Source: Acidobacteriota bacterium
Lineage (GTDB): Bacteria > Acidobacteriota > UBA6911
Assembly (NCBI GenBank): GCA_963664705.1
Contig: OY761556.1
Span: forward strand, 3,744,001-3,808,000
Reading direction: 5' to 3'
DNA length: 64,000 nucleotides
Shown: positions 1 to 64,000 of the stretch, piece after piece
Position numbering within the stretch: the first letter of the stretch is position 1
How the letters are laid out: the number at the start of each line of letters is the position of its first letter
The notes under the pieces: model-generated
What the model saw: the letters and a program-made list of their open reading frames with translations, nothing else
Databases searched by the model: none
What the model was told of the DNA's origin: nothing
Position numbers and translations under genes: made by a program

Positions 1-111
1 TGCTTCGTCCCATATTTCGGCTGAAGAGATGTATCAAAAGGACGATATTGACGTCAGGGCCTTGGGCCCGACACTGGCTTATTTGTCGTGAATCAGAGTG
101 CAGGAGCAAGC

Positions 112-3100
112 ATGAGCCGCCAAACCTTTAAGTTAGTCCTGATGTTAGGCGTAATTAGCGCCCTATTAGGTTTCCCGATACTTTCGCAGGCTCAACTCTC
201 GCCTCCAAAGGTGCTCAGGTTTGGTTCGTCAGGCCTTGTACCGGTTCAATTAACCTCGACTCAAACCGGTTTACTCCCCTACACGGTGGGACTGGCATTC
301 AAGGCCGGCGATATTCCAGGCTATCCGTCTATAAACGGTGCGCAGGTCGTGGTCAAGCGACGATGGAATGACGGCAGCGTGAAACATGCCATCGTCTCGG
401 GAGAATCCAATTTTTCCGGAAGTGCCATTCCATTGCCGGTGACGAATTCCTCTTCGGCGCCTTCCGGCGCTGATTTGACCTCCGCCGATATTCAGGCCGC
501 CGCGCCTTCTGCTTCCGTACAACTTGGCAATATCGGTACCGTCAATTTGACGACATTGCTTGCCAGCCCATTTCGAACCTGGATCAGTGGGCCGCTCATG
601 GTTGAATGCCATTACAGAAGCCCGGTAGGCAGCGATCCAACACTTGCAGTATGGTTCTATGTCCGCCTGTATAAACATGGGCGAATCTGGATCCGGGCAA
701 TTGTCGAAAATGGCTATGTTGATGTAACTCCAAACGATAAATCCTATGTACCGACTGTGATCATCGGGGGGGCTACTGTCTTTAGTAATAGCGGATCCGC
801 TCTTACTCATTATGCCCATACACGGTGGACGGCGGAAGGATGGATCGGCGGGAATCCTCAGGTCGTCCCGAAGCATGATCCGACCTATCTGATATCCACA
901 AAACTGGTCCCAAACTATTGGAAGCGCAGTCCCAGCGCCGCGACATTGAACGCATTGGTCCAGACATACGCGCCTATGGGTCGCGCGGGCCTCACCCAAA
1001 GCATGGGCGCGGCTGGCTTTCAAAACCAGATCGGTCTCTTGCCCCTATGGGATGCGCTCTATGCGACAACCGGGGATTCACGGGCTTACAATTCAGTTCT
1101 GGCAAATAGTTCTGCACTGAATTCCTATCCAATTGTCTGGAAGGATTCTGCTTCCGGCTTACCACCTAAGCCATCCAGCTATCCCAATACAACGCTCGCA
1201 GCCGATAATTATTCAGCAGGATCGCTGTCCTGGGAACTGAATCATCATCCATCGGAGGGATACCTAGCCTATATCTTGTCTGGCGATTACTGGCATTATG
1301 AAACAGCGCTCCTTCAAACCTCGCTGATATATTTGATGAAATCGACAGCAATCTATACTCCCTACGGGGGAGGCGGCGTTGGGCTGAACAGGATACTGAC
1401 ATTCCAGACTCGCGGAACAGCGTGGAATATCCGCACCATATCTCAGGCCGTCGGCATAGCACCCACAGGAGATGCAGTTGCTTCTGATTATGCTACGCTG
1501 CTTTCCAATAATGTCGCCTATTGGGTTTCGATTATCAACTCCCTCGGCGGAACTGGAATCGGCTATATATATGAATATGGCGCCAGTGGCAATCTCGATG
1601 GATATGGCCCGGGATTAAATTCTCCCTGGATGCAGCACTTCTGGATGCAGTCCATGGGGCTTGGCTCCGACATAGAACCGCTGGCATCCATGACAAACTT
1701 TAATGCGGTAAGGGATTGGCTTTATCGCGGTATAGTCGGCATTTTAGGAGACTCAAATGGGTATGGATTTGCTTATGCTTCAAATTATAGCATAAAAATT
1801 TCAAATGGGATAAGCTTGGATCCCACGACGTGGTATAGGACGTGGCCAGAGGTTTGGAATGCCACTTTTACGCCGCCACCTGCATATACAAATACCTTAC
1901 AGGGCAGCAGCGCAGGAATAGCATCTGAAGCGCCTACCGGCTATTGGGGCAACCTGCTTCCGGCAATAGCATATGCGGTGGACCATTCGGCGGCAGGAGC
2001 CTCTGCGGCTTGGTCAAGACTGACGGGGTCTACCAATTGGGCAACTGTCGAGGGAAGTGGATTTGACAATACGCCGATATGGGGGATAGTGCCGCGTTTT
2101 TCGCCCAACCCCATATTATCTAACCTTCAATCCAATAGCGCTTTGGATTTGGGTGTGTATTCACTAAACTCAACACCAGCCGGCGGAATCAATGAAAACA
2201 GCATCACCGACTATTCAGGATTTGTATATAGTAGTGACCATGCATCCATGCTAATGTTTGGCGGTGGCCATTCTGCGACCATGGCTGATTACATTGCGCG
2301 CCTTAAACTCGATGCCTCATCCGATCTTACTTGGACACCTGATTATTCTAGAACTAGCATTGCATCAATGACATCTGCAAACGCCGGAGCAAATGGCATA
2401 TGGACCTCCACCGGCTTCCCAATGTCAAGGCATACATATGATATGCTATCCTATGCTTCGAATGTCGGCAAACTGGTCATGTTGACTATGAACCCAAATC
2501 AGGGCGACAATCTTTCTTTCGATCCATCCAATTACGTCACTACACCGAAGGTAATGACATATAGCCCATCATCAAAATCATGGTCAGTCAGCTCTGCTTC
2601 AGCAAATTCCTCCTGGATATATTACTCCTCATCTGAATATGACCCCATTAGTGGAATGGTTATTGTTCTTGATCCATATGATAAAAGAAAATTATCGTTT
2701 TTCAATCCGTCAACCAATTCAATAACTGACATAAAAGTGGTTGATATTCCCGCTATGGGATACGCTCAGAATCTTGTGTATTGTCCATACAATGATAAGT
2801 TTTATTGGATAAAATCTGGTTCGCCTGTACGCGTCTGGGAGATTAATCTAAATAGATCCTCATGGTCAAGTTCTACAGTGTCCGAGATCACTGCAATGAG
2901 CAATGCGCCAACAATATTGAATGAGACCGGATGGGCATGGAATGATCGGTCTAAGGTCATTGGAGGAGGCGTGCAAAGTGGTCATTTTTTTGCATATGAC
3001 CCTTTAACAAAACAATGGACAGATAAAGCAATGATTTCGAGTTCAGGATCCATTGGCACGCTTGCCTTTCACGCTTTGGCATTTGATTCTCTAAATGGCG

Positions 3101-3159
3101 TGTTTATATTCATCACCGATGGCGCTTCTGGGCGCCATACCTGGGCGTATAAGTATTGA
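112..3159 (+). CDS. Large secreted two-module protein (putative polysaccharide lyase/PcRGLX-like module + C-terminal beta-propeller)
   Basis: ATG at 112 with AGGAG at 102-106 (ORF track starts at GTG 88); signal-peptide-like N-terminus; S/T/G/aromatic-rich; C-terminal third has kelch-like GG/YDP/W repeats and ends HTWAYKY. Function is inference. Confidence 0.6.
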   Translation: MSRQTFKLVLMLGVISALLGFPILSQAQLSPPKVLRFGSSGLVPVQLTSTQTGLLPYTVGLAFKAGDIPGYPSINGAQVVVKRRWNDGSVKHAIVSGESNFSGSAIPLPVTNSSSAPSGADLTSADIQAAAPSASVQLGNIGTVNLTTLLASPFRTWISGPLMVECHYRSPVGSDPTLAVWFYVRLYKHGRIWIRAIVENGYVDVTPNDKSYVPTVIIGGATVFSNSGSALTHYAHTRWTAEGWIGGNPQVVPKHDPTYLISTKLVPNYWKRSPSAATLNALVQTYAPMGRAGLTQSMGAAGFQNQIGLLPLWDALYATTGDSRAYNSVLANSSALNSYPIVWKDSASGLPPKPSSYPNTTLAADNYSAGSLSWELNHHPSEGYLAYILSGDYWHYETALLQTSLIYLMKSTAIYTPYGGGGVGLNRILTFQTRGTAWNIRTISQAVGIAPTGDAVASDYATLLSNNVAYWVSIINSLGGTGIGYIYEYGASGNLDGYGPGLNSPWMQHFWMQSMGLGSDIEPLASMTNFNAVRDWLYRGIVGILGDSNGYGFAYASNYSIKISNGISLDPTTWYRTWPEVWNATFTPPPAYTNTLQGSSAGIASEAPTGYWGNLLPAIAYAVDHSAAGASAAWSRLTGSTNWATVEGSGFDNTPIWGIVPRFSPNPILSNLQSNSALDLGVYSLNSTPAGGINENSITDYSGFVYSSDHASMLMFGGGHSATMADYIARLKLDASSDLTWTPDYSRTSIASMTSANAGANGIWTSTGFPMSRHTYDMLSYASNVGKLVMLTMNPNQGDNLSFDPSNYVTTPKVMTYSPSSKSWSVSSASANSSWIYYSSSEYDPISGMVIVLDPYDKRKLSFFNPSTNSITDIKVVDIPAMGYAQNLVYCPYNDKFYWIKSGSPVRVWEINLNRSSWSSSTVSEITAMSNAPTILNETGWAWNDRSKVIGGGVQSGHFFAYDPLTKQWTDKAMISSSGSIGTLAFHALAFDSLNGVFIFITDGASGRHTWAYKY

Positions 3160-3723
3160 TGTGGAAAAATGCGCGCTATCATTCTCATTGCACATGCAAA
3201 CATATTGTCCTTTTTCAAACTTCACACGATTTAAACAGCGCTTTAAAAGGCATAAAAGCAACATCCACCTATTCTCAGGCAAGGATGAGTTATCTTGAGC
3301 AACGCCGCAAGAACATGCCGTTGCAATAATTCAAGTTAGGCGTCCTAGCCCTCTTCGCAGGCTTTGCTTTCAGCACATTGTCTATACTACTGCACCAAGA
3401 ACATCTAGGCTTGGAAAGATACAGTGGAAGCCAAGAAGAACCGATAATGCAAATATCTCCCAGAATCTTCTTCCCAAATTCCCGCTATGGTCTCGTGCAA
3501 GGATTTTGAATAGCTAATGACATTGCTAAGACATTCCACTATGGGATTTTTGCTAATCGAAGTTAAATAGAATGCCAATCCGTTGGCTCGATTGTTTACA
3601 TGGTCTCACCAGATCAAACACAGATGAAACAGTTTCGTATGGAACAGAATTACCCTTGGCGCTTATCTCGGACCCAATAATTCAATATAACCCTATTAGA
3701 CAATATTTACCGGATGATACTTC

Positions 3724-5202
3724 TTGCAAACACCCGATAGCGCAATAATTGATCGTAATAGACATAATTCCATTGATAGGGCCTTTCTTCGAGGCGTAGC
3801 CTGGGTTGGCAGCGTCAAGTGGATCATACAAGTCGTCAGCTGGGCGACAACACTGGTCCTCGTGCGCTTGCTGACACCATCAGATTATGGATTGGTGGGC
3901 ATGGCCAGTGCATACTTGGGCTTTCTATCAATCATTAATGAGTTGGGACTTGGCTCGGCGGTAATAGTTTTCAGAACCCTCGACAACAAACAGTTGGAAC
4001 AGCTCAATACCATCAGCATTTTAACAGGGTTTCTCTTCTTCCTCATCTCCTGCCTTCTTGCCGCCCCGGTAGCAGCCTTTTACCGAACTCCGGAATTGGC
4101 AAGAGTCATCGTTATTATGAGCTCCAGCTATATCATCAGTGCATTCAAAGTAGTGCCTTCAGCGCTTCTATCGCGCGATCTCAAGTTCAGGCTACTCTCG
4201 ATTGCGGAAGCCGTTCAAGTCTTGTCTCAATCGATTCTGATGATTATTCTGGCACTTCTGCATTTTGGCTATTGGACTTTGGTCATAGGATCGCTGGCGT
4301 CAATTTTTGTGCCAACAGGAATTTTGGTTAAATCGCGCTTTGTAAAATACAGAATCCCTTCACTACAAACACTGCGTCCAGCACTTTCCTATAGCAGCCA
4401 TGTCCTGGTGTCCCGCATTTGTTGGTATATCCAGTCGAATGCGGATTTCGCGGTTGCGGGTAGACTATTCGGCAAAGCAGTTCTGGGACCCTATACATTT
4501 GCATGGGATCTGGCAAGCGTACCAGTCAACAAAATAAGCTCAACAATAGGACAAATTACTCCTTCATACTTTTCCTCTCTTCAAAATGATCTGAATAGTC
4601 TGGGGAATAGATTTCTTCGCATAACCGAATCTCTTTCCCTGGTAACCTTTCCTATTTCAGTTGGCATAGCATTTGTAGCCGAGGATTTCGTCCATGTTGC
4701 CCTCGGCCCGGAATGGATTGGAGCGATCGTACCATTGCGGCTTCTAGGGCTGTATGCAGCCTTTCGTTCCATATCCGCTTTGCCTCCGCAGATTCTATTT
4801 GTTACCGGCGAATCAAAATTTCAGATGAACATGTCTATCTTATCAGCGATTGTCTTACCGATTGCCTTCGTCATTGGCAGCCGCTGGGGGATAGAAGGAA
4901 TCGCCTGGATTTGGATAATTGCGTATCCACCACTCACTTTGCCAATATTCGCGCTCTCTCTAAAGCGAATGCAGCTAAAACCTCAGCAATACTTTGAATC
5001 GGTTAAGCCAGCTCTTTGGGGATGTATTGCTATTATCGCATTTGTATCTCTGTCAAAGGTCATCACGGTGGACTCCCATGCCGTCAGATTAGCGCTGCAG
5101 GTAACCGTCGGCGCTGTAGCATATATCATGTGCCTGTTTTTTTTGTCGCGCGACAGACTGGTTGAAATTTACCGATACTTGCGCTCCGGTGTAAAAGGAT
5201 AG
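3724..5202 (+). CDS. wzx: Wzx-type polysaccharide flippase (PST family)
   Basis: About 12-14 hydrophobic segments; LVRLLTPSDYGLVG motif; EPS locus context; TTG start uncertain. Confidence 0.88.
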   Translation: MQTPDSAIIDRNRHNSIDRAFLRGVAWVGSVKWIIQVVSWATTLVLVRLLTPSDYGLVGMASAYLGFLSIINELGLGSAVIVFRTLDNKQLEQLNTISILTGFLFFLISCLLAAPVAAFYRTPELARVIVIMSSSYIISAFKVVPSALLSRDLKFRLLSIAEAVQVLSQSILMIILALLHFGYWTLVIGSLASIFVPTGILVKSRFVKYRIPSLQTLRPALSYSSHVLVSRICWYIQSNADFAVAGRLFGKAVLGPYTFAWDLASVPVNKISSTIGQITPSYFSSLQNDLNSLGNRFLRITESLSLVTFPISVGIAFVAEDFVHVALGPEWIGAIVPLRLLGLYAAFRSISALPPQILFVTGESKFQMNMSILSAIVLPIAFVIGSRWGIEGIAWIWIIAYPPLTLPIFALSLKRMQLKPQQYFESVKPALWGCIAIIAFVSLSKVITVDSHAVRLALQVTVGAVAYIMCLFFLSRDRLVEIYRYLRSGVKG

Positions 5203-5268
5203 TGATCCTCTGCAAAAATGCATCACGGCACAAACACAATAAGGCCGCATATGTCTTTGGTTCATAAT

Positions 5269-6495
5269 ATGAATGTTCTTCACCTGCTAGACCATAGTCT
5301 GCCCCTGCATAGCGGATATTCATTCCGGAGCCGTAATTTATTGGAAGCCCAGCAGAGAATGGGTCTTTGTCCTGTTGCTTTAACCTCTCCCCGGCATAAT
5401 CGCGAAGCCAATGAGGCACTGAGGCCCTTTGAGGATATTGAGAACATCCGCTACTACAGATCTCCTTCCATCCATGGAGGTATTCCTGGCCCCGCTGCAG
5501 ATCTGAATTTGATGAGGATTCTGTCAAAACGCTGCCGCCAGGTTTGCCGGACAGCACAGGCCCAATTGATCCATGCTCATTCACCCATCCTGAACTGCAT
5601 GCCTGCATTTCCTGTGGGTAAATCACTTGGGATACCGGTTGTCTATGAGATCCGGGCATTCTGGGAGGATGCAGGCGTCGATCAGGGGACTTACCGCGAG
5701 AATTCTCTCAAATATAGGGCCGTGCGTGCTCTGGAGACCTGGGCCTGCAGACGAGCATCTCAGGTAATGGTCATTTGTAACGGACTAAAGCAGGACCTCG
5801 AAAGCCGCGGCATCGACTCCAACAAAATCACCATCATAGGTAATGGGATTGACATTGCTGGATTCCAACCATGCGAGCCCGATGCGGTTTTGAGAAAGGA
5901 ATATGACCTTTACAACAAAAAGGTCATTGCCTTTATGGGATCCTTTTACCACTACGAGGGATTGAATCTGCTGGTCGATGCATTCAAAACTATTGCAATG
6001 CGTCGGTCCGATACAGTTCTGCTTCTCATTGGAGGCGGGGCAGAAGATGAGAAACTAAAGGCTCAAGTCAGGAGCCTGAACCTGGAAGGAAAGGTGCAAT
6101 TCCCTGGAAGAATACCGCATGAACGCATTCCCGCCATCTATGCCCTTTCCGATATACTCGCTTTCCCACGATACTCAATGCGCCTGACCGAACTGGTTAC
6201 GCCTCTCAAGCCGCTTGAAGCCATGGCTATGGCAAAGCCTCTCGTGGCAAGCAATATCGGTGGGCATCGGGAGCTCGTCCGGGATGGCAAAACCGGGCTG
6301 CTATTTGAGCCCGGCAGTAAAGAATCTCTGGCAAAAGCATTGGAATTGCTTTTGGATAATCCGGAACTTGGAAAAACCCTGGGCCAGCAGGGTCGAGATT
6401 GGGTTAGTCGTGAACGGACTTGGGATAAGGTCACCGCGCCATATCCCCAAGTCTATGAAAAGGCACTGCGAACCATAAAGAAAGTAACTTCATAA
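5269..6495 (+). CDS. GT4 glycosyltransferase, PEP-CTERM/exosortase A-associated (TIGR04063-like)
   Basis: VLHLLDHSLPLHSGYSFR, HAHSP, YEIRAFWEDA, VTPLKPLEAMA motifs; ATG 5269 chosen over 5218 because the family motif follows directly. Confidence 0.9.
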   Translation: MNVLHLLDHSLPLHSGYSFRSRNLLEAQQRMGLCPVALTSPRHNREANEALRPFEDIENIRYYRSPSIHGGIPGPAADLNLMRILSKRCRQVCRTAQAQLIHAHSPILNCMPAFPVGKSLGIPVVYEIRAFWEDAGVDQGTYRENSLKYRAVRALETWACRRASQVMVICNGLKQDLESRGIDSNKITIIGNGIDIAGFQPCEPDAVLRKEYDLYNKKVIAFMGSFYHYEGLNLLVDAFKTIAMRRSDTVLLLIGGGAEDEKLKAQVRSLNLEGKVQFPGRIPHERIPAIYALSDILAFPRYSMRLTELVTPLKPLEAMAMAKPLVASNIGGHRELVRDGKTGLLFEPGSKESLAKALELLLDNPELGKTLGQQGRDWVSRERTWDKVTAPYPQVYEKALRTIKKVTS

Positions 6496-6526
6496 TAGCA
6501 AAGCGGTTTCTTCCCTCAGAAAAAAC

Positions 6527-8377
6527 ATGAGCCTATTCCTGGTCGTTACAGCAGATCCGAAGCTGGCCAATTCCAGTCAATCGATTTTTGAATCGCTTGT
6601 TCAGGCAGGCCAGTTGCTAACGGGTCATGCGCCTGCGTCGAAACATAAAACCGGAAACACGCAAATCGCAATCTTCCCGAGAATTAATGGATCCAGCCCT
6701 AAACTGGTTATGGACCAGGAGACGGGAAACTGGCTGCTTCCCGCCGGGCAATGGTTCCACAGTTCAGGGTATGGCTGCGGGTCAGAAGAAGCACTCCTTC
6801 GACGCTACCTGGAAATCGGCGCGGAACAAATGCATCGGGAACTAGAGGGCTTCTTTGCCATTGCACACGGCAATGAGCTGACAAATGAGGTCAGTGTTCT
6901 GACGGACGTAATCGGCAGCTTCCATTGTTTTTCACGATCATGGCCCGGAATTACCGCCATATCCAGCTCATCGCTGCTTCTCGCATCCATTGGAGCCGAT
7001 TCCCTCGATATGGAAGCACTGGCAGAATTCCTGGGCACCGGAATCATTTATGAAAACCGCTCGCTGCATCAGAGCATACGCAAGCTGGGCCCGGCATCAA
7101 GAATACTTTACCGGAACGGCAGACCTCAAAGCGCTCATCGGTATTGGGATCTGAGCGCCTTTGCTTCCAAACCTCTTTCTGATGCTGCCGCACTGGATTC
7201 ATTGCATGAGGAACTCCTTGTCATAGGGAAACGAATATCCTCCATTTATGCCCGCCCGCTGTGCGATCTGACGGGGGGGTTCGATTCCCGCGCTCTGCTG
7301 GCGTCCCTCTTGCCGTCCGCAATGCCACTGACCACCGTCGTCACCGGTTCCGAGCAAAGCCCCGATGTTCAGATATCAAGAGCACTCGCCGGGCTAAAAG
7401 GACTGCCGCACATCCATTTAAACCCGGCAATGGAAGGAATTGTTTCGGAGGTCACCCCAGTTCTGCCCCTGACCGACGGTGAGTATGATGCGGTGGAATA
7501 TAGCAGAGTGTTTAAGGTTCATGGGACCCTATCGGCCAATTTCGATATCAGCCTGAACGGATCATTCGGTGAGCTCGCCCGAGGCTATTGGTGGGAGCTT
7601 CTCTTTCCGCATTTGGGAGACGCTAAAGAAATTGATGCAGGGAAGATTGCCAGGCTGCGGTTTGCGGCGGGCAGTTTTGATTCAGGCCTCTTCTCCGGCA
7701 AGGCCGATTTTAGCCTGGCCGACCATTTCACGGAAGTCATCAAGCGCACCAACAAGGGACTGGAATCGGCTCCAAACAGCCTGCAAATGGACAACCTGTA
7801 CCTCATGATGAGAATGCAGAGCTGGCAGGGACGTATAGCAAGCAGCACAGACCGAATCTGGCCTTGCCTTTCTCCATTCATATTCCGCTCCGTTCTGGAG
7901 GTAATTCTCCGTACGAATCCTGCGCTGCGACGACGCGGATTATTTGTGCGAAAATACCTCGCTTTGTTTGACAGGCAATTGGCCGAATTCCCTCTTGAAC
8001 ACGGATACCCGGCACTGCCGGTGTCGCCAGGCACTTTGTATCGATTCTGGCCTATCATTCCTTTGTATGCAGGGAAAGTAACAAGGAAGATACTGGCAAA
8101 AGCAGGCGTTCAGCGCTCTGTACACAAGACGCAATCGAAAACACCGGCACGATTAAGACTGTGGCAGGATGCAAAGATACGGGATACGTTGGATATCTCG
8201 ACCATGAAGCTGGCCTCGATGCTTCAATACGACCATCTTCGCGCATTCCTGGAACAATCCAAACAGTCTGCATTTGGATACGACGCACAATGGGCCAGGC
8301 TACTGACGGTCGAGCTGGCGTTACGGAGACTCGAAGAAATTAAGTGTTCCATCCATCAGCCCCTATCGGAGAGGTAG
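6527..8377 (+). CDS. Asparagine-synthase-like ATP pyrophosphatase (amide ligase) lacking the N-terminal catalytic Cys
   Basis: PP-loop DLTGGFDSR, LNGSFGE; N-terminus MSLF instead of MCG. Confidence 0.8.
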   Translation: MSLFLVVTADPKLANSSQSIFESLVQAGQLLTGHAPASKHKTGNTQIAIFPRINGSSPKLVMDQETGNWLLPAGQWFHSSGYGCGSEEALLRRYLEIGAEQMHRELEGFFAIAHGNELTNEVSVLTDVIGSFHCFSRSWPGITAISSSSLLLASIGADSLDMEALAEFLGTGIIYENRSLHQSIRKLGPASRILYRNGRPQSAHRYWDLSAFASKPLSDAAALDSLHEELLVIGKRISSIYARPLCDLTGGFDSRALLASLLPSAMPLTTVVTGSEQSPDVQISRALAGLKGLPHIHLNPAMEGIVSEVTPVLPLTDGEYDAVEYSRVFKVHGTLSANFDISLNGSFGELARGYWWELLFPHLGDAKEIDAGKIARLRFAAGSFDSGLFSGKADFSLADHFTEVIKRTNKGLESAPNSLQMDNLYLMMRMQSWQGRIASSTDRIWPCLSPFIFRSVLEVILRTNPALRRRGLFVRKYLALFDRQLAEFPLEHGYPALPVSPGTLYRFWPIIPLYAGKVTRKILAKAGVQRSVHKTQSKTPARLRLWQDAKIRDTLDISTMKLASMLQYDHLRAFLEQSKQSAFGYDAQWARLLTVELALRRLEEIKCSIHQPLSER

Positions 8378-8381
8378 AAAA

Positions 8382-9959
8382 ATGGATTACCTGGTTCATC
8401 ACATGTTGCGATCCAGTACCCAACGCTATCCCGACAAAGAAGCCTTGGTCCATGGTAGCGAGAGACTTGCCTACAATCAACTCAGCGAAAAGGCATCTGC
8501 GTTAGCCGGAATACTGCGCTCGGCGGGGATACACCGGCTGGATCGCATCGGCATATACCTGGAGCCTTCCGTTGCCCAGGTTGTATCCATTTTTGGCATC
8601 TCCGAGGCGGAAGGAGTATTTGTTCCTATCAATGCTGTTCTGTTTCCGGATCAGGTAGGCCACATCGTCCGGGACTGCTCGATGACCGGCTTGATTACCT
8701 CCAGAGCCAAGTTAGGTTCGCTGATCGAGATCCTGAAGGACATTCCTTCGTTGAAATTTATCGTTCTTACCGGAGATGGACCCGAAGCCAATCTTCCGCT
8801 GCAAGTCTTCGAGTGGGATCAGACCGCTTCGCCAGCAGCGCAGGGCGGGCTAAGGGAATCGTCCATAAGCAAGGACCTGGCGGCTATTCTTTATACTTCC
8901 GGGTCGACCGGCAAACCCAAGGGCGTCATGCTGAGTCATGCCAATGTTATGGCCGGAGCCTCCATCGTTTCCACCTACCTTGGCATTACGGAAAAGGAGC
9001 GCATCCTGGCAGCACTCCCGTTTAGCTTTGACGCGGGACTGAATCAACTGACAACCGCGATCCAGCAAGGCGGGACTATTGTCCTAATCAATTTTGTGTT
9101 TGCCCGGGAAATCGTTCAAATGCTCCTCAAGGAAAAAATAACCGGACTGGCAGGCGTACCGACCTTGTGGAGCCTATTATCGCAGCCAAATTCGACTCTG
9201 GAGAAACAGCCTTTGCCGGATCTGCGTTACATTACCAATACGGGCGGGGCCATGCCGCAGGCAGTTCTGGCAATACTCAAACGGGCACTGCCGACGACAA
9301 AGATATTCCTCATGTATGGGCTTACCGAGGCATTCCGTTCCACCTACCTGCCGCCTGATGAATCGGATCGGCGCCCCACATCCATGGGCAAGGCAATTCC
9401 GGATTGCGAAATATTGGTTATCAACGAAGCGGGAGAACTGTGCAAGCCCGGAGAAATCGGAGAACTCGTGCATCGAGGACCTACTGTTTCCATGGGCTAT
9501 TGGGGACGACCGGAGGATACGGATAGAGTCCTGAAACCGAATCCTCTGTTGCCAAAAGAACTCGGTGACTGCGAAAGAGTCTGCTACTCGGGGGACCTCG
9601 TCAAAATGGATGAAGATGGCTTTCTCTATTTTATCGGACGCAGAGATACCATGATCAAATCTTCTGGATACCGGGTTAGCCCAACAGAAGTTGAGGAGGC
9701 CCTATTCTCGAGTGGCAAACTGCGTGGGGCAGCCGTAATTGGCATTCCCGATGAAATATTGGGCCAGGCCATTAAGGCATTTGTTGTTCCCAAAGATGGT
9801 GCAGCTCCAAGCACGGACGATCTCATCGCGCATTGTGGCCAGAAATTGCCTCGGTATATGATACCCAAACATATTGAGCTTTTGACCGAGCTTCCCAAGA
9901 CATCCAGCGGAAAGGTGGATTATCCAACGCTCCGCAAACGAGAGGGATTGCAGCGATGA
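8382..9959 (+). CDS. AMP-forming acyl-CoA ligase, exosortase A system-associated (TIGR03098-like)
   Basis: YTSGSTGKPKG, MYGLTEAFRSTYL, SGD, LPKTSSGK motifs. Confidence 0.9.
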   Translation: MDYLVHHMLRSSTQRYPDKEALVHGSERLAYNQLSEKASALAGILRSAGIHRLDRIGIYLEPSVAQVVSIFGISEAEGVFVPINAVLFPDQVGHIVRDCSMTGLITSRAKLGSLIEILKDIPSLKFIVLTGDGPEANLPLQVFEWDQTASPAAQGGLRESSISKDLAAILYTSGSTGKPKGVMLSHANVMAGASIVSTYLGITEKERILAALPFSFDAGLNQLTTAIQQGGTIVLINFVFAREIVQMLLKEKITGLAGVPTLWSLLSQPNSTLEKQPLPDLRYITNTGGAMPQAVLAILKRALPTTKIFLMYGLTEAFRSTYLPPDESDRRPTSMGKAIPDCEILVINEAGELCKPGEIGELVHRGPTVSMGYWGRPEDTDRVLKPNPLLPKELGDCERVCYSGDLVKMDEDGFLYFIGRRDTMIKSSGYRVSPTEVEEALFSSGKLRGAAVIGIPDEILGQAIKAFVVPKDGAAPSTDDLIAHCGQKLPRYMIPKHIELLTELPKTSSGKVDYPTLRKREGLQR

Positions 9960-11242
9960 GCTCCGCGGCAGATTTGATCCAGCGAAATTTTGGGCTCAAG
10001 GATGGATGCCTCTCCGTTGGCAATATCCCGGTAACGGATATTGTCAAAACCTATGGAACGCCACTCTACATCTATGATCAGGGTGTTCTGGAGCGCAACT
10101 TCAGTCTTTTGCGCGAAACCTATCCCCAGGAATTTTCGATCTACTACTCCATCAAGGCAAATCCCAGCCCTCTCATTATCAAATTCTTTCTTGCCAAAGG
10201 GTGCGGATTGGAAATCGCCTCCTCCGGCGAGCTCCATCATGCCTTAAACGCCGGTTGCACGCCGGGGAGAATTCTCTTTGCAGGTCCGGGAAAAACTGAA
10301 GCAGAGATCGAGGAGGCAATTCGTTCAGGCATTGGTGAATTACATGCGGAATCGATGCTTGAAATTCAGCGAATCGGCCGCATCAGCAAGAACCTGGGCG
10401 TTGTAATGAATGTCGCGATTCGAATCAACCCCGGAGAAGAAGCCGAGGGCGGAGCCATGCGCATGGGCGGAAAAGCAACGCCCTTTGGAATTGATGAAGA
10501 ACTGATGGAAGCAGTACTTAGGGCCACCATTGCCGAAAAGCACATTCACCTCAGCGGTCTGCATTTATTCAGCGGGACTCAGATCCTCAATCATGAAACT
10601 CTATTGCGACAGTATGGCAAGGGGCTTCAAATTGCAGGCCGTTTCGCCGAGGAATTGGGATATGGTCCGGAAACCATCGATTTTGGTGGTGGATTGGGCA
10701 TCCCGTATTTTGCGGGCGAGAAGCCACTGGACATGGACCTGCTCAAAAAGGGTCTTATCGACATGATGGGATCCTTCAGGGAAAACAAATGCTTTGAAAA
10801 GACGCGACTCATTATTGAGCCCGGCAGATACCTTGCCGGGGAAGCTGGCATCTACCTGGCCCGGGTCAACGACATTAAAGTATCCCGGGGGAAGAAATTT
10901 CTGATCCTGGATGGAGGAATGAACCATCATCTAGCAGCATCCGGCAATCTGGGCCAAACCATTAAGCGCAATTTCCCCATTGCCATTGCCAACAAATTGA
11001 GTGCGGATTCAGTCGAGAAGGTGGAGGTGGTTGGCCCGCTCTGCACTCCATTAGATGTGCTGGCTCGCAATGCCGAATTGCCGGAAGCCGACATCGGCGA
11101 CCTTTTTGCCATTTTCCAGTCGGGAGCCTATGGCCGAACTTCGAGCCCGCTTGGCTTTTTGAGTCATGACGCACCGGCAGAGATTTTTATTCGTGACAAT
11201 TTCACGGAACTGATACGGACGCGAGGAGACAGCTCTAACTGA
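9956..11242 (+). CDS. Fold-type III PLP-dependent decarboxylase (LysA/BtrK-like, TIGR03099-like)
   Basis: YSIKANP (PLP Lys), DFGGGLGIPY, EPGRY, GPLCTPLD; ATGA overlap with the ligase. Confidence 0.9.
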   Translation: MSSAADLIQRNFGLKDGCLSVGNIPVTDIVKTYGTPLYIYDQGVLERNFSLLRETYPQEFSIYYSIKANPSPLIIKFFLAKGCGLEIASSGELHHALNAGCTPGRILFAGPGKTEAEIEEAIRSGIGELHAESMLEIQRIGRISKNLGVVMNVAIRINPGEEAEGGAMRMGGKATPFGIDEELMEAVLRATIAEKHIHLSGLHLFSGTQILNHETLLRQYGKGLQIAGRFAEELGYGPETIDFGGGLGIPYFAGEKPLDMDLLKKGLIDMMGSFRENKCFEKTRLIIEPGRYLAGEAGIYLARVNDIKVSRGKKFLILDGGMNHHLAASGNLGQTIKRNFPIAIANKLSADSVEKVEVVGPLCTPLDVLARNAELPEADIGDLFAIFQSGAYGRTSSPLGFLSHDAPAEIFIRDNFTELIRTRGDSSN

Positions 11243-11282
11243 ACAAACCTGATCATAGCCGATGGAGCAGGTTAGAATCCCA

Positions 11283-11310
11283 CTGGGAGCACCGGCGTCT
11301 CGCCGGCAAG
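11283..11310 (+). repeat. REP-like palindromic unit (family CTGGGAGCRCCGGCGTCTCGCCGGC)
   Basis: ctgggagcaccggcgtctcgccggcaag; related units at 16856-16883 and 40931-40953, inverted at 15154-15175, 17212-17233, 41057-41078. Confidence 0.75.
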
Positions 11311-11342
11311 AACGAACATAATTAGGCACAAGTAAACAGATA

Positions 11343-13391
11343 ATGATTCATTGGATTGAAGGAATAGCATCCGTTGTTGCCCTGGGACTGGCCGCCCTAT
11401 TGGCGGTATCGCCCCGGTTTGGCAAAGGGACTCGGCAGCTTCTCTACCTTCTGCTGCCGGCGAGCCTCTCTGCTGCCGTTCAGGCCCTCGGGCCCGATAT
11501 ACTGAGCCGCTCCACCCAGGATTGTTTCCGGATATCCTTTGCATTCATTATTCTCGCGTCAAGCGGCGGACTGATCGCTATCGGCAGTCTTAATGGCCGC
11601 GCCAAAAAGAAGTATTTCATCCCGGTATGCCTGTTGGCGCTTCTATTTTCCGGGCTGCTGCTTTTCGTCAATCCTTCGGAAGAAGAGGGGTTGCAGGCCC
11701 CGGAGGGTTATTTTTCGCTGGGAATCCCGGGCTATCTATCGGGCTTGTTCCTGCTTATAACCGCAGTCCTGGTACTTGCCCTGATCGAGCAAATGCTTCG
11801 AAATGCCAGCGAAACCGCACGCTGGGAGCTGAAGTTCCTTTTTCTTGGAGTCGGCGCCCTTTATGCCTCGATCATCTACATGAGTTCTCAGGTGCTGCTG
11901 TTCTCCCCGCGGAGCGGCTTTATTCTCACCAGTGCGGTTGGCCTTTTCCACACGATGCTTTTGATATCGGTAGGACTTATCACCTTGTCCTGGAAACGAA
12001 GCTCCGGGAAAGCACGATTTGCGGTATCTCACGGCGCAATCTACAGTTCCATTACCCTTCTGAGCATCGGAATCTACCTGATTGCCTCCAGCCTGATTGC
12101 CCGTCTAGCGAGCCGCTGGGGCGGCGTCGATCTGCCGACGGAAGCTCTGATTTTCCTTTTATCGGCCCTGGCTCTGACCACGCTCTTCCTGGGGACAGGA
12201 TTCCGGCATCAGACGCGAGCCTGGATCCGGAGGAATATTTTTGCCGGAAGATATGACTACCGTCGGTTCTGGCTGGAGGCAACTGAGCATGTGCGGTCTA
12301 TCGACCCTTTGCCCACAGCCGCAGCAGCCTTGGCCGATATCGTACACCGTGCTCTTGGCGCCATCGAGGTCAGTGTCTGGGTCCGCCTCTGGGATCCCAA
12401 TCGCCTGGCTCTGCTCAGCGCGATGGGAAGCCTTTCAGACTCATTGGGCAAAGAGGAATCAGGAATCATTGAGGAAATACTGGACATTTCGGAACCCATA
12501 GCCGCCGGCGACCTTGAAGATGCAAAAGGCCGTGCGCAAACAAGGGAGTTCATCGCGAGGACGCACGCTTCCCTTCTGGTCCCGCTGCTCTCCAGCAATC
12601 GGATTGTAGGTGTGATTGCGGTTGGGACCGATCGCAGCGGGCACCCCTACGATTATGAAGCAAAGGAATTTCTCCGGGCTCTTGCCGGTCACGCAGCCGG
12701 CGAATTTCATAAATCGGATCTCCTGGCAACGCTGGTGGAGGCCAAGGAAGACGAAGCCTTCCGCAATTTTTCTACCTTTGTCCTGCACGATTTGAAGAAT
12801 TTTGCCTCGACATTGTCCTATATCGCGCAGAATGCGCCCCGGCATCAAAACAACCCGGAATTTCAGAAAGACGCCTTCCAATCGGTTTATGAGACGGCAG
12901 AAAAGATGAAACGTCTCTGCAACAGCCTGAAAACTTTTTCAAGCACCCTGGCAGCCGATAAAAAACCTGCGGATTTAAATCAGGTTGTGCGCTCAGTCGC
13001 CGATAGTCTTAATGGAGTGCTGTCCAGGTATCTGAAACTGGAGCTTGAAGATCTGCCTCCTGCCGCCATCGATGCCGAAGAAATCAAGCGCGTGCTTCAG
13101 AACCTGATTCTGAATGCAAGGGAGGCAATTTCGGAAGATGGATATATAATCATTCGATCTGCCGCGCGAACAGATCACATTGAAGTATCGGTCGAGGATA
13201 ACGGCAAAGGCATGAGCCGGCAGTTTCTGGAAAAGGAGCTTTTCCTTCCGTTCCATACAACGAAAAGCAGTGGATTGGGCATCGGGCTTTTTCAGTCCAA
13301 GAAAATCATGGAAGCCCACCAGGGAACCATTGCGGTTGACAGCGAGGAAGGGAAAGGAACAAAGGTCAGCTTGATTTTTCGCACCCTATAG
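11343..13391 (+). CDS. prsK: PEP-CTERM system sensor histidine kinase PrsK
   Basis: Multi-TM N-terminus, RYDYR, GAF region, H-box FVLHDLKN, HATPase N/G boxes (PFHTTKSSGLGIGL); adjacent to prsR. Confidence 0.92.
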   Translation: MIHWIEGIASVVALGLAALLAVSPRFGKGTRQLLYLLLPASLSAAVQALGPDILSRSTQDCFRISFAFIILASSGGLIAIGSLNGRAKKKYFIPVCLLALLFSGLLLFVNPSEEEGLQAPEGYFSLGIPGYLSGLFLLITAVLVLALIEQMLRNASETARWELKFLFLGVGALYASIIYMSSQVLLFSPRSGFILTSAVGLFHTMLLISVGLITLSWKRSSGKARFAVSHGAIYSSITLLSIGIYLIASSLIARLASRWGGVDLPTEALIFLLSALALTTLFLGTGFRHQTRAWIRRNIFAGRYDYRRFWLEATEHVRSIDPLPTAAAALADIVHRALGAIEVSVWVRLWDPNRLALLSAMGSLSDSLGKEESGIIEEILDISEPIAAGDLEDAKGRAQTREFIARTHASLLVPLLSSNRIVGVIAVGTDRSGHPYDYEAKEFLRALAGHAAGEFHKSDLLATLVEAKEDEAFRNFSTFVLHDLKNFASTLSYIAQNAPRHQNNPEFQKDAFQSVYETAEKMKRLCNSLKTFSSTLAADKKPADLNQVVRSVADSLNGVLSRYLKLELEDLPPAAIDAEEIKRVLQNLILNAREAISEDGYIIIRSAARTDHIEVSVEDNGKGMSRQFLEKELFLPFHTTKSSGLGIGLFQSKKIMEAHQGTIAVDSEEGKGTKVSLIFRTL

Positions 13392-13471
13392 AAATCGAAC
13401 TATTACCAGCAAGGCTCAGAAGATAGCCTGGGCCACATTGCAGCGATTTGCCTGCGGCAGTCCAAAGGAAG

Positions 13472-14839
13472 ATGAAAACAGGAAAAAGTGTATTGCCGAA
13501 GATACTGATTGTGGATGATGACGAACAGATCCGAAAGCAGATTCAGTGGGCGCTGAGTGATGAATTCAGCGTTTTTTCGGCGGGCGACAGACCGGCTGCA
13601 TTAGAAGTATTCAAGGAGGAACAGATCCCGGTCGCCCTGCTCGATCTGGGACTCCCACCTCATCCACGGGAAGCCGTTGAGGGATTGCAGACGCTGGAAG
13701 AAATGCTTGGGTTGAATCCCCTGGCAAAGGTCATTATCGTCTCCGGAAATTCCGAGCGAGCCAACGCCCTGGCTGCCATCGATAAAGGGGCGCATGATCT
13801 TTTCCCGAAACCGGTAGACCTCGACGAACTCAAGGTTGTATTGCATCGCGTTTACCGCAGGCTCGAACTGGAAAAGGAAAACATCGACGAGCGGAACCTC
13901 GCCAATCGAGTTTCGTTTGAAGAAATCATCGGTTCAAGCCCTCAAATGCAGGATATTTTCGCAACCGTTCGCAAGGTTGCGGCCACGGACATTCCGGTTT
14001 TGATTACGGGAGAAAGTGGAACAGGCAAGGAATTAGTTGCCAATGCGGTTCATAACCTGAGCCAGCGGAAAAACGGTCCCTTTATTGCCATAAACTGTGG
14101 AGCCATCCCGGACACGCTTCTGGAAAGCGAGCTCTTTGGCCATGAGAAGGGATCCTTTACGGGAGCCTCTGCACAGCGAAAAGGCAAGGTGGAGTATGCC
14201 AATGGAGGAACCCTTTTTCTTGACGAAATCGGCGATCTCCTTCCGGAACTCCAGGTCAAGATCCTGAGATTTCTGCAGGAGAGGGTCATTGAGCGCATCG
14301 GAGGCAGACAGCCAATTCCAGTAGACATTCGGGTGATTGCAGCGACGAACCAGAATCTGGAGGCTGAGGTCAAAGCAAACCACTTTCGAGAAGATCTTTT
14401 CTTTCGTTTGGCCGTAGTCAAAATGGCGTTGCCCCCCTTAAGACAAAGGGGTAATGACGTAATCCAGCTGGCCGAACATCTGGCTTTGGCATTTGCAAAA
14501 GAATTAAAAATGCCGCCGAAGAGGTTTTCGAAAGCCGCTCTCGACGCCATGCGCCGCTATGAATGGCCTGGGAACGTCCGGGAATTGCAGAATCGCGTAA
14601 AACGGGCATTGGTGCTGGCGGATGGACCGACCATTGGCCCGGCTGAACTGGAACTGGAAGTCCCGGGGGGAGCATCGGGATCAGCCGCATCAACGCTTAA
14701 GGAAGCCAAAGAAGCGTTGGAAAAGGAAATTCTGGCCAACGCATTGCGGGATAATAACGGAAACATATCCAAGACAGCAAAATCGCTCGGCATATCCAGG
14801 CCTACTCTCTATGATCTGATGGCCCGATATGGACTTTAG
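13472..14839 (+). CDS. prsR: PEP-CTERM-box sigma54-dependent response regulator PrsR
   Basis: Receiver with LLDLGLPP, GESGTGKE, GSFTGA loop, WPGNVREL, C-terminal HTH LGISRPTLYDL. Confidence 0.93.
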   Translation: MKTGKSVLPKILIVDDDEQIRKQIQWALSDEFSVFSAGDRPAALEVFKEEQIPVALLDLGLPPHPREAVEGLQTLEEMLGLNPLAKVIIVSGNSERANALAAIDKGAHDLFPKPVDLDELKVVLHRVYRRLELEKENIDERNLANRVSFEEIIGSSPQMQDIFATVRKVAATDIPVLITGESGTGKELVANAVHNLSQRKNGPFIAINCGAIPDTLLESELFGHEKGSFTGASAQRKGKVEYANGGTLFLDEIGDLLPELQVKILRFLQERVIERIGGRQPIPVDIRVIAATNQNLEAEVKANHFREDLFFRLAVVKMALPPLRQRGNDVIQLAEHLALAFAKELKMPPKRFSKAALDAMRRYEWPGNVRELQNRVKRALVLADGPTIGPAELELEVPGGASGSAASTLKEAKEALEKEILANALRDNNGNISKTAKSLGISRPTLYDLMARYGL

Positions 14840-14900
14840 ACAGGAATAAAGCCAGGTTGCGCGCCGGCTAGAAAACCGAGACGGCCTAATGCTCTATTTT

Positions 14901-15175
14901 ATATCAGCCCCGGAGGGGCGATCAGAGAGTAGCCGGGGGTGAAGCGCAGCGAACCCCCGGAAGAGATAAACGCGAGAAAGAGCCCTGTAAGGGCGAAAGA
15001 TCGGGCCTTCTGCCGCCCCTTCGGGGCTGGTTACTGGTCTAATCCAATCCGGGGGTTCGCTGCGCTTCACCCCCGGCTACTTGCTTTCGGCCCTCCGGGC
15101 CTGTTGCTTCACTCGCGTCGCAGGGCATAGAACAAATAGTTTATGTGGCATTAGCCGGGACGACGGCGCTACCGG
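14901..15175. repeat. Composite REPIN/MITE-like hairpin element, copy 1
   Basis: Perfect 32-bp inverted repeat 14929-14960 vs 15049-15080, nested hairpins; direct repeat of 16962-17233. Confidence 0.85.
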
Positions 15176-15299
15176 CAGGCAAAAGTGGGTCTTTGCAGAC
15201 TCGGATTGATGTGAGGGCCAGGACTTATCCACAGGAAGCGTCTCAGCGCAGACTCTCCAAATACAAACAATGTATAGCAAAAGTGATTCTGACACCCTG

Positions 15300-16139
15300 A
15301 TGAGACTAGACAAAAAGACTTTGGCTGCGTTTGTGGTGCTGGCAGGTTGCTTTGCATGGCTGTATCAACATGTCATCGCCAAACTCGTGCGGGACTGGTA
15401 CATTGATGAAAACTATTCCCATGGATTTCTGATTCTTCCGATTGCTCTATATTTTGTCTGGGAGCGCAGAAATGAATTAAAGGAAACGCCGCAACACCCG
15501 AATTCTTGGGGGATTGTGATCGTCCTGGGCAGCATGGGCAGCCTGCTGGCAGGCGTGCTGGGATCGGAGCTGTTTTTAACCCGAATATCCATTCTCGGAA
15601 CTATCGCAGGTGCCGTATTGTTTCTGTATGGATGGAGACATTTAAAGATTCTGCTCCTCCCAATTCTGTTCCTGCTTCTGATGATCCCCATTCCGGCCAT
15701 TATCTTCAACCAGATTGCATTTCCCCTTCAGTTGCTGGCCTCGCGTTTCGGTGAAATGGCATTGATTGCGACGCAGATACCCGTTTTGCGTGAAGGAAAT
15801 GTCATTCACCTGGCGAACACCAGTCTTGAAGTTGCCGAAGCATGCAGCGGAATCCGTTCTCTAATCTCTTTGCTGACCTTGGGAATCGTCTATGGATATT
15901 TTATCGATTCCCGCATATGGGTAAGGCTGGTTCTCGCCATTGGCACGATTCCCATCGCTATTGTGGCGAATGGAATTCGAGTCGCGGGAACCGGTATCGC
16001 GGCGCATTACTATGGAGCGGAGGCGGCGCATGGATTCATCCATACTTCCGCCGGGTGGGCCATTTTTGTCATCGCGTTCATTATGATGTTTATTTTGTAT
16101 AAACTGATTGCCTTGTTCGCACCTGCGGATAGAAAATAG
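15300..16139 (+). CDS. xrtA: Exosortase (EpsH/XrtA family)
   Basis: YSHG motif; catalytic Cys (VAEACSGIRS), Arg (ANGIR), His (FIH); about 8 TM. Confidence 0.93.
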   Translation: MRLDKKTLAAFVVLAGCFAWLYQHVIAKLVRDWYIDENYSHGFLILPIALYFVWERRNELKETPQHPNSWGIVIVLGSMGSLLAGVLGSELFLTRISILGTIAGAVLFLYGWRHLKILLLPILFLLLMIPIPAIIFNQIAFPLQLLASRFGEMALIATQIPVLREGNVIHLANTSLEVAEACSGIRSLISLLTLGIVYGYFIDSRIWVRLVLAIGTIPIAIVANGIRVAGTGIAAHYYGAEAAHGFIHTSAGWAIFVIAFIMMFILYKLIALFAPADRK

Positions 16140-16195
16140 CTTCGCGGCTGCCGGGTCCCATCCAAAAACAAAGGCAGCCTGCGCACCCTAAAACT

Positions 16196-16840
16196 ATGAA
16201 AATTCGACTAATTTTACTTTGTCTGGTTCTTGTGGCGGCATCTGCCTTTATCGCGCACGCCTCGCGGCCGGAGGAGGTGCCCATTCGGGCATCGCTCTCC
16301 GAGCTGCCAATGCAGCTTGGCAACTGGTCGGGCCGCCAGTCTCCGGATATGGACTCCAATGTCCTGGCGGTCTTGGGTGTGGACGATTACATCAACCGTA
16401 CTTACTACAATTCCGAATCGCTTCCCGCCGGGCTTTATATCGGGTATTACCGGAGCCAGCGGGAGGGCGATACCATCCATTCTCCGCTGAATTGCCTGCC
16501 TGGCGCGGGTTGGAATCCTGTAAAAAACGAACATATTGCTATTTCGGCGGAAGGTCTTCCTTCCATTGAAATCAACCGCATAATCATCGCGAAGGGAATG
16601 GAAGAACAAGTGGTATTGTACTGGTATCAGAGCCACGGGCGAGTGATAGCCAGCGAATACTGGGGAAAGATCTATACGGTCTTAGATGCCCTGCGCACCA
16701 ATCGGACGGACGCAGCCCTGGTCCGCGTTATTTGCCCCGTAGCCGGCAATGATCCAAAAGCCGAAATGCTGGCAGAACAGAACGGAACGGATTTTGTAAA
16801 ATCGCTCTATCCGCAATTAGGGCGTTTTTTGCCGGAATAG
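16196..16840 (+). CDS. epsI: EpsI family exosortase partner
   Basis: YIGYYRSQ..G..IHSPLNCLPGAGW, VLYWYQ, RTDAALVRV. Confidence 0.93.
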   Translation: MKIRLILLCLVLVAASAFIAHASRPEEVPIRASLSELPMQLGNWSGRQSPDMDSNVLAVLGVDDYINRTYYNSESLPAGLYIGYYRSQREGDTIHSPLNCLPGAGWNPVKNEHIAISAEGLPSIEINRIIIAKGMEEQVVLYWYQSHGRVIASEYWGKIYTVLDALRTNRTDAALVRVICPVAGNDPKAEMLAEQNGTDFVKSLYPQLGRFLPE

Positions 16841-16855
16841 TGGCCATTGAACGAA

Positions 16856-17233
16856 CCGGGAGCGCCGGGGTCTCGCCGGCAAGAGCGTGTCCGCTTCCAC
16901 GGCGCTGATGCCGCCAGCTACCGCTCCCTATTATTTGCCCAAGTAGCAGGTTGGGCGATGCATATCAGCCCCGGAGGGGCGATCAGAAAGTAGCCGGGGG
17001 TGAAGCGCAGCGAACCCCCGGTAGAGATAAGCGCGAGAAAGAGCCCTGAAAGGGCGAAAGATCGGGCATTCTGCCTAAACTTCGGGGCTTGTTACGGGTC
17101 TAATCCAAGCCAGGGTTGAGCGTAGCGAACCCCTGGCTGCTTGCTTTCGGTACTCCGGGCCTGTTGATTCACTCGCGTCGCAGGGCTCAGAACAATTAGT
17201 ATGCAGCATTAGACGGGGCGCCGGTGCTCCCAG
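16856..17233. repeat. Composite REPIN/MITE-like hairpin element, copy 2
   Basis: Outer inverted REP units 16856-16883 and 17212-17233; inner 16962-17233 is a direct repeat of 14901-15175. Confidence 0.85.
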
Positions 17234-17322
17234 TTTCGAACGGCTTCCAGAAACTCGATGATCAATCTATTCGCCGTAAACCTGCAAAGCGGCAGTTTGC
17301 TGCCGCATTCCAAAGGAAGAAT

Positions 17323-20300
17323 ATGAAAAGGACTATTTGCCTACTGTTGACTCTTTGCCTGCTGATGGCAGCCTGTTCCCGAAGTCCGCAAAAATCCGTT
17401 GAACGCGGAAAGCAGTTTCTGCAGGAAAAGAAATACAGCGAAGCGATGATAGAATTCCGGAATGCCCTGAAGGCAGATCCCAAACTAGCCGATGCTCATT
17501 TCCAGATGGGAATGACCTATCTCGCCTTGGGCCACATCTCGGATGCAGGCCCATCCATTATTCAGGCGGCAACACTGGATTCAGGAAACATCGAAGCCCA
17601 GATCCTGGCGGGCTATTTTCTTATTCTCGACCGCAAGTTCGAGGAAGCCACATCAAAAGCCCTGGCCGTTCAAAAAAAGGATTCTCGGAATATACGGGCA
17701 CAAATCCTCCTGGGAAATAGCTATGTGGGGAAAATTGATCTCAATGCGTCCATTGGGGCGTTGAGAAACGCCCTGCTGGTTGAGCCCAAATTTCTGCCGG
17801 CCTTTTTCGTATTTGCCATGCCTCAGGAAGCCAGGCGCGATCCATTGGCAGAAGAAACCCTGAAAAAGACGTGCGATCAGGATGCCGGCTCCATTGAAGC
17901 CAAGCTGGCCCTGGGCAATTTTTATCTCATGTCCAAACGCATGCCGGAAGCAGAACAACAATACCGGGCAGCCCTGGCTTCCAATCCGCGATCGATCGAT
18001 GCCAACCAGGCATTGGCTTTTTGCTTTCTGCAGATGCAGAAACTTGACCAGGCTGAACAGCTTTACGCTCAACTGAAAGACCAGAACCCGCAGGAACCCT
18101 CCCTTGGAATCATGCTCGGCGATTTCTATGCCGGGACCGGTAAAATGGAAACCGCGGTCCGGACATACCAGCAGGTAATGACGGCAAATCCGAAATTTGC
18201 AGTCGCCAAGAGGCGTCTTGCCGGCATTTACCTGTCTCAGAAAAACTTCGATACAGCATCCCAGCTGGCGGGTGAGTTGCTGAAGGAAGATCCGCGGGAC
18301 TTCGAGGCGGGTCTGGTTCAGGGACGTATTCTTCTGATACAGAATAAGCCCGAGGAAGCTGTCAAGCAGCTCGAAAACACAGTCAAGACTGCGCCTCGCT
18401 CTTCGGCGGCGCATTATTTCCTGGGTATTGGCTATTTGCAGATCCGCAATACGCAAAAGGCAGAGCCGGAATTTACAGCGGCAACACGGCTGGATCCGTC
18501 ATTCCTGCAGGCAAAGCTGGCATTGGCGCAGGTAGTGTTGGACAACGGCGATGCGGATGCAGCGATTCGCTATTCACAGGAGGCTCTGACGCAGAATGCC
18601 GGTGCCCTGGATGCAAAGCTGATTTTGGGAAGTGCCTATGCGGTTAAAGGAAACTTCACAGCCGCCATTCCGGAGTTAGAGGAATACGCCAACAAAGTAC
18701 CCGCCAACCCGATCGGACGATATCGCCTCGGAGTGGTTTATCTGAATCAGAAAAATGCGGATAAAGCATTAGCGCAGTTTGAAGCGGCACTGAAAGCAAA
18801 TCCGCTTCATCTGGAAAGCCTTGCAAGCCTTTGCAACATCTATCTGACGCAAAAGGCTCCCGACAAAGCGATCAGCCGGTTGACCCAAACAATTGCCACT
18901 TATCCCAATGTGCCCGAGCTCTATCAACTGCTTGGACGGATATATCTGGCCCAAAACAATACGGCAAAAGCGGAAGAACAGTATCGAAAGGCTGCTTCCG
19001 TTAATTCCAAGAACCCTAATGCCGGCCTGTCTCTGGCAGGCTTTTATTCCACAATCGGCCAGACGGATAAGAGTGTCGTTACGCTGCAAGGCATTTTGAA
19101 GGAAAATCCGGGGAATACGGCTGCAGCTACTGCTTTAGGAGACCTTTACATCTCCCAGAAGGCTTTTGACAAAGCCCTCTCGACTGCAGACGAGATGATC
19201 CAAAAGAATCCCAAGAGCGCGGAGGCATTGACTTTAAAGGGACGAGTTCTCCTGGCTCAAAACAAGCTTCAGGATGCCATCGGCCAATTGCAGAATGCAG
19301 TGAATCTGAACGGCGCTTCACCGGTGGCTCGATATTATCTCGGCATCGCGCAATTGCAGGCCAGGAACCCGCAACGCGCCGAGGCCGAGTTGCAGGAGTC
19401 CGTCAAGACGGCAGGAAGATTTGTTCTCCCCTATGTTGCGCTTGCGACATTGAAGCTTGATTCTGGAGATTCCGACGCGGCCGCGCAACTGGCTCAAAAA
19501 GCGTTGAGTATCAACGCAGCCCTGCCGGATGCAGCCCTGATTCTGGGACAAGCCTATACGGCTAAGCGAGACTATGCCAATGCGTCCAAGATTCTCGAGG
19601 ATCTGGTCAAGCGCTATCCGGACAATGCGGCAGCAATCAAGTCGCTGGCCCAGGCAAACCTCGCCATGGGAAATGCGGTTCAAGCCGCTTCCCTGTTCAG
19701 CAAAATCCTCGAAAAAGATCCGCAGAATGTGGAAGCGCTGACTGGAATGGCCGGCGTGCAGATGATGCAGAACAACCCGGCAAAGGCCGAGGAACTGTAC
19801 CGGAAAGCCGCTCAGCTGGCGCCGCAAAACAGCGGCCCTAAAAAGGGGCTTGCGAGTTTGTACATTCGCCAGAAGGCCTATGATAAGGCATTGCCACTGG
19901 CGGACGAGATCATCAAGATCGGAGATCCGGATGGAAAAACGCTGAAGGCACAGCTTCTCCTTAGCCAAAATAAGGGAGCGGAGGCGGCAAAGGAGCTTCA
20001 ATCAACGGCCGGCACGAAGGGCAACTCCGCGCAATCGCGCTTCATGCTGGGAGCAGCGTACCTTCAGGATAAGAAACCAGCTCAAGCCGAAAGCGAGTGG
20101 AACCAAGCCATTCAAATTGACAACAAGTTTGCCCCCGCCTATTTAGCACTAGCCCAGCTAAAGCTGAATAGCGGAGATCCCGACGCCGCCATTCGCTTTG
20201 CACAGGAGGGGCTGAAGGCCGATGCGTCGATGAACAATCTTCACCTGATCCTCGGCAATGCGCTTGCAAGCAAGGCGGACTTCTCTGGTGCGATCAAGGA

Positions 20301-21102
20301 GCTCGAGGAATATAACCAAAAATCACCCGGCAATCCGCAGGCAATGCACAGCCTGACCTTGGCCTATGTCAACAAATACATGAATGAAAAGAAACCGGAC
20401 AAGGCGATTCAGGTTATAAACCAGCAGGTAGCCAAATCTCCCGGAGCCGATCTTTTCCAGCTTCTAGGACAAGTCTATGTTTATCAGAAAAATTACGCCA
20501 AAGCAGAGGAAGCCTATCGAAAGGCATTATCACTCGACAGGAATAGTCTGGGCGTTTACGGTTTGTTGGGACAGCTTTACATGATTCAGAATTCCGCGGA
20601 TAAGGCAATCCAGGAACTAAAGAATGCACTAAAGGCAAATCCGCGTTCTGTAGAAGCCCACTTGGTTCTTGCGTCAATCTTGGAATCGAAAAACGATCGT
20701 GAAGCCGCGAAATTCCAATACCGCGAAGCGCTAGATGCGGATCCCAAATCGCCTGTAGCTGCAAATAATCTGGCTTGGATACTGGCAGACTCTGGATCCG
20801 ATCTGGACGAGGCTCTGCGCTTGGCCAGAATTGCGTCAGAGAGATTCCCGGATGTCGCCAATATACAGGACACACTGGGATGGGTTTATTATAAGAAGGG
20901 TTCATACAAACCTTCCATTGACATGCTGGAAAGCTGCGTTCGCAAGGATCCAAAGAATGCAGCTTATCAATATCACCTGGGAATGAGCTATTACAAGAAT
21001 GGCAACAGGCCACAAGCCAAGGCCGCCCTGGAACAGGCCTTAAAACTAAGTGCTTCCTTTCCCGGAGTGGAAGAAGCAAAGCAGACGCTGGCAAAGCTTT
21101 AG
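17323..21102 (+). CDS. prsT: PrsT-like TPR lipoprotein 1 (about 1259 aa)
   Basis: ATG 17323 after AAGGAAG; lipobox LMAAC; AMIEFRNALK; tandem TPRs; tail ANNLAW...DTLGWVY. Confidence 0.85.
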   Translation: MKRTICLLLTLCLLMAACSRSPQKSVERGKQFLQEKKYSEAMIEFRNALKADPKLADAHFQMGMTYLALGHISDAGPSIIQAATLDSGNIEAQILAGYFLILDRKFEEATSKALAVQKKDSRNIRAQILLGNSYVGKIDLNASIGALRNALLVEPKFLPAFFVFAMPQEARRDPLAEETLKKTCDQDAGSIEAKLALGNFYLMSKRMPEAEQQYRAALASNPRSIDANQALAFCFLQMQKLDQAEQLYAQLKDQNPQEPSLGIMLGDFYAGTGKMETAVRTYQQVMTANPKFAVAKRRLAGIYLSQKNFDTASQLAGELLKEDPRDFEAGLVQGRILLIQNKPEEAVKQLENTVKTAPRSSAAHYFLGIGYLQIRNTQKAEPEFTAATRLDPSFLQAKLALAQVVLDNGDADAAIRYSQEALTQNAGALDAKLILGSAYAVKGNFTAAIPELEEYANKVPANPIGRYRLGVVYLNQKNADKALAQFEAALKANPLHLESLASLCNIYLTQKAPDKAISRLTQTIATYPNVPELYQLLGRIYLAQNNTAKAEEQYRKAASVNSKNPNAGLSLAGFYSTIGQTDKSVVTLQGILKENPGNTAAATALGDLYISQKAFDKALSTADEMIQKNPKSAEALTLKGRVLLAQNKLQDAIGQLQNAVNLNGASPVARYYLGIAQLQARNPQRAEAELQESVKTAGRFVLPYVALATLKLDSGDSDAAAQLAQKALSINAALPDAALILGQAYTAKRDYANASKILEDLVKRYPDNAAAIKSLAQANLAMGNAVQAASLFSKILEKDPQNVEALTGMAGVQMMQNNPAKAEELYRKAAQLAPQNSGPKKGLASLYIRQKAYDKALPLADEIIKIGDPDGKTLKAQLLLSQNKGAEAAKELQSTAGTKGNSAQSRFMLGAAYLQDKKPAQAESEWNQAIQIDNKFAPAYLALAQLKLNSGDPDAAIRFAQEGLKADASMNNLHLILGNALASKADFSGAIKELEEYNQKSPGNPQAMHSLTLAYVNKYMNEKKPDKAIQVINQQVAKSPGADLFQLLGQVYVYQKNYAKAEEAYRKALSLDRNSLGVYGLLGQLYMIQNSADKAIQELKNALKANPRSVEAHLVLASILESKNDREAAKFQYREALDADPKSPVAANNLAWILADSGSDLDEALRLARIASERFPDVANIQDTLGWVYYKKGSYKPSIDMLESCVRKDPKNAAYQYHLGMSYYKNGNRPQAKAALEQALKLSASFPGVEEAKQTLAKL

Positions 21103-21111
21103 TTAACTGAC

Positions 21112-21165
21112 AGATACACAAATTCCACAGAAACCTTCATGAAGGTCTGTGGAATTTGTGTATCT
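21112..21165. repeat. 54-bp near-perfect palindrome between the two prsT paralogues
   Basis: agatacacaaattccacag-aa-accttcatgaaggt-ctgtggaatttgtgtatct. Confidence 0.9.
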
Positions 21166-21188
21166 AACGCTACTTTGGGGGATCTGAA

Positions 21189-24100
21189 ATGAAACGAATA
21201 TTCCTTTGCCTCATTGCATCCGTCCTTCTTTTGGCTTCATGTTCTCATGATCCCAAGAAATATATTGAAAGCGGGAAGAAATATCTCTCAGAAAAGAAGT
21301 ATAAAGAGGCGGCTCTGGAATTTCGAAATGCGCTCAAACGCGATTCACAGTCAGAAGAGGCTCACTACCAGATGGGCCAGGTTTATTCAGCGGTGGGAGA
21401 CTTCGGAGATGCGCTCCCTGAGTACCAAAGAGTAATCACCACCAATCCAAACCGATTGGATGCCCAACTCAAAGTCGGCAATCTATTGCTTCTCCAGCAT
21501 AGGCTCGCAGATGCACGAGCCAAAGCAGAGACAATTCTAAAGAAACAACCGAAAAATACCCGAGCTCTAATTCTTCAAGCCAATTCGTACTCCGGCTTGA
21601 TACACCTCAATGATTCCATTGAGGAACTGCGTTTATGGTTTGAACGAGAACCCAGACTCGTCCCCTCCTATCTTGACACCGGGGCAGACCAGGAAGCCAA
21701 GCTTCATACGCAGCTTGCCGAGGATATCTACCTGAAGGTCGTGGCTGTGGATGAAGGGTCGGTTGAAGCTCGCCTTGCGCTGGCGAATTACTACATGCAT
21801 CTGAAGCGCAATGAGGAAGCTGAGCAGCAATATCAAAAAGCAGCCGGCATCGACTCTAAATCGCGAGATGCCAATGCGGCGCTCGGGTTCTTTTATCTCC
21901 AGAATAAGAAATACGATCTGGCAGAAAAGTGGTATTCAAAGATCGGAAGTACCCATCCCGACAAAGAGGGAGCCGGGTTTTTGCTGGCGGATTTCTACAT
22001 TGCCTCCGAGCAGATTGATCGTGGGATTGAAGCATATCAAAAGATTCTATCGGCGGACTCAAAGTCAATTCTTGCACGAAAGCGGTTGGCAAATGTCTAT
22101 TTAAGTCAGCGAGCACTCGACAAAGCCATCCAGCAGGCAAATGAAATACTCAAACTGGACGCCAGCAATGCCGAGGCAAAATTTGTAAAGGGAAGAGTTC
22201 TTCTCGCACAAGATAAGCCAACAGAGGCGCTTACGGAGCTTGACAGCGTTGTAAAGTTATTTCCGGCATCGGCATGGGGACACTACTTTATGGGGATCGC
22301 TCTCGTTCGGACGGGCAATACGCAACGCGCGGACGAAGAGATATCTGCCGCAATTCGGCGCGATCCCACCATGGCCGATGCATACATAGCCCGAGCTGAA
22401 ATTAGGCTGGTCTCAGGAGACACCGAAACTTCATTGGCGGATGCCAAACAAGCAATAACTCTCAATGCCAATCTGGATCAAGGCCACCTCATTCTGGGCA
22501 GGGTATACCTTCAGAAAAAAGACTTTCAAAATGCACTGTCTGAATTGGAGGGATTTGCCAAACGAAATCCTTCAAGCGTCGCCGGTTCTCAAGCGCTTGG
22601 TCAGTTGTATGCACTCCAAGGAAAATCGGCTCAAGCTGAAGCTCAGATCGACGCGGCAATCAAAGCAGATCCTTCAAACATTGATACCTGGTCCCTTCTT
22701 GCCAGGTTTTATATCAGCCAAAAGAAACCGGAATCAGCTATTCAAAAGCTGAACCAGGCAATTGCCCTGGCTCCCACACAGGCAAAGCTCTATCAAATTC
22801 TGGGCCAGGTTTATGTTGCACAGAATAACCATGCAAAAGCAGAAGAGGCCTACCAAAAAGCAGCTCAACTGGACTCCAAGAACATCTCACAACAGCTGAA
22901 TCTGGTGAGCTTTTATTCTGGAACGGGCAATCTTGAGAAGAGCATTGAAACGCTTGAAACGATTATTAGAAATCAGCCCAACGACAATTCCGCAAGATTT
23001 ACGCTCGGACAGATTTATCTGGGGCAAAAGGCTTATGACAAAGTAACCGCCATTGCGGACGAAATGCTCAAGAGGGACACAAAGAGCAGCGATGCCCTTT
23101 TGCTGAAGGGGCGGGTTCTACTGGATCATCAAAAACCCAAGGAAGCAATCTCTCCGCTGCAAAATGCGGTTATCGCCAATCCATCCTCATCATCAGCCAG
23201 GTATTATTTGGGAGTTGCGCTATACCAAACAAAGGATGCAAAGCGGGCAGAGATGGAATGGAGCGAGGCTGTCAAAACTGCTGGCCGCTTTGTTCAACCA
23301 TTTATCGCACTCGCCCAACTCAAACTGGACTCAGGCGATACGGATTCAGCGATTCAGTATGCCAAGCAGGCATCCAGCCTGGATCCCACCGCTTCTTCCT
23401 CCAGACTGATACTGGGCAGTGCATACGGCAGCAAGCGAGACTATAAAAATGCTGTTGTAGAGCTCGAGGAATTTACCAAACGCGAACCTCGGAATGCCAT
23501 GGGCTTATATAGACTTGCATTGGCCTATTTGGGTGCCGGCAACCAGGCTCAAGCAGAACTCAAGTTCGAAGCATCGCTTGCGGCCGATCCCAATTCCATG
23601 AATGCGCTGGCGGCGTTGACCCGAATATATCTGGACCAAAAAAAACCTGAGAAAGCGATCCAGCGCTTAAACCAACAACTGAGTCGTACCAATCACCAAC
23701 CGGACATTTATCAGCTGCTTGGGCAGGTTTATGCCTTTCAGAAAGACTATCCCAAAGCAGAAGAGGCCTACCAAAAGGCGGTCCAGGCGGATCCTGGCAA
23801 TGTAACACGCAGAGAGTCCCTGGCAAGCTTCTACACAAGCATCGGCAAACCTGAAAAAAGCATTCAGAACTATGAGGCAATTCTGAAACAAAACCCAGGG
23901 AATGCGGAACTGAAAAAACGACTTGCAGAGCTATATCTGAGCCAAAAGCTCTATGATAAAAGCCTTCAAATCGCGGAAGATATGCTTAAGGCCAATCCTA
24001 AAGATGGCAATGCTTTGCTTGTAAAAGGGAAAATATATCTGGTTTCGAACAAGAATGATCAAGCCGTTGCAGAACTACAAAAGGCCATAGCCAGTAATCC

Positions 24101-25283
24101 TCAATTGGTTGATGCGCGCTACTACCTTGGCATGGCTTATCTACAGAAAAAAAACACCAGCCAGGCAGAGGTAGAATTGAGTGAGGCGATCCGGAAGGAT
24201 AATAAATATTCCCCGGCATTGCTTGGCCTTGCGCGGATCAGATTGGAAAAAAAGGATAATAAAGGAGCGATCCGCTACGCCCAGCAGGCACTGCAGGCAG
24301 ATCCCAATTCGGGAGAAGCCAGACTTTTGCTTGGCGGCGCCCTTTTGGGTGATGCACGCTATAAAGAAGCCCTTGAACAATTGGAAATTGCAGCGAATCT
24401 CAACGCGAACAACTCACGCATTGCCTATATGCTGGGCACGGCAAATGCGGCCTTGGGCGCTGATTCAAAAGCAGAAACAGCTTTTGAATCAGCGCTAAAA
24501 AATGATCCTCAAAATATGGATGCCCTGGCAGGTCTTTCCACCATCTACCTAAAAAACAAAAAGCCGGAAAAAGCACTGCAGCGAATCGAAAAGTACCTTC
24601 AGCAGTTTCCCAATTCTCCCATAGCCTATGAGATTGCGGGACAGGTTTATTCTGCACAAAAAAACTATGCTAAGGCAGAGGAGTCCTATCGTAAGGCACT
24701 TTCTCTCGACAAAAACAGATTTGCGGCCTATTCCTTCCTGGCCAGGCTGTTTCTAAAGCAGAAATCCTATGACAAAGCCATAGCAGAACTGCAGAATAAA
24801 CTAAAATCCGGCCCTGAATCCAGCCAAAGCCATCTGCTTTTGGGGATGATCTATCAAGCCCAAAAGAAAGATGATTTGGCAAAATCCCAATATGCCAGCG
24901 CACTTAAAGTTGATCCAGGCCTGGCAGTGGCAGCCAACAACATGGCTTGGCTGATCTGTGAAACCGGAGGAAACCTGAATGAGGCGCTTGCCTTCGCGCA
25001 AAAAGCCAAAGACGGAATGCCTGATTCGGCAGAAATTGCGGACACACTTGGATGGATATATTTCAAGAAAGGCGCTCACCGCTCTGCCATAGATCTGTTC
25101 AAATTCTGCACTTCAAAGGATCCCAATAACTCTCTGTTCCACTATCATCTTAGCCTGTCGCTTTCTAAAAATGGTGAAAGCGCCAAAGCAAAGGAGTCGA
25201 TGGTCAAAGCAGTGAGTATAGATGCCACTTTGGGCAAAAATTCAGAGGCCAGGCAGATATTGGGATTAGGAGGCACCAAGTGA
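21189..25283 (+). CDS. prsT: PrsT-like TPR lipoprotein 2 (1364 aa)
   Basis: Lipobox LLASC; AALEFRNALK; TPRs; tail ANNMAW...DTLGWIY; paralogue of the upstream gene. Confidence 0.85.
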   Translation: MKRIFLCLIASVLLLASCSHDPKKYIESGKKYLSEKKYKEAALEFRNALKRDSQSEEAHYQMGQVYSAVGDFGDALPEYQRVITTNPNRLDAQLKVGNLLLLQHRLADARAKAETILKKQPKNTRALILQANSYSGLIHLNDSIEELRLWFEREPRLVPSYLDTGADQEAKLHTQLAEDIYLKVVAVDEGSVEARLALANYYMHLKRNEEAEQQYQKAAGIDSKSRDANAALGFFYLQNKKYDLAEKWYSKIGSTHPDKEGAGFLLADFYIASEQIDRGIEAYQKILSADSKSILARKRLANVYLSQRALDKAIQQANEILKLDASNAEAKFVKGRVLLAQDKPTEALTELDSVVKLFPASAWGHYFMGIALVRTGNTQRADEEISAAIRRDPTMADAYIARAEIRLVSGDTETSLADAKQAITLNANLDQGHLILGRVYLQKKDFQNALSELEGFAKRNPSSVAGSQALGQLYALQGKSAQAEAQIDAAIKADPSNIDTWSLLARFYISQKKPESAIQKLNQAIALAPTQAKLYQILGQVYVAQNNHAKAEEAYQKAAQLDSKNISQQLNLVSFYSGTGNLEKSIETLETIIRNQPNDNSARFTLGQIYLGQKAYDKVTAIADEMLKRDTKSSDALLLKGRVLLDHQKPKEAISPLQNAVIANPSSSSARYYLGVALYQTKDAKRAEMEWSEAVKTAGRFVQPFIALAQLKLDSGDTDSAIQYAKQASSLDPTASSSRLILGSAYGSKRDYKNAVVELEEFTKREPRNAMGLYRLALAYLGAGNQAQAELKFEASLAADPNSMNALAALTRIYLDQKKPEKAIQRLNQQLSRTNHQPDIYQLLGQVYAFQKDYPKAEEAYQKAVQADPGNVTRRESLASFYTSIGKPEKSIQNYEAILKQNPGNAELKKRLAELYLSQKLYDKSLQIAEDMLKANPKDGNALLVKGKIYLVSNKNDQAVAELQKAIASNPQLVDARYYLGMAYLQKKNTSQAEVELSEAIRKDNKYSPALLGLARIRLEKKDNKGAIRYAQQALQADPNSGEARLLLGGALLGDARYKEALEQLEIAANLNANNSRIAYMLGTANAALGADSKAETAFESALKNDPQNMDALAGLSTIYLKNKKPEKALQRIEKYLQQFPNSPIAYEIAGQVYSAQKNYAKAEESYRKALSLDKNRFAAYSFLARLFLKQKSYDKAIAELQNKLKSGPESSQSHLLLGMIYQAQKKDDLAKSQYASALKVDPGLAVAANNMAWLICETGGNLNEALAFAQKAKDGMPDSAEIADTLGWIYFKKGAHRSAIDLFKFCTSKDPNNSLFHYHLSLSLSKNGESAKAKESMVKAVSIDATLGKNSEARQILGLGGTK

Positions 25284-25324
25284 ATAGTGCCCAAAACGTC
25301 GGTGCATCGGTCAGAAAAAGTGTC

Positions 25325-25363
25325 TGTCGGAATACCTTACGAAGCCTGTCGGCAAGCTTTACA
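25325..25363 (+). promoter_or_regulatory. Tandem putative PrsR enhancer boxes (TGT-N11-AC[A/G])
   Basis: tgtcggaataccttacg (25325-25341) and tgtcggcaagctttaca (25347-25363), about 120 bp upstream of a sigma54-like site. Confidence 0.6.
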
Positions 25364-25483
25364 AAACGCAGGCTGCCGTCAAATATCCCAGGGACCGACG
25401 TTTTTTATTTTTGCGCATGTTATTCATTTGTTTTCAATGCTTTACACAGATAATTGTCATTGCTACTTCAGAAAATGGAGATT

Positions 25484-25499
25484 TGGCACGGATATTGTA
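25484..25499 (+). promoter_or_regulatory. Putative sigma54 -24/-12 promoter
   Basis: TGGCACG-GATA-TTGTA (one mismatch at -12). Confidence 0.6.
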
Positions 25500-25542
25500 T
25501 TAAACATGGCGACGCTCAACGCAATCTTTGAAGGAGGATGTG

Positions 25543-26232
25543 ATGAAAAGAGTATTTTCGTTAGCTATGTTGTTGTTGGTGACCATGACCGTATCGGTTT
25601 TTGCAACCCCAACTCTCTGGTTGGATGATCCCAATGATGCCTTGGCTCCGGTAATAGTAGCGGATGGAAGCGGTCTCGATGCCAATTCGGCCGTTGGTGT
25701 TGTTACCTATGTAGGCGCGGTTGGAAGTGTGTGGACAATTAATGTAAGCACTGGTCTTACCAAGCCTGAACAGGGAAGTGCGATATCTCCATACATGGAT
25801 TTTAGCAGCGTGAACAAAAGCAAGACTGGTGGAACGCTTTACCTGTGGTTTACTGAAACAGACTTTGTCCCTGCAGACGGCAACTTCGCCGCATCACTTA
25901 ATGTTGGCGGAACGGTTGCAAACGGTGGGCAAGCTATTTTTGGATGGTACTTGGATCAGAATAATTCACAGCTTGCTTTAAGCGGAAGCACCAATCCGCT
26001 TGCCTTAACTCCCTATTTCGATGCCGGCGCCTTTGCCTATAGCTCCTCAGCATCGGTTACCGGTTTGACTGGACCTTTCTCGCTTGCGCTTGGAGCCAAC
26101 ATCTTCCACGCCAGCGAAGGAACAACCAGTTTTGACCAAGAGTTGAGCCCAGTTCCAGAGCCGGTTTCGGTAGCACTGCTCGGTTTCGGACTGGTAGGAC
26201 TTGGATTGGCCAGAAGATTCGGAAAAAAGTAA
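25543..26232 (+). CDS. PEP-CTERM sorting domain surface protein
   Basis: AGGAGG RBS, signal peptide, C-terminal VPEP-TM-RRFGKK. Confidence 0.95.
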   Translation: MKRVFSLAMLLLVTMTVSVFATPTLWLDDPNDALAPVIVADGSGLDANSAVGVVTYVGAVGSVWTINVSTGLTKPEQGSAISPYMDFSSVNKSKTGGTLYLWFTETDFVPADGNFAASLNVGGTVANGGQAIFGWYLDQNNSQLALSGSTNPLALTPYFDAGAFAYSSSASVTGLTGPFSLALGANIFHASEGTTSFDQELSPVPEPVSVALLGFGLVGLGLARRFGKK

Positions 26233-26273
26233 ATCCGCTAGTAACTTAGGCAATAGCCTAAGTGCGGTATGGC

Positions 26274-26307
26274 AAAAAAGGGATGCAATGGTTTGCATCC
26301 CTTTTTT
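26274..26307. terminator. Intrinsic, probably bidirectional terminator
   Basis: aaaaaagggatgcaa-tggt-ttgcatccctttttt. Confidence 0.8.
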
Positions 26308-26436
26308 ATTGGTGTCTGGTGCTAAACCCAGCGGAGGTACGGCATGCCTGGGGCGGTCATAACCGATCTTCGCAGCCATATATTCCCCAAGAATTTCCCG
26401 GGCGAGATCCACAAGAATCACGGGAAAGTAGAAGCG

Positions 26437-26920
26437 CTAGAACAGGTTTTTTCTTTTTGCAAAAAGACATAGGCCGGCTAATCCCGTACCCAGAAGCAGC
26501 AGCGAAGCAGGCTCTGGAGAATGGACACCAGGGTAATTCGGATCAGACAGGGCACTCCCATACTGGAAGCTGACATTGGAAATGTCTAAGAGCTGAAATC
26601 CCGTCGGAAGATTGCCTATCGTGAGTATAGCGGAATCCTTGATCAATCCTCCGCTGCCAAGGATATTCCCCTTTGCTCCCGTGCCGCGGTTATCCCCCGC
26701 TGAAAGCAGGCCATAATCCCCGCCGCCTTTCATTCGCTCCATTTGGCGTCCCGGTCAAGCTGTTTTTGTAAGCCCACTCCCCCCCGACAATACCTCCCAC
26801 AGGCTGTCCCTTGCCCAATAATGGATTGCCGACAGAGGTGAAAACAATCCGGAAAAAACTTGTTTTTTCAACAAGAGCATCCCAGTCCCCGTGCTGGAAG
26901 AGCGATGAAAAAGCAACCTA
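26437..26920 (-). pseudogene. Decayed duplicate of PEP-CTERM gene 33890-34696
   Basis: 26431-26728 is nearly identical to 33945-34241; about 80-nt and about 50-nt internal deletions; similarity fades toward the 5' end; keeps SPEP-TM-KRKNLF tail. Left end firm, right end approximate. Confidence 0.88.
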
Positions 26921-27127
26921 ATCTCTGGAAGTTCATTGATGGATTGTCAGTGCTATAGGCGCATTTTTTGAGCGAGATCCATTTCCCAGATCGTTGGCTT
27001 CTCGTTCAATGGCAAGCAGCCGGTTTATTCTATCCATCGTCAAAGGCGATATACTCCAAATTGAAAAATCCTTCCATCGTTTAGAAAATTCGATAACTAT
27101 GGGTTATCATTTGCCGAATATAAATAA

Positions 27128-28912
27128 ATGACAAATAACCATCTTGATTACGCAGAGCTACTTCGGGAATCACGTCTAGCAAATGAATCTGCAGGCTGGC
27201 CTGTCATCCGGCTGGCATTGCTGGGCGATAATGCAGTCCAGCAATTTACGCCATTGCTTCGGGCATTATTCCTTCGCGCAAATATCAAAGCTGAGATTTT
27301 CGAGGGCAGCTTTGACGGATCAGAATTTGAATCGCTGAACAAAGCATCCGCGCTATATGCATTTAAACCTGATTTCGTTGTTATTCTGGACTCAGCACAG
27401 GGCTTACGCGATAAATATTACCAGTCCTCAAATGATTCATTCATGCAAGAAATTTTGGCCAAAACGGTCAGAATTTGGGATGCAATCCACGATAACTGCG
27501 AAGCCCAGATAATCCAAACCAATTATGCCTCCGTAGTTGAACGCATATACGGGAATTATGATTTAAAAGCTCCATCCTCATTAACAAGAATCGTTTCTTC
27601 TCTTAATTGCTCAATTGTGGAAGCGGCTACAGGCCGTCGGCATGTATTATTGCTGGACATCGAAAATCTGGCATCTTGGTTTGGACGAAGAGATTGGTTT
27701 GACGAACGCTTTTGGACGATGTCGAAATCCTTTTGTGCTCCTGAGCTTATGCCACAGGTGGCAAAGAATATCGTGGATATGGTGCTTTCAATGCGGGGCC
27801 GCACGGTGAAATGCGTGATTCTGGATCTGGACAACACGCTTTGGGGGGGAGTGATTGGCGATGAGGGCGTCCACGGAATAAGCATCAGTGCTCATGGTGC
27901 AGGGGAGGATTTCTATCGTTTCCAATGTTTTATGCGTGAACTAAAAAACCGGGGCATTTTGCTCGCCGTTTGCAGCAAAAATGAGTATGCAAACGCTGTT
28001 GCGCCTTTTGAAGAAAACGATTCGATGGTACTAAAGCTGTCCGATATTACGGTTTTTGTGGCAAACTGGGACAATAAAGCTGCCAATATTGAACGCATTC
28101 AGAAAGCACTCAATATTGGTCTCGATTCAATGGTATTCTTGGATGACAATCCTTTCGAACGTAACCTTGTGCGCGAAATGCTTCCCGCAGTAATCGTTCC
28201 CGAGCTTCCGGAGGATCCTTCGGAGTATGTCCGGGCAATCTGTGATCTTAATCTGTTTGAAACCAGTTCGCATTCCATTGAAGACGGACAAAGAACTGAG
28301 TTGTATCGGGTTGAAGCGCAACGAGAGATGGCAAGAGCAGATGCCGCAAGTTTTGAGGATTTTCTGCAATCGCTTAACATGCAGATTAAAATAGGCCGCT
28401 TTACGCAGGAACAGCTACCAAGGATAGTTCAGTTATTGCAGCGGAGCAATCAGTTCAACCTGACCACTCATCGATATACATCAGCGCAGTGTGAATCGAT
28501 GGCGAACGAGCATGAAAACTGTTTGCCCATCATTGCCTCCCTGAACGACCGTTTCGGCGATCATGGGCTTATTTCAATAGTTGTGGCGCGCACTGAGGCC
28601 GAGACGGGAACATTTGTAATAACCGACTGGCTTATGAGCTGCCGCGTACTGAAGCGGGGCGTAGAGCAATACATCATGAATTTTATATTCGAGGAGGCAA
28701 GGGCGCGCGGCTTAGCAATGGTTAGAGGTGAGTACATCCCCACAGCGAAAAATGGAATGGTACGGGATTTTTTTGAACAATTTGGATTTTTGAAGACGCA
28801 TGAAAATGTGGAGGGTCAGTCGATATGGACACTGGATACAAATGCATATTTGCATTCCACCACATTTGTAAAGGCGATAGACAAACCCAGTTCAACAAAT
28901 ATTGAAAAATAG
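27128..28912 (+). CDS. fkbH: FkbH-like HAD-IIIC glyceryl-ACP forming enzyme
   Basis: DLDNTLWGG, CSKN, FLDDNPFER, RSNQFN, DRFGDHG, LMSCRVL. Confidence 0.93.
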   Translation: MTNNHLDYAELLRESRLANESAGWPVIRLALLGDNAVQQFTPLLRALFLRANIKAEIFEGSFDGSEFESLNKASALYAFKPDFVVILDSAQGLRDKYYQSSNDSFMQEILAKTVRIWDAIHDNCEAQIIQTNYASVVERIYGNYDLKAPSSLTRIVSSLNCSIVEAATGRRHVLLLDIENLASWFGRRDWFDERFWTMSKSFCAPELMPQVAKNIVDMVLSMRGRTVKCVILDLDNTLWGGVIGDEGVHGISISAHGAGEDFYRFQCFMRELKNRGILLAVCSKNEYANAVAPFEENDSMVLKLSDITVFVANWDNKAANIERIQKALNIGLDSMVFLDDNPFERNLVREMLPAVIVPELPEDPSEYVRAICDLNLFETSSHSIEDGQRTELYRVEAQREMARADAASFEDFLQSLNMQIKIGRFTQEQLPRIVQLLQRSNQFNLTTHRYTSAQCESMANEHENCLPIIASLNDRFGDHGLISIVVARTEAETGTFVITDWLMSCRVLKRGVEQYIMNFIFEEARARGLAMVRGEYIPTAKNGMVRDFFEQFGFLKTHENVEGQSIWTLDTNAYLHSTTFVKAIDKPSSTNIEK

Positions 28913-28923
28913 GCAATAATCAA

Positions 28924-29169
28924 ATGAATCAAATAGAAATTGAAAAACTGTTGCAGGGAGTTTTCCATAAGGTATTCGATAATCCTGACCTATGCGTGTC
29001 GCCACAAACGACGGCAAGCGATGTCACAGGCTGGGACTCCCTTACACATATAAATCTTATTGTAGCAATCGAAAAGGCTTTTAAGGTTCGATTTACAACG
29101 GCGGAAGTATCCGGAATGCAAAAAGTGGGAGACCTTCTTGTATTAATTGAGCGTAAAACCGGCAAGTGA
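28924..29169 (+). CDS. Acyl carrier protein
   Basis: 81 aa, GWDSL phosphopantetheine Ser motif, directly after fkbH. Confidence 0.93.
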   Translation: MNQIEIEKLLQGVFHKVFDNPDLCVSPQTTASDVTGWDSLTHINLIVAIEKAFKVRFTTAEVSGMQKVGDLLVLIERKTGK

Positions 29170-29182
29170 GAGGATACATTAA

Positions 29183-30601
29183 GTGCCGTTTATTTCGTTG
29201 GCTGGCCTTTTCTTCATAGCTATTACAGCAACTATCTGCTGGATAAGTCCAGTCCGTTACAAACCTGCATTGTTGCTTATCTTTTCCTACGCGTTTTACT
29301 GCACATGGAATGCAGGAATGGCCTTGGTTCTGGGGGCGACAACAGGCATTTGCTATTGGGCGGCTTTGGAAATTGATCGTTTGCGTTCCGCCAACCAAAG
29401 AACGCTCTTGTTCACCGCCACAGTTGGCGCCTTCATTTTATTCATCTGCTTTTTTAAGCTCAGGGTACTACTCACACCTAATGCAGCCCTTGCTGTACCC
29501 TTGGGAATCTCCTACTATACATTCCGACTTATAAGCTACATAGTTGATGTGCATTGGGGTAAGATTCAACCCGAGCGTAGTGCAATTCGCTTTGCCGCGT
29601 TCATCGCCTTCTTTCCTCATTTGGTTGCCGGACCCATTCAGCGCGCGCATGAATTTCTGCCTCAAACATATGCCGACCGGGAAGGTTGGTCACCAAAGCC
29701 GTGGAAAGGTAGCCAGCGCATTCTTCTGGGATTTTTAAAAAAAATTGCCGTTGCAGATACGCTTGCGATGCTGGTTAATTATGGCTTCGCGCATGCAGGT
29801 GAATCATCAGCAGCACCAAGCATGCTGGCATTTTACCTATTTCCGCTTCAACTTTATTTTGATTTCTCGGGGCTGACCGATATCGCTGTTGGCATTGGAT
29901 TGCTATTCGGAATAGAGTCCCCGGAAAATTTCAATCACCCGTTCTCAGCGTCCAACATCTCTGAGTTTTGGCGGCGTTGGCACATAAGCCTTACCGAATG
30001 GCTGCGAGATTATGTTTTCATGCCCCTGCGAATGGCCTTGCGCGAATGGGGAAACTCCGGGCTTGTTATAAGCCTTACTGTCAACATGTTGCTTATAGCG
30101 CTGTGGCATGGTTTCCGAAGTAATTACCTGGTCTTCGGAATAATCCATTCAGCCTATTTAACATTTGACGTCCTATCATTGCCCTATCGCAAGCGATATT
30201 TTAAATCCCATGCCTCCGCAGCCAAAATTGCCGCCATTTTGGGTCCAGTTTTTACTTACAACCTAGTAGCCATCGCGAATATTTTTTTCCGGGCGTCTTC
30301 ATTCGCCGATGGTGCCCATCTGCTCGTCGGGTTGGCGGCAGGATATAAAAACTTCATTGAGGGAATAGCCTTAGCAATGGCCCCGCCCAACGGCCACGCT
30401 TGGGCCGCCTTACCTTTTGCTGCACTTGCCATACTGGGGGACTGGGCCCGAAAACAGTGGCCTGACATGTTATCCCAAATTGAGCCTCGATGGCTTCGTT
30501 GGTCCGCCGGCATGGCAATTGTGGTCTCCACTATCTTTGTGGCACTGATGATGGCGGCCGGCCGCCATGAAGCGAATCCTTTTCTATATGAAAATTTCTA
30601 G
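29183..30601 (+). CDS. MBOAT O-acyltransferase (AlgI/DltB-like) with C-terminal FxYxxF motif
   Basis: PLGISYYTF, FFPHLVAGPI, YFDFSG, FWRRWHISL, catalytic LWHG; ends NPFLYENF; GTG start after GAGGA. Confidence 0.93.
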   Translation: MPFISLAGLFFIAITATICWISPVRYKPALLLIFSYAFYCTWNAGMALVLGATTGICYWAALEIDRLRSANQRTLLFTATVGAFILFICFFKLRVLLTPNAALAVPLGISYYTFRLISYIVDVHWGKIQPERSAIRFAAFIAFFPHLVAGPIQRAHEFLPQTYADREGWSPKPWKGSQRILLGFLKKIAVADTLAMLVNYGFAHAGESSAAPSMLAFYLFPLQLYFDFSGLTDIAVGIGLLFGIESPENFNHPFSASNISEFWRRWHISLTEWLRDYVFMPLRMALREWGNSGLVISLTVNMLLIALWHGFRSNYLVFGIIHSAYLTFDVLSLPYRKRYFKSHASAAKIAAILGPVFTYNLVAIANIFFRASSFADGAHLLVGLAAGYKNFIEGIALAMAPPNGHAWAALPFAALAILGDWARKQWPDMLSQIEPRWLRWSAGMAIVVSTIFVALMMAAGRHEANPFLYENF

Positions 30602-31790
30602 GGATTGCACCCTTGTTTTTGCCGTATGTCTACTCATCATAGGCTTGATTGAACTTAGTATTCGGATATCAGGTCTTAAGTTTGAGCCATCTTTATACGA
30701 GCCCCACCCCATCCTTTATACCGTATTTCGGCCAAATGCCGAGGGTTGGACTAGCGAAGAGGGCGAAAACTATGTTCGTATCAATAGCTTAGGCATGCGG
30801 GACCGCGAGCGCACAGTTCAATCGCAGGCAGGCACCATTCGTCTGGCCCTATTGGGAGACTCAATGGTGGCCGCCCAGCAAGTCCGCTTGGAAGAGACAA
30901 TGGCGCAGGTTATGGAACAGGCACTAGATCGAACTATGAAAGGCTCTGGGCAGGGCCGAGTAGAAGTATTGAATTTTGGAGTCGGCGGGTACGCCTTGTC
31001 GCAAATGTATTTATCGCTTAATGATAGGATTTGGGCATTCCACCCCAATATCATTGCCGTTTTCGTTTCTGGCTTTACAGTACCCAATAGCTATCGAAAG
31101 ACCAAATCTATGGATAACCTGCCGTTTTTTTCCATGAAGGGCACGGACCTAATCCCTGATCCAGAAAACAACCCACCTGAGGAAATTGGCTCGAATAGCA
31201 AATTTTGGCACAAGGTATTTGGCGACCTTCATAACCAGTTCCGTGTACTTCAACTGGTCCGCGCCGCACAGCAAACAGGATGGCAGAAAGCTTTAGCATG
31301 GTCCAAAACCACTCCCTCTACTCAGGAAAAGCCCAAACCTGACGAGTTAATGCGCATATGGCCTTATCTGCCACCGAAAACCTCAGAACTGGCAATGGCT
31401 TGGAATATTACTGAAGCAATCCTGGGCCGCATGATAGCTGAGGCTCGCAAGCATGGTGTTGAATTCTGGCTGATCCAAATTGGCAGTGATATTGACGAAG
31501 ATCCCCGCGAGGCCAAGCGGGAGCAATTTCTTCAAATAAACCATCTTGCCAGTTTTGATTACGCAACACAACGCTACGCGGATTTCGCCGCGCGTCAAGG
31601 AGTATACTTCCTAGATCTTGGCAAGCCTATGCGTGAATACTCGACAGTAACACATACTTCCTTAAGGGGATTCTTCAACACGATTCCCTACAAAGGCCAT
31701 TGGAACGAGTCTGGAAATGCGGCCGCTGCCAACATTGTTAGGAGAGAACTCCTGCAAAGGAGTAGGGTCTTTTCATCGATATTGCATTGA
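30588..31790 (+). CDS. Membrane-anchored SGNH-fold protein (AlgJ/AlgX/DltD-like acyl-transfer partner)
   Basis: N-terminal TM, INSLGMR, LGDSM, NFGVGGY, GHWNESG; overlaps MBOAT stop; alternative start 30567. Confidence 0.8.
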   Translation: MKISRDCTLVFAVCLLIIGLIELSIRISGLKFEPSLYEPHPILYTVFRPNAEGWTSEEGENYVRINSLGMRDRERTVQSQAGTIRLALLGDSMVAAQQVRLEETMAQVMEQALDRTMKGSGQGRVEVLNFGVGGYALSQMYLSLNDRIWAFHPNIIAVFVSGFTVPNSYRKTKSMDNLPFFSMKGTDLIPDPENNPPEEIGSNSKFWHKVFGDLHNQFRVLQLVRAAQQTGWQKALAWSKTTPSTQEKPKPDELMRIWPYLPPKTSELAMAWNITEAILGRMIAEARKHGVEFWLIQIGSDIDEDPREAKREQFLQINHLASFDYATQRYADFAARQGVYFLDLGKPMREYSTVTHTSLRGFFNTIPYKGHWNESGNAAAANIVRRELLQRSRVFSSILH

Positions 31791-32026
31791 ATGTGACGTC
31801 GATCTACTGATCCATCATGATCCTCCCGGCCGATCCTTTTTGATTTATTCGGGTAATCTAAAACCATATCGGCAAAACCAATTGCGGTGAGTCCCGTTCA
31901 CATTATCACTCCCATTTTTTGATCCCCTTTTAGGTTATCAAAATCACGATGACACATGCTTACAAACGGAACGGTACGACCACTCTTTTTGCTGCTATGG
32001 TTCCATTTGGAGCAGCGGAATTCGGG

Positions 32027-32770
32027 CTAGGTCTTGGAAAACACCAGATGGATCCAATTGGCATGCGGGCGCGAACAAAGGCGCTGAATCTCGTTGCTTC
32101 TGGCTGCTAACGAAGAACAGGCTCTGGACCACAGTGTTCTTTGCGCAGGCGGCGAAATCAACTTGGAACCACAGTGAAGGCATGGTTCTTCCTGATCATA
32201 TGTCCCCCATGGATTTCCTGCGAGATCCATGAGAACCGCGGAAAAGCGGTTTGTCCGGGCATTGTTTGTTCCTACAAATGATTTGGAACTAACTGCTAAA
32301 CCATTAAATAGCCTGGCAAGTTGCTCTTCATCAAAGCTGTTGATATGCCCCCACGGCGGATTTGTCTTCCCGCATGTCTGACACGTAGTTCGACAAAAGC
32401 GAATATCCTGTTTAAATGGTACACCTATAACAATTTCACATCTGGCAACTCGCGCAATCTCGCGGCAAGCAAGCTCAAGGTCGCGAATGTGCTCCAATAC
32501 TTCGGTGCAAAACACACAATCGAACGAATTGTCCGGGAATTGAAGGGACGTTACGTCTCCTTGGATCGTAACAACACCAGGATGCGTAAAACTTGGCTTC
32601 TGCAGATCCATGGCGACCACTTCAGTAAAATACTGCTTGAGAAGCACGGAAAAATAGCCATCCCGTGCACCGATATCAAGCACTGAGTGCCGGTTCTTGG
32701 GCACAATACGCAGGAGGTCTGTTGTGCGATGTGTTTCGTTGGCACTGGCACGGTATTGTTCCAGATTCAT
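32027..32770 (-). CDS. Class I SAM-dependent methyltransferase with two CxxC motifs
   Basis: VLDIGARDG, FPDNSFDCVFCTEVLEH; CQTC and CLHC. Confidence 0.85.
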   Translation of the reverse strand: MNLEQYRASANETHRTTDLLRIVPKNRHSVLDIGARDGYFSVLLKQYFTEVVAMDLQKPSFTHPGVVTIQGDVTSLQFPDNSFDCVFCTEVLEHIRDLELACREIARVARCEIVIGVPFKQDIRFCRTTCQTCGKTNPPWGHINSFDEEQLARLFNGLAVSSKSFVGTNNARTNRFSAVLMDLAGNPWGTYDQEEPCLHCGSKLISPPAQRTLWSRACSSLAARSNEIQRLCSRPHANWIHLVFSKT

Positions 32771-32808
32771 CTTGCCTTTATATCCTCACCCGGACTGACA
32801 CCAAACTG

Positions 32809-33852
32809 TTATTGTCTGTGAGCCGCTAGCTCCTGGTTAACCGCTGAAGGATTAACCATACCAAATGCGCCGACAAGCAGACAATTAACCAAAACAGGCA
32901 AAGCCGGAAGCCAATAACGAACCTCCCACCAATAGCCTATAACGCCCAAGAGCATCATATATGGCACCAAGGCTAAGGCAAAGCTTTGCAAAAAACGATT
33001 TGAACGAAATATGCCCTTACAGATAAATACAAAAATTGGACCTATTACCAGAAAGTTAATCCCCGCCGCATAGGTTGCATTTCTAAAATTGCCCGCAATA
33101 GCAGTAGCTACAAAAAAGGTGGAAGGCCTGTATCCAACAACCAAATGCACAATGGCATAGGCCACTACCCATAAAAGCAAGCCTCCCACGGCAAAGCGCA
33201 ATATTTTGCCTGTACGAAGGCTCCTTAATGTAGGCGGCGTGGGAAATGCATAAATAAGAAACCCGAGCGGCAAGTAAACGCTTGTCTCCCGGACGAGTGC
33301 TCCAACAATCATCAACGGCAACAAGAGCCAGTATCGTTTTTGCAACACCAGCCACATTCCGAACACGATCAGCATGGCCTCCCAAAAGGACCATGGATGG
33401 AAGTAGTGGTCGCGGAATGTTAGAAAGATAATGACGGTAGAGAAGACAATTCCGAAAAGTCCGTAGACTGGTTCCCACCATTGACGAATAATCAGGTAGA
33501 GGAAGGCAAGAAAGCCCGCAAATGCAATCCAATTCAGAATCACATAAGCGGTGTTGAATGCGCGCCTTGAATAGTGCTCGCTTCCCTTCGATGGATTGTT
33601 TGCGAGCTCAAAGTGCTGAATAACATGGGCTAAGGTATCGGCGGCAATAGGGATCAGGATTCTGTACCGATATTGATAGGGAGCCTCGCCATTCAGTATG
33701 GCGTTGTGAAGAATATACCGCCTCTCTTCGTTCGGAGCTTCGATTCGCTGCCAATACTCGAAAACCAGAATCGCGGATAGCTGCAAGATCATTGCAATCG
33801 ACAACCAAAAAGTTTTCCTGTTCGAAAAACTCCGGTGCTTAGCTTCTATCAT
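32809..33852 (-). CDS. Polytopic membrane protein, possibly GT-C-like glycan modifier
   Basis: About 9 hydrophobic segments, APYQYRYRILIP loop, LVRET; function inferred. Confidence 0.6.
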   Translation of the reverse strand: MIEAKHRSFSNRKTFWLSIAMILQLSAILVFEYWQRIEAPNEERRYILHNAILNGEAPYQYRYRILIPIAADTLAHVIQHFELANNPSKGSEHYSRRAFNTAYVILNWIAFAGFLAFLYLIIRQWWEPVYGLFGIVFSTVIIFLTFRDHYFHPWSFWEAMLIVFGMWLVLQKRYWLLLPLMIVGALVRETSVYLPLGFLIYAFPTPPTLRSLRTGKILRFAVGGLLLWVVAYAIVHLVVGYRPSTFFVATAIAGNFRNATYAAGINFLVIGPIFVFICKGIFRSNRFLQSFALALVPYMMLLGVIGYWWEVRYWLPALPVLVNCLLVGAFGMVNPSAVNQELAAHRQ

Positions 33853-33889
33853 ATCCGCTCCATGCAGCCAATCCCCTCTTGCCCCTGTG

Positions 33890-34696
33890 TTATTGCTTCT
33901 GTATCTCGTCCCCTAATTCATGCACTCTGACAGCCATCGCCGCTGAAGCACTAGAACAGGTTTTTCTTTTTGCAAAAAGACAAAGGCCGGCTAAACCCGT
34001 ACCCAGAAGCAGCAGCGAAGCAGGCTCAGGAGAATGCACACCGGGGTAATTCGGATCAGACAGGGCACTCCCATACTGGAAGCTGACATTGGAAATGTCT
34101 GAGAGCTGAAATCCCGTCGGAAGATTGCCCATCGTGAAGATAACAGAGTCCTTGATCAATCCTCCACTGCCAAGGATATTCCCCTTTGCTCCCGTGCCGG
34201 GGTTATCCCCCGATGAAAGCAGGCCATAATCCCCGCCGCCTACCGAGTCCGGCCCGGCAAGATTTGAACCGGGAAAGAGATTTGAAGGACCGAAAAGACC
34301 AAAGCCGGCGCTGGCAATCCCTTCATTCGCGCCATTTGGAGCCCCGGCCAAGCCGTTTTTATAAGCCCACTCCCCCCCGACAATACCTCCCACAGGCTGT
34401 CCCTGCGGATCATAAAGCACCGAACTGCCCGGCCCCAACAAGGCCGAGGTCCGGCTCAACAATGGATTGCCGGAAATGTTAAAAAACAGGCCTGTAAGAA
34501 CCTGGGTTTCAACGAGCACATCGCCGGATCCCGTATTCGAGAGTGTCACAAAGAGATTGGATCCCGAAATTGTAAATACCGCCGTAGCTCCCAATCCGCC
34601 GTTAGCAAACTGGTATTTAACGGTATCCGCCATAAGCGGAGCTGCGGTTAATGCCGACAGGAAAACTGCAAAGACAAGAAGTCGAGGCTTCCTCAT
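33890..34696 (-). CDS. PEP-CTERM surface protein (XDD4-like, tentative) with extended C-terminal tail
   Basis: Signal peptide MRKPRLLVFAVF..APLMA; SPEPASLLLLGTGLAGLCLFAKRK followed by an atypical 23-aa tail. Confidence 0.9.
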   Translation of the reverse strand: MRKPRLLVFAVFLSALTAAPLMADTVKYQFANGGLGATAVFTISGSNLFVTLSNTGSGDVLVETQVLTGLFFNISGNPLLSRTSALLGPGSSVLYDPQGQPVGGIVGGEWAYKNGLAGAPNGANEGIASAGFGLFGPSNLFPGSNLAGPDSVGGGDYGLLSSGDNPGTGAKGNILGSGGLIKDSVIFTMGNLPTGFQLSDISNVSFQYGSALSDPNYPGVHSPEPASLLLLGTGLAGLCLFAKRKTCSSASAAMAVRVHELGDEIQKQ

Positions 34697-34841
34697 ATCG
34701 TTCCATCCTTTTTTTGATAACACCTTTCCTATCGGCATCTGCTTTGAATTGAATCACATAGATTGTCTCTGACCCCGGAATATATGGAGATCAGGCAGAA
34801 ATGAAAAATTTGTGGATGGAATTTGAAAAATCTCCCTAAAT

Positions 34842-34961
34842 TGTAAAAAAGCTCGACATTTTTCGACTTTGCCCCCACAAAGCGCATATGTTTTTTATTA
34901 TCAATCACTTATATAATTCTGTCTTCAAATCGCAGGCGATAATATGTAAACGTAATTTACA
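34842..34961. promoter_or_regulatory. Two TGT-N11-ACA boxes with an IHF-consensus site between divergent PEP-CTERM genes
   Basis: tgtaaaaaagctcgaca (34842-34858), tatcaatcactta (34899-34911, matches WATCAANNNNTTR), tgtaaacgtaatttaca (34945-34961). Confidence 0.65.
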
Positions 34962-35073
34962 ATCCGGGTACCCGAATAAGCTGCCTTTTTGAATTGCTGC
35001 GTGGGGGGAGACTAACATAAATGTTTTCAATCACATACCGGACCGTTACCAAAGCATCCATCTACTGCAATTA

Positions 35074-35089
35074 TGGCCACTAAATTGCA
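35074..35089 (+). promoter_or_regulatory. Putative sigma54 -24/-12 promoter
   Basis: TGGC-CACTAAA-TTGCA, canonical spacing, about 30 nt before ATG 35119. Confidence 0.75.
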
Positions 35090-35118
35090 TATATCAGTAC
35101 GGAATTAAGGAGAACGAT

Positions 35119-35760
35119 ATGAAAATCAGATTGCTCGTTGTGCTAATGTTGATCAGCATGGCCTCAAGCTTGTACGCCCTTCCTGTCTATGACGCTACAT
35201 TTCAGGGCGTCACATTCACTTTCACGAAACTTGACGCCGATACGCTGAAATTTGAACTCAAAGGCACGCCTAGCGGCGATTGGACTGGCGTGCAGTTCCT
35301 GGGAGCCTTTGCCCTCAAAGGGCTAGGAATAGATTTCACCTCAGCATCAGGCACTGCTAACGGCCCGGGAGCAACTGATCTGGTAAGCCTTAACACTCAG
35401 CTTTCCGCAAATAATTTTGACTGTTCGGAAACCGCGGGCGGGCAAAAAGGAATCGGATGCTGGGACATTGATCCCGATGTTGCCTTGGGTGGATCGCCCT
35501 TTGATTTTGTCTATGATATTGACTTCTCGGCGCCTCTGAATATTTCCACAGATGGAGTACACCTCCAGATTGTTTTCACCAATACGGCAGGCGGAGGCAA
35601 AGTCGGAAGCTTGTACTCCCAAAATGTTGGCTCCTCGTCAGGCACGGCATCCAGCGGAACCGGATCCAGCGGCCAGGTACCGGAACCGGCGACAGGTTCT
35701 CTCGTTCTGATCGGCTTGGCCCTGGTGGGCGCCGGATTCAAGCTTCGTCGCCGATCCTAA
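35119..35760 (+). CDS. PEP-CTERM surface protein with Ser/Gly/Thr linker
   Basis: AAGGAG RBS, signal peptide, SSSGTASSGTGSSGQ-VPEP-TM-KLRRRS. Confidence 0.95.
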   Translation: MKIRLLVVLMLISMASSLYALPVYDATFQGVTFTFTKLDADTLKFELKGTPSGDWTGVQFLGAFALKGLGIDFTSASGTANGPGATDLVSLNTQLSANNFDCSETAGGQKGIGCWDIDPDVALGGSPFDFVYDIDFSAPLNISTDGVHLQIVFTNTAGGGKVGSLYSQNVGSSSGTASSGTGSSGQVPEPATGSLVLIGLALVGAGFKLRRRS

Positions 35761-35791
35761 AACCGATCTTTCAATCGCTCTCGATCTACCT

Positions 35792-35836
35792 AAGAGCAAA
35801 AGCCCAAAAACAAAAGGGCTTTTGCTCTTTTTTTTT
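35792..35836 (+). terminator. Intrinsic terminator
   Basis: aagagcaaaagccc / gggcttttgctctt stem followed by a T run. Confidence 0.85.
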
Positions 35837-35858
35837 CGGCAGGTTTATTGCTTAATCA

Positions 35859-36980
35859 ATGCCTGGAGACGATGTGCCTGGAGTGAACGAATCCGCGCTT
35901 CCTATTATCGAACCATCTTCCTTTGCGCTGCGCATGCAGGGACTCGCTGCTTCCGCCGCAGTAGTCGTGCTTTCCTGTGCCGCCTACCGCTATGCTCCTT
36001 TTGACTACACACGGGCTCAGTTTGGCAAGCTGTACGGTTCGGAAAGCCTGCCGTTTACCGCTGAAGAGTTCCTTTGGTCCGCGGCAACCATTTATGTCCT
36101 TCTGCTGGCTGCCTATTTTATTGCCGTTCGTAATGCGGGAACGGCAAAGGCATTGCGCGCTGTCAGGATAGCCCTTGCCTTTGTCCGCAACCCCGGCTCC
36201 TTCATTCGTAATGGACTGGCGGCGGAAGATCGGATCGCGGCCCTGTCAACTCTGCTCAAGGCCTTCTTCGCGCCCATGATGACGATATCGCTCCTGGCTT
36301 TCTCCCAGGGCGCCTTCGAAAACGGTGCCGTACTGCTTGCAGGCAATTCTTTTCAAAGCGGCATATTCGTATTGCTCGAGCGCCATGGTTTTTGGTTTTT
36401 CATGCAGCTTATCTGCTTCGTCGATGTCTCGATCTTTACCTTCGGCTATCTGATCGAGCTGCCGCTGCTGCGAAATGAGATTCGCTCGGTGGAACCCACG
36501 CTTCTGGGCTGGAGTGCCGCATTGGCATGCTACCCTCCGTTCAACCTTATTACGGGTTTTATCCTTGGATCTACCGTAAGCGATTTCCCTCAGTTCGAGA
36601 ATCCGACGATTCACGTCATCCTCGATGCCTTGCTGCTGCTTCTGATGGCGGTCTATGCCTCTGCATCCGTCGCTCTGGGATGGAGGGCCAGCAACCTGAC
36701 TCATCGCGGAATCGTCAGCCGCGGTCCCTATGCCATTGTTCGGCACCCGGCCTACATCAGCAAAAACCTCTCCTGGTGGATAGGATCATTCCCTATCGTT
36801 GGCACGGCTTTCGCCAAATCCCCCATTGCGGGATTGTGGGCCATTCTGTCGATGTTTGCCTGGTCCATGCTTTATTTCCTGCGTGCGGTTACGGAGGAAG
36901 ATCACCTGCGCCGTGTTAACAAAGAGTACGACGCTTACGCCGCCCGCGTGCGCTATCGATTCATCCCCGGCATTATATAA
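35859..36980 (+). CDS. ICMT/PEMT-family integral membrane methyltransferase
   Basis: SNLTHRGIVSRGPYAIVRHPAY, RAVTEEDHL, Y..Y...VRYRFIPG. Confidence 0.85.
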   Translation: MPGDDVPGVNESALPIIEPSSFALRMQGLAASAAVVVLSCAAYRYAPFDYTRAQFGKLYGSESLPFTAEEFLWSAATIYVLLLAAYFIAVRNAGTAKALRAVRIALAFVRNPGSFIRNGLAAEDRIAALSTLLKAFFAPMMTISLLAFSQGAFENGAVLLAGNSFQSGIFVLLERHGFWFFMQLICFVDVSIFTFGYLIELPLLRNEIRSVEPTLLGWSAALACYPPFNLITGFILGSTVSDFPQFENPTIHVILDALLLLLMAVYASASVALGWRASNLTHRGIVSRGPYAIVRHPAYISKNLSWWIGSFPIVGTAFAKSPIAGLWAILSMFAWSMLYFLRAVTEEDHLRRVNKEYDAYAARVRYRFIPGII

Positions 36981-37014
36981 AAGCGCCCGATCCGGCGAGG
37001 ATCCGGGCTTCCTA

Positions 37015-37059
37015 AACGAAGAAAGGCCCCGGGCAATTTGCCTGGGGCCTTTCTTCGTT
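37015..37059. terminator. Bidirectional terminator-like hairpin between convergent genes
   Basis: aacgaagaaaggccccgggcaa-t-ttgcctggggcctttcttcgtt. Confidence 0.75.
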
Positions 37060-37113
37060 CAAGCAGGTGCGTCTCGGCAGTGCTGCTCTCTACTGCTGCG
37101 GATAGGAATCGGT

Positions 37114-38862
37114 CTATTTCTTGGCCTGCGTCACCGAGTGGGTCTGCCCGGAAATCGTAATGGATCCGGTGCGCCGGGCTCCGGTAATAGGCGCAACCGT
37201 ATAGGTAAATGAACTGGTGCTCTGGGCCTGAATAGTAAGCCAGGATGCATTGCTTACCGGCGTCCAGGCACAGCCTGCAGGCGCGGTCACAGTCACGGTT
37301 GCCGATCCCCCCGCTGCCGCAAAGCTCTTGCTTGTCGGCGAAATGCTGCAGGTACATTGCGTTGTGGCGCTGGCAGCATTGGAGTATGCCGAATCGGCGC
37401 CGGTGATATAGGCGCGAACCCTATAGCTGTAGCTTGTGTTCGACTTCAAACCGGCACTGCTGTAGCTGGTAGCCCCGGCGGCAACGGTTGCGATTTGCGA
37501 AAAAGCGCTGCAGGCAACACCTTCACAACGCTCAATCTTGAACCCGCTTTCGTTGGATGACAGGTCTGCCCATTTGAGATTGATCTGCGTACCCGATGCG
37601 GCGGCCGCGGATAAGCTGCCCGGGGCGGAGGGAGGCTGCGGAGCCGGTGTTGTCGCAGATGCTGTAGGCGTATAGGAAGAGCTGCCTCCCGTATTGTAAC
37701 TGTTCACCCGGTAAGAATAGGTCGTATTCGCAGCGACGCTCTTATCGCTATAGCTGGCAACATTCGAGCTGACCGTGGCGATCTGGGCAAAACTGCTGCA
37801 CCCTGCACCGGAACAGCGCTCTATCTTGAAGCCGTCTTCATTGACGGAACCATCAGCCCAACCAAGATTGATCTGTGTGCTCGCTGCAGCCGAGGCCACC
37901 AGTGAACTTGGCGCCGCCGGGGCAGCCGGAAGATCGGGAATCGAATAGGCTATGGACCACTCCCCAAAATAGACAGGGCTGTTCAGCTGCGAATAGGCGA
38001 TCAGGAAATATCCGCCGCTCCCCCACCCGGTGCCCCAACTATTTTTAACCTTGAAGTATCCCCCTCCATTGACCGAAGGATCATCCGTATAACCCACGAT
38101 TAGAATTGCATGCCCACCCTGGTATGCGCCGGAGCTGTATTCGTAAACTCCGCCCGCATAGTTAAAGAAATCGGCATAGACATCCATGGTGGTCACCAGA
38201 GGGCCATAGGTGGCGAGCGCCGTCTTTAATGCACTGAGATTCGCCGGCGAGGTGTTTACCCACGACCATTTTACGACCTTTTGTACATCATTTTGCCAAC
38301 CGGTCACAGCATTGGAACAGGCGTTATTGGAGGTTGTATACGGGAAATAGGGTTCGGTCGGGAGTCCGGTAGCCTGGATATAATTGGATGCGGAATCGAT
38401 ATATCCGCCACTGCAACTACCTGCTCCGCTGCAGGATACGAGCATCTGTTCCGCTCGGTTATCATCGGTCAACGGGGTGTTGTTCTTGATCAGAAGCTGC
38501 GATTCAAGGGCAGCCGTGGTCGCGAAAGCCCAGCAGCTTCCGCAGGAACCCTGGTTTCTCACCGGAGTGACATAGCTGACCAAATCAACGGCGGAAGAAA
38601 GTCCCGTGGCGGGCGCGGAGGCAGATAAGAGCTTTTCCTTGCCGGTGAGGTGGGGCTTCATCAATCCCACACGCATCTTTTTCTCATTTTCCGGCAAAAC
38701 GGAAACTGAGGTTTCCTCGGCAACCCACTTCTGCCCTTTTGCTTTGATGGATGCCTTGATTTCGGACAGATCCTGAGCAAAAGATCCGATGCATCCGGCC
38801 ACAAACACCAACCACAGAACCGCACATATTTTCAAGCTTCGCGTCGAAATGGCTGCCTTCAT
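37114..38862 (-). CDS. Secreted papain-family (C1A) cysteine protease with two FN3 domains and a BACON-like domain
   Basis: QGSCGSCWAF, GGHAILIVGY, KNSWGTGWG; two FN3 repeats; C-terminal CAWTPVSNASWLTI; start MKAAIS after GGAG. Confidence 0.9.
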   Translation of the reverse strand: MKAAISTRSLKICAVLWLVFVAGCIGSFAQDLSEIKASIKAKGQKWVAEETSVSVLPENEKKMRVGLMKPHLTGKEKLLSASAPATGLSSAVDLVSYVTPVRNQGSCGSCWAFATTAALESQLLIKNNTPLTDDNRAEQMLVSCSGAGSCSGGYIDSASNYIQATGLPTEPYFPYTTSNNACSNAVTGWQNDVQKVVKWSWVNTSPANLSALKTALATYGPLVTTMDVYADFFNYAGGVYEYSSGAYQGGHAILIVGYTDDPSVNGGGYFKVKNSWGTGWGSGGYFLIAYSQLNSPVYFGEWSIAYSIPDLPAAPAAPSSLVASAAASTQINLGWADGSVNEDGFKIERCSGAGCSSFAQIATVSSNVASYSDKSVAANTTYSYRVNSYNTGGSSSYTPTASATTPAPQPPSAPGSLSAAAASGTQINLKWADLSSNESGFKIERCEGVACSAFSQIATVAAGATSYSSAGLKSNTSYSYRVRAYITGADSAYSNAASATTQCTCSISPTSKSFAAAGGSATVTVTAPAGCAWTPVSNASWLTIQAQSTSSFTYTVAPITGARRTGSITISGQTHSVTQAKK

Positions 38863-39005
38863 GTTGCACTCCGTTTTAATGGACTTTTCCGAACCAACGC
38901 TTCCATTATCGGAGTTATTGGTTATCAGGCTGTGATTGATACCACAAATTGCACGAATTTCACAAAAAGGTTGTGGTTTTGTTTCAAAATGGGCAACCTG
39001 TGGGA

Positions 39006-40187
39006 ATGAACATGCGTCCATTCACGCTCTACCGCTACGGTTTTCTTCTCTCTCTCCTGTTGGTCCTTTACGGAGCGCTGTTCCCTTTCAGCTTTGATCT
39101 GGCAAACTTTTCGACGTCGCACTTCAGCCTTCTGCCGTTCTGGGATGCCGAACGCGGACGGATTCACAGTATTCCCGATATGGTAAGCAATGTCCTGCTC
39201 ACTATGCCGCTGGGTTTCTTCGGAACCCTGTGGCTGGGAGGAAAACGGAAGCTGACGACAATCGGCGGGTGGTTTCTGTTCGGTCTGACCGTGGGAATTC
39301 TGGCCGAGGTCGCGCAATTGGCTATTCCGTCCAGGTTATCGGATATCACGGATGCCTTGAATAACGGCCTCGGTTCGATGGCGGGATCAATCATTGCCTG
39401 CCTGTTCGGAAAGGGCATTTCCGACCTGTTTTCGGGGACCCTGTTCGAAATCAAGGACACCTATTTTTTTATTGTTATTTTTATCCTGGGAGCAGGGATG
39501 CTTCTGCCATTTGATTTCACAATGGATGTGTCCCATTTCGGATCCAGCTTGAGACAGCTTTGGACCAACCCCTGGGAAAAGGGAATGCCGATCCAGGATG
39601 AATGGATTCAAATGGCCGAGTTCGGCATTCTGGGAGCGCTGGCAGGACGGATTGCGAAATATCGCATCATTCTTCTGGCCTTGGCTCTTCCTTTCATCCT
39701 CGAATCCATGCAGTTTCTGGTTGAATCGCATGCTCCTTCCGTTCGCGATCTGTTTATGAATGCCCTTGGAGTCGTATGCGGAATCACGATCGCTCGAACG
39801 AAACCATCGCTGGCCAGACCGGCCGCGGGATTCGCAGTGATGAATCTGGCTATCATCGCCCAGGGCCTGAGTCCCTATCATCTCGCAGCGCGCTCTCACT
39901 TTGAATGGGTTCCACTGGTGGAGTATTACAATCAAACTACCGGGGCCGCATTGTATGATGCCATGTCGGGATTATTGATTTATGGGCTGCTCACTACCCT
40001 ATGGCCCAGAAAAGCAACAATCCTTTGGGCAGTTTTACTGGCTGCGGGAATCGAGTGCGTTCAGACGTTCATCCCGGCAAGATCAGCAGGAATTACCGAC
40101 ATTCTGATTGCCGGCCTTGGAGCCTGCTCCGGATATGCAATCTTCCATAGTATTGAGGATTACGCCGGGTATACCGAAATAGGCTGA
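39006..40187 (+). CDS. VanZ-family membrane protein with repeated VanZ units
   Basis: DMVSNVLLTMPLGF, EVAQLAIPSRLSDITD, ESMQFLVESHAPSVRD, ECVQTFIPARSAGITD. Confidence 0.85.
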   Translation: MNMRPFTLYRYGFLLSLLLVLYGALFPFSFDLANFSTSHFSLLPFWDAERGRIHSIPDMVSNVLLTMPLGFFGTLWLGGKRKLTTIGGWFLFGLTVGILAEVAQLAIPSRLSDITDALNNGLGSMAGSIIACLFGKGISDLFSGTLFEIKDTYFFIVIFILGAGMLLPFDFTMDVSHFGSSLRQLWTNPWEKGMPIQDEWIQMAEFGILGALAGRIAKYRIILLALALPFILESMQFLVESHAPSVRDLFMNALGVVCGITIARTKPSLARPAAGFAVMNLAIIAQGLSPYHLAARSHFEWVPLVEYYNQTTGAALYDAMSGLLIYGLLTTLWPRKATILWAVLLAAGIECVQTFIPARSAGITDILIAGLGACSGYAIFHSIEDYAGYTEIG

Positions 40188-40191
40188 TCTC

Positions 40192-40851
40192 TTACCAGAA
40201 AATGTAAGCCCCGCGCGTAACAACCCAGAGTGCCAGAAGGAAATTTGTGATCGCGTGGGCAGCCATCGCATCTCCAAGACGACCTTTGCGTATCACAAGC
40301 CACTGATAGGCAAAAGCACACAAAATTCCGGGAAGCCATTCATAGTGGCCGACGCCAAAGACAATGCCGGCAATCAAAAATGACCTCAGGTCAAAGCGAG
40401 ACAGAGGGAGCTGCAGAAAATCGGATTTTGACAGATAGCGATAGATAAAGGACCGGTAAAAGACCTCTTCGATAGGAGGTACTACCAGGGATGATCCGAG
40501 TGTCCGCACCGCAATAAAGAACATGGCCAGTGCGGAACCGGCACCATAGGTTTTGATCGGATTGAAAGTTCCTGTGCGCGATGCCAACAGTGGATAGTGA
40601 CCGTCTAAGCCAACCCAGGCAAGAAAAACGACAATGCCGACAATCACTGCCTCCCATGAGAAATTCCAGCGCATTTCCTTTATATAGGGTCGCACGATCC
40701 ATATCATCCATGCGCCCAATAATGTCTTGAGAGCGTAGATCCAATATTGGGAGGTATCGCCGAAACGTCCCTGGAGCAAAGTAAGACCGCAAAAAAGGGC
40801 AAACGGAAGTACACGAACAAGGATAGGAGACGCCAAAATTTTATTGAACAT
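40192..40851 (-). CDS. CAAX prenyl protease-related protein (CPBP/Abi, TIGR03008-like)
   Basis: RVLPFALF, VPPIEEVFYRS, FGVGH, AHAITN; start uncertain (40851-40875). Confidence 0.88.
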   Translation of the reverse strand: MFNKILASPILVRVLPFALFCGLTLLQGRFGDTSQYWIYALKTLLGAWMIWIVRPYIKEMRWNFSWEAVIVGIVVFLAWVGLDGHYPLLASRTGTFNPIKTYGAGSALAMFFIAVRTLGSSLVVPPIEEVFYRSFIYRYLSKSDFLQLPLSRFDLRSFLIAGIVFGVGHYEWLPGILCAFAYQWLVIRKGRLGDAMAAHAITNFLLALWVVTRGAYIFW

Positions 40852-40930
40852 AGGATTTTTCAAGTTTAACCTCAATGCTTTATCGGCAGCAAGAAGAGCT
40901 TAGAAAAGTATTTTGTGCCTGGAGGCCCCA

Positions 40931-41078
40931 CTGGGAGCGTCTCGCCGGCAAAGGCGTACTCGAATGGGAGCCCATGGAGTGCAGCGCTTGCTGCCTCCTT
41001 TGAAAATCGTAAAAGCCGAAGGGCTTCGCCCTCGACAAATAGTATATGTGGCATTGGCAGGGACGGCGGCGCTCCCAG
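40931..41078. repeat. REPIN/MITE-like element (short form)
   Basis: Ends ctgggagcg... and ...cgctcccag are inverted; 41035-41078 matches 15132-15175 at 38/44 nt; internal hairpin cgaagggcttcgccctcg. Confidence 0.75.
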
Positions 41079-41103
41079 CCGGAAGATCATGGGTGAGACG
41101 ACT

Positions 41104-42477
41104 ATGTATTCAAAACGGATTGCATGCATCGGCGCCGGATATGTCGGAGGCCCCACCATGGCAGTCATCGCCATGAAGTGCCCTCAATATAAGGTCCATG
41201 TTGTTGACGTCAGCGCATCGCGCATAAATGCCTGGCAAACAGATAGTCTGCCGATCTATGAACCGGGGCTCCTGGATGTTGTTCAGGCCGCCCGCGGAAG
41301 GAATTTGTTTTTCTCCACCGATATCAATGCCGCAATTCGAGAATCAGAGATTATTTTTGTTTCCGTCAATACTCCCACCAAAACCTTCGGTGAGGGAGCC
41401 GGCAGGGCAGCCGATCTGCAGTACTGGGAAAAGGTTGCACGCGAGATTCTTCGCGAATCCAAGTCCCCCAAGATTGTCATTGAAAAAAGCACATTGCCCG
41501 TAAAAACGGCTCAAACAATGGAAAACATCCTGAACGGCAGCGGCAGGAAGGCTCAGTTTGAAGTGATTTCCAATCCGGAGTTTCTGGCTGAAGGGACCGC
41601 CGTTAAAGACCTGTTGGAACCTGATCGCGTGCTGATTGGATCGCGTGAAACTCCGTCCGGCCTCGAAGCACGACAGGAGGTCGTGGACATTTACGCAAAC
41701 TGGGTGCCACGAGAGCGGATTCTGACGAGCAATGTCTGGAGCGCCGAATTATCCAAGCTTGTTGCCAACGCATTCCTGGCGCAGAGAATATCTTCCATCA
41801 ACAGCATCTCCGCTCTGTGCGAAAAAACCGATGCGAGCGTGCAGGAAGTGGCGCGGGCAATCGGCATGGATTCACGGATCGGCAACAAGTTTCTTAACGC
41901 CAGCGTCGGGTTCGGGGGATCGTGCTTTAAAAAAGACATCCTGAACCTGGTCTATATTTGCGAATCCTACGGGCTGCACGATGTTGCGCAGTATTGGGAA
42001 TCGGTCCTCGATATCAATGAATTCCAGGAAGCCAGATTTGTGCGGACGATGATCCGGGAAATGTTCAATACCATTGTAGGGAAAAGAATCGCGCTGTTCG
42101 GGTTTGCATTCAAAGCAGATACCAGTGATACGCGGGAGTCGCCGGCTATCTACATTACCAGGAAACTGCTGGAAGAGCGGGCGCAGGTTGCGATCACGGA
42201 TCCACAGGCGCTTGAAAATGCGCGGATCGATCTTGCACAATTTTCCGAAAACCTCGAATATATCGAAGATCCGTACGAGGCGGCAAGGGGATCACACGCC
42301 ATCGCAGTGATGACTGAATGGGGACTCTACAAATCGCTCGATTGGGAAAAGATCTATAAGTCGATGGAGAAGCCCGCGTTTCTGTTTGATGGAAGGAATC
42401 TGTTGGACCACGAGGCGCTATTTAAGCTGGGATTTAATGTTTACCCTTTGGGGAGGCCAGCGCTGAAACATTTTTAG
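41104..42477 (+). CDS. ugd: UDP-glucose 6-dehydrogenase
   Basis: IACIGAGYVGGPT, SNPEFLAEG, catalytic GFGGSCFKKD; the upstream ORF extension runs through a repeat. Confidence 0.93.
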   Translation: MYSKRIACIGAGYVGGPTMAVIAMKCPQYKVHVVDVSASRINAWQTDSLPIYEPGLLDVVQAARGRNLFFSTDINAAIRESEIIFVSVNTPTKTFGEGAGRAADLQYWEKVAREILRESKSPKIVIEKSTLPVKTAQTMENILNGSGRKAQFEVISNPEFLAEGTAVKDLLEPDRVLIGSRETPSGLEARQEVVDIYANWVPRERILTSNVWSAELSKLVANAFLAQRISSINSISALCEKTDASVQEVARAIGMDSRIGNKFLNASVGFGGSCFKKDILNLVYICESYGLHDVAQYWESVLDINEFQEARFVRTMIREMFNTIVGKRIALFGFAFKADTSDTRESPAIYITRKLLEERAQVAITDPQALENARIDLAQFSENLEYIEDPYEAARGSHAIAVMTEWGLYKSLDWEKIYKSMEKPAFLFDGRNLLDHEALFKLGFNVYPLGRPALKHF

Positions 42478-42505
42478 CCGCTGACATACGCTGACGGACG
42501 CTGAT
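42478..42505 (+). repeat. Single arm of the (A)CGC[GT]GA periodic repeat family
   Basis: ccgctgacat acgctgacgg acgctgat fills the whole ugd-galE spacer. Confidence 0.65.
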
Positions 42506-43537
42506 ATGAAAATACTGGTTACAGGGGGAACGGGGTATATAGGATCTCATACCGCAGTTGAACTGATTCAAAGCGGCTATGAACCGGTCATTGTCGATAA
42601 TCTTTCGAATTCGCGGATCGAAGTGCTCGATGGGATCCAGGAGATCACACGGGTTCGTCCGGGGTTTGAGAAACTCGATCTATGCGAACTGGAGCGGCTT
42701 AGGGATTTTTGTCGCAGGAACGAAGGCCTAAAGGCAATCGTCCACTTCGCGGCATACAAGGCAGTCGGCGAATCAACGGAAAAGCCGATTGAGTACTATG
42801 AAAACAACCTCGTTTCGCTGCTGAATATTCTCCGAACGATGAAGGAATTTGGCATCCCGTTCCTGGTATTCTCTTCTTCCTGCACTGTATATGGACAGCC
42901 GGATGAGCTTCCGGTGACAGAAGAATCGCCTATAAAGCCGGCTGCCTCTCCTTATGGAAATACCAAGCAAATTTCTGAAGAAATAATTCGGGACACGATA
43001 GCCGCTTCAAGCGGATTGAAAGCCATTTCCCTTCGCTACTTCAACCCGATCGGGGCGCATCCGTCGGCATTGATTGGCGAGCTTCCGTCAGGAACACCGC
43101 TAAACCTTGTTCCCTACATCACCCAGACGGCCGCAGGAGTCAGGGATCATTTGCGGGTTTTTGGCAATGATTATGACACGCCGGATGGCTCCGGCATCCG
43201 CGACTATATCAATGTCGTCGACCTGGCCAAGGCGCATGTAAAAGCAATTGAGCGGTTGATTGGGACCCGGGCAAAGCAAGCTTACGAGGTTTTCAACCTG
43301 GGGACCGGCAAGGGACTGTCTGTTCTGGAGATCATTCAGAGCTTCGAAAAATCTACCGGGCAGAAACTCAATTACAAGATCTATCCTCGAAGACCCGGAG
43401 ATATTGCCTGCGTCTACGCGGATACTTCTCTGGCGAATCGGGAACTGGGGTGGAAAACAGAAACAACTCTGGAGGATACTCTTCGTTCCGCCTGGAATTG
43501 GGAAAACCACATAAGAGGGACCGCGGAGGGACGCTGA
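42506..43537 (+). CDS. galE: UDP-glucose 4-epimerase
   Basis: GGTGYIGSH, HFAAYKAVGES, YGNTK, LRYFNPIGAH. Confidence 0.96.
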   Translation: MKILVTGGTGYIGSHTAVELIQSGYEPVIVDNLSNSRIEVLDGIQEITRVRPGFEKLDLCELERLRDFCRRNEGLKAIVHFAAYKAVGESTEKPIEYYENNLVSLLNILRTMKEFGIPFLVFSSSCTVYGQPDELPVTEESPIKPAASPYGNTKQISEEIIRDTIAASSGLKAISLRYFNPIGAHPSALIGELPSGTPLNLVPYITQTAAGVRDHLRVFGNDYDTPDGSGIRDYINVVDLAKAHVKAIERLIGTRAKQAYEVFNLGTGKGLSVLEIIQSFEKSTGQKLNYKIYPRRPGDIACVYADTSLANRELGWKTETTLEDTLRSAWNWENHIRGTAEGR

Positions 43538-43599
43538 TTACGCGGAGGACGCGGATAAATATCCGCGTCCTCCAGCGTAGTCGGCGTGTGTCCGCGGTT
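43518..43599. repeat. 9-bp-periodic inverted-repeat hairpin (GxxExxY-arm family)
   Basis: ggaccgcggagggacgctgattacgcggaggacgcggat...atccgcgtcctccagcgtagtcggcgtgtgtccgcggtt; contains the galE stop and overlaps the stop of the convergent dehydrogenase. Confidence 0.85.
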
Positions 43600-44884
43600 A
43601 CGATTTTAGGACCTGGCCCGGTTTGGTTTTGATGCCGGCCATGGCATTGCGAGTGTCCACAATGCAGTTCGCCCAATCCGCCAATTCCTGATAATTGACG
43701 GCTTCATGCTGCGTCGAGATCAGAACCACATCATACTTCGATACTTCTTCACGAGACCAGTTCACCGACTTCAATCCTGCATAATGCCCGTGCTCACGGG
43801 AAGGACGGATCACAGGAATAAAAGGATCGTAGAAGCTGACCTGAGCGCCGCGCTTTTTCAATAGATCCATTAAAACATAGCTCGGCGATTCGCGATCGTC
43901 ATCAACATCTGCCTTATATGCAATACCAAGAATCAGGACTTCAGACCCATTCAGAGCTTTCTTCCGCGTGTTCAACGCCTCACCGACCTTATTTACAACA
44001 TATTCGGGCATCGAGGTATTGATCTCGCCGGCCAGCTCGATGAATCTTGTGTGCTGCCCGTATTCCCTTGCCTTCCAGGTCAAATAAAAGGGATCGATCG
44101 GAATGCAGTGCCCGCCCAATCCGGGACCAGGATAAAAGGGCATGAAGCCAAACGGCTTTGTCTTAGCGGAATTGATCACTTCCCAGACGTCAATATCCAT
44201 GGCGTCATAAACGACCTTCAGCTCATTGACCAGCGCGATATTGACTGCGCGGAATGTGTTTTCGAGCAGCTTGGTCGCTTCGGCAGCCCGGCAGGAAGAC
44301 ACGGGAACAATCGTTTTGATCGCTTTGCCATATAGGGCAACCGCCTTATTCAGGCATTCGGGAGTCAATCCGCCGACTACTTTTGGAATCAGCGCAACCT
44401 TGCTGTCCGGATTGCCGGGGTCTTCGCGTTCCGGTGAGAACGCAAGGTGGAAGTCGACGCCGGCTTTCATTCCTGATCCGGCTTCGAGCACATCCTTCAG
44501 GTCTTCATCGGTCGTCCCCGGGTACGTCGTCGATTCGAGAACCACCAGGCAACCCTTTTTCATATGCGGAGCAATAGCCTTACCGGTATCAACAATGTAG
44601 CTGATATCGGGTTCGCGATTTTTGTTCAGCGGGGTTGGAACCGCAATGACAACAGCCTCGGTTTTGGCGACCTGCGAAAAATCTGTGAACGCTTTGAAAC
44701 TCCCGGCATTCACCATTTCGGCGATCTCGGAAGCTTCGATGTGTTTGATATAGCTCTTTCCGGCATTGAGAGCGTCTACTTTAGCTTTGTCAACGTCCAA
44801 GCCCAGCACTTCCACCCCGTTTCGGGCAAACTGCAGGGAGAGAGGGAGCCCAACGTATCCAAGTCCAACAACCGCAATTTTCAT
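43598..44884 (-). CDS. UDP-N-acetyl-hexosamine 6-dehydrogenase (WbpA/WecC-like)
   Basis: MKIAVVGLGYVGLPL, SPEREDPGN, GPGLGGHCIPIDP. Confidence 0.92.
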   Translation of the reverse strand: MKIAVVGLGYVGLPLSLQFARNGVEVLGLDVDKAKVDALNAGKSYIKHIEASEIAEMVNAGSFKAFTDFSQVAKTEAVVIAVPTPLNKNREPDISYIVDTGKAIAPHMKKGCLVVLESTTYPGTTDEDLKDVLEAGSGMKAGVDFHLAFSPEREDPGNPDSKVALIPKVVGGLTPECLNKAVALYGKAIKTIVPVSSCRAAEATKLLENTFRAVNIALVNELKVVYDAMDIDVWEVINSAKTKPFGFMPFYPGPGLGGHCIPIDPFYLTWKAREYGQHTRFIELAGEINTSMPEYVVNKVGEALNTRKKALNGSEVLILGIAYKADVDDDRESPSYVLMDLLKKRGAQVSFYDPFIPVIRPSREHGHYAGLKSVNWSREEVSKYDVVLISTQHEAVNYQELADWANCIVDTRNAMAGIKTKPGQVLKS

Positions 44885-45135
44885 GTAAGAGTCCTTTCCG
44901 GGGAGACTAAGCGAACGACCGCCATAGTCTAGCACAGACCATATCGGCAGTTTGGCCACAGATTCCACTGATTGCAGAGATAAAAAAAGCGGCCGGTGCT
45001 CTTGAGAATGCCAATTTGCAGTTGAAATACGGCTGCCTGTCAGAATAGGCTTGCCCATTCAGTCAAACTGCGGCTCAATTTGGGCCATTTTGCGAAGGCT
45101 TATGTTTTTGCGGGCGTAGACCGAAGAGAGAAGAC

Positions 45136-46206
45136 ATGAATAAAATACTTCACGTTGTCGGAGCACGACCTAATTTCATGAAAGTGGCGCCGGTTCACGC
45201 GGCATTCGCCCGTTGTGGAGTGCGGCAGATACTTGTTCATACTGGACAACACTACGACGCCTTCATGTCGGATATTTTCTTCCAGCAGCTGGGCATCCCC
45301 GAACCGGACTACAATCTCAGCGTTGGTTCCGGCAGTCATGCACAACAGACAGCCGAAATCATGTCTCGTCTCGAACCGGTCATCCTTGAAACCAAACCGG
45401 AGGTGGTACTCGTATACGGGGATGTGAATTCCACGATTGCCGCCGCCCTCGTGTGCTCCAAGCTCCTCGTTCCGATTGGACATGTCGAAGCCGGGCTTCG
45501 ATCTTTCGACCGAACAATGCCGGAAGAGGTCAACCGCATCCTGACCGACCGTGTGGCGGATTATCTTTTTACCCCATCCCAGGATGGCGACGAGAATCTC
45601 TTACGGGAAGGAGTAGCTCCGGAAAAGATTTCCTTCGTAGGCAACGTGATGATCGATACGGTCATCCGGCTGCTGCCCCATGCAAAAATTCCGGCGGGAC
45701 TGGCGGAAAATCCTTATGTGCTTGTGACTCTGCATCGGCCATCCAACGTGGACGATCCCAAGGAATTAACGAAAATTCTAGGAACGTTGAATGAAATAGC
45801 GGCTGGGATCGAGATCATTTTCCCCGTTCACCCTCGAACGAGGCAAATGATGAAGGACCTGTCCCTCAATAGCCTGTCCCCCAATTTCAGATTTGTGGAT
45901 CCAATCGGCTATGTGGAATTCCTGGGGCTTCAGCAAAAAGCCTCGCTGGTGATCACGGATTCCGGCGGCATCCAGGAAGAAACCACGTTCCTTGGAGTGC
46001 ACTGCCTGACAGTGCGGGAAAATACCGAGCGCCCGGTCACGGTTACCATTGGAACCAACAAGCTCGTGGGAAGAGATATGAATCTGCTGCAAACAGAGGC
46101 CCAGAAGATCCTCTCCGGGAAAGGCAAGAAAGGAAATATCCCTCCTTTATGGGATGGAAAGTCCGGGGAGAGAATCGCCGCTATTTTAACGTCGGATATG
46201 CGCTGA
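45136..46206 (+). CDS. wecB: UDP-N-acetylglucosamine 2-epimerase (non-hydrolysing)
   Basis: VVGARPNFMK, HTGQHYD, HVEAGLRS, TDSGGIQEE. Confidence 0.94.
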   Translation: MNKILHVVGARPNFMKVAPVHAAFARCGVRQILVHTGQHYDAFMSDIFFQQLGIPEPDYNLSVGSGSHAQQTAEIMSRLEPVILETKPEVVLVYGDVNSTIAAALVCSKLLVPIGHVEAGLRSFDRTMPEEVNRILTDRVADYLFTPSQDGDENLLREGVAPEKISFVGNVMIDTVIRLLPHAKIPAGLAENPYVLVTLHRPSNVDDPKELTKILGTLNEIAAGIEIIFPVHPRTRQMMKDLSLNSLSPNFRFVDPIGYVEFLGLQQKASLVITDSGGIQEETTFLGVHCLTVRENTERPVTVTIGTNKLVGRDMNLLQTEAQKILSGKGKKGNIPPLWDGKSGERIAAILTSDMR

Positions 46207-46227
46207 CCACGCCAACGGGGCACAGCG

Positions 46228-46662
46228 CTAATTTTCGGAAGCTTCTTTGATGCAGTCCAGGACATCCGCCGTGGCCAGACGCCAGCTAAAATCGCTTTCA
46301 CACTGATCCAGGAGAGCTGAAAGCATCTTCAGGCCACGTCGCAATGCATCGCGGAAACCTGCGCTGGCAGCACGTTCGCCGGCATTCATCAGCATCATCC
46401 GCAAACCCTGGGCAATTTCGTACAGGGCGCTGAAGCCCCAGCTGTCCGCTTCGACGCACAGCTGTTCCAGCTTGTCAGAAGCTCGCTGCCATTGTTCGGC
46501 CGCCGAGTCCCGCTGCACTTCCTCGAGCAATTCGCGGCAAAAATCCACAAACTGATATAGGGAACGAAGCTTAAGCTGCAGCTCCAGGGTAAGAACCGAG
46601 AGGAACTCTCGCCTCCCCTTCGTTATTTCCGTGAGAAAATCAGGAATGACCGGTACCTGCAT
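46228..46662 (-). CDS. Small helical protein, Hpt-like but lacking His
   Basis: LEQLCVEADSWGFSALYEIAQGL aligns by eye with the Hpt pattern AHxLKGSAGxxGFxxLxxxAxxL; strong upstream promoter. Confidence 0.6.
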   Translation of the reverse strand: MQVPVIPDFLTEITKGRREFLSVLTLELQLKLRSLYQFVDFCRELLEEVQRDSAAEQWQRASDKLEQLCVEADSWGFSALYEIAQGLRMMLMNAGERAASAGFRDALRRGLKMLSALLDQCESDFSWRLATADVLDCIKEASEN

Positions 46663-46688
46663 AGGCCAAGGATCCGGGGTAATGGTTT

Positions 46689-46765
46689 AAGGCAAATATT
46701 GTGGCAACGGACAGTCCGTACGCCATATATTGTGGATTATAAATAAAATATATGGAAAAAGTCAA
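46689..46765 (-). promoter_or_regulatory. Sigma70 promoter with tandem NrdR-box-like operators
   Basis: Minus strand TTGACT(46765-46760)-N18-TATAAT(46741-46736), then ccacaatatatggcgt (46735-46720) and ccacaatatttgcctt (46704-46689), 31 bp apart. Confidence 0.65.
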
Positions 46766-46778
46766 ATAGCGAATACCG

Positions 46779-47771
46779 CTAATGCTGCGCCAGGCCGCGA
46801 TAGGCAATAAAGCAGAGGATGCAGATCAGGATGAAAGCCGGAACCGCGTAGGGAACCATTTTTCGAAGCCACCCCGACGCGAAGCGCGAAACCATTTCTT
46901 CGCCCTTCAGCCCCATTGCCGCGCGCCTTACGTGCTTTCGCGTAATTACAAGCGAACGCTCAACGTAGGCCGCAAGCAAGGCTCGGTCGCAAATCAGGTT
47001 AATCAGGCGGGGGTAGCCTTTCGATTTACGCCAGACTGCCCTGAAAGCACTCTGCATAAAACGCAGCCTGGAAGTAGCCCCGGCAACCGCCAATCGATGC
47101 CGGATGTAGGACTCGGTATCGGCTTTGGTGAGAGCTTTGGTCTCGAATCTTACAGAAATCCGCTGATTCAGCTGGCGCAGTGAAGACATCTTCATCTTCT
47201 GATTGAGCTCCAGCTGGCCGACAAAGATGATTTGAAGAAGCTTTTTTTTCGCAGTTTCCAGGTTGGATAACAGCCGCAGCTGTTCCAATAGGGTCGTTGG
47301 AATATTTTGCGCTTCATCCACAATCAATACGGTAAATACATCCTCCTGCGCGCGAGCCGCAAGAAACAGGTTCAGCCTGTCGAGCAGCTGTTTCTTGGTC
47401 ATTCCCTTCATCCAGTCCGTGTCAAAGACGTTCAGGGATTCCTCAGGCTCAGCACTCGGCTCCATATTTCCTTCCGGTCGGACACCAAGGTCCTGCAGTA
47501 TAGACTTCAGGATATCGAGCTCGGAAAGCATCGGGTTTTGAATAAGAGCTGTGCGAATGTCTCTTTGCGCCAATCGTTCCAGAAGCGCCCAGCACAGGGT
47601 GGTCTTCCCTGTCCCCACATCCCCGACAACCAGGGCGAAGCCTTCACGGCGTTCTATGCCGTACAGGATCAGATCCAGCGCTTCTCTGCTTCTCTTGTTT
47701 AGATACAGGAAGGAAGGATCCGGAGTCAGGTTGAATGCGGCTTCTCGGAGACCAAAGAATTTTTCGTACAT
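46779..47771 (-). CDS. ExeA/GspA-like AAA ATPase (PEP-CTERM system ATPase, TIGR03015-like)
   Basis: MYEKFFGLREAAFNLTPDP, GDVGTGKT, IVDEAQ, GYPRLINLICDRALL, C-terminal TM. Confidence 0.88.
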   Translation of the reverse strand: MYEKFFGLREAAFNLTPDPSFLYLNKRSREALDLILYGIERREGFALVVGDVGTGKTTLCWALLERLAQRDIRTALIQNPMLSELDILKSILQDLGVRPEGNMEPSAEPEESLNVFDTDWMKGMTKKQLLDRLNLFLAARAQEDVFTVLIVDEAQNIPTTLLEQLRLLSNLETAKKKLLQIIFVGQLELNQKMKMSSLRQLNQRISVRFETKALTKADTESYIRHRLAVAGATSRLRFMQSAFRAVWRKSKGYPRLINLICDRALLAAYVERSLVITRKHVRRAAMGLKGEEMVSRFASGWLRKMVPYAVPAFILICILCFIAYRGLAQH

Positions 47772-47866
47772 AGGGCTTTCTTATCGGCAACGAGAGGCAA
47801 AAACAGAAGGGTTTGCCTCAAAAAGCGCAAAGGATTCAGTGAATCTGCGCCGTTCAGATCCCGGAG

Positions 47867-49735
47867 TTATTGAGATACTGTTTTGCTGTGCCAGAGGCGG
47901 AACATCAGCACGTTCCAAAGCTGCGTTGAACGATCGCGATATCCGGCCTGGTGCTGATCCCAGATCTGGCGCACAAAGGCCGTCGATAGAAATGGATCTT
48001 CCCGCTCAACAATGAACGCGCGCGCATATTCGCGAATTCCATTGCGGAACCATTCAGCCAGCGGAATGCCGAAGCCCATCTTCGTGCGATAAATCGTTTC
48101 ACTCGGAAGGTACGGCTCCATTGCCTTTTTGAAAAGATACTTGCCGGTATTGCCCCGAAGCTTCAGCGACGACGGCATACGAGCCAGCAGTTCCATGACC
48201 TTGTGATCCAACAGTGGACAGCGCACTTCCAGCGATACGGCCATGCTGGCCCGATCCACCTTCGTCAGGATGTCATCCGTCAGGTAGGTTTTGATATCGA
48301 GATACTGAATGCGGGATACAGGGTCATCTGTCCCGGCCCGAGCGCAATAGTCCCGGAAGAGATCCAGCGTGGAATAGCCTTTGAGCGCGGCCTTTACATC
48401 GGCCGAAAGAACCCTGGGTTTATCATCTCGGCGGAACATCGACATGGTTTCAAAGTATCCCTGAACCGAATCATACGAGAGACTCTGAAAAGTCGACCTT
48501 GCCCGCAAAAACCGCGGAGCCCAATCCATTTTGGGGTAAATACGGGCCAAGGGAGTAAAGAATATCCTACGAAAAGATGCCGGCAGATAGTTTCTGATGC
48601 TGTTTTCGACTGCATCAAAGGCATAACGACGGTACCCCGCAAAATTTTCATCGCCGCCATCTCCGCTAAGTGCAACGGTGACACGATCGCGCGCAGCTTT
48701 GCTTACATAATAGGTCGGCAGTGCGGACGAATCGGAAAAGGGTTCGTCGTAATGCCAGGCAAGCTTCTCAATTGTGGGAATGGTTTCCGCCGTGACATTG
48801 CGTTTGTAGTGGTCCGTCTTCAGAAAATCGGCAACCTGTTGCGCATATCCGGATTCGTCGAACGCATCTTCATCAAAGCCGATGGTTGCGGTACGAACCG
48901 GCTGACTCAGGATCCGGCTCATCATTGCAACCACAGCAGAAGAATCGAGCCCCCCGGAAAGAAACGCTCCCAGCGGGACCTCGCTCATGAGGCGGACGCG
49001 TATCGCTTCCTCGAATTGTTCAACGAATTGGGAAATCCACTGCGATTCGGTCAGTGAAGGCTCCGCCTGAAATTTGAAATCCCAGTAGGAAATTTCCCGG
49101 ACACTCTGCCCGGTGACCTTCAGAAAATGCCCCGGCATGATTTTGCGGATATGTTTATAGACTGATTTGGGTGCAGGGATATACCCGAGGGAGACATAGT
49201 CGCTGACTGCCTGTTCATCAATGCTCAAATCCAGACCGCCATGCCGGAGAATTGATTTGAGCTCGGAAGCAAAGACCAGCTTCTGGTCCTTCAGATAGTA
49301 ATAAAGAGGTTTTTTGCCGACGCGATCCCTGGCCAGAATCAACGTTCGCTTCGGCTCATCCCAAAGCGCAAAGGCAAACATGCCCCGAAGCATTGAGACA
49401 AAGGTATCGGGGTGCTGCTCATACAGATGAACAATGGTCTCGGTGTCACTGCGGGTACGGAACGTATGGGAAGTAAGCCCCCGATTCAACTCTTCGAAGT
49501 TATATATCTCACCATTGAAGCTGATCCAGACAGTCCCGTCTTCATTGCAGAGAGGCTGCTGCCCGGAACTGAGATCGATAATGCTCAAACGTCTATGAGC
49601 GAGAGCAATACCCTTCCCGGTGTGAACGCCGGACTCGTCTGGGCCACGATGCTTCTGCTCATCAGACATGAGCTGGGCAAGCTGCGGGTCCACCGGTCTG
49701 TCATCAAAATATAGAAATCCACAAATTCCGCACAT
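47867..49735 (-). CDS. asnB: Glutamine-hydrolysing asparagine-synthase-family amidotransferase (TIGR03108-like)
   Basis: MCGICG start, HRGPD, NGEIYN, FLSGGLDSS, KVDRASMAVSLEVR. Confidence 0.92.
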   Translation of the reverse strand: MCGICGFLYFDDRPVDPQLAQLMSDEQKHRGPDESGVHTGKGIALAHRRLSIIDLSSGQQPLCNEDGTVWISFNGEIYNFEELNRGLTSHTFRTRSDTETIVHLYEQHPDTFVSMLRGMFAFALWDEPKRTLILARDRVGKKPLYYYLKDQKLVFASELKSILRHGGLDLSIDEQAVSDYVSLGYIPAPKSVYKHIRKIMPGHFLKVTGQSVREISYWDFKFQAEPSLTESQWISQFVEQFEEAIRVRLMSEVPLGAFLSGGLDSSAVVAMMSRILSQPVRTATIGFDEDAFDESGYAQQVADFLKTDHYKRNVTAETIPTIEKLAWHYDEPFSDSSALPTYYVSKAARDRVTVALSGDGGDENFAGYRRYAFDAVENSIRNYLPASFRRIFFTPLARIYPKMDWAPRFLRARSTFQSLSYDSVQGYFETMSMFRRDDKPRVLSADVKAALKGYSTLDLFRDYCARAGTDDPVSRIQYLDIKTYLTDDILTKVDRASMAVSLEVRCPLLDHKVMELLARMPSSLKLRGNTGKYLFKKAMEPYLPSETIYRTKMGFGIPLAEWFRNGIREYARAFIVEREDPFLSTAFVRQIWDQHQAGYRDRSTQLWNVLMFRLWHSKTVSQ

Positions 49736-49881
49736 ATATTTCCCCGCTATATTATCGGTCTGAAAGCATGCCATAGTTCCGGAAATTTAATGAGAATTTT
49801 GAACCGGGAGTTCCGTCAAAATTGCATGCGCAGCTTAAAGGACTCGAAGACTTTCAGTCTTTGGGTTATGATCGATAACAA

Positions 49882-51660
49882 ATGAGAAAACTTATAATTG
49901 CTTTCCTGTTGCTTTTGTGTAGTGCCTCCGTGTTTGCTCAAACAGCAGACAACGTGCTTGTGGTGATGAATGAGGCAAGCCCGGACTCCCTGGACATAGG
50001 AATGTACTATGCCCAGAAACGCGGCATTCCCAAATCCAATCTGCTGCGGGTGAAAACCACGCTCGAAGAAGTAATCTCGCGTGAGGACTATGATCGGCAG
50101 ATCCATTCGCCCGTTGCGACATGGCTAATGCGGAATTCTGCCCAGGATCGAATTCTCTACATAGTTTTGACCAAGGGGATTCCTATCCGCATCAACGGAA
50201 CCACGGGTCAGGAGGGGAACACGGCCAGCGCGGACTCCGAACTGGCGCTCCTGTACCGGAGGATGGTCGGCCAGGCCACGCCCATCAACGGAAGGATCAG
50301 CAATCCCTATTTCCTGGGCGAAACGCCTGTCGCACAGGCAAAGCAATTCAGTCATACCGAACAGGATATCTATCTTGTCAGCCGTCTTGACGGATACAAC
50401 ATGGCCGAGATTCGCGGGCTGATCGATCGCGGAGCCGCCCCGTCAAAAGAAGGGAAGATTCTCCTGGATGCACAGGGCGCTCCTTCGAAGAAGGGGGATG
50501 CCTGGCTGGAGCAGACTGCCGACCTGCTCGGAAAAATGGGATTCGGCGCGCGGGTCACACTGGAAACCAGCCCGAAAGTGCTGATGGATACCAAGGATGT
50601 GCTTGGATACTACTCCTGGGGATCCAATGATCCGGCGATCCGGATCCGGCACTTCGGATTCGGATTTGTTCCCGGCGCTCTGGCCGGCATGTTCGTCAGT
50701 TCAGATGCCCGGACATTCAGGGAATCCTCCGATTGGAAAATCGAGGATTCCGGCTTTCCCCAATCGCTTGCGGCAGATTTCATCCGGGATGGCATTACCG
50801 GAATAGCCGGGCATGTTTCCGAGCCATTTTTGGAAGCCACGATCCGTCCCAATATTCTCTTCCCCGCCTATCTTTCCGGGTTCAACCTGGTTGAATCCTA
50901 CTACCTGTCCATGCCCTACCTGAGTTGGCAGACCATTGTCATCGGGGATCCTCTTTGTGCCCCGTTTCGAAAAACATCTCTGACTCCAAAGGAGATCGAT
51001 AAGGGAATCGATCTCGAAACGGAGCTGCCGGTCGATTTCAGCAAGCGTCGGCTGCGCGGCATTTCCGTTGAAGCTTATAACAAAGCGGGAATCCATCCAG
51101 ACACCATCAAGGCGATTCTGCGCTCGGAAGTACGACTGGCCAAAGAAAATAAGGCCGGCGCTATTCAAGCCCTGGAGGAAGCTACCGCACGCGATGACAG
51201 AATCGCAACCTATCATCTACTGCTAGCGCAGCTTTACGAAACCATAGGGGAATACGACAAAGCGATTGAACGCTATCGCAAGCTTCAGGAGTTTGTGCCC
51301 GACAATGCGCTTGTATTGAATAACCTGGCTTATGCGCTGGCTGCGCGAAAAAATAACCCGCAGGAAGCGTTGCCCCTGGCGGAAAAAGCCTACGAACTGG
51401 CAAAAGGGAGCGCACCCGTTGCCGACACGCTTGGGTGGATCTATCACCTGGCCGGGCAGGACGACAAAGCGTTGAAAATTCTCGAAGGCGCCTCGCGCTC
51501 CGCGGGAAACAACGCGGATATCCATTTGCACTTTGCCATTGTCAGCGCTGCCACTGGAAATACCCTAGCGGCAGAAGTCGCCATGAAAAAAGCTCTGGAA
51601 ATCAATCCAAAGCTCGAACAATCCGATGAAGTAAAGCAGTTACGATCAAAACTCAAGTAG
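49882..51660 (+). CDS. TIGR03790-family protein with C-terminal TPRs
   Basis: Signal peptide; NVLVVMN, YYAQKRGIP, VSRLDG, YYSWGSND, GHVSEPFL, LSWQTIVIGDPL; PrsT-like tail. Confidence 0.85.
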   Translation: MRKLIIAFLLLLCSASVFAQTADNVLVVMNEASPDSLDIGMYYAQKRGIPKSNLLRVKTTLEEVISREDYDRQIHSPVATWLMRNSAQDRILYIVLTKGIPIRINGTTGQEGNTASADSELALLYRRMVGQATPINGRISNPYFLGETPVAQAKQFSHTEQDIYLVSRLDGYNMAEIRGLIDRGAAPSKEGKILLDAQGAPSKKGDAWLEQTADLLGKMGFGARVTLETSPKVLMDTKDVLGYYSWGSNDPAIRIRHFGFGFVPGALAGMFVSSDARTFRESSDWKIEDSGFPQSLAADFIRDGITGIAGHVSEPFLEATIRPNILFPAYLSGFNLVESYYLSMPYLSWQTIVIGDPLCAPFRKTSLTPKEIDKGIDLETELPVDFSKRRLRGISVEAYNKAGIHPDTIKAILRSEVRLAKENKAGAIQALEEATARDDRIATYHLLLAQLYETIGEYDKAIERYRKLQEFVPDNALVLNNLAYALAARKNNPQEALPLAEKAYELAKGSAPVADTLGWIYHLAGQDDKALKILEGASRSAGNNADIHLHFAIVSAATGNTLAAEVAMKKALEINPKLEQSDEVKQLRSKLK

Positions 51661-51663
51661 AGA

Positions 51664-51740
51664 GGACCGCGGAGTACGCGGAAGACGCTGAGTACACGGG
51701 AAAGGCTCAAAAGGCCGCGTATTCAGCGTACTCCGCGGTT
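51664..51740. repeat. 9-bp-periodic inverted-repeat hairpin (GxxExxY-arm family)
   Basis: ggaccgcggagtacgcggaagacgctgagtacacggg...ccgcgtattcagcgtactccgcggtt, 3 nt after a stop codon. Confidence 0.85.
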
Positions 51741-51792
51741 AAGACAGCTTCACGGCAAGCCTACCAATCAAAATTTCGTGTATACTAGGGGC

Positions 51793-53004
51793 ATGAAACG
51801 GAAAAGCCCTGTTCTGATTGTTGTTATCGTCATTATTGTCGTCGGAACTGCTGTAGGATGCTTCATCTTATCGAAGCACACCGACGCTCCATCGTATATA
51901 ACTGCCAAAGCCGTTCGGCATGATATTCGTGTGGTTGTGAACACGAACGGCATCATCGAGCCGGCAGAACGCAGCGATGTGTATGCCCCGGTTGACGGCT
52001 TCGTCGCTTCCATTCAGAAAAAGGAAGGGGCTGAAGTGGCGCAAGGTCAGTTGCTTTTCAAACTGAATGCAGAACAACTGAGAACAGCCCTTGCCGAAGC
52101 CACTGCAGGACTGCTTGCCGCCCGCCGGCAAGCCCGCGCCGTGGAGACAGGTCCGTCACGGGAAGAGCTCAACGAGGTGGATGCGTCAATCGCGGAAACC
52201 GGCTTGCAGCTGGAACAACTCGGTAAAGACATCGCCACAGAGGAAGCTCTGCTGATTAAACAGGCCACAACGCGTATGGCGGTGGATAATCTGCGCAAAC
52301 AACGGGACCTGCTCCAACGCCGCATCGATTCACTGAAACAAAAAAAACAAGACATGACCGCCCGCTACTCCGCGGAAGACAAGACACTGGAAAAGGAACG
52401 CATCAACGAACTTGCCCGGCAGGTGAACTTGCTGAACAGCCAATTGCTTGCCGAGTCTGTTGTCACGCCCAAATCGGGAATCATCTATTCCCTCCTTGTA
52501 AAACCGGGAGCTTTTGTGCCCAAAGGGCAGCTTATGGCACAGATGTACAAACCGGGAAAGGTTCTGCTGCGTGCCTATGTGGATGAACCGGATCTGGGCC
52601 GCGTACGGAAGGGGCAGCCGGTCCGCATCGAATGGGATGGCATGCCGAATGAACACTGGACCGGAGTCGTCGAAAAACCAGCGGAACAGGTTGTTGCGCT
52701 GAATAATCGCTCCGTCGGTGAGGTGATATGCTCCATCGACAGCGGCCCGGCAGGCTTGATTCCCAACCTCAACGTGCGGGTGGAAGTCACAACCGAGCAG
52801 AAGCCGAACGCACTGGTTGTGCCCCGCAATGCCATCTTCAATTCCGGCGGAAAGACATCCGTACTGGTACCCCAAGGGGAGCGAACTGTGGCAAAGCCTG
52901 TCTCGCTGGGCCTGCTGACGACCGAGGAAATTGAGATCCTGAGTGGAATAAGCGAAGGGGAAACGGTGATATTGAGCCCGGCAGACGTGCTCAACAAATC
53001 ATAA
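51793..53004 (+). CDS. MacA/HlyD-family periplasmic adaptor
   Basis: N-terminal TM, lipoyl half-motifs (APVDGFV; TPKSGII), coiled coil, VDEPDLGRV. Confidence 0.88.
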   Translation: MKRKSPVLIVVIVIIVVGTAVGCFILSKHTDAPSYITAKAVRHDIRVVVNTNGIIEPAERSDVYAPVDGFVASIQKKEGAEVAQGQLLFKLNAEQLRTALAEATAGLLAARRQARAVETGPSREELNEVDASIAETGLQLEQLGKDIATEEALLIKQATTRMAVDNLRKQRDLLQRRIDSLKQKKQDMTARYSAEDKTLEKERINELARQVNLLNSQLLAESVVTPKSGIIYSLLVKPGAFVPKGQLMAQMYKPGKVLLRAYVDEPDLGRVRKGQPVRIEWDGMPNEHWTGVVEKPAEQVVALNNRSVGEVICSIDSGPAGLIPNLNVRVEVTTEQKPNALVVPRNAIFNSGGKTSVLVPQGERTVAKPVSLGLLTTEEIEILSGISEGETVILSPADVLNKS

Positions 53005-53035
53005 AATCTGTCAGAAATTTCCAGAATTACGAGAT

Positions 53036-54247
53036 ATGAAATCGATATTTCCGCTGATTGAAATTTTCCAGACTGCGAACCAGGCGCTGCTGCGCAACTG
53101 GGGTCGCGCCGTATTGACCTCACTCAGCATGGTTATCGGAACCGCTTCGCTGGTACTTGTCATCGTTGCCGGGATCAGCGGGAGAGACTACACCCTTGAA
53201 CAGATTCGCGGCGTCGGCACTAATCTGATCGCTATCTCGAATGAATCCGTTGATTCGGCTATGCGCGCGCGGTCCCTTGCGGACCTCCTGAACATGAATG
53301 ACCTGAACGCAATCACCGCCGTGCCCGGGGTGAAGAACGCAGTCGCCGTCATGACGGGGCACCCCACCTACACCGAATCGGGCGTCGCCCGGCGCGTGTC
53401 GCTGATCGGCACGACGCCGGAATATCAGCAGGTACGGAACATCAAGATCGTCAACGGAACATTTATCGACGACAATGACGAGCGATCCCGCAACAAAGTC
53501 TGCCTGGTCACGGAACTCCTCGCAAAAAAGCTGGAAGCGGATCCCTTTCACAGGAAAAACGCTATCACGCTCTATGGCGTTCAGTTTACCGTGATCGGCG
53601 TTTTCAAGGAACGAGTCAACACATTCGGACAGACCGAAATCTCGGACTACAGCGCCATCATCCCGATCTCGGTCATGCGCTATTTCAAACCGGGAGAGCC
53701 GCTGGATCAAATCTACGTCTCTGCAGAAACGATGGAAGTAGTTCCGCAGGTGTCCGCCGAAATCAAAGATCTCCTCACCAGGAGGCACCGAAACCAATCG
53801 CTCTTCCGGCTGGATAACCTGGCCGAGATATTGACCGCTGCAAACAAAATCAGCCTGGGGTTGACGCTGGTGCTTCTCGTGATAGCTACCATTTCGCTGG
53901 TTGCCAGCGGCATCAGCATCATGAACATCATGCTGATCACCGTTACCGAACGCACCAAAGAGATCGGCCTGAAGAAATCAATTGGCGCAGAGCGAAAAGT
54001 CCTCCTGACCGAATTTCTTGTGGAAGCCTTGATGCTGAGCAGCGGCGGCGGGTTGGTCGGCGTGCTGCTTGGCGCGGCAGTGCCTTATTCGATCCGGTTT
54101 TTCACGGATGCGATACGGATTCAGATTCCGCCGATTGCGATTATTTTGGGATTTGGAGTAACGCTGCTGGTTGGATTGACGTTCGGGATGATTCCCGCTC
54201 TGAGAGCTTCGCGAATGAACCCTGTGGAGGCATTGAGGTACGAGTAG
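53036..54247 (+). CDS. MacB/FtsX-like ABC permease without ATPase domain
   Basis: RAVLTSLSMVIG, IMNIMLITVTERTKEIG, PALRASRMNPVEALRYE. Confidence 0.92.
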   Translation: MKSIFPLIEIFQTANQALLRNWGRAVLTSLSMVIGTASLVLVIVAGISGRDYTLEQIRGVGTNLIAISNESVDSAMRARSLADLLNMNDLNAITAVPGVKNAVAVMTGHPTYTESGVARRVSLIGTTPEYQQVRNIKIVNGTFIDDNDERSRNKVCLVTELLAKKLEADPFHRKNAITLYGVQFTVIGVFKERVNTFGQTEISDYSAIIPISVMRYFKPGEPLDQIYVSAETMEVVPQVSAEIKDLLTRRHRNQSLFRLDNLAEILTAANKISLGLTLVLLVIATISLVASGISIMNIMLITVTERTKEIGLKKSIGAERKVLLTEFLVEALMLSSGGGLVGVLLGAAVPYSIRFFTDAIRIQIPPIAIILGFGVTLLVGLTFGMIPALRASRMNPVEALRYE

Positions 54248-54313
54248 AACCGCTGGAGATGCGGAGTACGCTGCATTACAGCGTCTACCGCGTACTCCGC
54301 GTCTTCAGCGGTT
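54248..54313. repeat. 9-bp-periodic inverted-repeat hairpin (GxxExxY-arm family)
   Basis: aaccgctggagatgcggagtacgctg...ccgcgtactccgcgtcttcagcggtt; fills the spacer between two convergent stops. Confidence 0.85.
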
Positions 54314-55469
54314 AAAAAACGGATCGAATCCGCCGGAGCCCTTCCTCAATTACCGGAATTGATGTTGCATACGAAAGACGAAGGTAGCCTTCGCCGTATT
54401 GCCCGAAGCATGATCCCGGGAGCAGCGCAACTCCAGCCTTTTCGAGAATCAGATTCGCCAGGTCGCTGGATGTCATTCCAGTTCCCTTGATATTCGGAAA
54501 AACATAAAATGCGCCTTGCGGCCGCTGGCATGTCATCCCGGGTATCTGGTTCAATCCATCGACAATAATATTTCGGCGACGCTGGTATTCCTCTACCATC
54601 CCGTCCACCATTCCCTGCGGACCAATGATCGCTTCAATCCCGGCAAACTGCGTGAAATGAGCGGTGGACCCCAGCGAATGGGTGAGCAACAACCCCACCT
54701 TCTCCGCCAGCGGCTTTGGCATGATCCCGTAACCAAGACGCCATCCCGTCATGGAATAGGTTTTGGAAAAGCCATCCACAATAATCGTCCGATCCTTCAT
54801 TCCCGGGAGCGAAGCAATTGAGGAGACCTGCAATCCGTCGTAAGCAATCCGGGCGTAAATCTCATCCGACATAACCCAGCAGTCATATTTCTGGGCTTGT
54901 GCAGCAATATGCTTCAGATCTTCGTCCGGAATGACACCCCCGGTAGGATTGCTCGGCGAATTCAAAATGATCAGCTTTGTGCGCTTGCTGATGAGCTTGT
55001 CAAAGGCCGCCAGATCGAAGGAAAAGCTGTTCTCCTCAAGAAGCGGCACAGGAACAGGCACGCCTCCTGCGACACCGATCATGGCCTCGTACGTTGGAAA
55101 TCCCGGGTTCGGATAAATAACCTCGTCGCCCGGTTCCACCAAAGCGAGCGTCGGGAAGAACAGATTCGGCTTGCCTCCCGGACTGACCACCACTTCATCC
55201 GGGTGAATCTCAATACCTCGCCGGCGACCAATATCCTCGGCAATTACTTTGCGAAGGCCGGGAACTCCGGCCGGATCCGTATATCGTGTCTTCCCTTCAC
55301 TGATTGCTTTAATACCTGAAAGGCTGACATTCGCAAAGGTTTCGTAATCAGGCTGGCCGATTTCAAAATGGACGATGTCTCTTCCGGCCGCCTCCAGTTT
55401 TCCTGCTTTGGCTAGTACCTGGTAAGCACCCTCGGGCGCAAGATGGTTTGTGCGTTGGGCGTAAGACAT
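54312..55469 (-). CDS. Class I PLP-dependent (aspartate-type) aminotransferase
   Basis: NSPSNPTG, SDEIY, GFSKTYSMTGWRLGY, GYLRLSYA. Confidence 0.92.
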   Translation of the reverse strand: MSYAQRTNHLAPEGAYQVLAKAGKLEAAGRDIVHFEIGQPDYETFANVSLSGIKAISEGKTRYTDPAGVPGLRKVIAEDIGRRRGIEIHPDEVVVSPGGKPNLFFPTLALVEPGDEVIYPNPGFPTYEAMIGVAGGVPVPVPLLEENSFSFDLAAFDKLISKRTKLIILNSPSNPTGGVIPDEDLKHIAAQAQKYDCWVMSDEIYARIAYDGLQVSSIASLPGMKDRTIIVDGFSKTYSMTGWRLGYGIMPKPLAEKVGLLLTHSLGSTAHFTQFAGIEAIIGPQGMVDGMVEEYQRRRNIIVDGLNQIPGMTCQRPQGAFYVFPNIKGTGMTSSDLANLILEKAGVALLPGSCFGQYGEGYLRLSYATSIPVIEEGLRRIRSVF

Positions 55470-55481
55470 AGAACCTCATTG

Positions 55482-55517
55482 ACGAATTACGAGTTACGAA
55501 TTACGACTTGACGAGTT
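55482..55517. repeat. 7-bp tandem repeat (ACGA[AGC]TT) x5
   Basis: acgaatt acgagtt acgaatt acgactt g acgagtt between panB and the aminotransferase. Confidence 0.8.
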
Positions 55518-55530
55518 GGACAACACGCTC

Positions 55531-56397
55531 CTACTTCTTTCCTTTGAGGAGGTTTTCAAGGCTGTTGAATTCTTCGTCAGGCATCGTGAACCAGTTTTCG
55601 CGCGCTGGGAATTTAACGGCCTTAACCTCGTCGTGATACTCCTTCAGACCGTTCAGAATGACTTCGCCAGCGTTGGCAAACATTTTAGCCATCTTGGGCT
55701 TGAACTTTGGGAAGAGGCCAAACATATCGTGGTAGATCAGCAACTGTCCGTGCGCATGGGGACCGGATCCCAATCCCATGATGATGCAGTTTTCGGAACG
55801 TTCCGTGATCAGCTTGCAAAGACGATCGGGAACGAGCTCAAGCAGAACGGCAAAGGCACCGGCTTTTTCGAGCGCCTTGGTATCATCGGCAATTTTCTTG
55901 GCAAGCGCGGCGTTTTTGCCCTGTACCTTGAATCCGCCGAGGGCGGCAACGGATTGTGGAGTCAAGCCGAGATGTCCGATCGCGGGAATACCCGCATCCA
56001 CGATTGCTTTGATGCGGGGCGCCATGGCCTCGCCGCCTTCCAGTTTGATCGCATCGCACCCGGCTTCCGCCATGAATCGTCCGGCATTCAGTACGGCGAG
56101 TTCATTGCTGGGTTGGTACGACATGTAGGGCATATCGCCGACCAGAAAAACATTCGGCGCTCCCCTGCGAACGGCGGCTGCATGGCGAATCATGTCGTCC
56201 ATCTTGACCGGCAGGGTGGTGTCATAGCCCAACATTGTCATGCCAAGGCTGTCGCCTACGAGGATCATTTCGATGCCGGCCTGTTCCTGGAGGTAGGCGG
56301 TAGGAAAATCGTAGCAGGTCAACCAGGTGATCGGCTCACCCTTTTCGACTTTCTGGAACAGGTATGGCAAGGTAACTTTTTCACGTGCTTTGGTCAT
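55531..56397 (-). CDS. panB: 3-methyl-2-oxobutanoate hydroxymethyltransferase
   Basis: LTCYD, ILVGDSLGM, DMPYMSY, KLEGG, GHLGLTPQS; start after AGGAG. Confidence 0.95.
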   Translation of the reverse strand: MTKAREKVTLPYLFQKVEKGEPITWLTCYDFPTAYLQEQAGIEMILVGDSLGMTMLGYDTTLPVKMDDMIRHAAAVRRGAPNVFLVGDMPYMSYQPSNELAVLNAGRFMAEAGCDAIKLEGGEAMAPRIKAIVDAGIPAIGHLGLTPQSVAALGGFKVQGKNAALAKKIADDTKALEKAGAFAVLLELVPDRLCKLITERSENCIIMGLGSGPHAHGQLLIYHDMFGLFPKFKPKMAKMFANAGEVILNGLKEYHDEVKAVKFPARENWFTMPDEEFNSLENLLKGKK

Positions 56398-56513
56398 GAC
56401 TTCAATGGCTCCTTTAGTATTTTTGCAGCCGCGAGTACCAATACCCATCGCGAGCAGGGATGCGATTCTAACAGAAAACCCTCCATCCGTTAAAAGAATA
56501 AGTGCCGCCCTCT

Positions 56514-57022
56514 CCCGCGTTTTCAGCGTACTCCGCGTATTCAGCGGTCCCGTGAAATAAATCCCTCCTCAACGAAACATTGTCCATATGGAACTGAAGC
56601 ATTCCGAAACAACCGGCCACCTCATAAATCTTTTCTACAAGGTCTATGCAACTCTTGGATTTGGATTCCTTGAGCGCGTTTATTTGAATGCAATGGTGGT
56701 TGCCGCAAAGGATTTCGGGCTGAATATCCAAAAGGACTTCCCTATTCGAGTCAGTTTCGAAAATGTGATCATTGGGAGATATGTGGCTGACTTGGTTGTA
56801 AATGACGCAATAATAGCGGAACTAAAAACCGTCGGGACACTCATTCCGGAACACGAGGCTCAGCTGCTCAATTATCTCAAGGCGACTGAATATGAAGTTG
56901 GTTTCTTGTTCAACTTCGGCCCAAAACCGCAGTTCAAGCGCATGGTTTTGGAAAATTCAAGAAAGGGGAGTCTTTCATGGATTAGGACCGCGGAAGGACG
57001 CGGAGTACGCTGAATACGCGGG
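56514..57022 (+). mobile_element. Candidate element: GxxExxY gene bracketed by 37-38 bp inverted arms of 9-bp units
   Basis: Left arm 56514-56550 and right arm 56985-57022 are reverse complements at about 34/38 positions; mobility is inference. Confidence 0.5.
56588..57013 (+). CDS. GxxExxY protein (PD-(D/E)XK nuclease-like, TIGR04256-like)
   Basis: LGFGFLERVY, YVADLVV, IAELKT, HEAQLLNYLKAT, LFNFG. Confidence 0.93.
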   Translation: MELKHSETTGHLINLFYKVYATLGFGFLERVYLNAMVVAAKDFGLNIQKDFPIRVSFENVIIGRYVADLVVNDAIIAELKTVGTLIPEHEAQLLNYLKATEYEVGFLFNFGPKPQFKRMVLENSRKGSLSWIRTAEGRGVR

Positions 57023-57093
57023 TTGTTTAAAATGATATTGGGAGAGAAGAGCATGCAGGTATAATGGTAGGGTTTTGGACATTGAGGGGGAAA

Positions 57094-58443
57094 ATGATGT
57101 ACCTAGAAAGCACTAATCGGCAGTCTCCGAAAGTCAACCTGGCGGAAGCCCTGATCCAGGGACAAGCTCCCGATAAGGGTTTGTACCTGCCGATCTCTAT
57201 TCCCCGCTTCGCTTCCGGCGAATTAGATGCACTCAAAAGCAAATCCTATCCGGAAATCGCTTTTGCCGTCTTAAGCAAATTCACGCAGGATACGTTTACG
57301 CACTCGAGGCTTGAACAGATGTGCCGCAGTGCCTACGACTACGAAGTCCCATTGGAAAGTGTCGATAACAAGCGCTTTGTCATGCGCCTCGATCGCGGAC
57401 CAACGGCTTCGTTCAAGGATTTTGCCGGACGTATGATGGGCCAGATGTTCGGGGCCCTTCGGGAACAGGCAACCGACCGGCTCGTAATCCTTACCGCGAC
57501 CAGCGGCGACACTGGAAGCGCCGTGGCACACGCTTTCTATAGAATTCCCCGAGTGGAAGTCATGGTCCTGTTTCCGCCGGATGAAGTCAGCAACCGGCAG
57601 CGAAAGCAAATGACCACGCTTGGAGAAAACATCACGGCCGTCGGTGTTGCCGGCAAATTCGACGATTGCCAGGCACTGGTCAAACAGGCATTTGCGGATC
57701 CAAGCCTGCAGCACATGCACCTGACGTCAGCCAACTCCATCAACATTGGCCGACTGCTTCCACAGATTGTTTACTATGTATACGCCTATGTCCGTCTGGC
57801 CCAAGCCGGTGCACCGGTGATTTTCTCGATCCCTTCCGGCAATTTCGGCGACATGATGGGAGCACTTCTGGCGTCACGCATGGGGCTGCCGATCGAAAAA
57901 CTCGTCATCGCAACGAATGCCAACGACGAAGTGGAAAAGTTCATGGAATCCGGGCGCTACGAAAAGATCGTCCCGTCGCGCTCCTGCATTTCAAATGCGA
58001 TGAACGTCGGGCACCCGAGCAATTTCGCGCGCGTAATCGCGCTGTTCGGCGGCTGGATGGACGAAGCGGGAGGCGTTCGCGAGATGCCGGACATGGCCCT
58101 GATGGAGCAGGAACTGTGGGCCACTAGCGTCAGTGACGACGATACCCGCAAGACGATTCAGCGCGCCTGGCAACAGCACAAGCTGCTGCTCGAGCCGCAC
58201 GGAGCGGTTGGCTGGCTGGGACTGGAACGTTATCTCGACAAAAATCCGTCTTCTTCAATTGCCATCTCCGTAGAAACGGCGCACCCTGCGAAATTCCCGG
58301 AGGAGATCGAGCGATTACTTGGCTTTTCGCCGGAGGTTCCCGCGACGCTCGCAGAAGTAGAAAAGAAGCAGGAAAATTATCAGAACATGCCTAACGATTA
58401 TGCGGCGTTCCATCGGTTGCTGACCCAAACATATGGCGTGTAA
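57094..58443 (+). CDS. thrC: Threonine synthase
   Basis: GPTASFKDF, ATSGDTGSAV, SANSINIGRL, PSGNFG, TAHPAKF. Confidence 0.95.
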   Translation: MMYLESTNRQSPKVNLAEALIQGQAPDKGLYLPISIPRFASGELDALKSKSYPEIAFAVLSKFTQDTFTHSRLEQMCRSAYDYEVPLESVDNKRFVMRLDRGPTASFKDFAGRMMGQMFGALREQATDRLVILTATSGDTGSAVAHAFYRIPRVEVMVLFPPDEVSNRQRKQMTTLGENITAVGVAGKFDDCQALVKQAFADPSLQHMHLTSANSINIGRLLPQIVYYVYAYVRLAQAGAPVIFSIPSGNFGDMMGALLASRMGLPIEKLVIATNANDEVEKFMESGRYEKIVPSRSCISNAMNVGHPSNFARVIALFGGWMDEAGGVREMPDMALMEQELWATSVSDDDTRKTIQRAWQQHKLLLEPHGAVGWLGLERYLDKNPSSSIAISVETAHPAKFPEEIERLLGFSPEVPATLAEVEKKQENYQNMPNDYAAFHRLLTQTYGV

Positions 58444-58538
58444 ATTCCAATTGCAGATTTCCGATTCCATATGAAAAACCAGTAAGCGCTTTTCTCTGGA
58501 ATTTGAAATCTGAAATCTGAAATCTGCAATCTGCAATT
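58443..58538. repeat. 7-bp-periodic inverted repeat (TG[AC]AATC family)
   Basis: aattccaattgcagatttccgattcca ... tggaatttgaaatctgaaatctgaaatctgcaatctgcaatt. Confidence 0.8.
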
Positions 58539-58550
58539 CAGAGGCTGATC

Positions 58551-59783
58551 ATGAAATACGTGATTTTTCTTGGCGACGGAATGGCCGATTACCCCATCCC
58601 TGAACTGGATGGCAAAACCCCGCTGATGGTGGCGAAAAAGCCCGCCATGGACCGCATTGCGCGCGAAGGATGCACAGGCCTGTTCCGAACGATTGAACCG
58701 GACATGCAGACCGGATCCGCCATCGCCAACCTTTCCGTGCTCGGATACAACGCAACCGAGCTCTTTCATGGAACCGAGGGACGCGGTGTGCTTGAGGCCG
58801 CCAGCCTGGGAATTGAACTCGATCGGAATGACATGGCAATGCGCGTCAACCTGATCTGCATCGAAGACGGCAAAATTCGCAGCCACTCCGCGGGCCATAT
58901 CACGACCGAAGAGGCTCGTATTCTCATTAATGATGCCCAGCAGCATTTCAAAGAATGGAATCTCCGTGTGTATCCGGGTCTCAGCTATCGCCATCTGCTT
59001 GTGGTGCCGGGAGGTGAATTCATGCTCGAGTGCTTCCCTCCCCACGACAACGTCGGGGCCCCCTGGAAGGACCTCATGGTCAAGCCGATCACTGCCGCTG
59101 GTCGGGAGACGGCCGAACTGCTGAACCGCATGGTTGAAGAATCCCAGAAGTTTCTTGAAAAGCACCCGGTGAATCTGAAACGCAGGCAAGAGGGAAAACA
59201 GATGGCCAACTCTTTGTGGCCATGGGCACCCGGGAAAAAGCCCGTGATGCAGACCATCCCACAAAGATTCGGGGTTTCAGGAGCCGCCATCACCGCAGTG
59301 GATCTGATAAAAGGTCTGGCTATTTACGCGGGCATGAAGCCGATCAATGTTGAAGGCGCGACCGGACTTTACGATACAAATTACGAGGGAAAAGCCGACG
59401 CTGCGTTGAAAGCGCTGGAGGATGTCGATTTCGTATATATCCACGTGGAAGCGCCGGATGAAGCAGGGCACGAAAAGAATCTTCCGTTGAAGATACGCTG
59501 CATCGAAGATCTGGACCGTAGGCTCATCCAGCGCGTGCTGGAAGGAATCGAAAAGAAGGGGTGGGATGCTACAGTGGCTGTCTTGCCGGATCACCCGACG
59601 CCGATTGCCCATGGCAATCACACGCGTGAAGCAGTGCCGGTAGCCATCCGTTCGCCCAGGCTTCAGGCAGATGCGGTGTCATCTTACGATGAGGATAGCG
59701 TCAGGCAAGGCTCGCTGGGATTATTAACGGGCTCCCGGTTTATCGAGACTTTTTTCTTACACTCCAAGAATCAGCGATCCTAA
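58551..59783 (+). CDS. apgM: Cofactor-independent phosphoglycerate mutase, ApgM family (proposed homoserine kinase, TIGR02535-like)
   Basis: GDGMAD, GKTPL, GSAIANLS, GRGVLEAAS, APDEAGH, PDHPTP...HT. Confidence 0.88.
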   Translation: MKYVIFLGDGMADYPIPELDGKTPLMVAKKPAMDRIAREGCTGLFRTIEPDMQTGSAIANLSVLGYNATELFHGTEGRGVLEAASLGIELDRNDMAMRVNLICIEDGKIRSHSAGHITTEEARILINDAQQHFKEWNLRVYPGLSYRHLLVVPGGEFMLECFPPHDNVGAPWKDLMVKPITAAGRETAELLNRMVEESQKFLEKHPVNLKRRQEGKQMANSLWPWAPGKKPVMQTIPQRFGVSGAAITAVDLIKGLAIYAGMKPINVEGATGLYDTNYEGKADAALKALEDVDFVYIHVEAPDEAGHEKNLPLKIRCIEDLDRRLIQRVLEGIEKKGWDATVAVLPDHPTPIAHGNHTREAVPVAIRSPRLQADAVSSYDEDSVRQGSLGLLTGSRFIETFFLHSKNQRS

Positions 59784-59818
59784 TAGGCACTTGATTTTTA
59801 TTGGAAGCGCTGCAGCGG

Positions 59819-59866
59819 CGTCGGTGGGTTTTACACTGATATCACTCTTTGTAAGTCCTCTTTACA
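59819..59866 (+). promoter_or_regulatory. Tandem putative PrsR enhancer boxes
   Basis: cgtcggtgggttttaca (59819-59835), tgtaagtcctctttaca (59850-59866). Confidence 0.62.
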
Positions 59867-59992
59867 TCTTCACCTATATCATTCAATGAGCGAACAATTG
59901 CCTTCACATTCTTTGACAATTGGTTTCGCCTAAACACCATCCGTTCAACAAGTTACATATATTTTTTCAAACCTGTCAACCAATTGTAAACA

Positions 59993-60008
59993 GGGCCGGT
60001 CTCTTGCA
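59993..60008 (+). promoter_or_regulatory. Putative sigma54 -24/-12 promoter
   Basis: GGGC-CGGTCTC-TTGCA (GG-N10-GC). Confidence 0.62.
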
Positions 60009-60045
60009 TTTCTCTCCAATGTACTTTGCACTAAAGGGAGAGAAT

Positions 60046-60711
60046 ATGAAAAAGTATCTAGTAGTTTTTTGTTTGCTTCTGTTCTGCGCTGGTTTATCGA
60101 GTACTGTTTTTGCAACCACTATGTCTTTTCATGAACAATGGACCGGAACAAAAACCATCGACAATTCAGGGATCTACCCGGAGTGGTGGAGCACTAAGTT
60201 TGATTTCCCCAATGCGGGACCCGCAGGCGCCTACACAAATGGCAAGTTTGAATACGACAGCTATATAAACAACATTGGTGCTTTCACCATCACCATCAAG
60301 GGGTACGGTGATACTGACAAATATAAGCCGATCGATCTTTTCCTCGATTTTAATAGTGATCACTATTCCTGGCTCAATGGCTCCAAGAATGGGGCAACCG
60401 GAGTCATTGCCGGCTATGATGTAGCAGAGACCGTTCCTTTTACTCTTACCATGGACATCAAGAATAATAAGCTCCTTTATAACGGCTCCCAGGTAGGCGG
60501 CTTATCAGGCGTTAACCTGAATACCTTTCTTAACAAGCAGGAACTTTATGTAGGGATAGGCTGTCACTTTACATTAAGTGAAATCGATGTGGATGTCAGC
60601 GCGGTCACCTCATCCCAAACCACAAACCCCGTGCCGGAACCAGGATCCCTTGTTCTGCTCGGGTCTGGAATTGCAGCGCTGGGATTAGCGTTAAGGCGCA
60701 GAAAGCAGTAA
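60046..60711 (+). CDS. PEP-CTERM surface protein
   Basis: GGGAG RBS, signal peptide MKKYLVVFCLLLF..VFA, VPEPGSLVLLGSGIAALGLALRRRKQ. Confidence 0.95.
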   Translation: MKKYLVVFCLLLFCAGLSSTVFATTMSFHEQWTGTKTIDNSGIYPEWWSTKFDFPNAGPAGAYTNGKFEYDSYINNIGAFTITIKGYGDTDKYKPIDLFLDFNSDHYSWLNGSKNGATGVIAGYDVAETVPFTLTMDIKNNKLLYNGSQVGGLSGVNLNTFLNKQELYVGIGCHFTLSEIDVDVSAVTSSQTTNPVPEPGSLVLLGSGIAALGLALRRRKQ

Positions 60712-60745
60712 CTTAATTCTCCCGCACTTCTCGAATGGTTAATCC

Positions 60746-60775
60746 AGAGCCGCCGTCAGGCGGCTCTTTGTATTT
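60746..60775 (+). terminator. Intrinsic terminator
   Basis: agagccgcc-gtca-ggcggctct-ttgtattt. Confidence 0.75.
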
Positions 60776-60810
60776 GGAGTGAGTGACGCATCTGTGGGCG
60801 GGCGATGCCG

Positions 60811-61359
60811 TTACGGCTTCTTGTCCGCATAATGAAATTCATACTTCTCGGTCAGCGATACCGCCATGCACAGAAACGGCTTCTGGAATTTCAGCGTTTC
60901 CATCGGACAGTGCCACACGCCCTTCGGAATCACGACCGCCGTTGATACGGAAAAGATGTGATTTTCCTCCTGCCCTTTCGGTCCGATCTTGAAGTTAACC
61001 TCCGCCCCCAGCGTTCCGATGTCCTTGGGATCCGATCCGATAAAATAAACCACTTCATCGTGATCATGAATATGCGGCTCGGTGGACATCCCGAGTTGCC
61101 CAACCTTCAGTCCGAATGCATAAATAATGTTGCAGGGAAAGCCATTCAGAATATCGGCTCCCGCGGAAAACATCGACATCTCCCCCATCTTATGAACGGG
61201 CAGTTTCACAAGGCACTTGCCGTATTTGGACTTTCCATCGGAAGTCTCTTTTGAAACGCCTTGTACCAGCGGATTGGCCAACCCTAAAAGCGAACCCGCC
61301 GATGCTGCTGCAGCACTCCCAACTGCAAGGGTCTTTACAAATCCTCGTCTACTTGTCAT
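60811..61359 (-). CDS. Tat-signal cupin-like protein
   Basis: SRRGFVK twin-arginine motif; PHIHDHDE and IPKGVWHCP metal motifs. Confidence 0.75.
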   Translation of the reverse strand: MTSRRGFVKTLAVGSAAAASAGSLLGLANPLVQGVSKETSDGKSKYGKCLVKLPVHKMGEMSMFSAGADILNGFPCNIIYAFGLKVGQLGMSTEPHIHDHDEVVYFIGSDPKDIGTLGAEVNFKIGPKGQEENHIFSVSTAVVIPKGVWHCPMETLKFQKPFLCMAVSLTEKYEFHYADKKP

Positions 61360-61365
61360 GGCCTC

Positions 61366-61425
61366 TCCAGATTTCAGATTTCGGATTCCAGATTTCTTCG
61401 GAAATTGGAAATCCGAAATTATGAA
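61366..61425. repeat. 7-bp-periodic inverted repeat with C(TTCG)G loop
   Basis: tccagatttcagatttcggattccagatttc-ttcg-gaaattggaaatccgaaattatgaa; overlaps the stop at 61419-61421. Confidence 0.8.
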
Positions 61426-63544
61426 TTTTTTTCTCCAATGAGTATTCGCGCATCCACGACGCGCGCACCGGAACCGGCTGGAAGCACGATGAGCGGATTG
61501 ATATCCATCTCCTCAATTTCCGGAAAATCGGTTACCAACTGCGACAGTCGCGACAGCGATTCCGCAATCGCATCCAGATCGGATGGTGGCTCACCGCGGT
61601 ATCCCATCAGCAGCCGGATCCCCTTAATATTTTCAATCATGTGCCGCGCACCAAGCTCCCGGATCGGCGCAATCCGGAATGTAACATCCTTCAGAACCTC
61701 AACGTAGATGCCGCCCAATCCAAACATAAGCAGCGCCCCGAAGTGCGGATCGCGCTTCATCCCGAGAATGGTTTCCTTCCCGCCGCGCACCATTTCCTGA
61801 ACCAACACACCCCAGATTTCCACGTTCTCCTTCGCGGCTTTGACCTGCTGAACCAGGTCTTCGTAGGCTTCCTTCACATCTCCTTCCGACTCCAGGTTCA
61901 GCCGCACACCTCCTACATCCACCTTGTGGATGATATCGGGCGAAACAATCTTCAGCACAACCGGGAAACCGATATCCGCCGCCGCGGCTATAGCTTCTGT
62001 CGCATTCTGCACCATCTTCGACTTCAGCATGGGGAGTCCATATGCCTTGAGCACGGCATGCGCTTCGGGCTCAGGCAGGAATCGGCGCCCCTCCTTTTTG
62101 CCTTGGTCAGGATCTTCTTTACGGTCTCAGGCTGAAGATCCTCGAAGTGCCTGACTTGTGTGCGCGGCCGCGAACGCCACTCCACGTACCGGGACATTGC
62201 GCTGAGCGATCTTGCCGCATCCTCCGGAAATCGGTAGTGCGGGATCTGGGCTTCCTCGAGAATCTTCAGCGACGCCTCAATATCACCGGTTGCCATATAC
62301 ACGACAAACACGGGCTTGTTGGAAAACCGAGCCTGCTGCACGATCACTTTCGAGGTTGCCTGCAGATTCGTAAGCATCTGTGGAACGCAGATAACGATGA
62401 CGCCATCCACATTATCGTCGGTCAGTACCGCCTGCATGGCCAACTGATACCGCGACTCATCCGCGTCTCCGATAAGATCGATCGGATTATTCAAACTGAC
62501 GGTCGGAGGCAAATCCTTCATCATGATCGACTTGGTTTTTGCATCAAGTTCAGACAGCTTCAATCCATGGCGGACAGAGTTGTCCGTCGCCATGATCCCG
62601 GGACCACCCGCATTGGTCACAATGGCGACACGGTTGCCCTTCGGCAACGGCTGATTCGCAAAAGACATTCCATACCGGAACAGGTCTTCGAGCGTATCGA
62701 CTCGAAGCACGCCGCATTGAGCAAAGAGCGAGTCATAGACCTCATCCGATCCCGCGAGTGCACCGGTATGCGAAGCGGCCGCCTTGGCTCCCTCTATGGT
62801 TCTCCCTGATTTCACTCCCAGGATCGGCTTCTTCTCGGAAACACGCTGGGCAAGCCGGACAAACTCCTTCGGGTTTTCAAGTGCCTCGAGGTACATCAAG
62901 ATGACATCAGTGTTCGGATCATCCGCGAGCGCCTCCAGCACATCGTTTTCGTAGATGTCCGCTTTATTGCCGATGGAGATGAATTTGGAGAAACCGATCT
63001 TTTCACCCGCTGCATATTCCAACGCTGCAACGCCGACGGCTCCGCTCTGGGAGATAAATGCGATTTTGCCGCCCAGGGGGAAATTTCGCGAAAAGGTAGC
63101 GTTCAGCGATACCGCGGGATCTGTATTGATGACACCAAAACAGTTGGGGCCAACCACCGCCATTCCATACTCCTGCGCCACAGCCTGCAACTGGTGCTCG
63201 AGTTCAATGCCATTTCCGCCTACTTCCTTGAAGCCGGCGCTGATAACAATCGCGCCTTTGCATCCCTTCCGCCCTGCTTCCTTGAGTACCTGCGGCACAT
63301 AGCCGGCGGGAACCAGCACCACCGCTAGGTCCACTTCATCCGGCACGTCCATTACGGTCGGGTATGCGCGCACGCCCAGGATACTCTTGGCTTTACTGTT
63401 GACCGGATAGACGCAACCGCTGTACCCGGCAAAAAGAAGATTCGCGAAAACAGCGCGGCCAAGACTGTGAGTTTTAGCCGATGCACCAATTACTGCGACT
63501 GAACGAGGAGCAAAAATTGCCTTCAGCTGGTCTGACTTGGGCAT
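61419..63544 (-). pseudogene. ADP-forming acetate/acyl-CoA ligase (alpha-beta fusion) split by a 1-nt frameshift (real or assembly error)
   Basis: AVIGAS, GPNCFG, ISQSGA, ASHTGAL in 62024-63544; ATP-grasp domain (FPVVLK, HKVDVGGV, MDINP) in 61419-62094; one extra A at 62095-62099 fuses them. Confidence 0.85.
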
Positions 63545-63554
63545 ATCAAGAATC

Positions 63555-64000
63555 CTAGGAAATCTGATATCGGACGATCGGGACCTTCTGGTAGCTCCCG
63601 CTACTGATAGAGAAAACTCCGACTTCAGGGTTGGACGGATTAACGACCGAAACGATATAGGAAAACAGCCCGGGATCCGAACTGAGAAAGATATCTATTT
63701 CCGAAGGCTCTGCGCGCAGAATCCTATGGGAATGGAAAACCCCTACAAAAGATTCCTTCATGGAATCCATTTGCTCCATGATTGTTTTCACTTCAGGGTG
63801 CGAAATGACGAAACCAAGGTCCGGATCCTTGTAGAAGTCGCCGAATGACTCAAATAGCGATTTCCACTCAGGCTCGTTCCGGAGGTTTGTTCTGCAAGGG
63901 TAGAGTGTGGATGGGTGATAGGGATCTTTGCCGCCAATGAGTCCGAATGCCTTGTGCGGAAGTGCATCCACACAGATCCGGATCAATTCCTGATACAGCA
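63555..64000 (-). CDS. JAB/MPN (JAMM, M67-like) domain protein, 5' end outside window
   Basis: FHSHRILRAEPSEID (HxH-x7-S-x2-D), YIVS; frame open to the window edge. Confidence 0.8.
   Translation of the reverse strand, partial: LYQELIRICVDALPHKAFGLIGGKDPYHPSTLYPCRTNLRNEPEWKSLFESFGDFYKDPDLGFVISHPEVKTIMEQMDSMKESFVGVFHSHRILRAEPSEIDIFLSSDPGLFSYIVSVVNPSNPEVGVFSISSGSYQKVPIVRYQIS

Follow-up and report, generated by a model that had tools for sequence, protein, structure and literature searches.

OzmB and Tmn16 are FkbH-type glyceryl-ACP synthases, and the work on OzmB reportedly identified the Cys of the SCR motif as the acyl-carrying residue. Proteins of this type convert 1,3-bisphosphoglycerate (1,3-BPG) to a carrier-bound glyceryl group, as described in PMC8949500, PMC7489565 and PMC3679948. 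A Tyr relay, with its FXYXXF motif, is defined in PMC12148441 and occurs in the PatA and Dlt systems. According to the same source, the Dlt system comprises a carrier protein, an MBOAT with a conserved His, the FXYXXF Tyr shuttle and a membrane-anchored SGNH protein; PatA uses acetyl-CoA, and the Pat, Alg and Wss pathways are described there without a carrier protein. Our literature search found no paper on a fkbH-ACP-MBOAT-SGNH gene set.

Such a set is encoded at positions 27128-31790 of the window, that is, the whole stretch of 64,000 nt from an Acidobacteriota genome analysed here. It consists of four same-strand ORFs with intact frames and conserved catalytic residues. These genes and their surroundings are as follows:

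26448..26844, reverse strand: left direct-repeat copy, the truncated 3' half of an XDD4-family PEP-CTERM gene, bordering a low-GC block
27128..28912, forward strand: FkbH gene, 594 aa, long form with FkbH_N, HAD-IIIC and a C-terminal acyltransferase part
28924..29169, forward strand: ACP gene, 81 aa
29183..30601, forward strand: MBOAT gene, 472 aa, GTG start
30581..30598, forward strand: FLYENF acyl-shuttle hexapeptide, residues 467-472, the true C-terminus of the MBOAT, with Tyr469 at 30587-30589
30567..31790, forward strand: SGNH gene, 407 aa, or 400 aa with the start at ATG 30588
32027-32770, reverse strand: class I SAM methyltransferase (PF08241, E 9e-17), inside the low-GC block and convergent to the operon
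32809-33852, reverse strand: 8-TM membrane protein with no family match, inside the low-GC block and paired with the methyltransferase
33890..34738, reverse strand: XDD4-family PEP-CTERM gene (NF045504, E 3.5e-63), context only, containing the right repeat copy

The gaps between the FkbH and ACP genes and between the ACP and MBOAT genes are 11 and 13 nt, respectively, while the SGNH gene overlaps the MBOAT gene by 35 nt (14 nt if the second ATG is used). This agrees with the compact four-gene operon proposed in an earlier note on this DNA, and all motifs named there (FLYENF, DxDxT, the MSCR Cys, GDS and GHWN) were located in the translations. Positions 26782-34025 are matched without differences by one 7,244-nt contig (two runs, one sample); the sample is possibly the source sample, and the match supports the assembly only. 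We consider it fairly probable that this is a co-inherited operon, in which FkbH likely loads D-glyceryl from 1,3-BPG on its own ACP, and the MBOAT and SGNH proteins are predicted to pass it via Tyr469 and Ser99 to a surface glycan outside the inner membrane.

The FkbH protein scored above the cut-off of TIGR01686 (E 9e-90; 301 bits versus 146.65), it matched PF21211 (E 2e-30), and a match to 3SLR/BF1531 was obtained with E 8e-87. The motifs DLDNT at 233 (D233; nt 27824-27838), SKN at 283 and DDNPFE at 339 are present, as is MSCR at 503 (Cys505, nt 28640-28642). Of the 72 MBOAT-linked FkbH proteins longer than 520 aa, all contain DxDxT and 70 contain SCR. The protein is thus predicted from its sequence to be a 1,3-BPG:ACP glyceryl transferase/phosphatase. 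Its TIGR01686 score, HAD motifs, SCR Cys and adjacent stand-alone ACP are shared with FkbH, BafAIV and Mad7/Mad14, and FabH-FkbH-ACP operons, too, can encode the long form with FkbH_N. Unlike in those systems, where the product enters a polyketide or tetronate, export through the MBOAT is predicted here; the locus lacks genes for a KS, FabH or dehydrogenase, and no such partners for FkbH-ACP were found in the window. The statement in the earlier note that no PKS is present is correct for the locus but not for the genome, which encodes a single PKS, a multi-ACP synthase of 2,811 aa at a distance of about 2.5 Mb (KS matches at 1.29 and 6.27 Mb; operon at 3.77 Mb). The operon has no DltA-type adenylating enzyme, FkbH being its sole loader, and the AMP ligase of the window is the exosortase-A-associated TIGR03098 gene, 17 kb from the operon.

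The ACP matched PF00550 slightly below the cut-off (E 1e-3). Its predicted phosphopantetheine site, Ser39 (29038-29040), lies within GWDSL, and the WDS triplet is invariant in an alignment of 52 cassette ACPs (52/52). No close paralogue of this ACP was detected elsewhere in the genome, where AcpS is also encoded.

In both sequence and fold, the MBOAT matches DltB best. The protein belongs to PF03062 (E 4e-22) and matches the DltB profile TIGR04091 with E 6e-60, yet its 203 bits remain below the cut-off of 375; direct comparison with DltB gave E 2e-33. The structural model (pLDDT 86.6) displays a DltB-like core, to which two further helices and a tail are added at the C-terminus, and the top Foldseek match is DltB 6BUG (TM 0.69/0.78). 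His309 of the WHG motif at 308 (nt 30107-30109) is conserved in all 134 aligned MBOATs. All 52 aligned motif-bearing sequences share Tyr469; they were picked for motif presence, so that this count informs on position only. No other MBOAT was found in the genome.

A continuous helix at residues 268-285 replaces the PLGG segment, and the equivalent helix of DltB also lacks PLGG. This segment is present in one of 74 FkbH-linked, none of 11 ligase/ACP-linked and 36 of 49 unlinked MBOATs (no detected carrier). In locus L156, two related MBOATs differ at this very segment, and the copy abutting FkbH is the one without PLGG. PLGG may mark MBOATs of the acyl-CoA type; its absence is not diagnostic of carrier linkage, because the remaining 13 of the 49 carrier-less proteins also lack it.

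The SGNH protein possesses one N-terminal TM helix (residues 14-32, by hydropathy), GDS at 97 (Ser99, nt 30861-30863) and GHWN at 377 (His378, nt 31698-31700); all 71 relatives share Ser99 and His378. A GDSL profile match fell below the cut-off. The model has a pLDDT of 94.8 and its Foldseek matches are SGNH proteins, with esterases best and PatB (8TLB) at rank 25. The subfamily has no Asp three residues before His378 (DxxH), while other conserved acids exist, and the GxND block was not found in this protein. We predict a polymer acyltransferase. The non-canonical blocks III and V and the esterases heading the fold search would also suit an editing esterase or a scaffold, with the MBOAT acylating a membrane-bound intermediate directly; that, or a silent state of an acquired block in this host, strikes us as extremely unlikely, given the intact frames, the conserved catalytic residues and a Tyr shuttle kept in cis or in trans, which is needed only with a downstream transferase.

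The operon shares with the Dlt pathway (DltA, DltC, DltB, DltX and DltD), by which teichoic acids are D-alanylated, the carrier protein, the MBOAT with its conserved His, the Tyr shuttle and the membrane-anchored SGNH protein. It differs in its loader (FkbH instead of DltA), its predicted donor (glyceryl instead of D-Ala), the fusion of the Tyr motif to the MBOAT in place of a separate DltX, and its context, an exosortase/EPS island. The two extra C-terminal MBOAT helices, the fused Tyr hexapeptide and the membrane-anchored SGNH partner are shared with PatA/PatB, AlgI/AlgJ/AlgX and WssH/WssI/WssF; the ACP and its loader set the operon apart from these, and so does the absence of AlgF and of a second SGNH gene. 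The design is thus a hybrid of a Dlt-like carrier donor, a PatA/AlgI-like fused Tyr shuttle and a polyketide-type loader.

By analogy to these families, AcpS would prime Ser39 of the ACP. A 3-phosphoglyceryl group would be taken up on Cys505 of FkbH, dephosphorylated through Asp233 and transferred as glyceryl to the ACP. As in DltB and PatA, glyceryl-ACP may then dock at the cytoplasmic face of the MBOAT, at helix 268-285, and His309 would transfer the glyceryl moiety to Tyr469 in the FLYENF tail of the same protein. From the tail it would pass to Ser99 of the SGNH protein and finally form an ester on a sugar hydroxyl, as modelled on DltD and PatB.

The neighbourhood survey proposed in the earlier note revealed that the gene set is widespread. 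At least eight phyla are represented among the 75 loci that have both an FkbH and an MBOAT gene; an ACP gene is present in 72 of 74 of them and an SGNH-like partner in 46 of 75 (by a motif heuristic, a count that stands without a background control). In 59 of the 75 loci, the MBOAT itself ends in the Tyr motif. In 14 of the other 16, an adjacent ORF ends in this motif (12 clear DltX-like micro-ORFs and two possible frameshifts, hence a separate DltX-like ORF in 12-14 loci), compared with two Tyr-motif ORFs in 1.57 Mb of MBOAT-less control loci. In L278-L281, the closest four metagenome loci of full length, the SGNH gene follows immediately on the MBOAT C-terminus, and L279 has a gene order identical to that of the operon. 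The relay suggested in the earlier note thus holds at each step accessible to sequence analysis (catalytic residues, folds and cross-phylum linkage), and it is further backed by two tests beyond those listed in the note, the move of the Tyr motif to a micro-ORF and the DltB-like helix in place of PLGG in carrier-linked MBOATs.

Tailoring genes occur in 39 of 74 cassettes: a VOC protein similar to methylmalonyl-CoA epimerase (TIGR03081, below cut-off) is encoded in 18, a methyltransferase in 16 and a MaoC dehydratase in 18; on inspection, 16 of the MaoC cassettes also have an SDR, either fused or next to it. Epimerase-like and MaoC genes were never found together in one cassette. Because of these genes, and of the two methyltransferases in L279, the closest same-order locus, the product may not be plain glyceryl. 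The same relay could export an ACP-glyceryl group in altered form: the convergent methyltransferase might O-methylate it, epimerisation would yield L-glyceryl, dehydration followed by reduction would yield lactyl, or the 3-phosphate might be retained. L160, the nearest neighbour of the operon MBOAT in the tree, carries MaoC genes, and the methyltransferase at 32027-32770 shares the low-GC block. We nevertheless judge an altered acyl group unlikely. No VOC, MaoC or methyltransferase gene is present in the operon, and the absence of the first two favours plain D-glyceryl. No MaoC seed match was obtained in the genome at E<1e-6, and its SDR and VOC matches are generic (27-30% identity), with no close VOC partner. 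The window methyltransferase lies on the opposite strand, and neither it nor the 8-TM protein has a BLAST match among the neighbours of the 75 cassette loci. The intact HAD DxDxT of FkbH argues for dephosphorylation and against a 3-phosphorylated product.

The retention of the Tyr motif in cis or in trans, the lack of PLGG in 73 of 74 FkbH-linked MBOATs and the pattern of tailoring genes (epimerase-like or MaoC, never both) suggest that the four genes form one machine. Alternatively, MBOAT and SGNH could be an ordinary acetyl-CoA O-acetyltransferase of the PatA/AlgI type, whose fused Tyr arrangement they display, with FkbH-ACP serving a small-molecule pathway or the N-acylation of a nucleotide sugar in the cytoplasm. 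FkbH-ACP is indeed common without an MBOAT, as in the FabH/SDR type of G016 and in tetronate-type operons, and suomilide clusters have an FkbH domain and an MBOAT in separate steps. At a distance of up to about 7-8 kb from FkbH, an MBOAT is encoded in 14 of 60 host-phylum loci, 10 of 25 from the genus of G428 and 48 of 80 GTDB loci (a biased query). Since 46 of the 60 host-phylum loci lack one, FkbH and ACP often feed other acceptors. Two independent modules at the present locus are nonetheless very unlikely, as the low-GC block contains no N-acyltransferase, FabH or KS gene, tight ACP-MBOAT adjacency recurs across unrelated MBOAT clades, and PLGG is absent from 73 of 74 FkbH-linked MBOATs, among them the FkbH-abutting copy in L156. 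The MBOAT tree requires at least six label changes for FkbH linkage, so the FkbH-linked MBOATs are not one inherited clade.

With regard to the acceptor of a one-machine relay, the operon is part of a low-GC accessory block within an exosortase-A/PEP-CTERM EPS island, which encodes a Wzx flippase and glycosyltransferases, with Wza, Wzz and Wzy-like genes upstream (by N-terminal inspection). The most likely candidates are the Wzx/Wzy-type EPS of this island and the glycans carried by its PEP-CTERM proteins. Alternatively, the acyl group might go to the head group of a glycolipid or phospholipid, to LPS or directly to the PEP-CTERM proteins. The block sits amid a PEP-CTERM gene array and is bordered by a duplicated PEP-CTERM fragment, the S. 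meliloti cassette has no glycan genes alongside, and a Paroceanicella FkbH-ACP locus without MBOAT adjoins mprF. We regard such an acceptor as quite unlikely, considering the polysaccharide genes of the island, the GT4 and Wzy genes adjoining some cassettes, and the fact that the characterised MBOAT-SGNH pairs named in PMC12148441 all target cell-envelope polymers. The module is patchy in the host genus, where the cassette was not found in the other examined genomes, and recurs outside PEP-CTERM contexts; it is not special to PEP-CTERM systems. Given these cassette-less relatives and the S. meliloti copy, the acceptor is not readable from gene context.

Glyceric-acid substituents have precedents in two glycan systems. 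In C. jejuni, cj1302 (fkbH) lies beside cj1301, annotated as an epimerase, in the flagellar glycosylation locus (PMC7099621), and the flagellin of a strain with cj1301-cj1302 carries dimethylglyceric acid (PMC5378307). cj1302 may be linked to this substituent; there, a nonulosonic acid is N-acylated, and this presumably happens in the cytoplasm. Gellan of Sphingomonas elodea carries O-linked glycerate on a Wzx/Wzy EPS (PMC9104527), for which a 2015 review lists one verified acyl gene, an acetyltransferase (PMC4443731). Sphingomonas loci possess FkbH-ACP-MBOAT-SGNH-VOC cassettes; none of the organisms named for 120 of 160 homologues of the Sphingomonas-type partner (11 rows with an organism name) is a gellan producer. 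The glycerate of gellan is of the L-form, whereas the operon studied here has no epimerase.

The low GC of the block and the flanking pseudogene suggest its recent acquisition, which would suit a silent state in this host. The left repeat copy shares 281 nt at 95% and 86 nt at 92% identity with positions 33961-34404, at a spacing of about 7.5 kb.

Four same-strand ORFs, spaced by 11 nt and 13 nt and then overlapping, make up the compact operon claimed in the earlier note:

27128-28912, +, FkbH, long form, with matches to TIGR01686, PF21211 and 3SLR
28924-29169, +, ACP, 81 aa, with GWDSL
29183-30601, +, MBOAT, DltB-like in sequence and fold, ending FLYENF
30567-31790, +, SGNH-fold protein with one N-terminal TM helix, Ser99 and His378

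In a profile search, FkbH scored 301 bits against TIGR01686 (cut-off 146.65); the PF21211 match spans residues 28-219, and the solved Bacteroides protein BF1531 (3SLR) was matched with an E value of 8e-87. The motifs DLDNT233, SKN283, DDNPFE339 and MSCR503 are intact, so that the DxDxT motif and the MSCR Cys read earlier from the sequence are both present. The Cys and Asp presumably have the roles known from work on OzmB. The N-terminal domain (window 27128-27800), whose fold we take to be SGNH-like, shows GDN at residue 33, the counterpart of GDS in SGNH enzymes, and may be an inactive SGNH-like domain. The best solved relative of the MBOAT is DltB, both by sequence (E 2e-33) and by fold (TM 0.69/0.78). 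In its model (pLDDT 86.6) there are two additional helices at the C-terminal end and a tail of low confidence that closes with FLYENF, in agreement with the Tyr-motif ending noted before. The model of the SGNH protein (pLDDT 94.8) has the SGNH fold; Ser99 and His378 are invariant in all 71 aligned relatives (71 aligned out of 120 listed), and the Asp that normally stands three residues ahead of the His was absent in the sequence comparison. All four cassette genes occur in one copy each in the host genome, which also contains the AcpS gene. An artefact or misassembly was ruled out by one 7,244-nt contig (two runs, one sample), which crosses the block with zero differences. Promoter and terminator scans remained at chance level.

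The genes, residues, folds and linkage are the grounds for a relay from FkbH to a surface glycan. Judged from its family (accessible parts of PMC8949500, PMC7489565 and PMC3679948), FkbH would turn 1,3-BPG into glyceryl-S-ACP. By analogy with the families treated in the accessible part of PMC12148441, the MBOAT would shift the acyl group to Tyr469 of FLYENF, and the SGNH protein would pass it via Ser99 to the acceptor, which from the genomic context would be the EPS of the surrounding island or glycans on PEP-CTERM proteins. We regard this whole glyceryl relay chain as rather probable. The carrier, MBOAT, Tyr and SGNH protein of Dlt are all found in the window cassette, which differs from Dlt in having no DltA, an MBOAT below the DltB cut-off and a fused shuttle. 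With PatA/AlgI it shares the layout of the MBOAT but differs in having a carrier protein; the PatA layout, as well as the statement that MBOAT-SGNH pathways other than Dlt have no carrier protein, comes from the accessible part of the same 2025 mechanistic paper (PMC12148441).

FkbH exceeded the cut-off in 52 of 401 genomes of the host phylum. Within about 7 kb of the FkbH gene, an ACP was present in 34 and an MBOAT in 14 of 60 host-phylum loci (60 of 61 such places outside the host genome), all 14 having an ACP as well. Among the best 80 of 598 loci from a GTDB scan, a sample biased by a query led by an alphaproteobacterial cassette FkbH, 75 had an ACP and 48 an MBOAT. The genus of genome G428 had FkbH above the cut-off in 42 of 401 genomes, with an MBOAT at 10 of the 25 full-length FkbH loci examined. 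The cassette carriers with a name, Sphingomonas rustica and Novosphingobium being cultured, non-pathogenic examples, span Pseudomonadota, Acidobacteriota, Bacteroidota, Bacillota, Myxococcota, Planctomycetota, Gemmatimonadota and Verrucomicrobiota. The gene order is VOC-MBOAT-partner-ACP-FkbH on pSymB of S. meliloti, ACP-FkbH-MBOAT-partner-VOC on a Rhodobacteraceae plasmid, and the same as in the window at the metagenome locus L279. An anchored SGNH-like partner was identified in 46 of 75 loci by a motif heuristic that missed some known partners and had no background control. A profile comparison of two SGNH partner families gave a probability of only 11%, so the cassette partners are diverse.

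The neighbourhood survey proposed earlier found FkbH and MBOAT together in 75 loci across phyla. In the literature searched, the two occur together only in the work on aeruginosin and suomilide, the accessible part of which gives them separate roles in suomilide. That the window cassette consists of two independent modules lying side by side is improbable.

Two plasmid MBOAT matches were rejected as ordinary MBOAT-GDSL or AlgF-type loci with no FkbH. A divergent FkbH-like gene of about 520 aa, often immediately 5' of an ACP gene, is common to many members of the G428 genus. These proteins (L198-L212) were assigned to another system, with no MBOAT in the 15 loci examined; the gene 3' of the one in L210 presumably resembles serine palmitoyltransferase, and a link of these loci to sphingolipid synthesis is possible. 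In the record of S. meliloti 1021 (pSymB 631.3-633.0 kb, L009) the fkbH gene consists of two overlapping frames, and it is whole in CP140883 (L004); strain 1021 is possibly a natural mutant for a comparison of surface polymers.

The Tyr motif was surveyed in the 75 loci with FkbH and MBOAT, L009 being left out as a near-copy of L004. The MBOAT's C-terminus has xYxxF in 59 loci. At 13 of the remaining 16, a nearby same-strand frame ends in a hydrophobic helix and a Tyr motif, although those of L103 and L154 may be frameshifted fused genes. L052 is a fourteenth locus with a separate motif ORF under a relaxed criterion, and the last two motif-less MBOATs are cut by contig ends. DltX-like single-helix micro-ORFs with an xYxxF end adjoin short MBOATs in non-Dlt loci at L041:5212-5316 and L042:9403-9537, and further ones occur in L044, L051, L052, L056, L059, L067, L105, L144, L157 and L170. 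Several comprise 34-45 residues counted from the first Met, as in DltX; the four that were checked against NCBIfam matched no model. The same criterion gave a background of 2 ORFs in 1.57 Mb of MBOAT-less loci and 1 in 59 fused loci. The Tyr motif is therefore kept in cis or in trans, as would be predicted for a working Tyr relay. An editing or silent role of the cassette is highly improbable.

The MBOAT controls were 60 of 65 MBOAT places from a draw of 91 genomes, taken with neighbours disregarded; the five not used were that of the host genome, that of an unpublished genome, a fragment, and two loci with FkbH that were part of the set above. ORFs below 360 aa were dropped, and MBOATs with no ACP, ligase or FkbH detected within 6 kb were termed unlinked. 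A P[LIM]GG segment (PLGG) follows the conserved WH...Y..P in 36 of 49 unlinked MBOATs and is missing in the other 13, compared with 1 of 74 FkbH-linked and 0 of 11 ligase/ACP-linked MBOATs. The sole FkbH-linked case is the second MBOAT of L156, and the MBOAT abutting FkbH in that locus has no PLGG. The segment is also absent from DltB, and the model of the window MBOAT has a continuous helix at its position. DltC presumably docks at the equivalent helix of DltB. On a FastTree tree with long-branch warnings, the FkbH-linked MBOATs required 10 label changes, at least six of them forced by starred branches, so that on this tree the absence of PLGG does not reflect one inheritance. From these sequence comparisons, we infer that PLGG may mark acyl-CoA-using MBOATs. 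The MBOATs of L257, L262, L264, L268, L269, L272-L275 and L277, with no ACP or loader detected within 6 kb, have P[IVL][SAT][YF] in place of PLGG.

A second carrier-fed cassette consists of an SGNH protein, a fatty acyl-AMP-ligase-like enzyme, an ACP-like ORF (IDSL) and an MBOAT ending QFIYSQF. It was found at L289, L290, L296, L297, L305, L318, L321, L324, L326, L330 and other loci, and its SGNH proteins are about 30% relatives of that in the window. It is apparently a further Dlt-like system that relies on another loader.

Around the operon extends an exosortase-A/PEP-CTERM island, which encodes XrtA, EpsI, PrsK, PrsR and two PrsT proteins along with the associated AMP ligase, a Wzx flippase, glycosyltransferases and enzymes of nucleotide-sugar metabolism; further EPS genes, labelled by N-terminal inspection only, are located upstream of the window. 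In this setting a lipid or protein acceptor is quite unlikely. The GC content of the operon is 47% vs 53% for the genome, among the lowest 1% of equal-sized windows. A direct repeat of 92-95% identity, the 3' half of the XDD4 PEP-CTERM gene, occurs on both sides of a 7.5-kb low-GC block:

26448-26844, left repeat copy, a truncated pseudogene that lacks 80 nt internally
32027-33852, -, SAM methyltransferase and 8-TM protein, convergent to the operon, same block
33961-34485, right repeat copy, in the XDD4 PEP-CTERM gene

Distribution in the genus is patchy: of 24 other genomes in one draw, a single one (G016) had FkbH, and no MBOAT was found near this FkbH locus or near that of a second same-genus genome, G312. 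The low GC content, the flanking repeat and this distribution point to an acquired accessory block. The 8-TM protein, which had no Pfam or NCBIfam match, is at a guess a GT-C-like transferase. The island also has a second ACP-based module (G000:C1 3739545-3739799, window 8382-11242 and 47867-49774) comprising an ACP, the exosortase-A-associated AMP ligase (TIGR03098), a PLP decarboxylase and amidotransferases. The tandem PrsT-family TPR proteins (window 17224-25283) are unusually long, 1,292 and 1,364 aa vs a model of 899 positions.

Tailoring genes in 74 cassettes bear on the cargo. A VOC protein, methylmalonyl-CoA epimerase-like with a match below the cut-off, is present in 18, and a MaoC dehydratase in another 18, 16 of them with an SDR by inspection; this count replaces the computed co-occurrence, which was inflated by a seed that is a MaoC-SDR fusion. 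A methyltransferase occurs in 16 cassettes, 12 of which also have VOC, and 35 have no tailoring genes. VOC and MaoC were never found together (Fisher p 0.004, overstated since kin are not independent). The only sensible role for these genes is to tailor a hydroxy acid bound to the carrier, and this speaks for a C3 thioester as the cargo. The window operon has no tailoring genes and a MaoC search of the host genome gave no match, so that plain D-glyceryl is our best guess from the gene content. The same relay with a tailored acyl group is unlikely: the convergent methyltransferase of the window and two methyltransferases in L279 leave room for an O-methyl form, but the operon itself encodes no such step, and SDR and VOC matches in the genome are generic only. 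A PKS extender role was ruled out, as neither KS nor FabH is present at the locus. The earlier statement that no PKS is present therefore holds for the locus but not for the genome, in which a single large multi-ACP synthase lies at a distance of 2.5 Mb.

With plain glyceryl as the minimal cargo, we tentatively propose that FkbH-ACP-MBOAT-SGNH cassettes form a large undescribed family of carrier-fed envelope acylation, a glycolysis-tapping C3-ester code to which the glyceryl transferase of gellan would also belong. The code would comprise D-glyceryl (minimal, as in the window), L-glyceryl (with the VOC epimerase, the gellan configuration), O-methyl-glyceryl (with a methyltransferase) and lactyl (with MaoC and SDR). 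Its Tyr shuttle would be either fused (PatA-like) or split (DltX-like), and PLGG vs helix would separate CoA-fed from carrier-fed MBOATs. Present in at least eight phyla, the cassette would be a second carrier-fed MBOAT-SGNH class beside Dlt, with a loader hitherto known from assembly lines for polyketides and peptides; the mechanism of each part is already known. It is not described in the literature searched (few subscription papers, no supplements), nor in the accessible parts of PMC11340318 and PMC8892547. Soluble FkbH and ACP, as well as hosts available in culture (S. meliloti and Sphingomonas, for example), make these questions testable, and the PLGG/helix correlate together with the micro-ORFs could improve the annotation of thousands of MBOATs.

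According to the accessible part of PMC9104527, gellan bears O-linked L-glycerate, and this ester controls its gel texture, which would make glyceryl-ester genes useful to polymer engineering. The only acyl gene for gellan in the accessible part of PMC4443731 is an acetyltransferase; a VOC-bearing cassette would be the missing glyceryl transferase. No gellan producer with the cassette was named among 120 of 160 homologues of the Sphingomonas-type partner (11 rows with an organism name). The cassette also provides candidate genes for the glyceroyl groups that bacterial glycans bear, the origin of which is called unresolved in the accessible parts of PMC6120980 and PMC5378307, where nonulosonic acids bear N-glyceroyl and the responsible gene is termed elusive. 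The C. jejuni flagellar glycosylation locus contains fkbH and epimerase genes (PMC7099621, accessible part). A different type of FkbH locus, L003 (G016:C30 5022-10858), lies inside a sugar-aminotransferase locus of the host genus and includes, by inspection, an ACP, FkbH, two FabH-like genes, an ACP, an SDR and a hexapeptide acyltransferase, a gene set that suggests cytoplasmic N-acylation.

Follow-up and report, generated by a model that had tools for sequence, protein, structure and literature searches.

A GxxExxY gene for a predicted PD-(D/E)XK nuclease between periodic inverted arms in an acidobacterial genome, with matching gene-less hairpins

Genes of the GxxExxY family are typically flanked by inverted arms that are built of short, phased units. 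The case analyzed here lies between panB and thrC in a 64,000-nucleotide stretch of an Acidobacteriota genome (the window, G000:C1:3744001-3808000; coordinates below are window positions unless marked G000:C1). A single-copy gene for a predicted PD-(D/E)XK nuclease is enclosed there by two such arms, and matching hairpins without a gene are found nearby. We lean towards the reading that the gene probably goes back to one old insertion that has been inherited in place, and that its product is likely a partner of the RAYT or Ssn kind which spreads the gene-less hairpins.

The cassette and its protein

The left arm (56514..56550, 37 nt) has its head-first strand on the minus strand, so that its head points toward the gene, and consists of four 9-nt units. 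The right arm (56985..57022, plus strand, 38 nt) contains four units with a spacing of 10, 9 and 9 nt. Aligned as inverted repeats, the two share 34 identities with 3 mismatches and 1 gap (34/38 columns), and each of the two is made of four CGC[GT]G[AG] units placed 9-10 nt apart. The enclosed GxxExxY / PDDEXK_3 gene (56588..57013, plus strand, 141 aa; GC content 45.5% vs 53.2% for the genome) has its TGA stop codon inside the right arm, and the final 9 residues of the protein are encoded by the arm. When the upstream and downstream flanks were scored against each other as inverted repeats, the pair reached an arm score of 54; the flanks of 1000 control ORFs from the same genome scored at most 61, with the 99th percentile at 26. 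The first-pass annotation had described the pairing of the arms at about 34/38 nt, their four units of about 9 bp, the enclosed stop codon and the site between divergent neighbours, and all of this was reproduced. It had also seen no clear target-site duplication. We found no common word of at least 2 nt abutting both ends of the cassette, and such a duplication is thus absent; an old insertion site could have lost it.

Upstream of the gene, a leader that is conserved in the clade (TGAAAT ... GAAACA ... start; 56552..56587, plus strand) is a putative leaderless promoter. A GAAAC-type box was found by eye 5' of the start in 16 of 21 relatives inspected, whatever their arm order, and a sigma-70 scan did not list the leader as a promoter. 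The neighbours are divergent, with panB on the minus strand (55531..56397, start set from orthologues) and thrC on the plus strand (57097..58443). Their promoter-like sites lie just outside the cassette, at 56465..56493 on the minus strand for panB (a consensus match only) and at 57038..57065 on the plus strand for thrC, with a TATAAT box conserved in the congeners G014, G002 and G018. The cassette is thus located between these two sites, about 20 and 15 nt outside the respective -35 boxes, and should disturb neither. A second, distant copy of panB (48% identity) is present at G000:C1 2225128-2225952. A search of positions 42000-58600 against Rfam gave no matches at E <= 0.1.

The protein matches TIGR04256 (E 8.5e-32, 110 bits vs a cut-off of 35) and PF13366 (E 2e-33, 115.6 bits vs a cut-off of 22), in both cases above the curated cut-off and over the whole model, and it carries the motif G26-F-L-E29-R-V-Y32. 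An AlphaFold (AF2) model built from a 15-sequence alignment has a pLDDT of 88, with residues 130-141 disordered, and adopts a restriction-nuclease-like fold. Foldseek placed Cas4 SSO0001 (PDB 4ic1) first with E 4e-4, followed by lambda-type exonucleases and Holliday-junction resolvases. With VIA, the best matches were restriction-like nucleases with middling Z-scores from 8.0 (BpuSI; rmsd 3.1, 96 aligned) to 7.5. Across both programs the best structural matches are Cas4, BpuSI, SwaI and lambda exonuclease (Z at most 8.0). The residues E29, D68, E78-x-K80 and Q92-x3-Y96 are intact, and E29, D68, E78 and K80 are conserved in 132, 131, 132 and 133 of 133 non-redundant homologues, respectively. 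With a restriction-endonuclease-like model and a conserved D and E-x-K, the protein is a predicted PD-(D/E)XK nuclease with an intact catalytic motif, which agrees with the family assignment made at first pass.

A relationship to Cas4/RecB-like enzymes is indicated by the match to SSO0001 (VIA Z 7.5) and by the D...E-x-K and Q-x3-Y motifs, which we take to be Cas4/RecB-like; the Pfam Cas_Cas4 model matches weakly (E 0.2). Cas4/RecB-type enzymes act on single-stranded DNA. In contrast to Cas4, the protein, with a core of about 120 residues, lacks the four Fe-S cysteines, and its neighbours are panB and thrC rather than cas genes. As it has no cysteine at all, an Fe-S cluster is not expected. 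The first-pass annotation had proposed a non-HUH protein, and indeed no Y1_Tnp (HUH) match was found at E up to 1, nor was there a match to GIY-YIG. Searches with the sequence against the PDB gave no matches, and the ESM Atlas, with PF13366 left out, yielded no usable match.

The family is large, with 4068 homologues in one search and the gene present in 148 of 401 genomes of the phylum. Named GxxExxY records come from Acidobacteria, Caldilineales, Ignavibacteria, Planctomycetes, Gemmatimonadota, Pseudoxanthomonas and Actinomycetes. In the accessible part of PMC3424549, PF13366 is listed with unknown function, and a published mention of GxxExxY places the gene next to a reverse transcriptase. 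Viral contigs contained 1 locus and plasmids 8 (of 72,556 records), all typed as non-mobilizable, so that there is no sign of phage or plasmid carriage in these collections.

Periodic arms and gene-less copies across loci and genomes

We collected 177 GxxExxY loci, removed 7 exact duplicates and kept 148 that had 200 nt on both sides and covered at least 80% of the model; some near-duplicates remain among them. The arm score exceeded the 99th percentile of the control in 116 of the 148, and a score of at least 30 was reached by 107, compared with 7 of 1000 controls. Among 148 possible partners, a gene's own downstream flank ranked first in 54 loci and in the top five in 88, and 11% of non-cognate flank pairs passed the threshold. 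Where the arms are clearly periodic, the period is 10 (50 loci), 9 (26), 8 (4) or 12 (1). Arm word profiles correlate with protein identity (Mantel rho 0.38, p 0.001, 133 non-redundant loci). Periodic inverted arms are therefore a family trait of GxxExxY loci, and both the enrichment of arms around these genes and their co-variation with the protein clade, which had been put forward as checks at first pass, are borne out.

The three GxxExxY genes of G000 each have a distinct unit, together with dispersed copies of it. The paralogous cassette at G000:C1:2163560-2163940 has internally deleted derivatives, consisting of arms and gene ends, at 21 other loci (e.g. 5193428-5195103), some of them in tandem arrays of 3-7 copies with a period of 250-390 nt. 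The third gene (L001, G000:C1:4472200-4473170) is directly followed by two internally deleted copies of itself. A comparable layout is seen in another family: all five four-helix-bundle (TIGR02436) genes of the genome (L286-L290; G000:C1 3325358, 3103103, 1375899, 235720 and 361654) lie between inverted arrays of units of about 7 nt, with an own unit for each gene. Gene-less 7-mer arrays of the type of the fifth of these genes were noticed in the window at 58449-58538, in the gap between thrC and the following gene, and at 61364-61394. We also noted an 82-codon, Ssn-like GIY-YIG frame (L283, G000:C1:3307134-3307346) with a palindrome upstream, beside the apparent end of a stable RNA gene.

The first-pass annotation had counted four gene-less recurrences of the cassette arms within 15 kb. 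There are four copies, all to the left of the gene; however, only three are complete hairpins, the fourth being a lone arm. The hairpin at 43518..43599 (DNA folding z -10.4) is located between convergent genes, where it contains the stop codon of a galE-like gene and abuts that of the opposite gene. The one at 51664..51740 (z -7.3) lies directly 3' of the stop codon of a TPR-like gene, and the one at 54248..54313 (z -7.6) between the stop codons of convergent permease and aminotransferase genes; both have their heads outward. The lone arm (42477..42505, plus strand), a 10-mer variant, fills the gap from a stop codon to the next start codon. Hairpins of this repeat class contain no gene remnants. 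Single arms fold weakly, with z-scores of -1.6 and -2.0.

All four copies start at a stop codon or a few bases from one. Genome-wide, this association is weak (5/43 loose heads vs a random rate of 1.4%, with many chance matches among them), and the repeat class of one paralogue gave 0/77. Four of 13 hand-curated gene-less elements were found within 15 kb of the gene (0.06 expected) and six within 110 kb, the latter all on one side (window 42477-54313; G000:C1:3694960 and 3706414). The repeats of a paralogue are also mildly enriched near the gene (4/31 vs 1.0 expected), and no clustering of repeats near the gene was seen in G014. The orthologous junctions of congeners carry differing repeat families (L081, L083, L087 and L090, at the 3' ends of ugd, the aminotransferase gene, thrC and the permease gene): G014 and G024 have related 10-mer hairpins, G014 and G002 have 6-mer arrays 3' of thrC, and G042 has other palindromes. 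Such differences at one and the same junction suggest repeated gain and replacement. A mosaic of the BIME type was noticed in G014 (L274, G014:C1:688066-689191), where five tandem 257-nt units each combine a hairpin of the 10-mer type with part of a different palindromic repeat.

Repeats and gene tend to occur together. At least five strict three-unit matches were found in 67 of 148 phylum genomes with a GxxExxY gene vs 9 of 253 without (401 genomes). In the genus (30 genomes), at least three matches to the CGC[CGT]GA pattern were found in 6/6 genomes with the gene of this clade vs 1/24 without; excluding the cassette's own arms leaves 5/6. Nominal p-values overstate the association, since the motifs used for counts and polarity were drawn from these very loci, the arms of the genes themselves are counted, and related genomes are not independent. 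The strict patterns replaced loose 14-nt patterns, which were dropped because many of their matches in G043 came from a different, longer repeat. That repeat, dispersed and about 170 nt long, has one arm-like word in G043 (L151, G043:C5) and abuts a 10-mer hairpin in G006 (L279, G006:C4). In G006, an assembly of 200 contigs that is 98% complete, 23 strict matches were counted, clear hairpins among them, and the gene was not detected there. G002, whose gene has a premature stop codon, contains 1 gene-less strict match, compared with about 34 in G014, whose gene is intact.

History of the site and arrangement of the arms

Among 12 congeners with a close panB orthologue, thrC lies directly beside panB in three (G014, G002 and G018). 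In G014 and G002 the junction contains the gene, with 72% and 70% identity and the same inward polarity as in G000. G018 has a junction of 170 nt which is empty, so that the empty site sought after the first pass does exist. G009 has another gene between panB and thrC, and the remaining congeners have other neighbours. A tree of 11 neighbouring genes from nine genomes sets G000, G014 and G002 apart from the others with 99% support, although it is unrooted. Between G014 and G002, dS is 0.36 for the gene, 0.21 for panB and 0.54 for thrC; relative to G000 the values are 1.6-2.0, 1.5-1.9 and 2.0-3.3, respectively, which is near saturation. The dN/dS of the gene is 0.10-0.19 and indicates purifying selection. 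As far as sequence divergence can tell, this pattern agrees with a single insertion that has since been inherited under purifying selection. However, with dS close to saturation, an unrooted species tree and 72% support for the gene-tree group uniting the three site-sharing genes, two insertions at one site or a loss in G018 may have occurred instead. The G002 orthologue (L054, G002:C78:8756-9160) has a premature TAA at codon 117; the cluster P0011, which is nearly identical to it, is intact.

No second copy or fragment of the panB-thrC gene was found elsewhere in G000. The first-pass annotation had named syntenic fixation as evidence against a mobile unit, and this is partly what we see: the gene occupies the junction in 3 of 4 genus genomes with adjacent panB and thrC (G000 included) and has diverged much like its neighbours, but the site is empty in G018, and most clade genes (8 of 11, from 51 genomes of the family) are away from panB-thrC. 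The gene thus moves over longer times, and the panB-thrC copy appears to be an old resident, not an active jumper. The junctions of the congeners are too diverged to place the exact ends of the insertion.

The arms have changed along with the lineages. The arms of G000, which score 54 against each other, score 14-28 against those of G014 or G002, and they are of the 9-mer type, in contrast to the 10-mer arms of these two genomes. The five closest proteins, compared at the protein level rather than as DNA, have tails like the arm-encoded tail of G000 and form with it a 97% clade that is nested among proteins with 10-mer-type tails. Judging from these sequences, both arms change in concert between lineages.

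With L denoting the head-first strand and R its complement, the opposite polarity of cassette (heads inward) and gene-less hairpins (heads outward) seen at first pass is real. The 148 loci comprise 45 L-gene-R, 12 LR-gene-LR and 8 L-gene-LR arrangements and many mixtures; the inward form R-gene-L, with only R upstream and only L downstream, was found in 8, four of which are the panB-thrC lineage. Close relatives are L-gene-R (G043), LR-gene-R (G007) or L-gene-LR (G023), and LR-gene-LR is common in the sister clade. Inward polarity thus marks no special class, as arm arrangement varies among close relatives. We infer that R-gene-L cannot arise from L-gene-R by simple inversion. Most likely it is the inner half of a hairpin-gene-hairpin unit that has lost its outer arms, and by eye no remnant of outer arms was seen at the site. 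A circle of gene plus hairpin, opened in the loop and then integrated, would give the same picture.

Known systems, mechanism and rival explanations

In layout, the cassette resembles both REPIN/RAYT and Ssn/SRM systems. As in the latter, a small single-domain nuclease gene lies between its own repeats and gene-less copies occur elsewhere, repeat-rich genomes mostly have the gene, and the repeat varies with the enzyme (available portion of PMC11893778). In the same portion, repeats on both sides are given for 42% of Ssn homologues; cognate repeats on both sides were found at 109 of our 148 loci. Ssn proteins are, however, GIY-YIG enzymes (cd10448) with NTS/SRM repeats and a demonstrated activity (PMC11893778, as above), in contrast to a nuclease that is predicted from a PD-(D/E)XK fold, and the three GIY-YIG matches of G000 lie elsewhere. 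Unlike Ssn repeats, GxxExxY arms are non-palindromic arrays of 9-10 nt units that pair only with the second arm. RAYT systems, according to the accessible sections of PMC3116915, share the single-copy, largely vertical enzyme gene, several enzyme-repeat pairs per genome, and intergenic gene-less inverted doublets in hairpin form besides singlets and clusters. Likewise, the cognate repeats on either side of the predicted enzyme gene studied here recur as hairpin doublets without a gene, as in a REPtron, and the gene is single-copy and mostly vertical, as far as saturated dS and an unrooted tree allow. The difference is that RAYT (TnpA-REP) is an HUH/Y1 tyrosine transposase with palindromic REP units (PMC3116915, same sections), compared with a protein without an HUH match and phased direct repeats; the only Y1_Tnp gene of G000 is located elsewhere and has other flanks. 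The cassette therefore belongs to neither system, having no HUH domain, no GIY-YIG domain and periodic units that are not palindromic.

Paired tandem hepta- and octanucleotide repeats of Geobacter metallireducens are similar in that four or five short units stand on opposite strands at variable distance; they differ in their 7-8 nt units and in being predicted regulator binding sites, and the part of PMC2700814 at hand mentions no link to GxxExxY. The 7-mer TAACTGA repeats are covered without a named nuclease partner in the available text of PMC4679880. Our literature search, carried out largely without subscription papers and bioRxiv supplements, found no description of periodic arms at GxxExxY genes.

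In the mechanism we propose, the protein would recognize phased CGC[GT]GA units, with single-stranded DNA as the most likely form of the target, and would nick near them. Host repair, with another copy as template, would then introduce hairpins or lone arms at gene junctions, and templated repair would also keep the two arms of the nuclease's own gene alike. The gene itself would move rarely, leaving the nuclease mostly sedentary. It is unlikely, by comparison, that another factor (host repair or recombination, or an enzyme in trans) spreads the arms, with the GxxExxY gene riding between them as cargo or binder. This explanation gains from the four-helix-bundle genes, which show the same architecture with 7-nt units in 5/5 cases in G000: since these proteins are not known to be nucleases, periodic arms may be able to do without one encoded in the cassette. 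Repeat-rich genomes without a detected gene (G006; 9/253 in the phylum) and the exchange of repeat families at the junctions of congeners point the same way. However, the sequence of the arms follows the GxxExxY clade and the catalytic residues show almost no variation, and the one Y1 transposase gene and the Ssn-sized GIY-YIG gene of G000 are flanked by other palindromes without periodicity.

The first-pass annotation had thought of an autonomous, repeat-mobilizing member, and the arm-gene-arm unit could be imagined to move as a whole in the manner of an insertion sequence, the hairpins being its emptied or internally deleted shells. The derivatives of the paralogous cassette at 21 other loci, the clade genes at unrelated junctions and the empty G018 junction would suit this idea. 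We nevertheless regard it as rather improbable and the notion of a currently mobile element as unsupported for this copy, which is single, lacks a target duplication and has diverged like its neighbours at the shared site. Near-identical copies or deleted derivatives, as expected for an insertion sequence or MITE donor, exist for the paralogue, but not for this gene; no consistent target-site duplication was found at 41 paralogue-type elements either. The arm order around close relatives is not fixed, unlike that of transposon ends, and the hairpins are devoid of gene remnants. Still less probable in our view is a system at the RNA level, with hairpins that shape the ends of transcripts where genes meet and a protein that binds the repeated units in mRNA or cleaves them. 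It would account for the location of the 4/4 nearby copies at or near stop codons, and the complete arm-gene-arm unit does fold as RNA with its arms paired (z = -5.1). Yet the left arm lies upstream of the putative leaderless start and would thus be missing from the transcript of the gene. A terminator-like T-run was not found at the cassette, and the closest structural matches are DNA nucleases. A role in RNA also leaves the origin of the copies unexplained.

Returning to the nuclease as a largely sedentary partner of the hairpins, a bolder version is possible, although we hold it as tentative. GxxExxY proteins may be sequence-specific nucleases, forming a family that is very large and undescribed; they would read phased arrays of 9-10 nt units and copy them genome-wide without a recognized transposase. 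R-gene-L would then be an integrated gene-plus-hairpin circle opened in the loop, both arms would be rewritten when specificity shifts, and the four-helix-bundle genes with their 7-mers would be a second branch.

The arms represent a predicted substrate for each GxxExxY protein, and its function is thus directly testable. The panB-thrC site provides a natural experiment in this respect, with orthologues at one site that have 9-mer arms in G000 and 10-mer arms in G014. If confirmed, GxxExxY would be the third nuclease fold paired with dispersed bacterial repeats, after the HUH RAYT and the GIY-YIG Ssn proteins; this would account for intergenic hairpins of a widespread class and make many small nucleases of differing specificity available.
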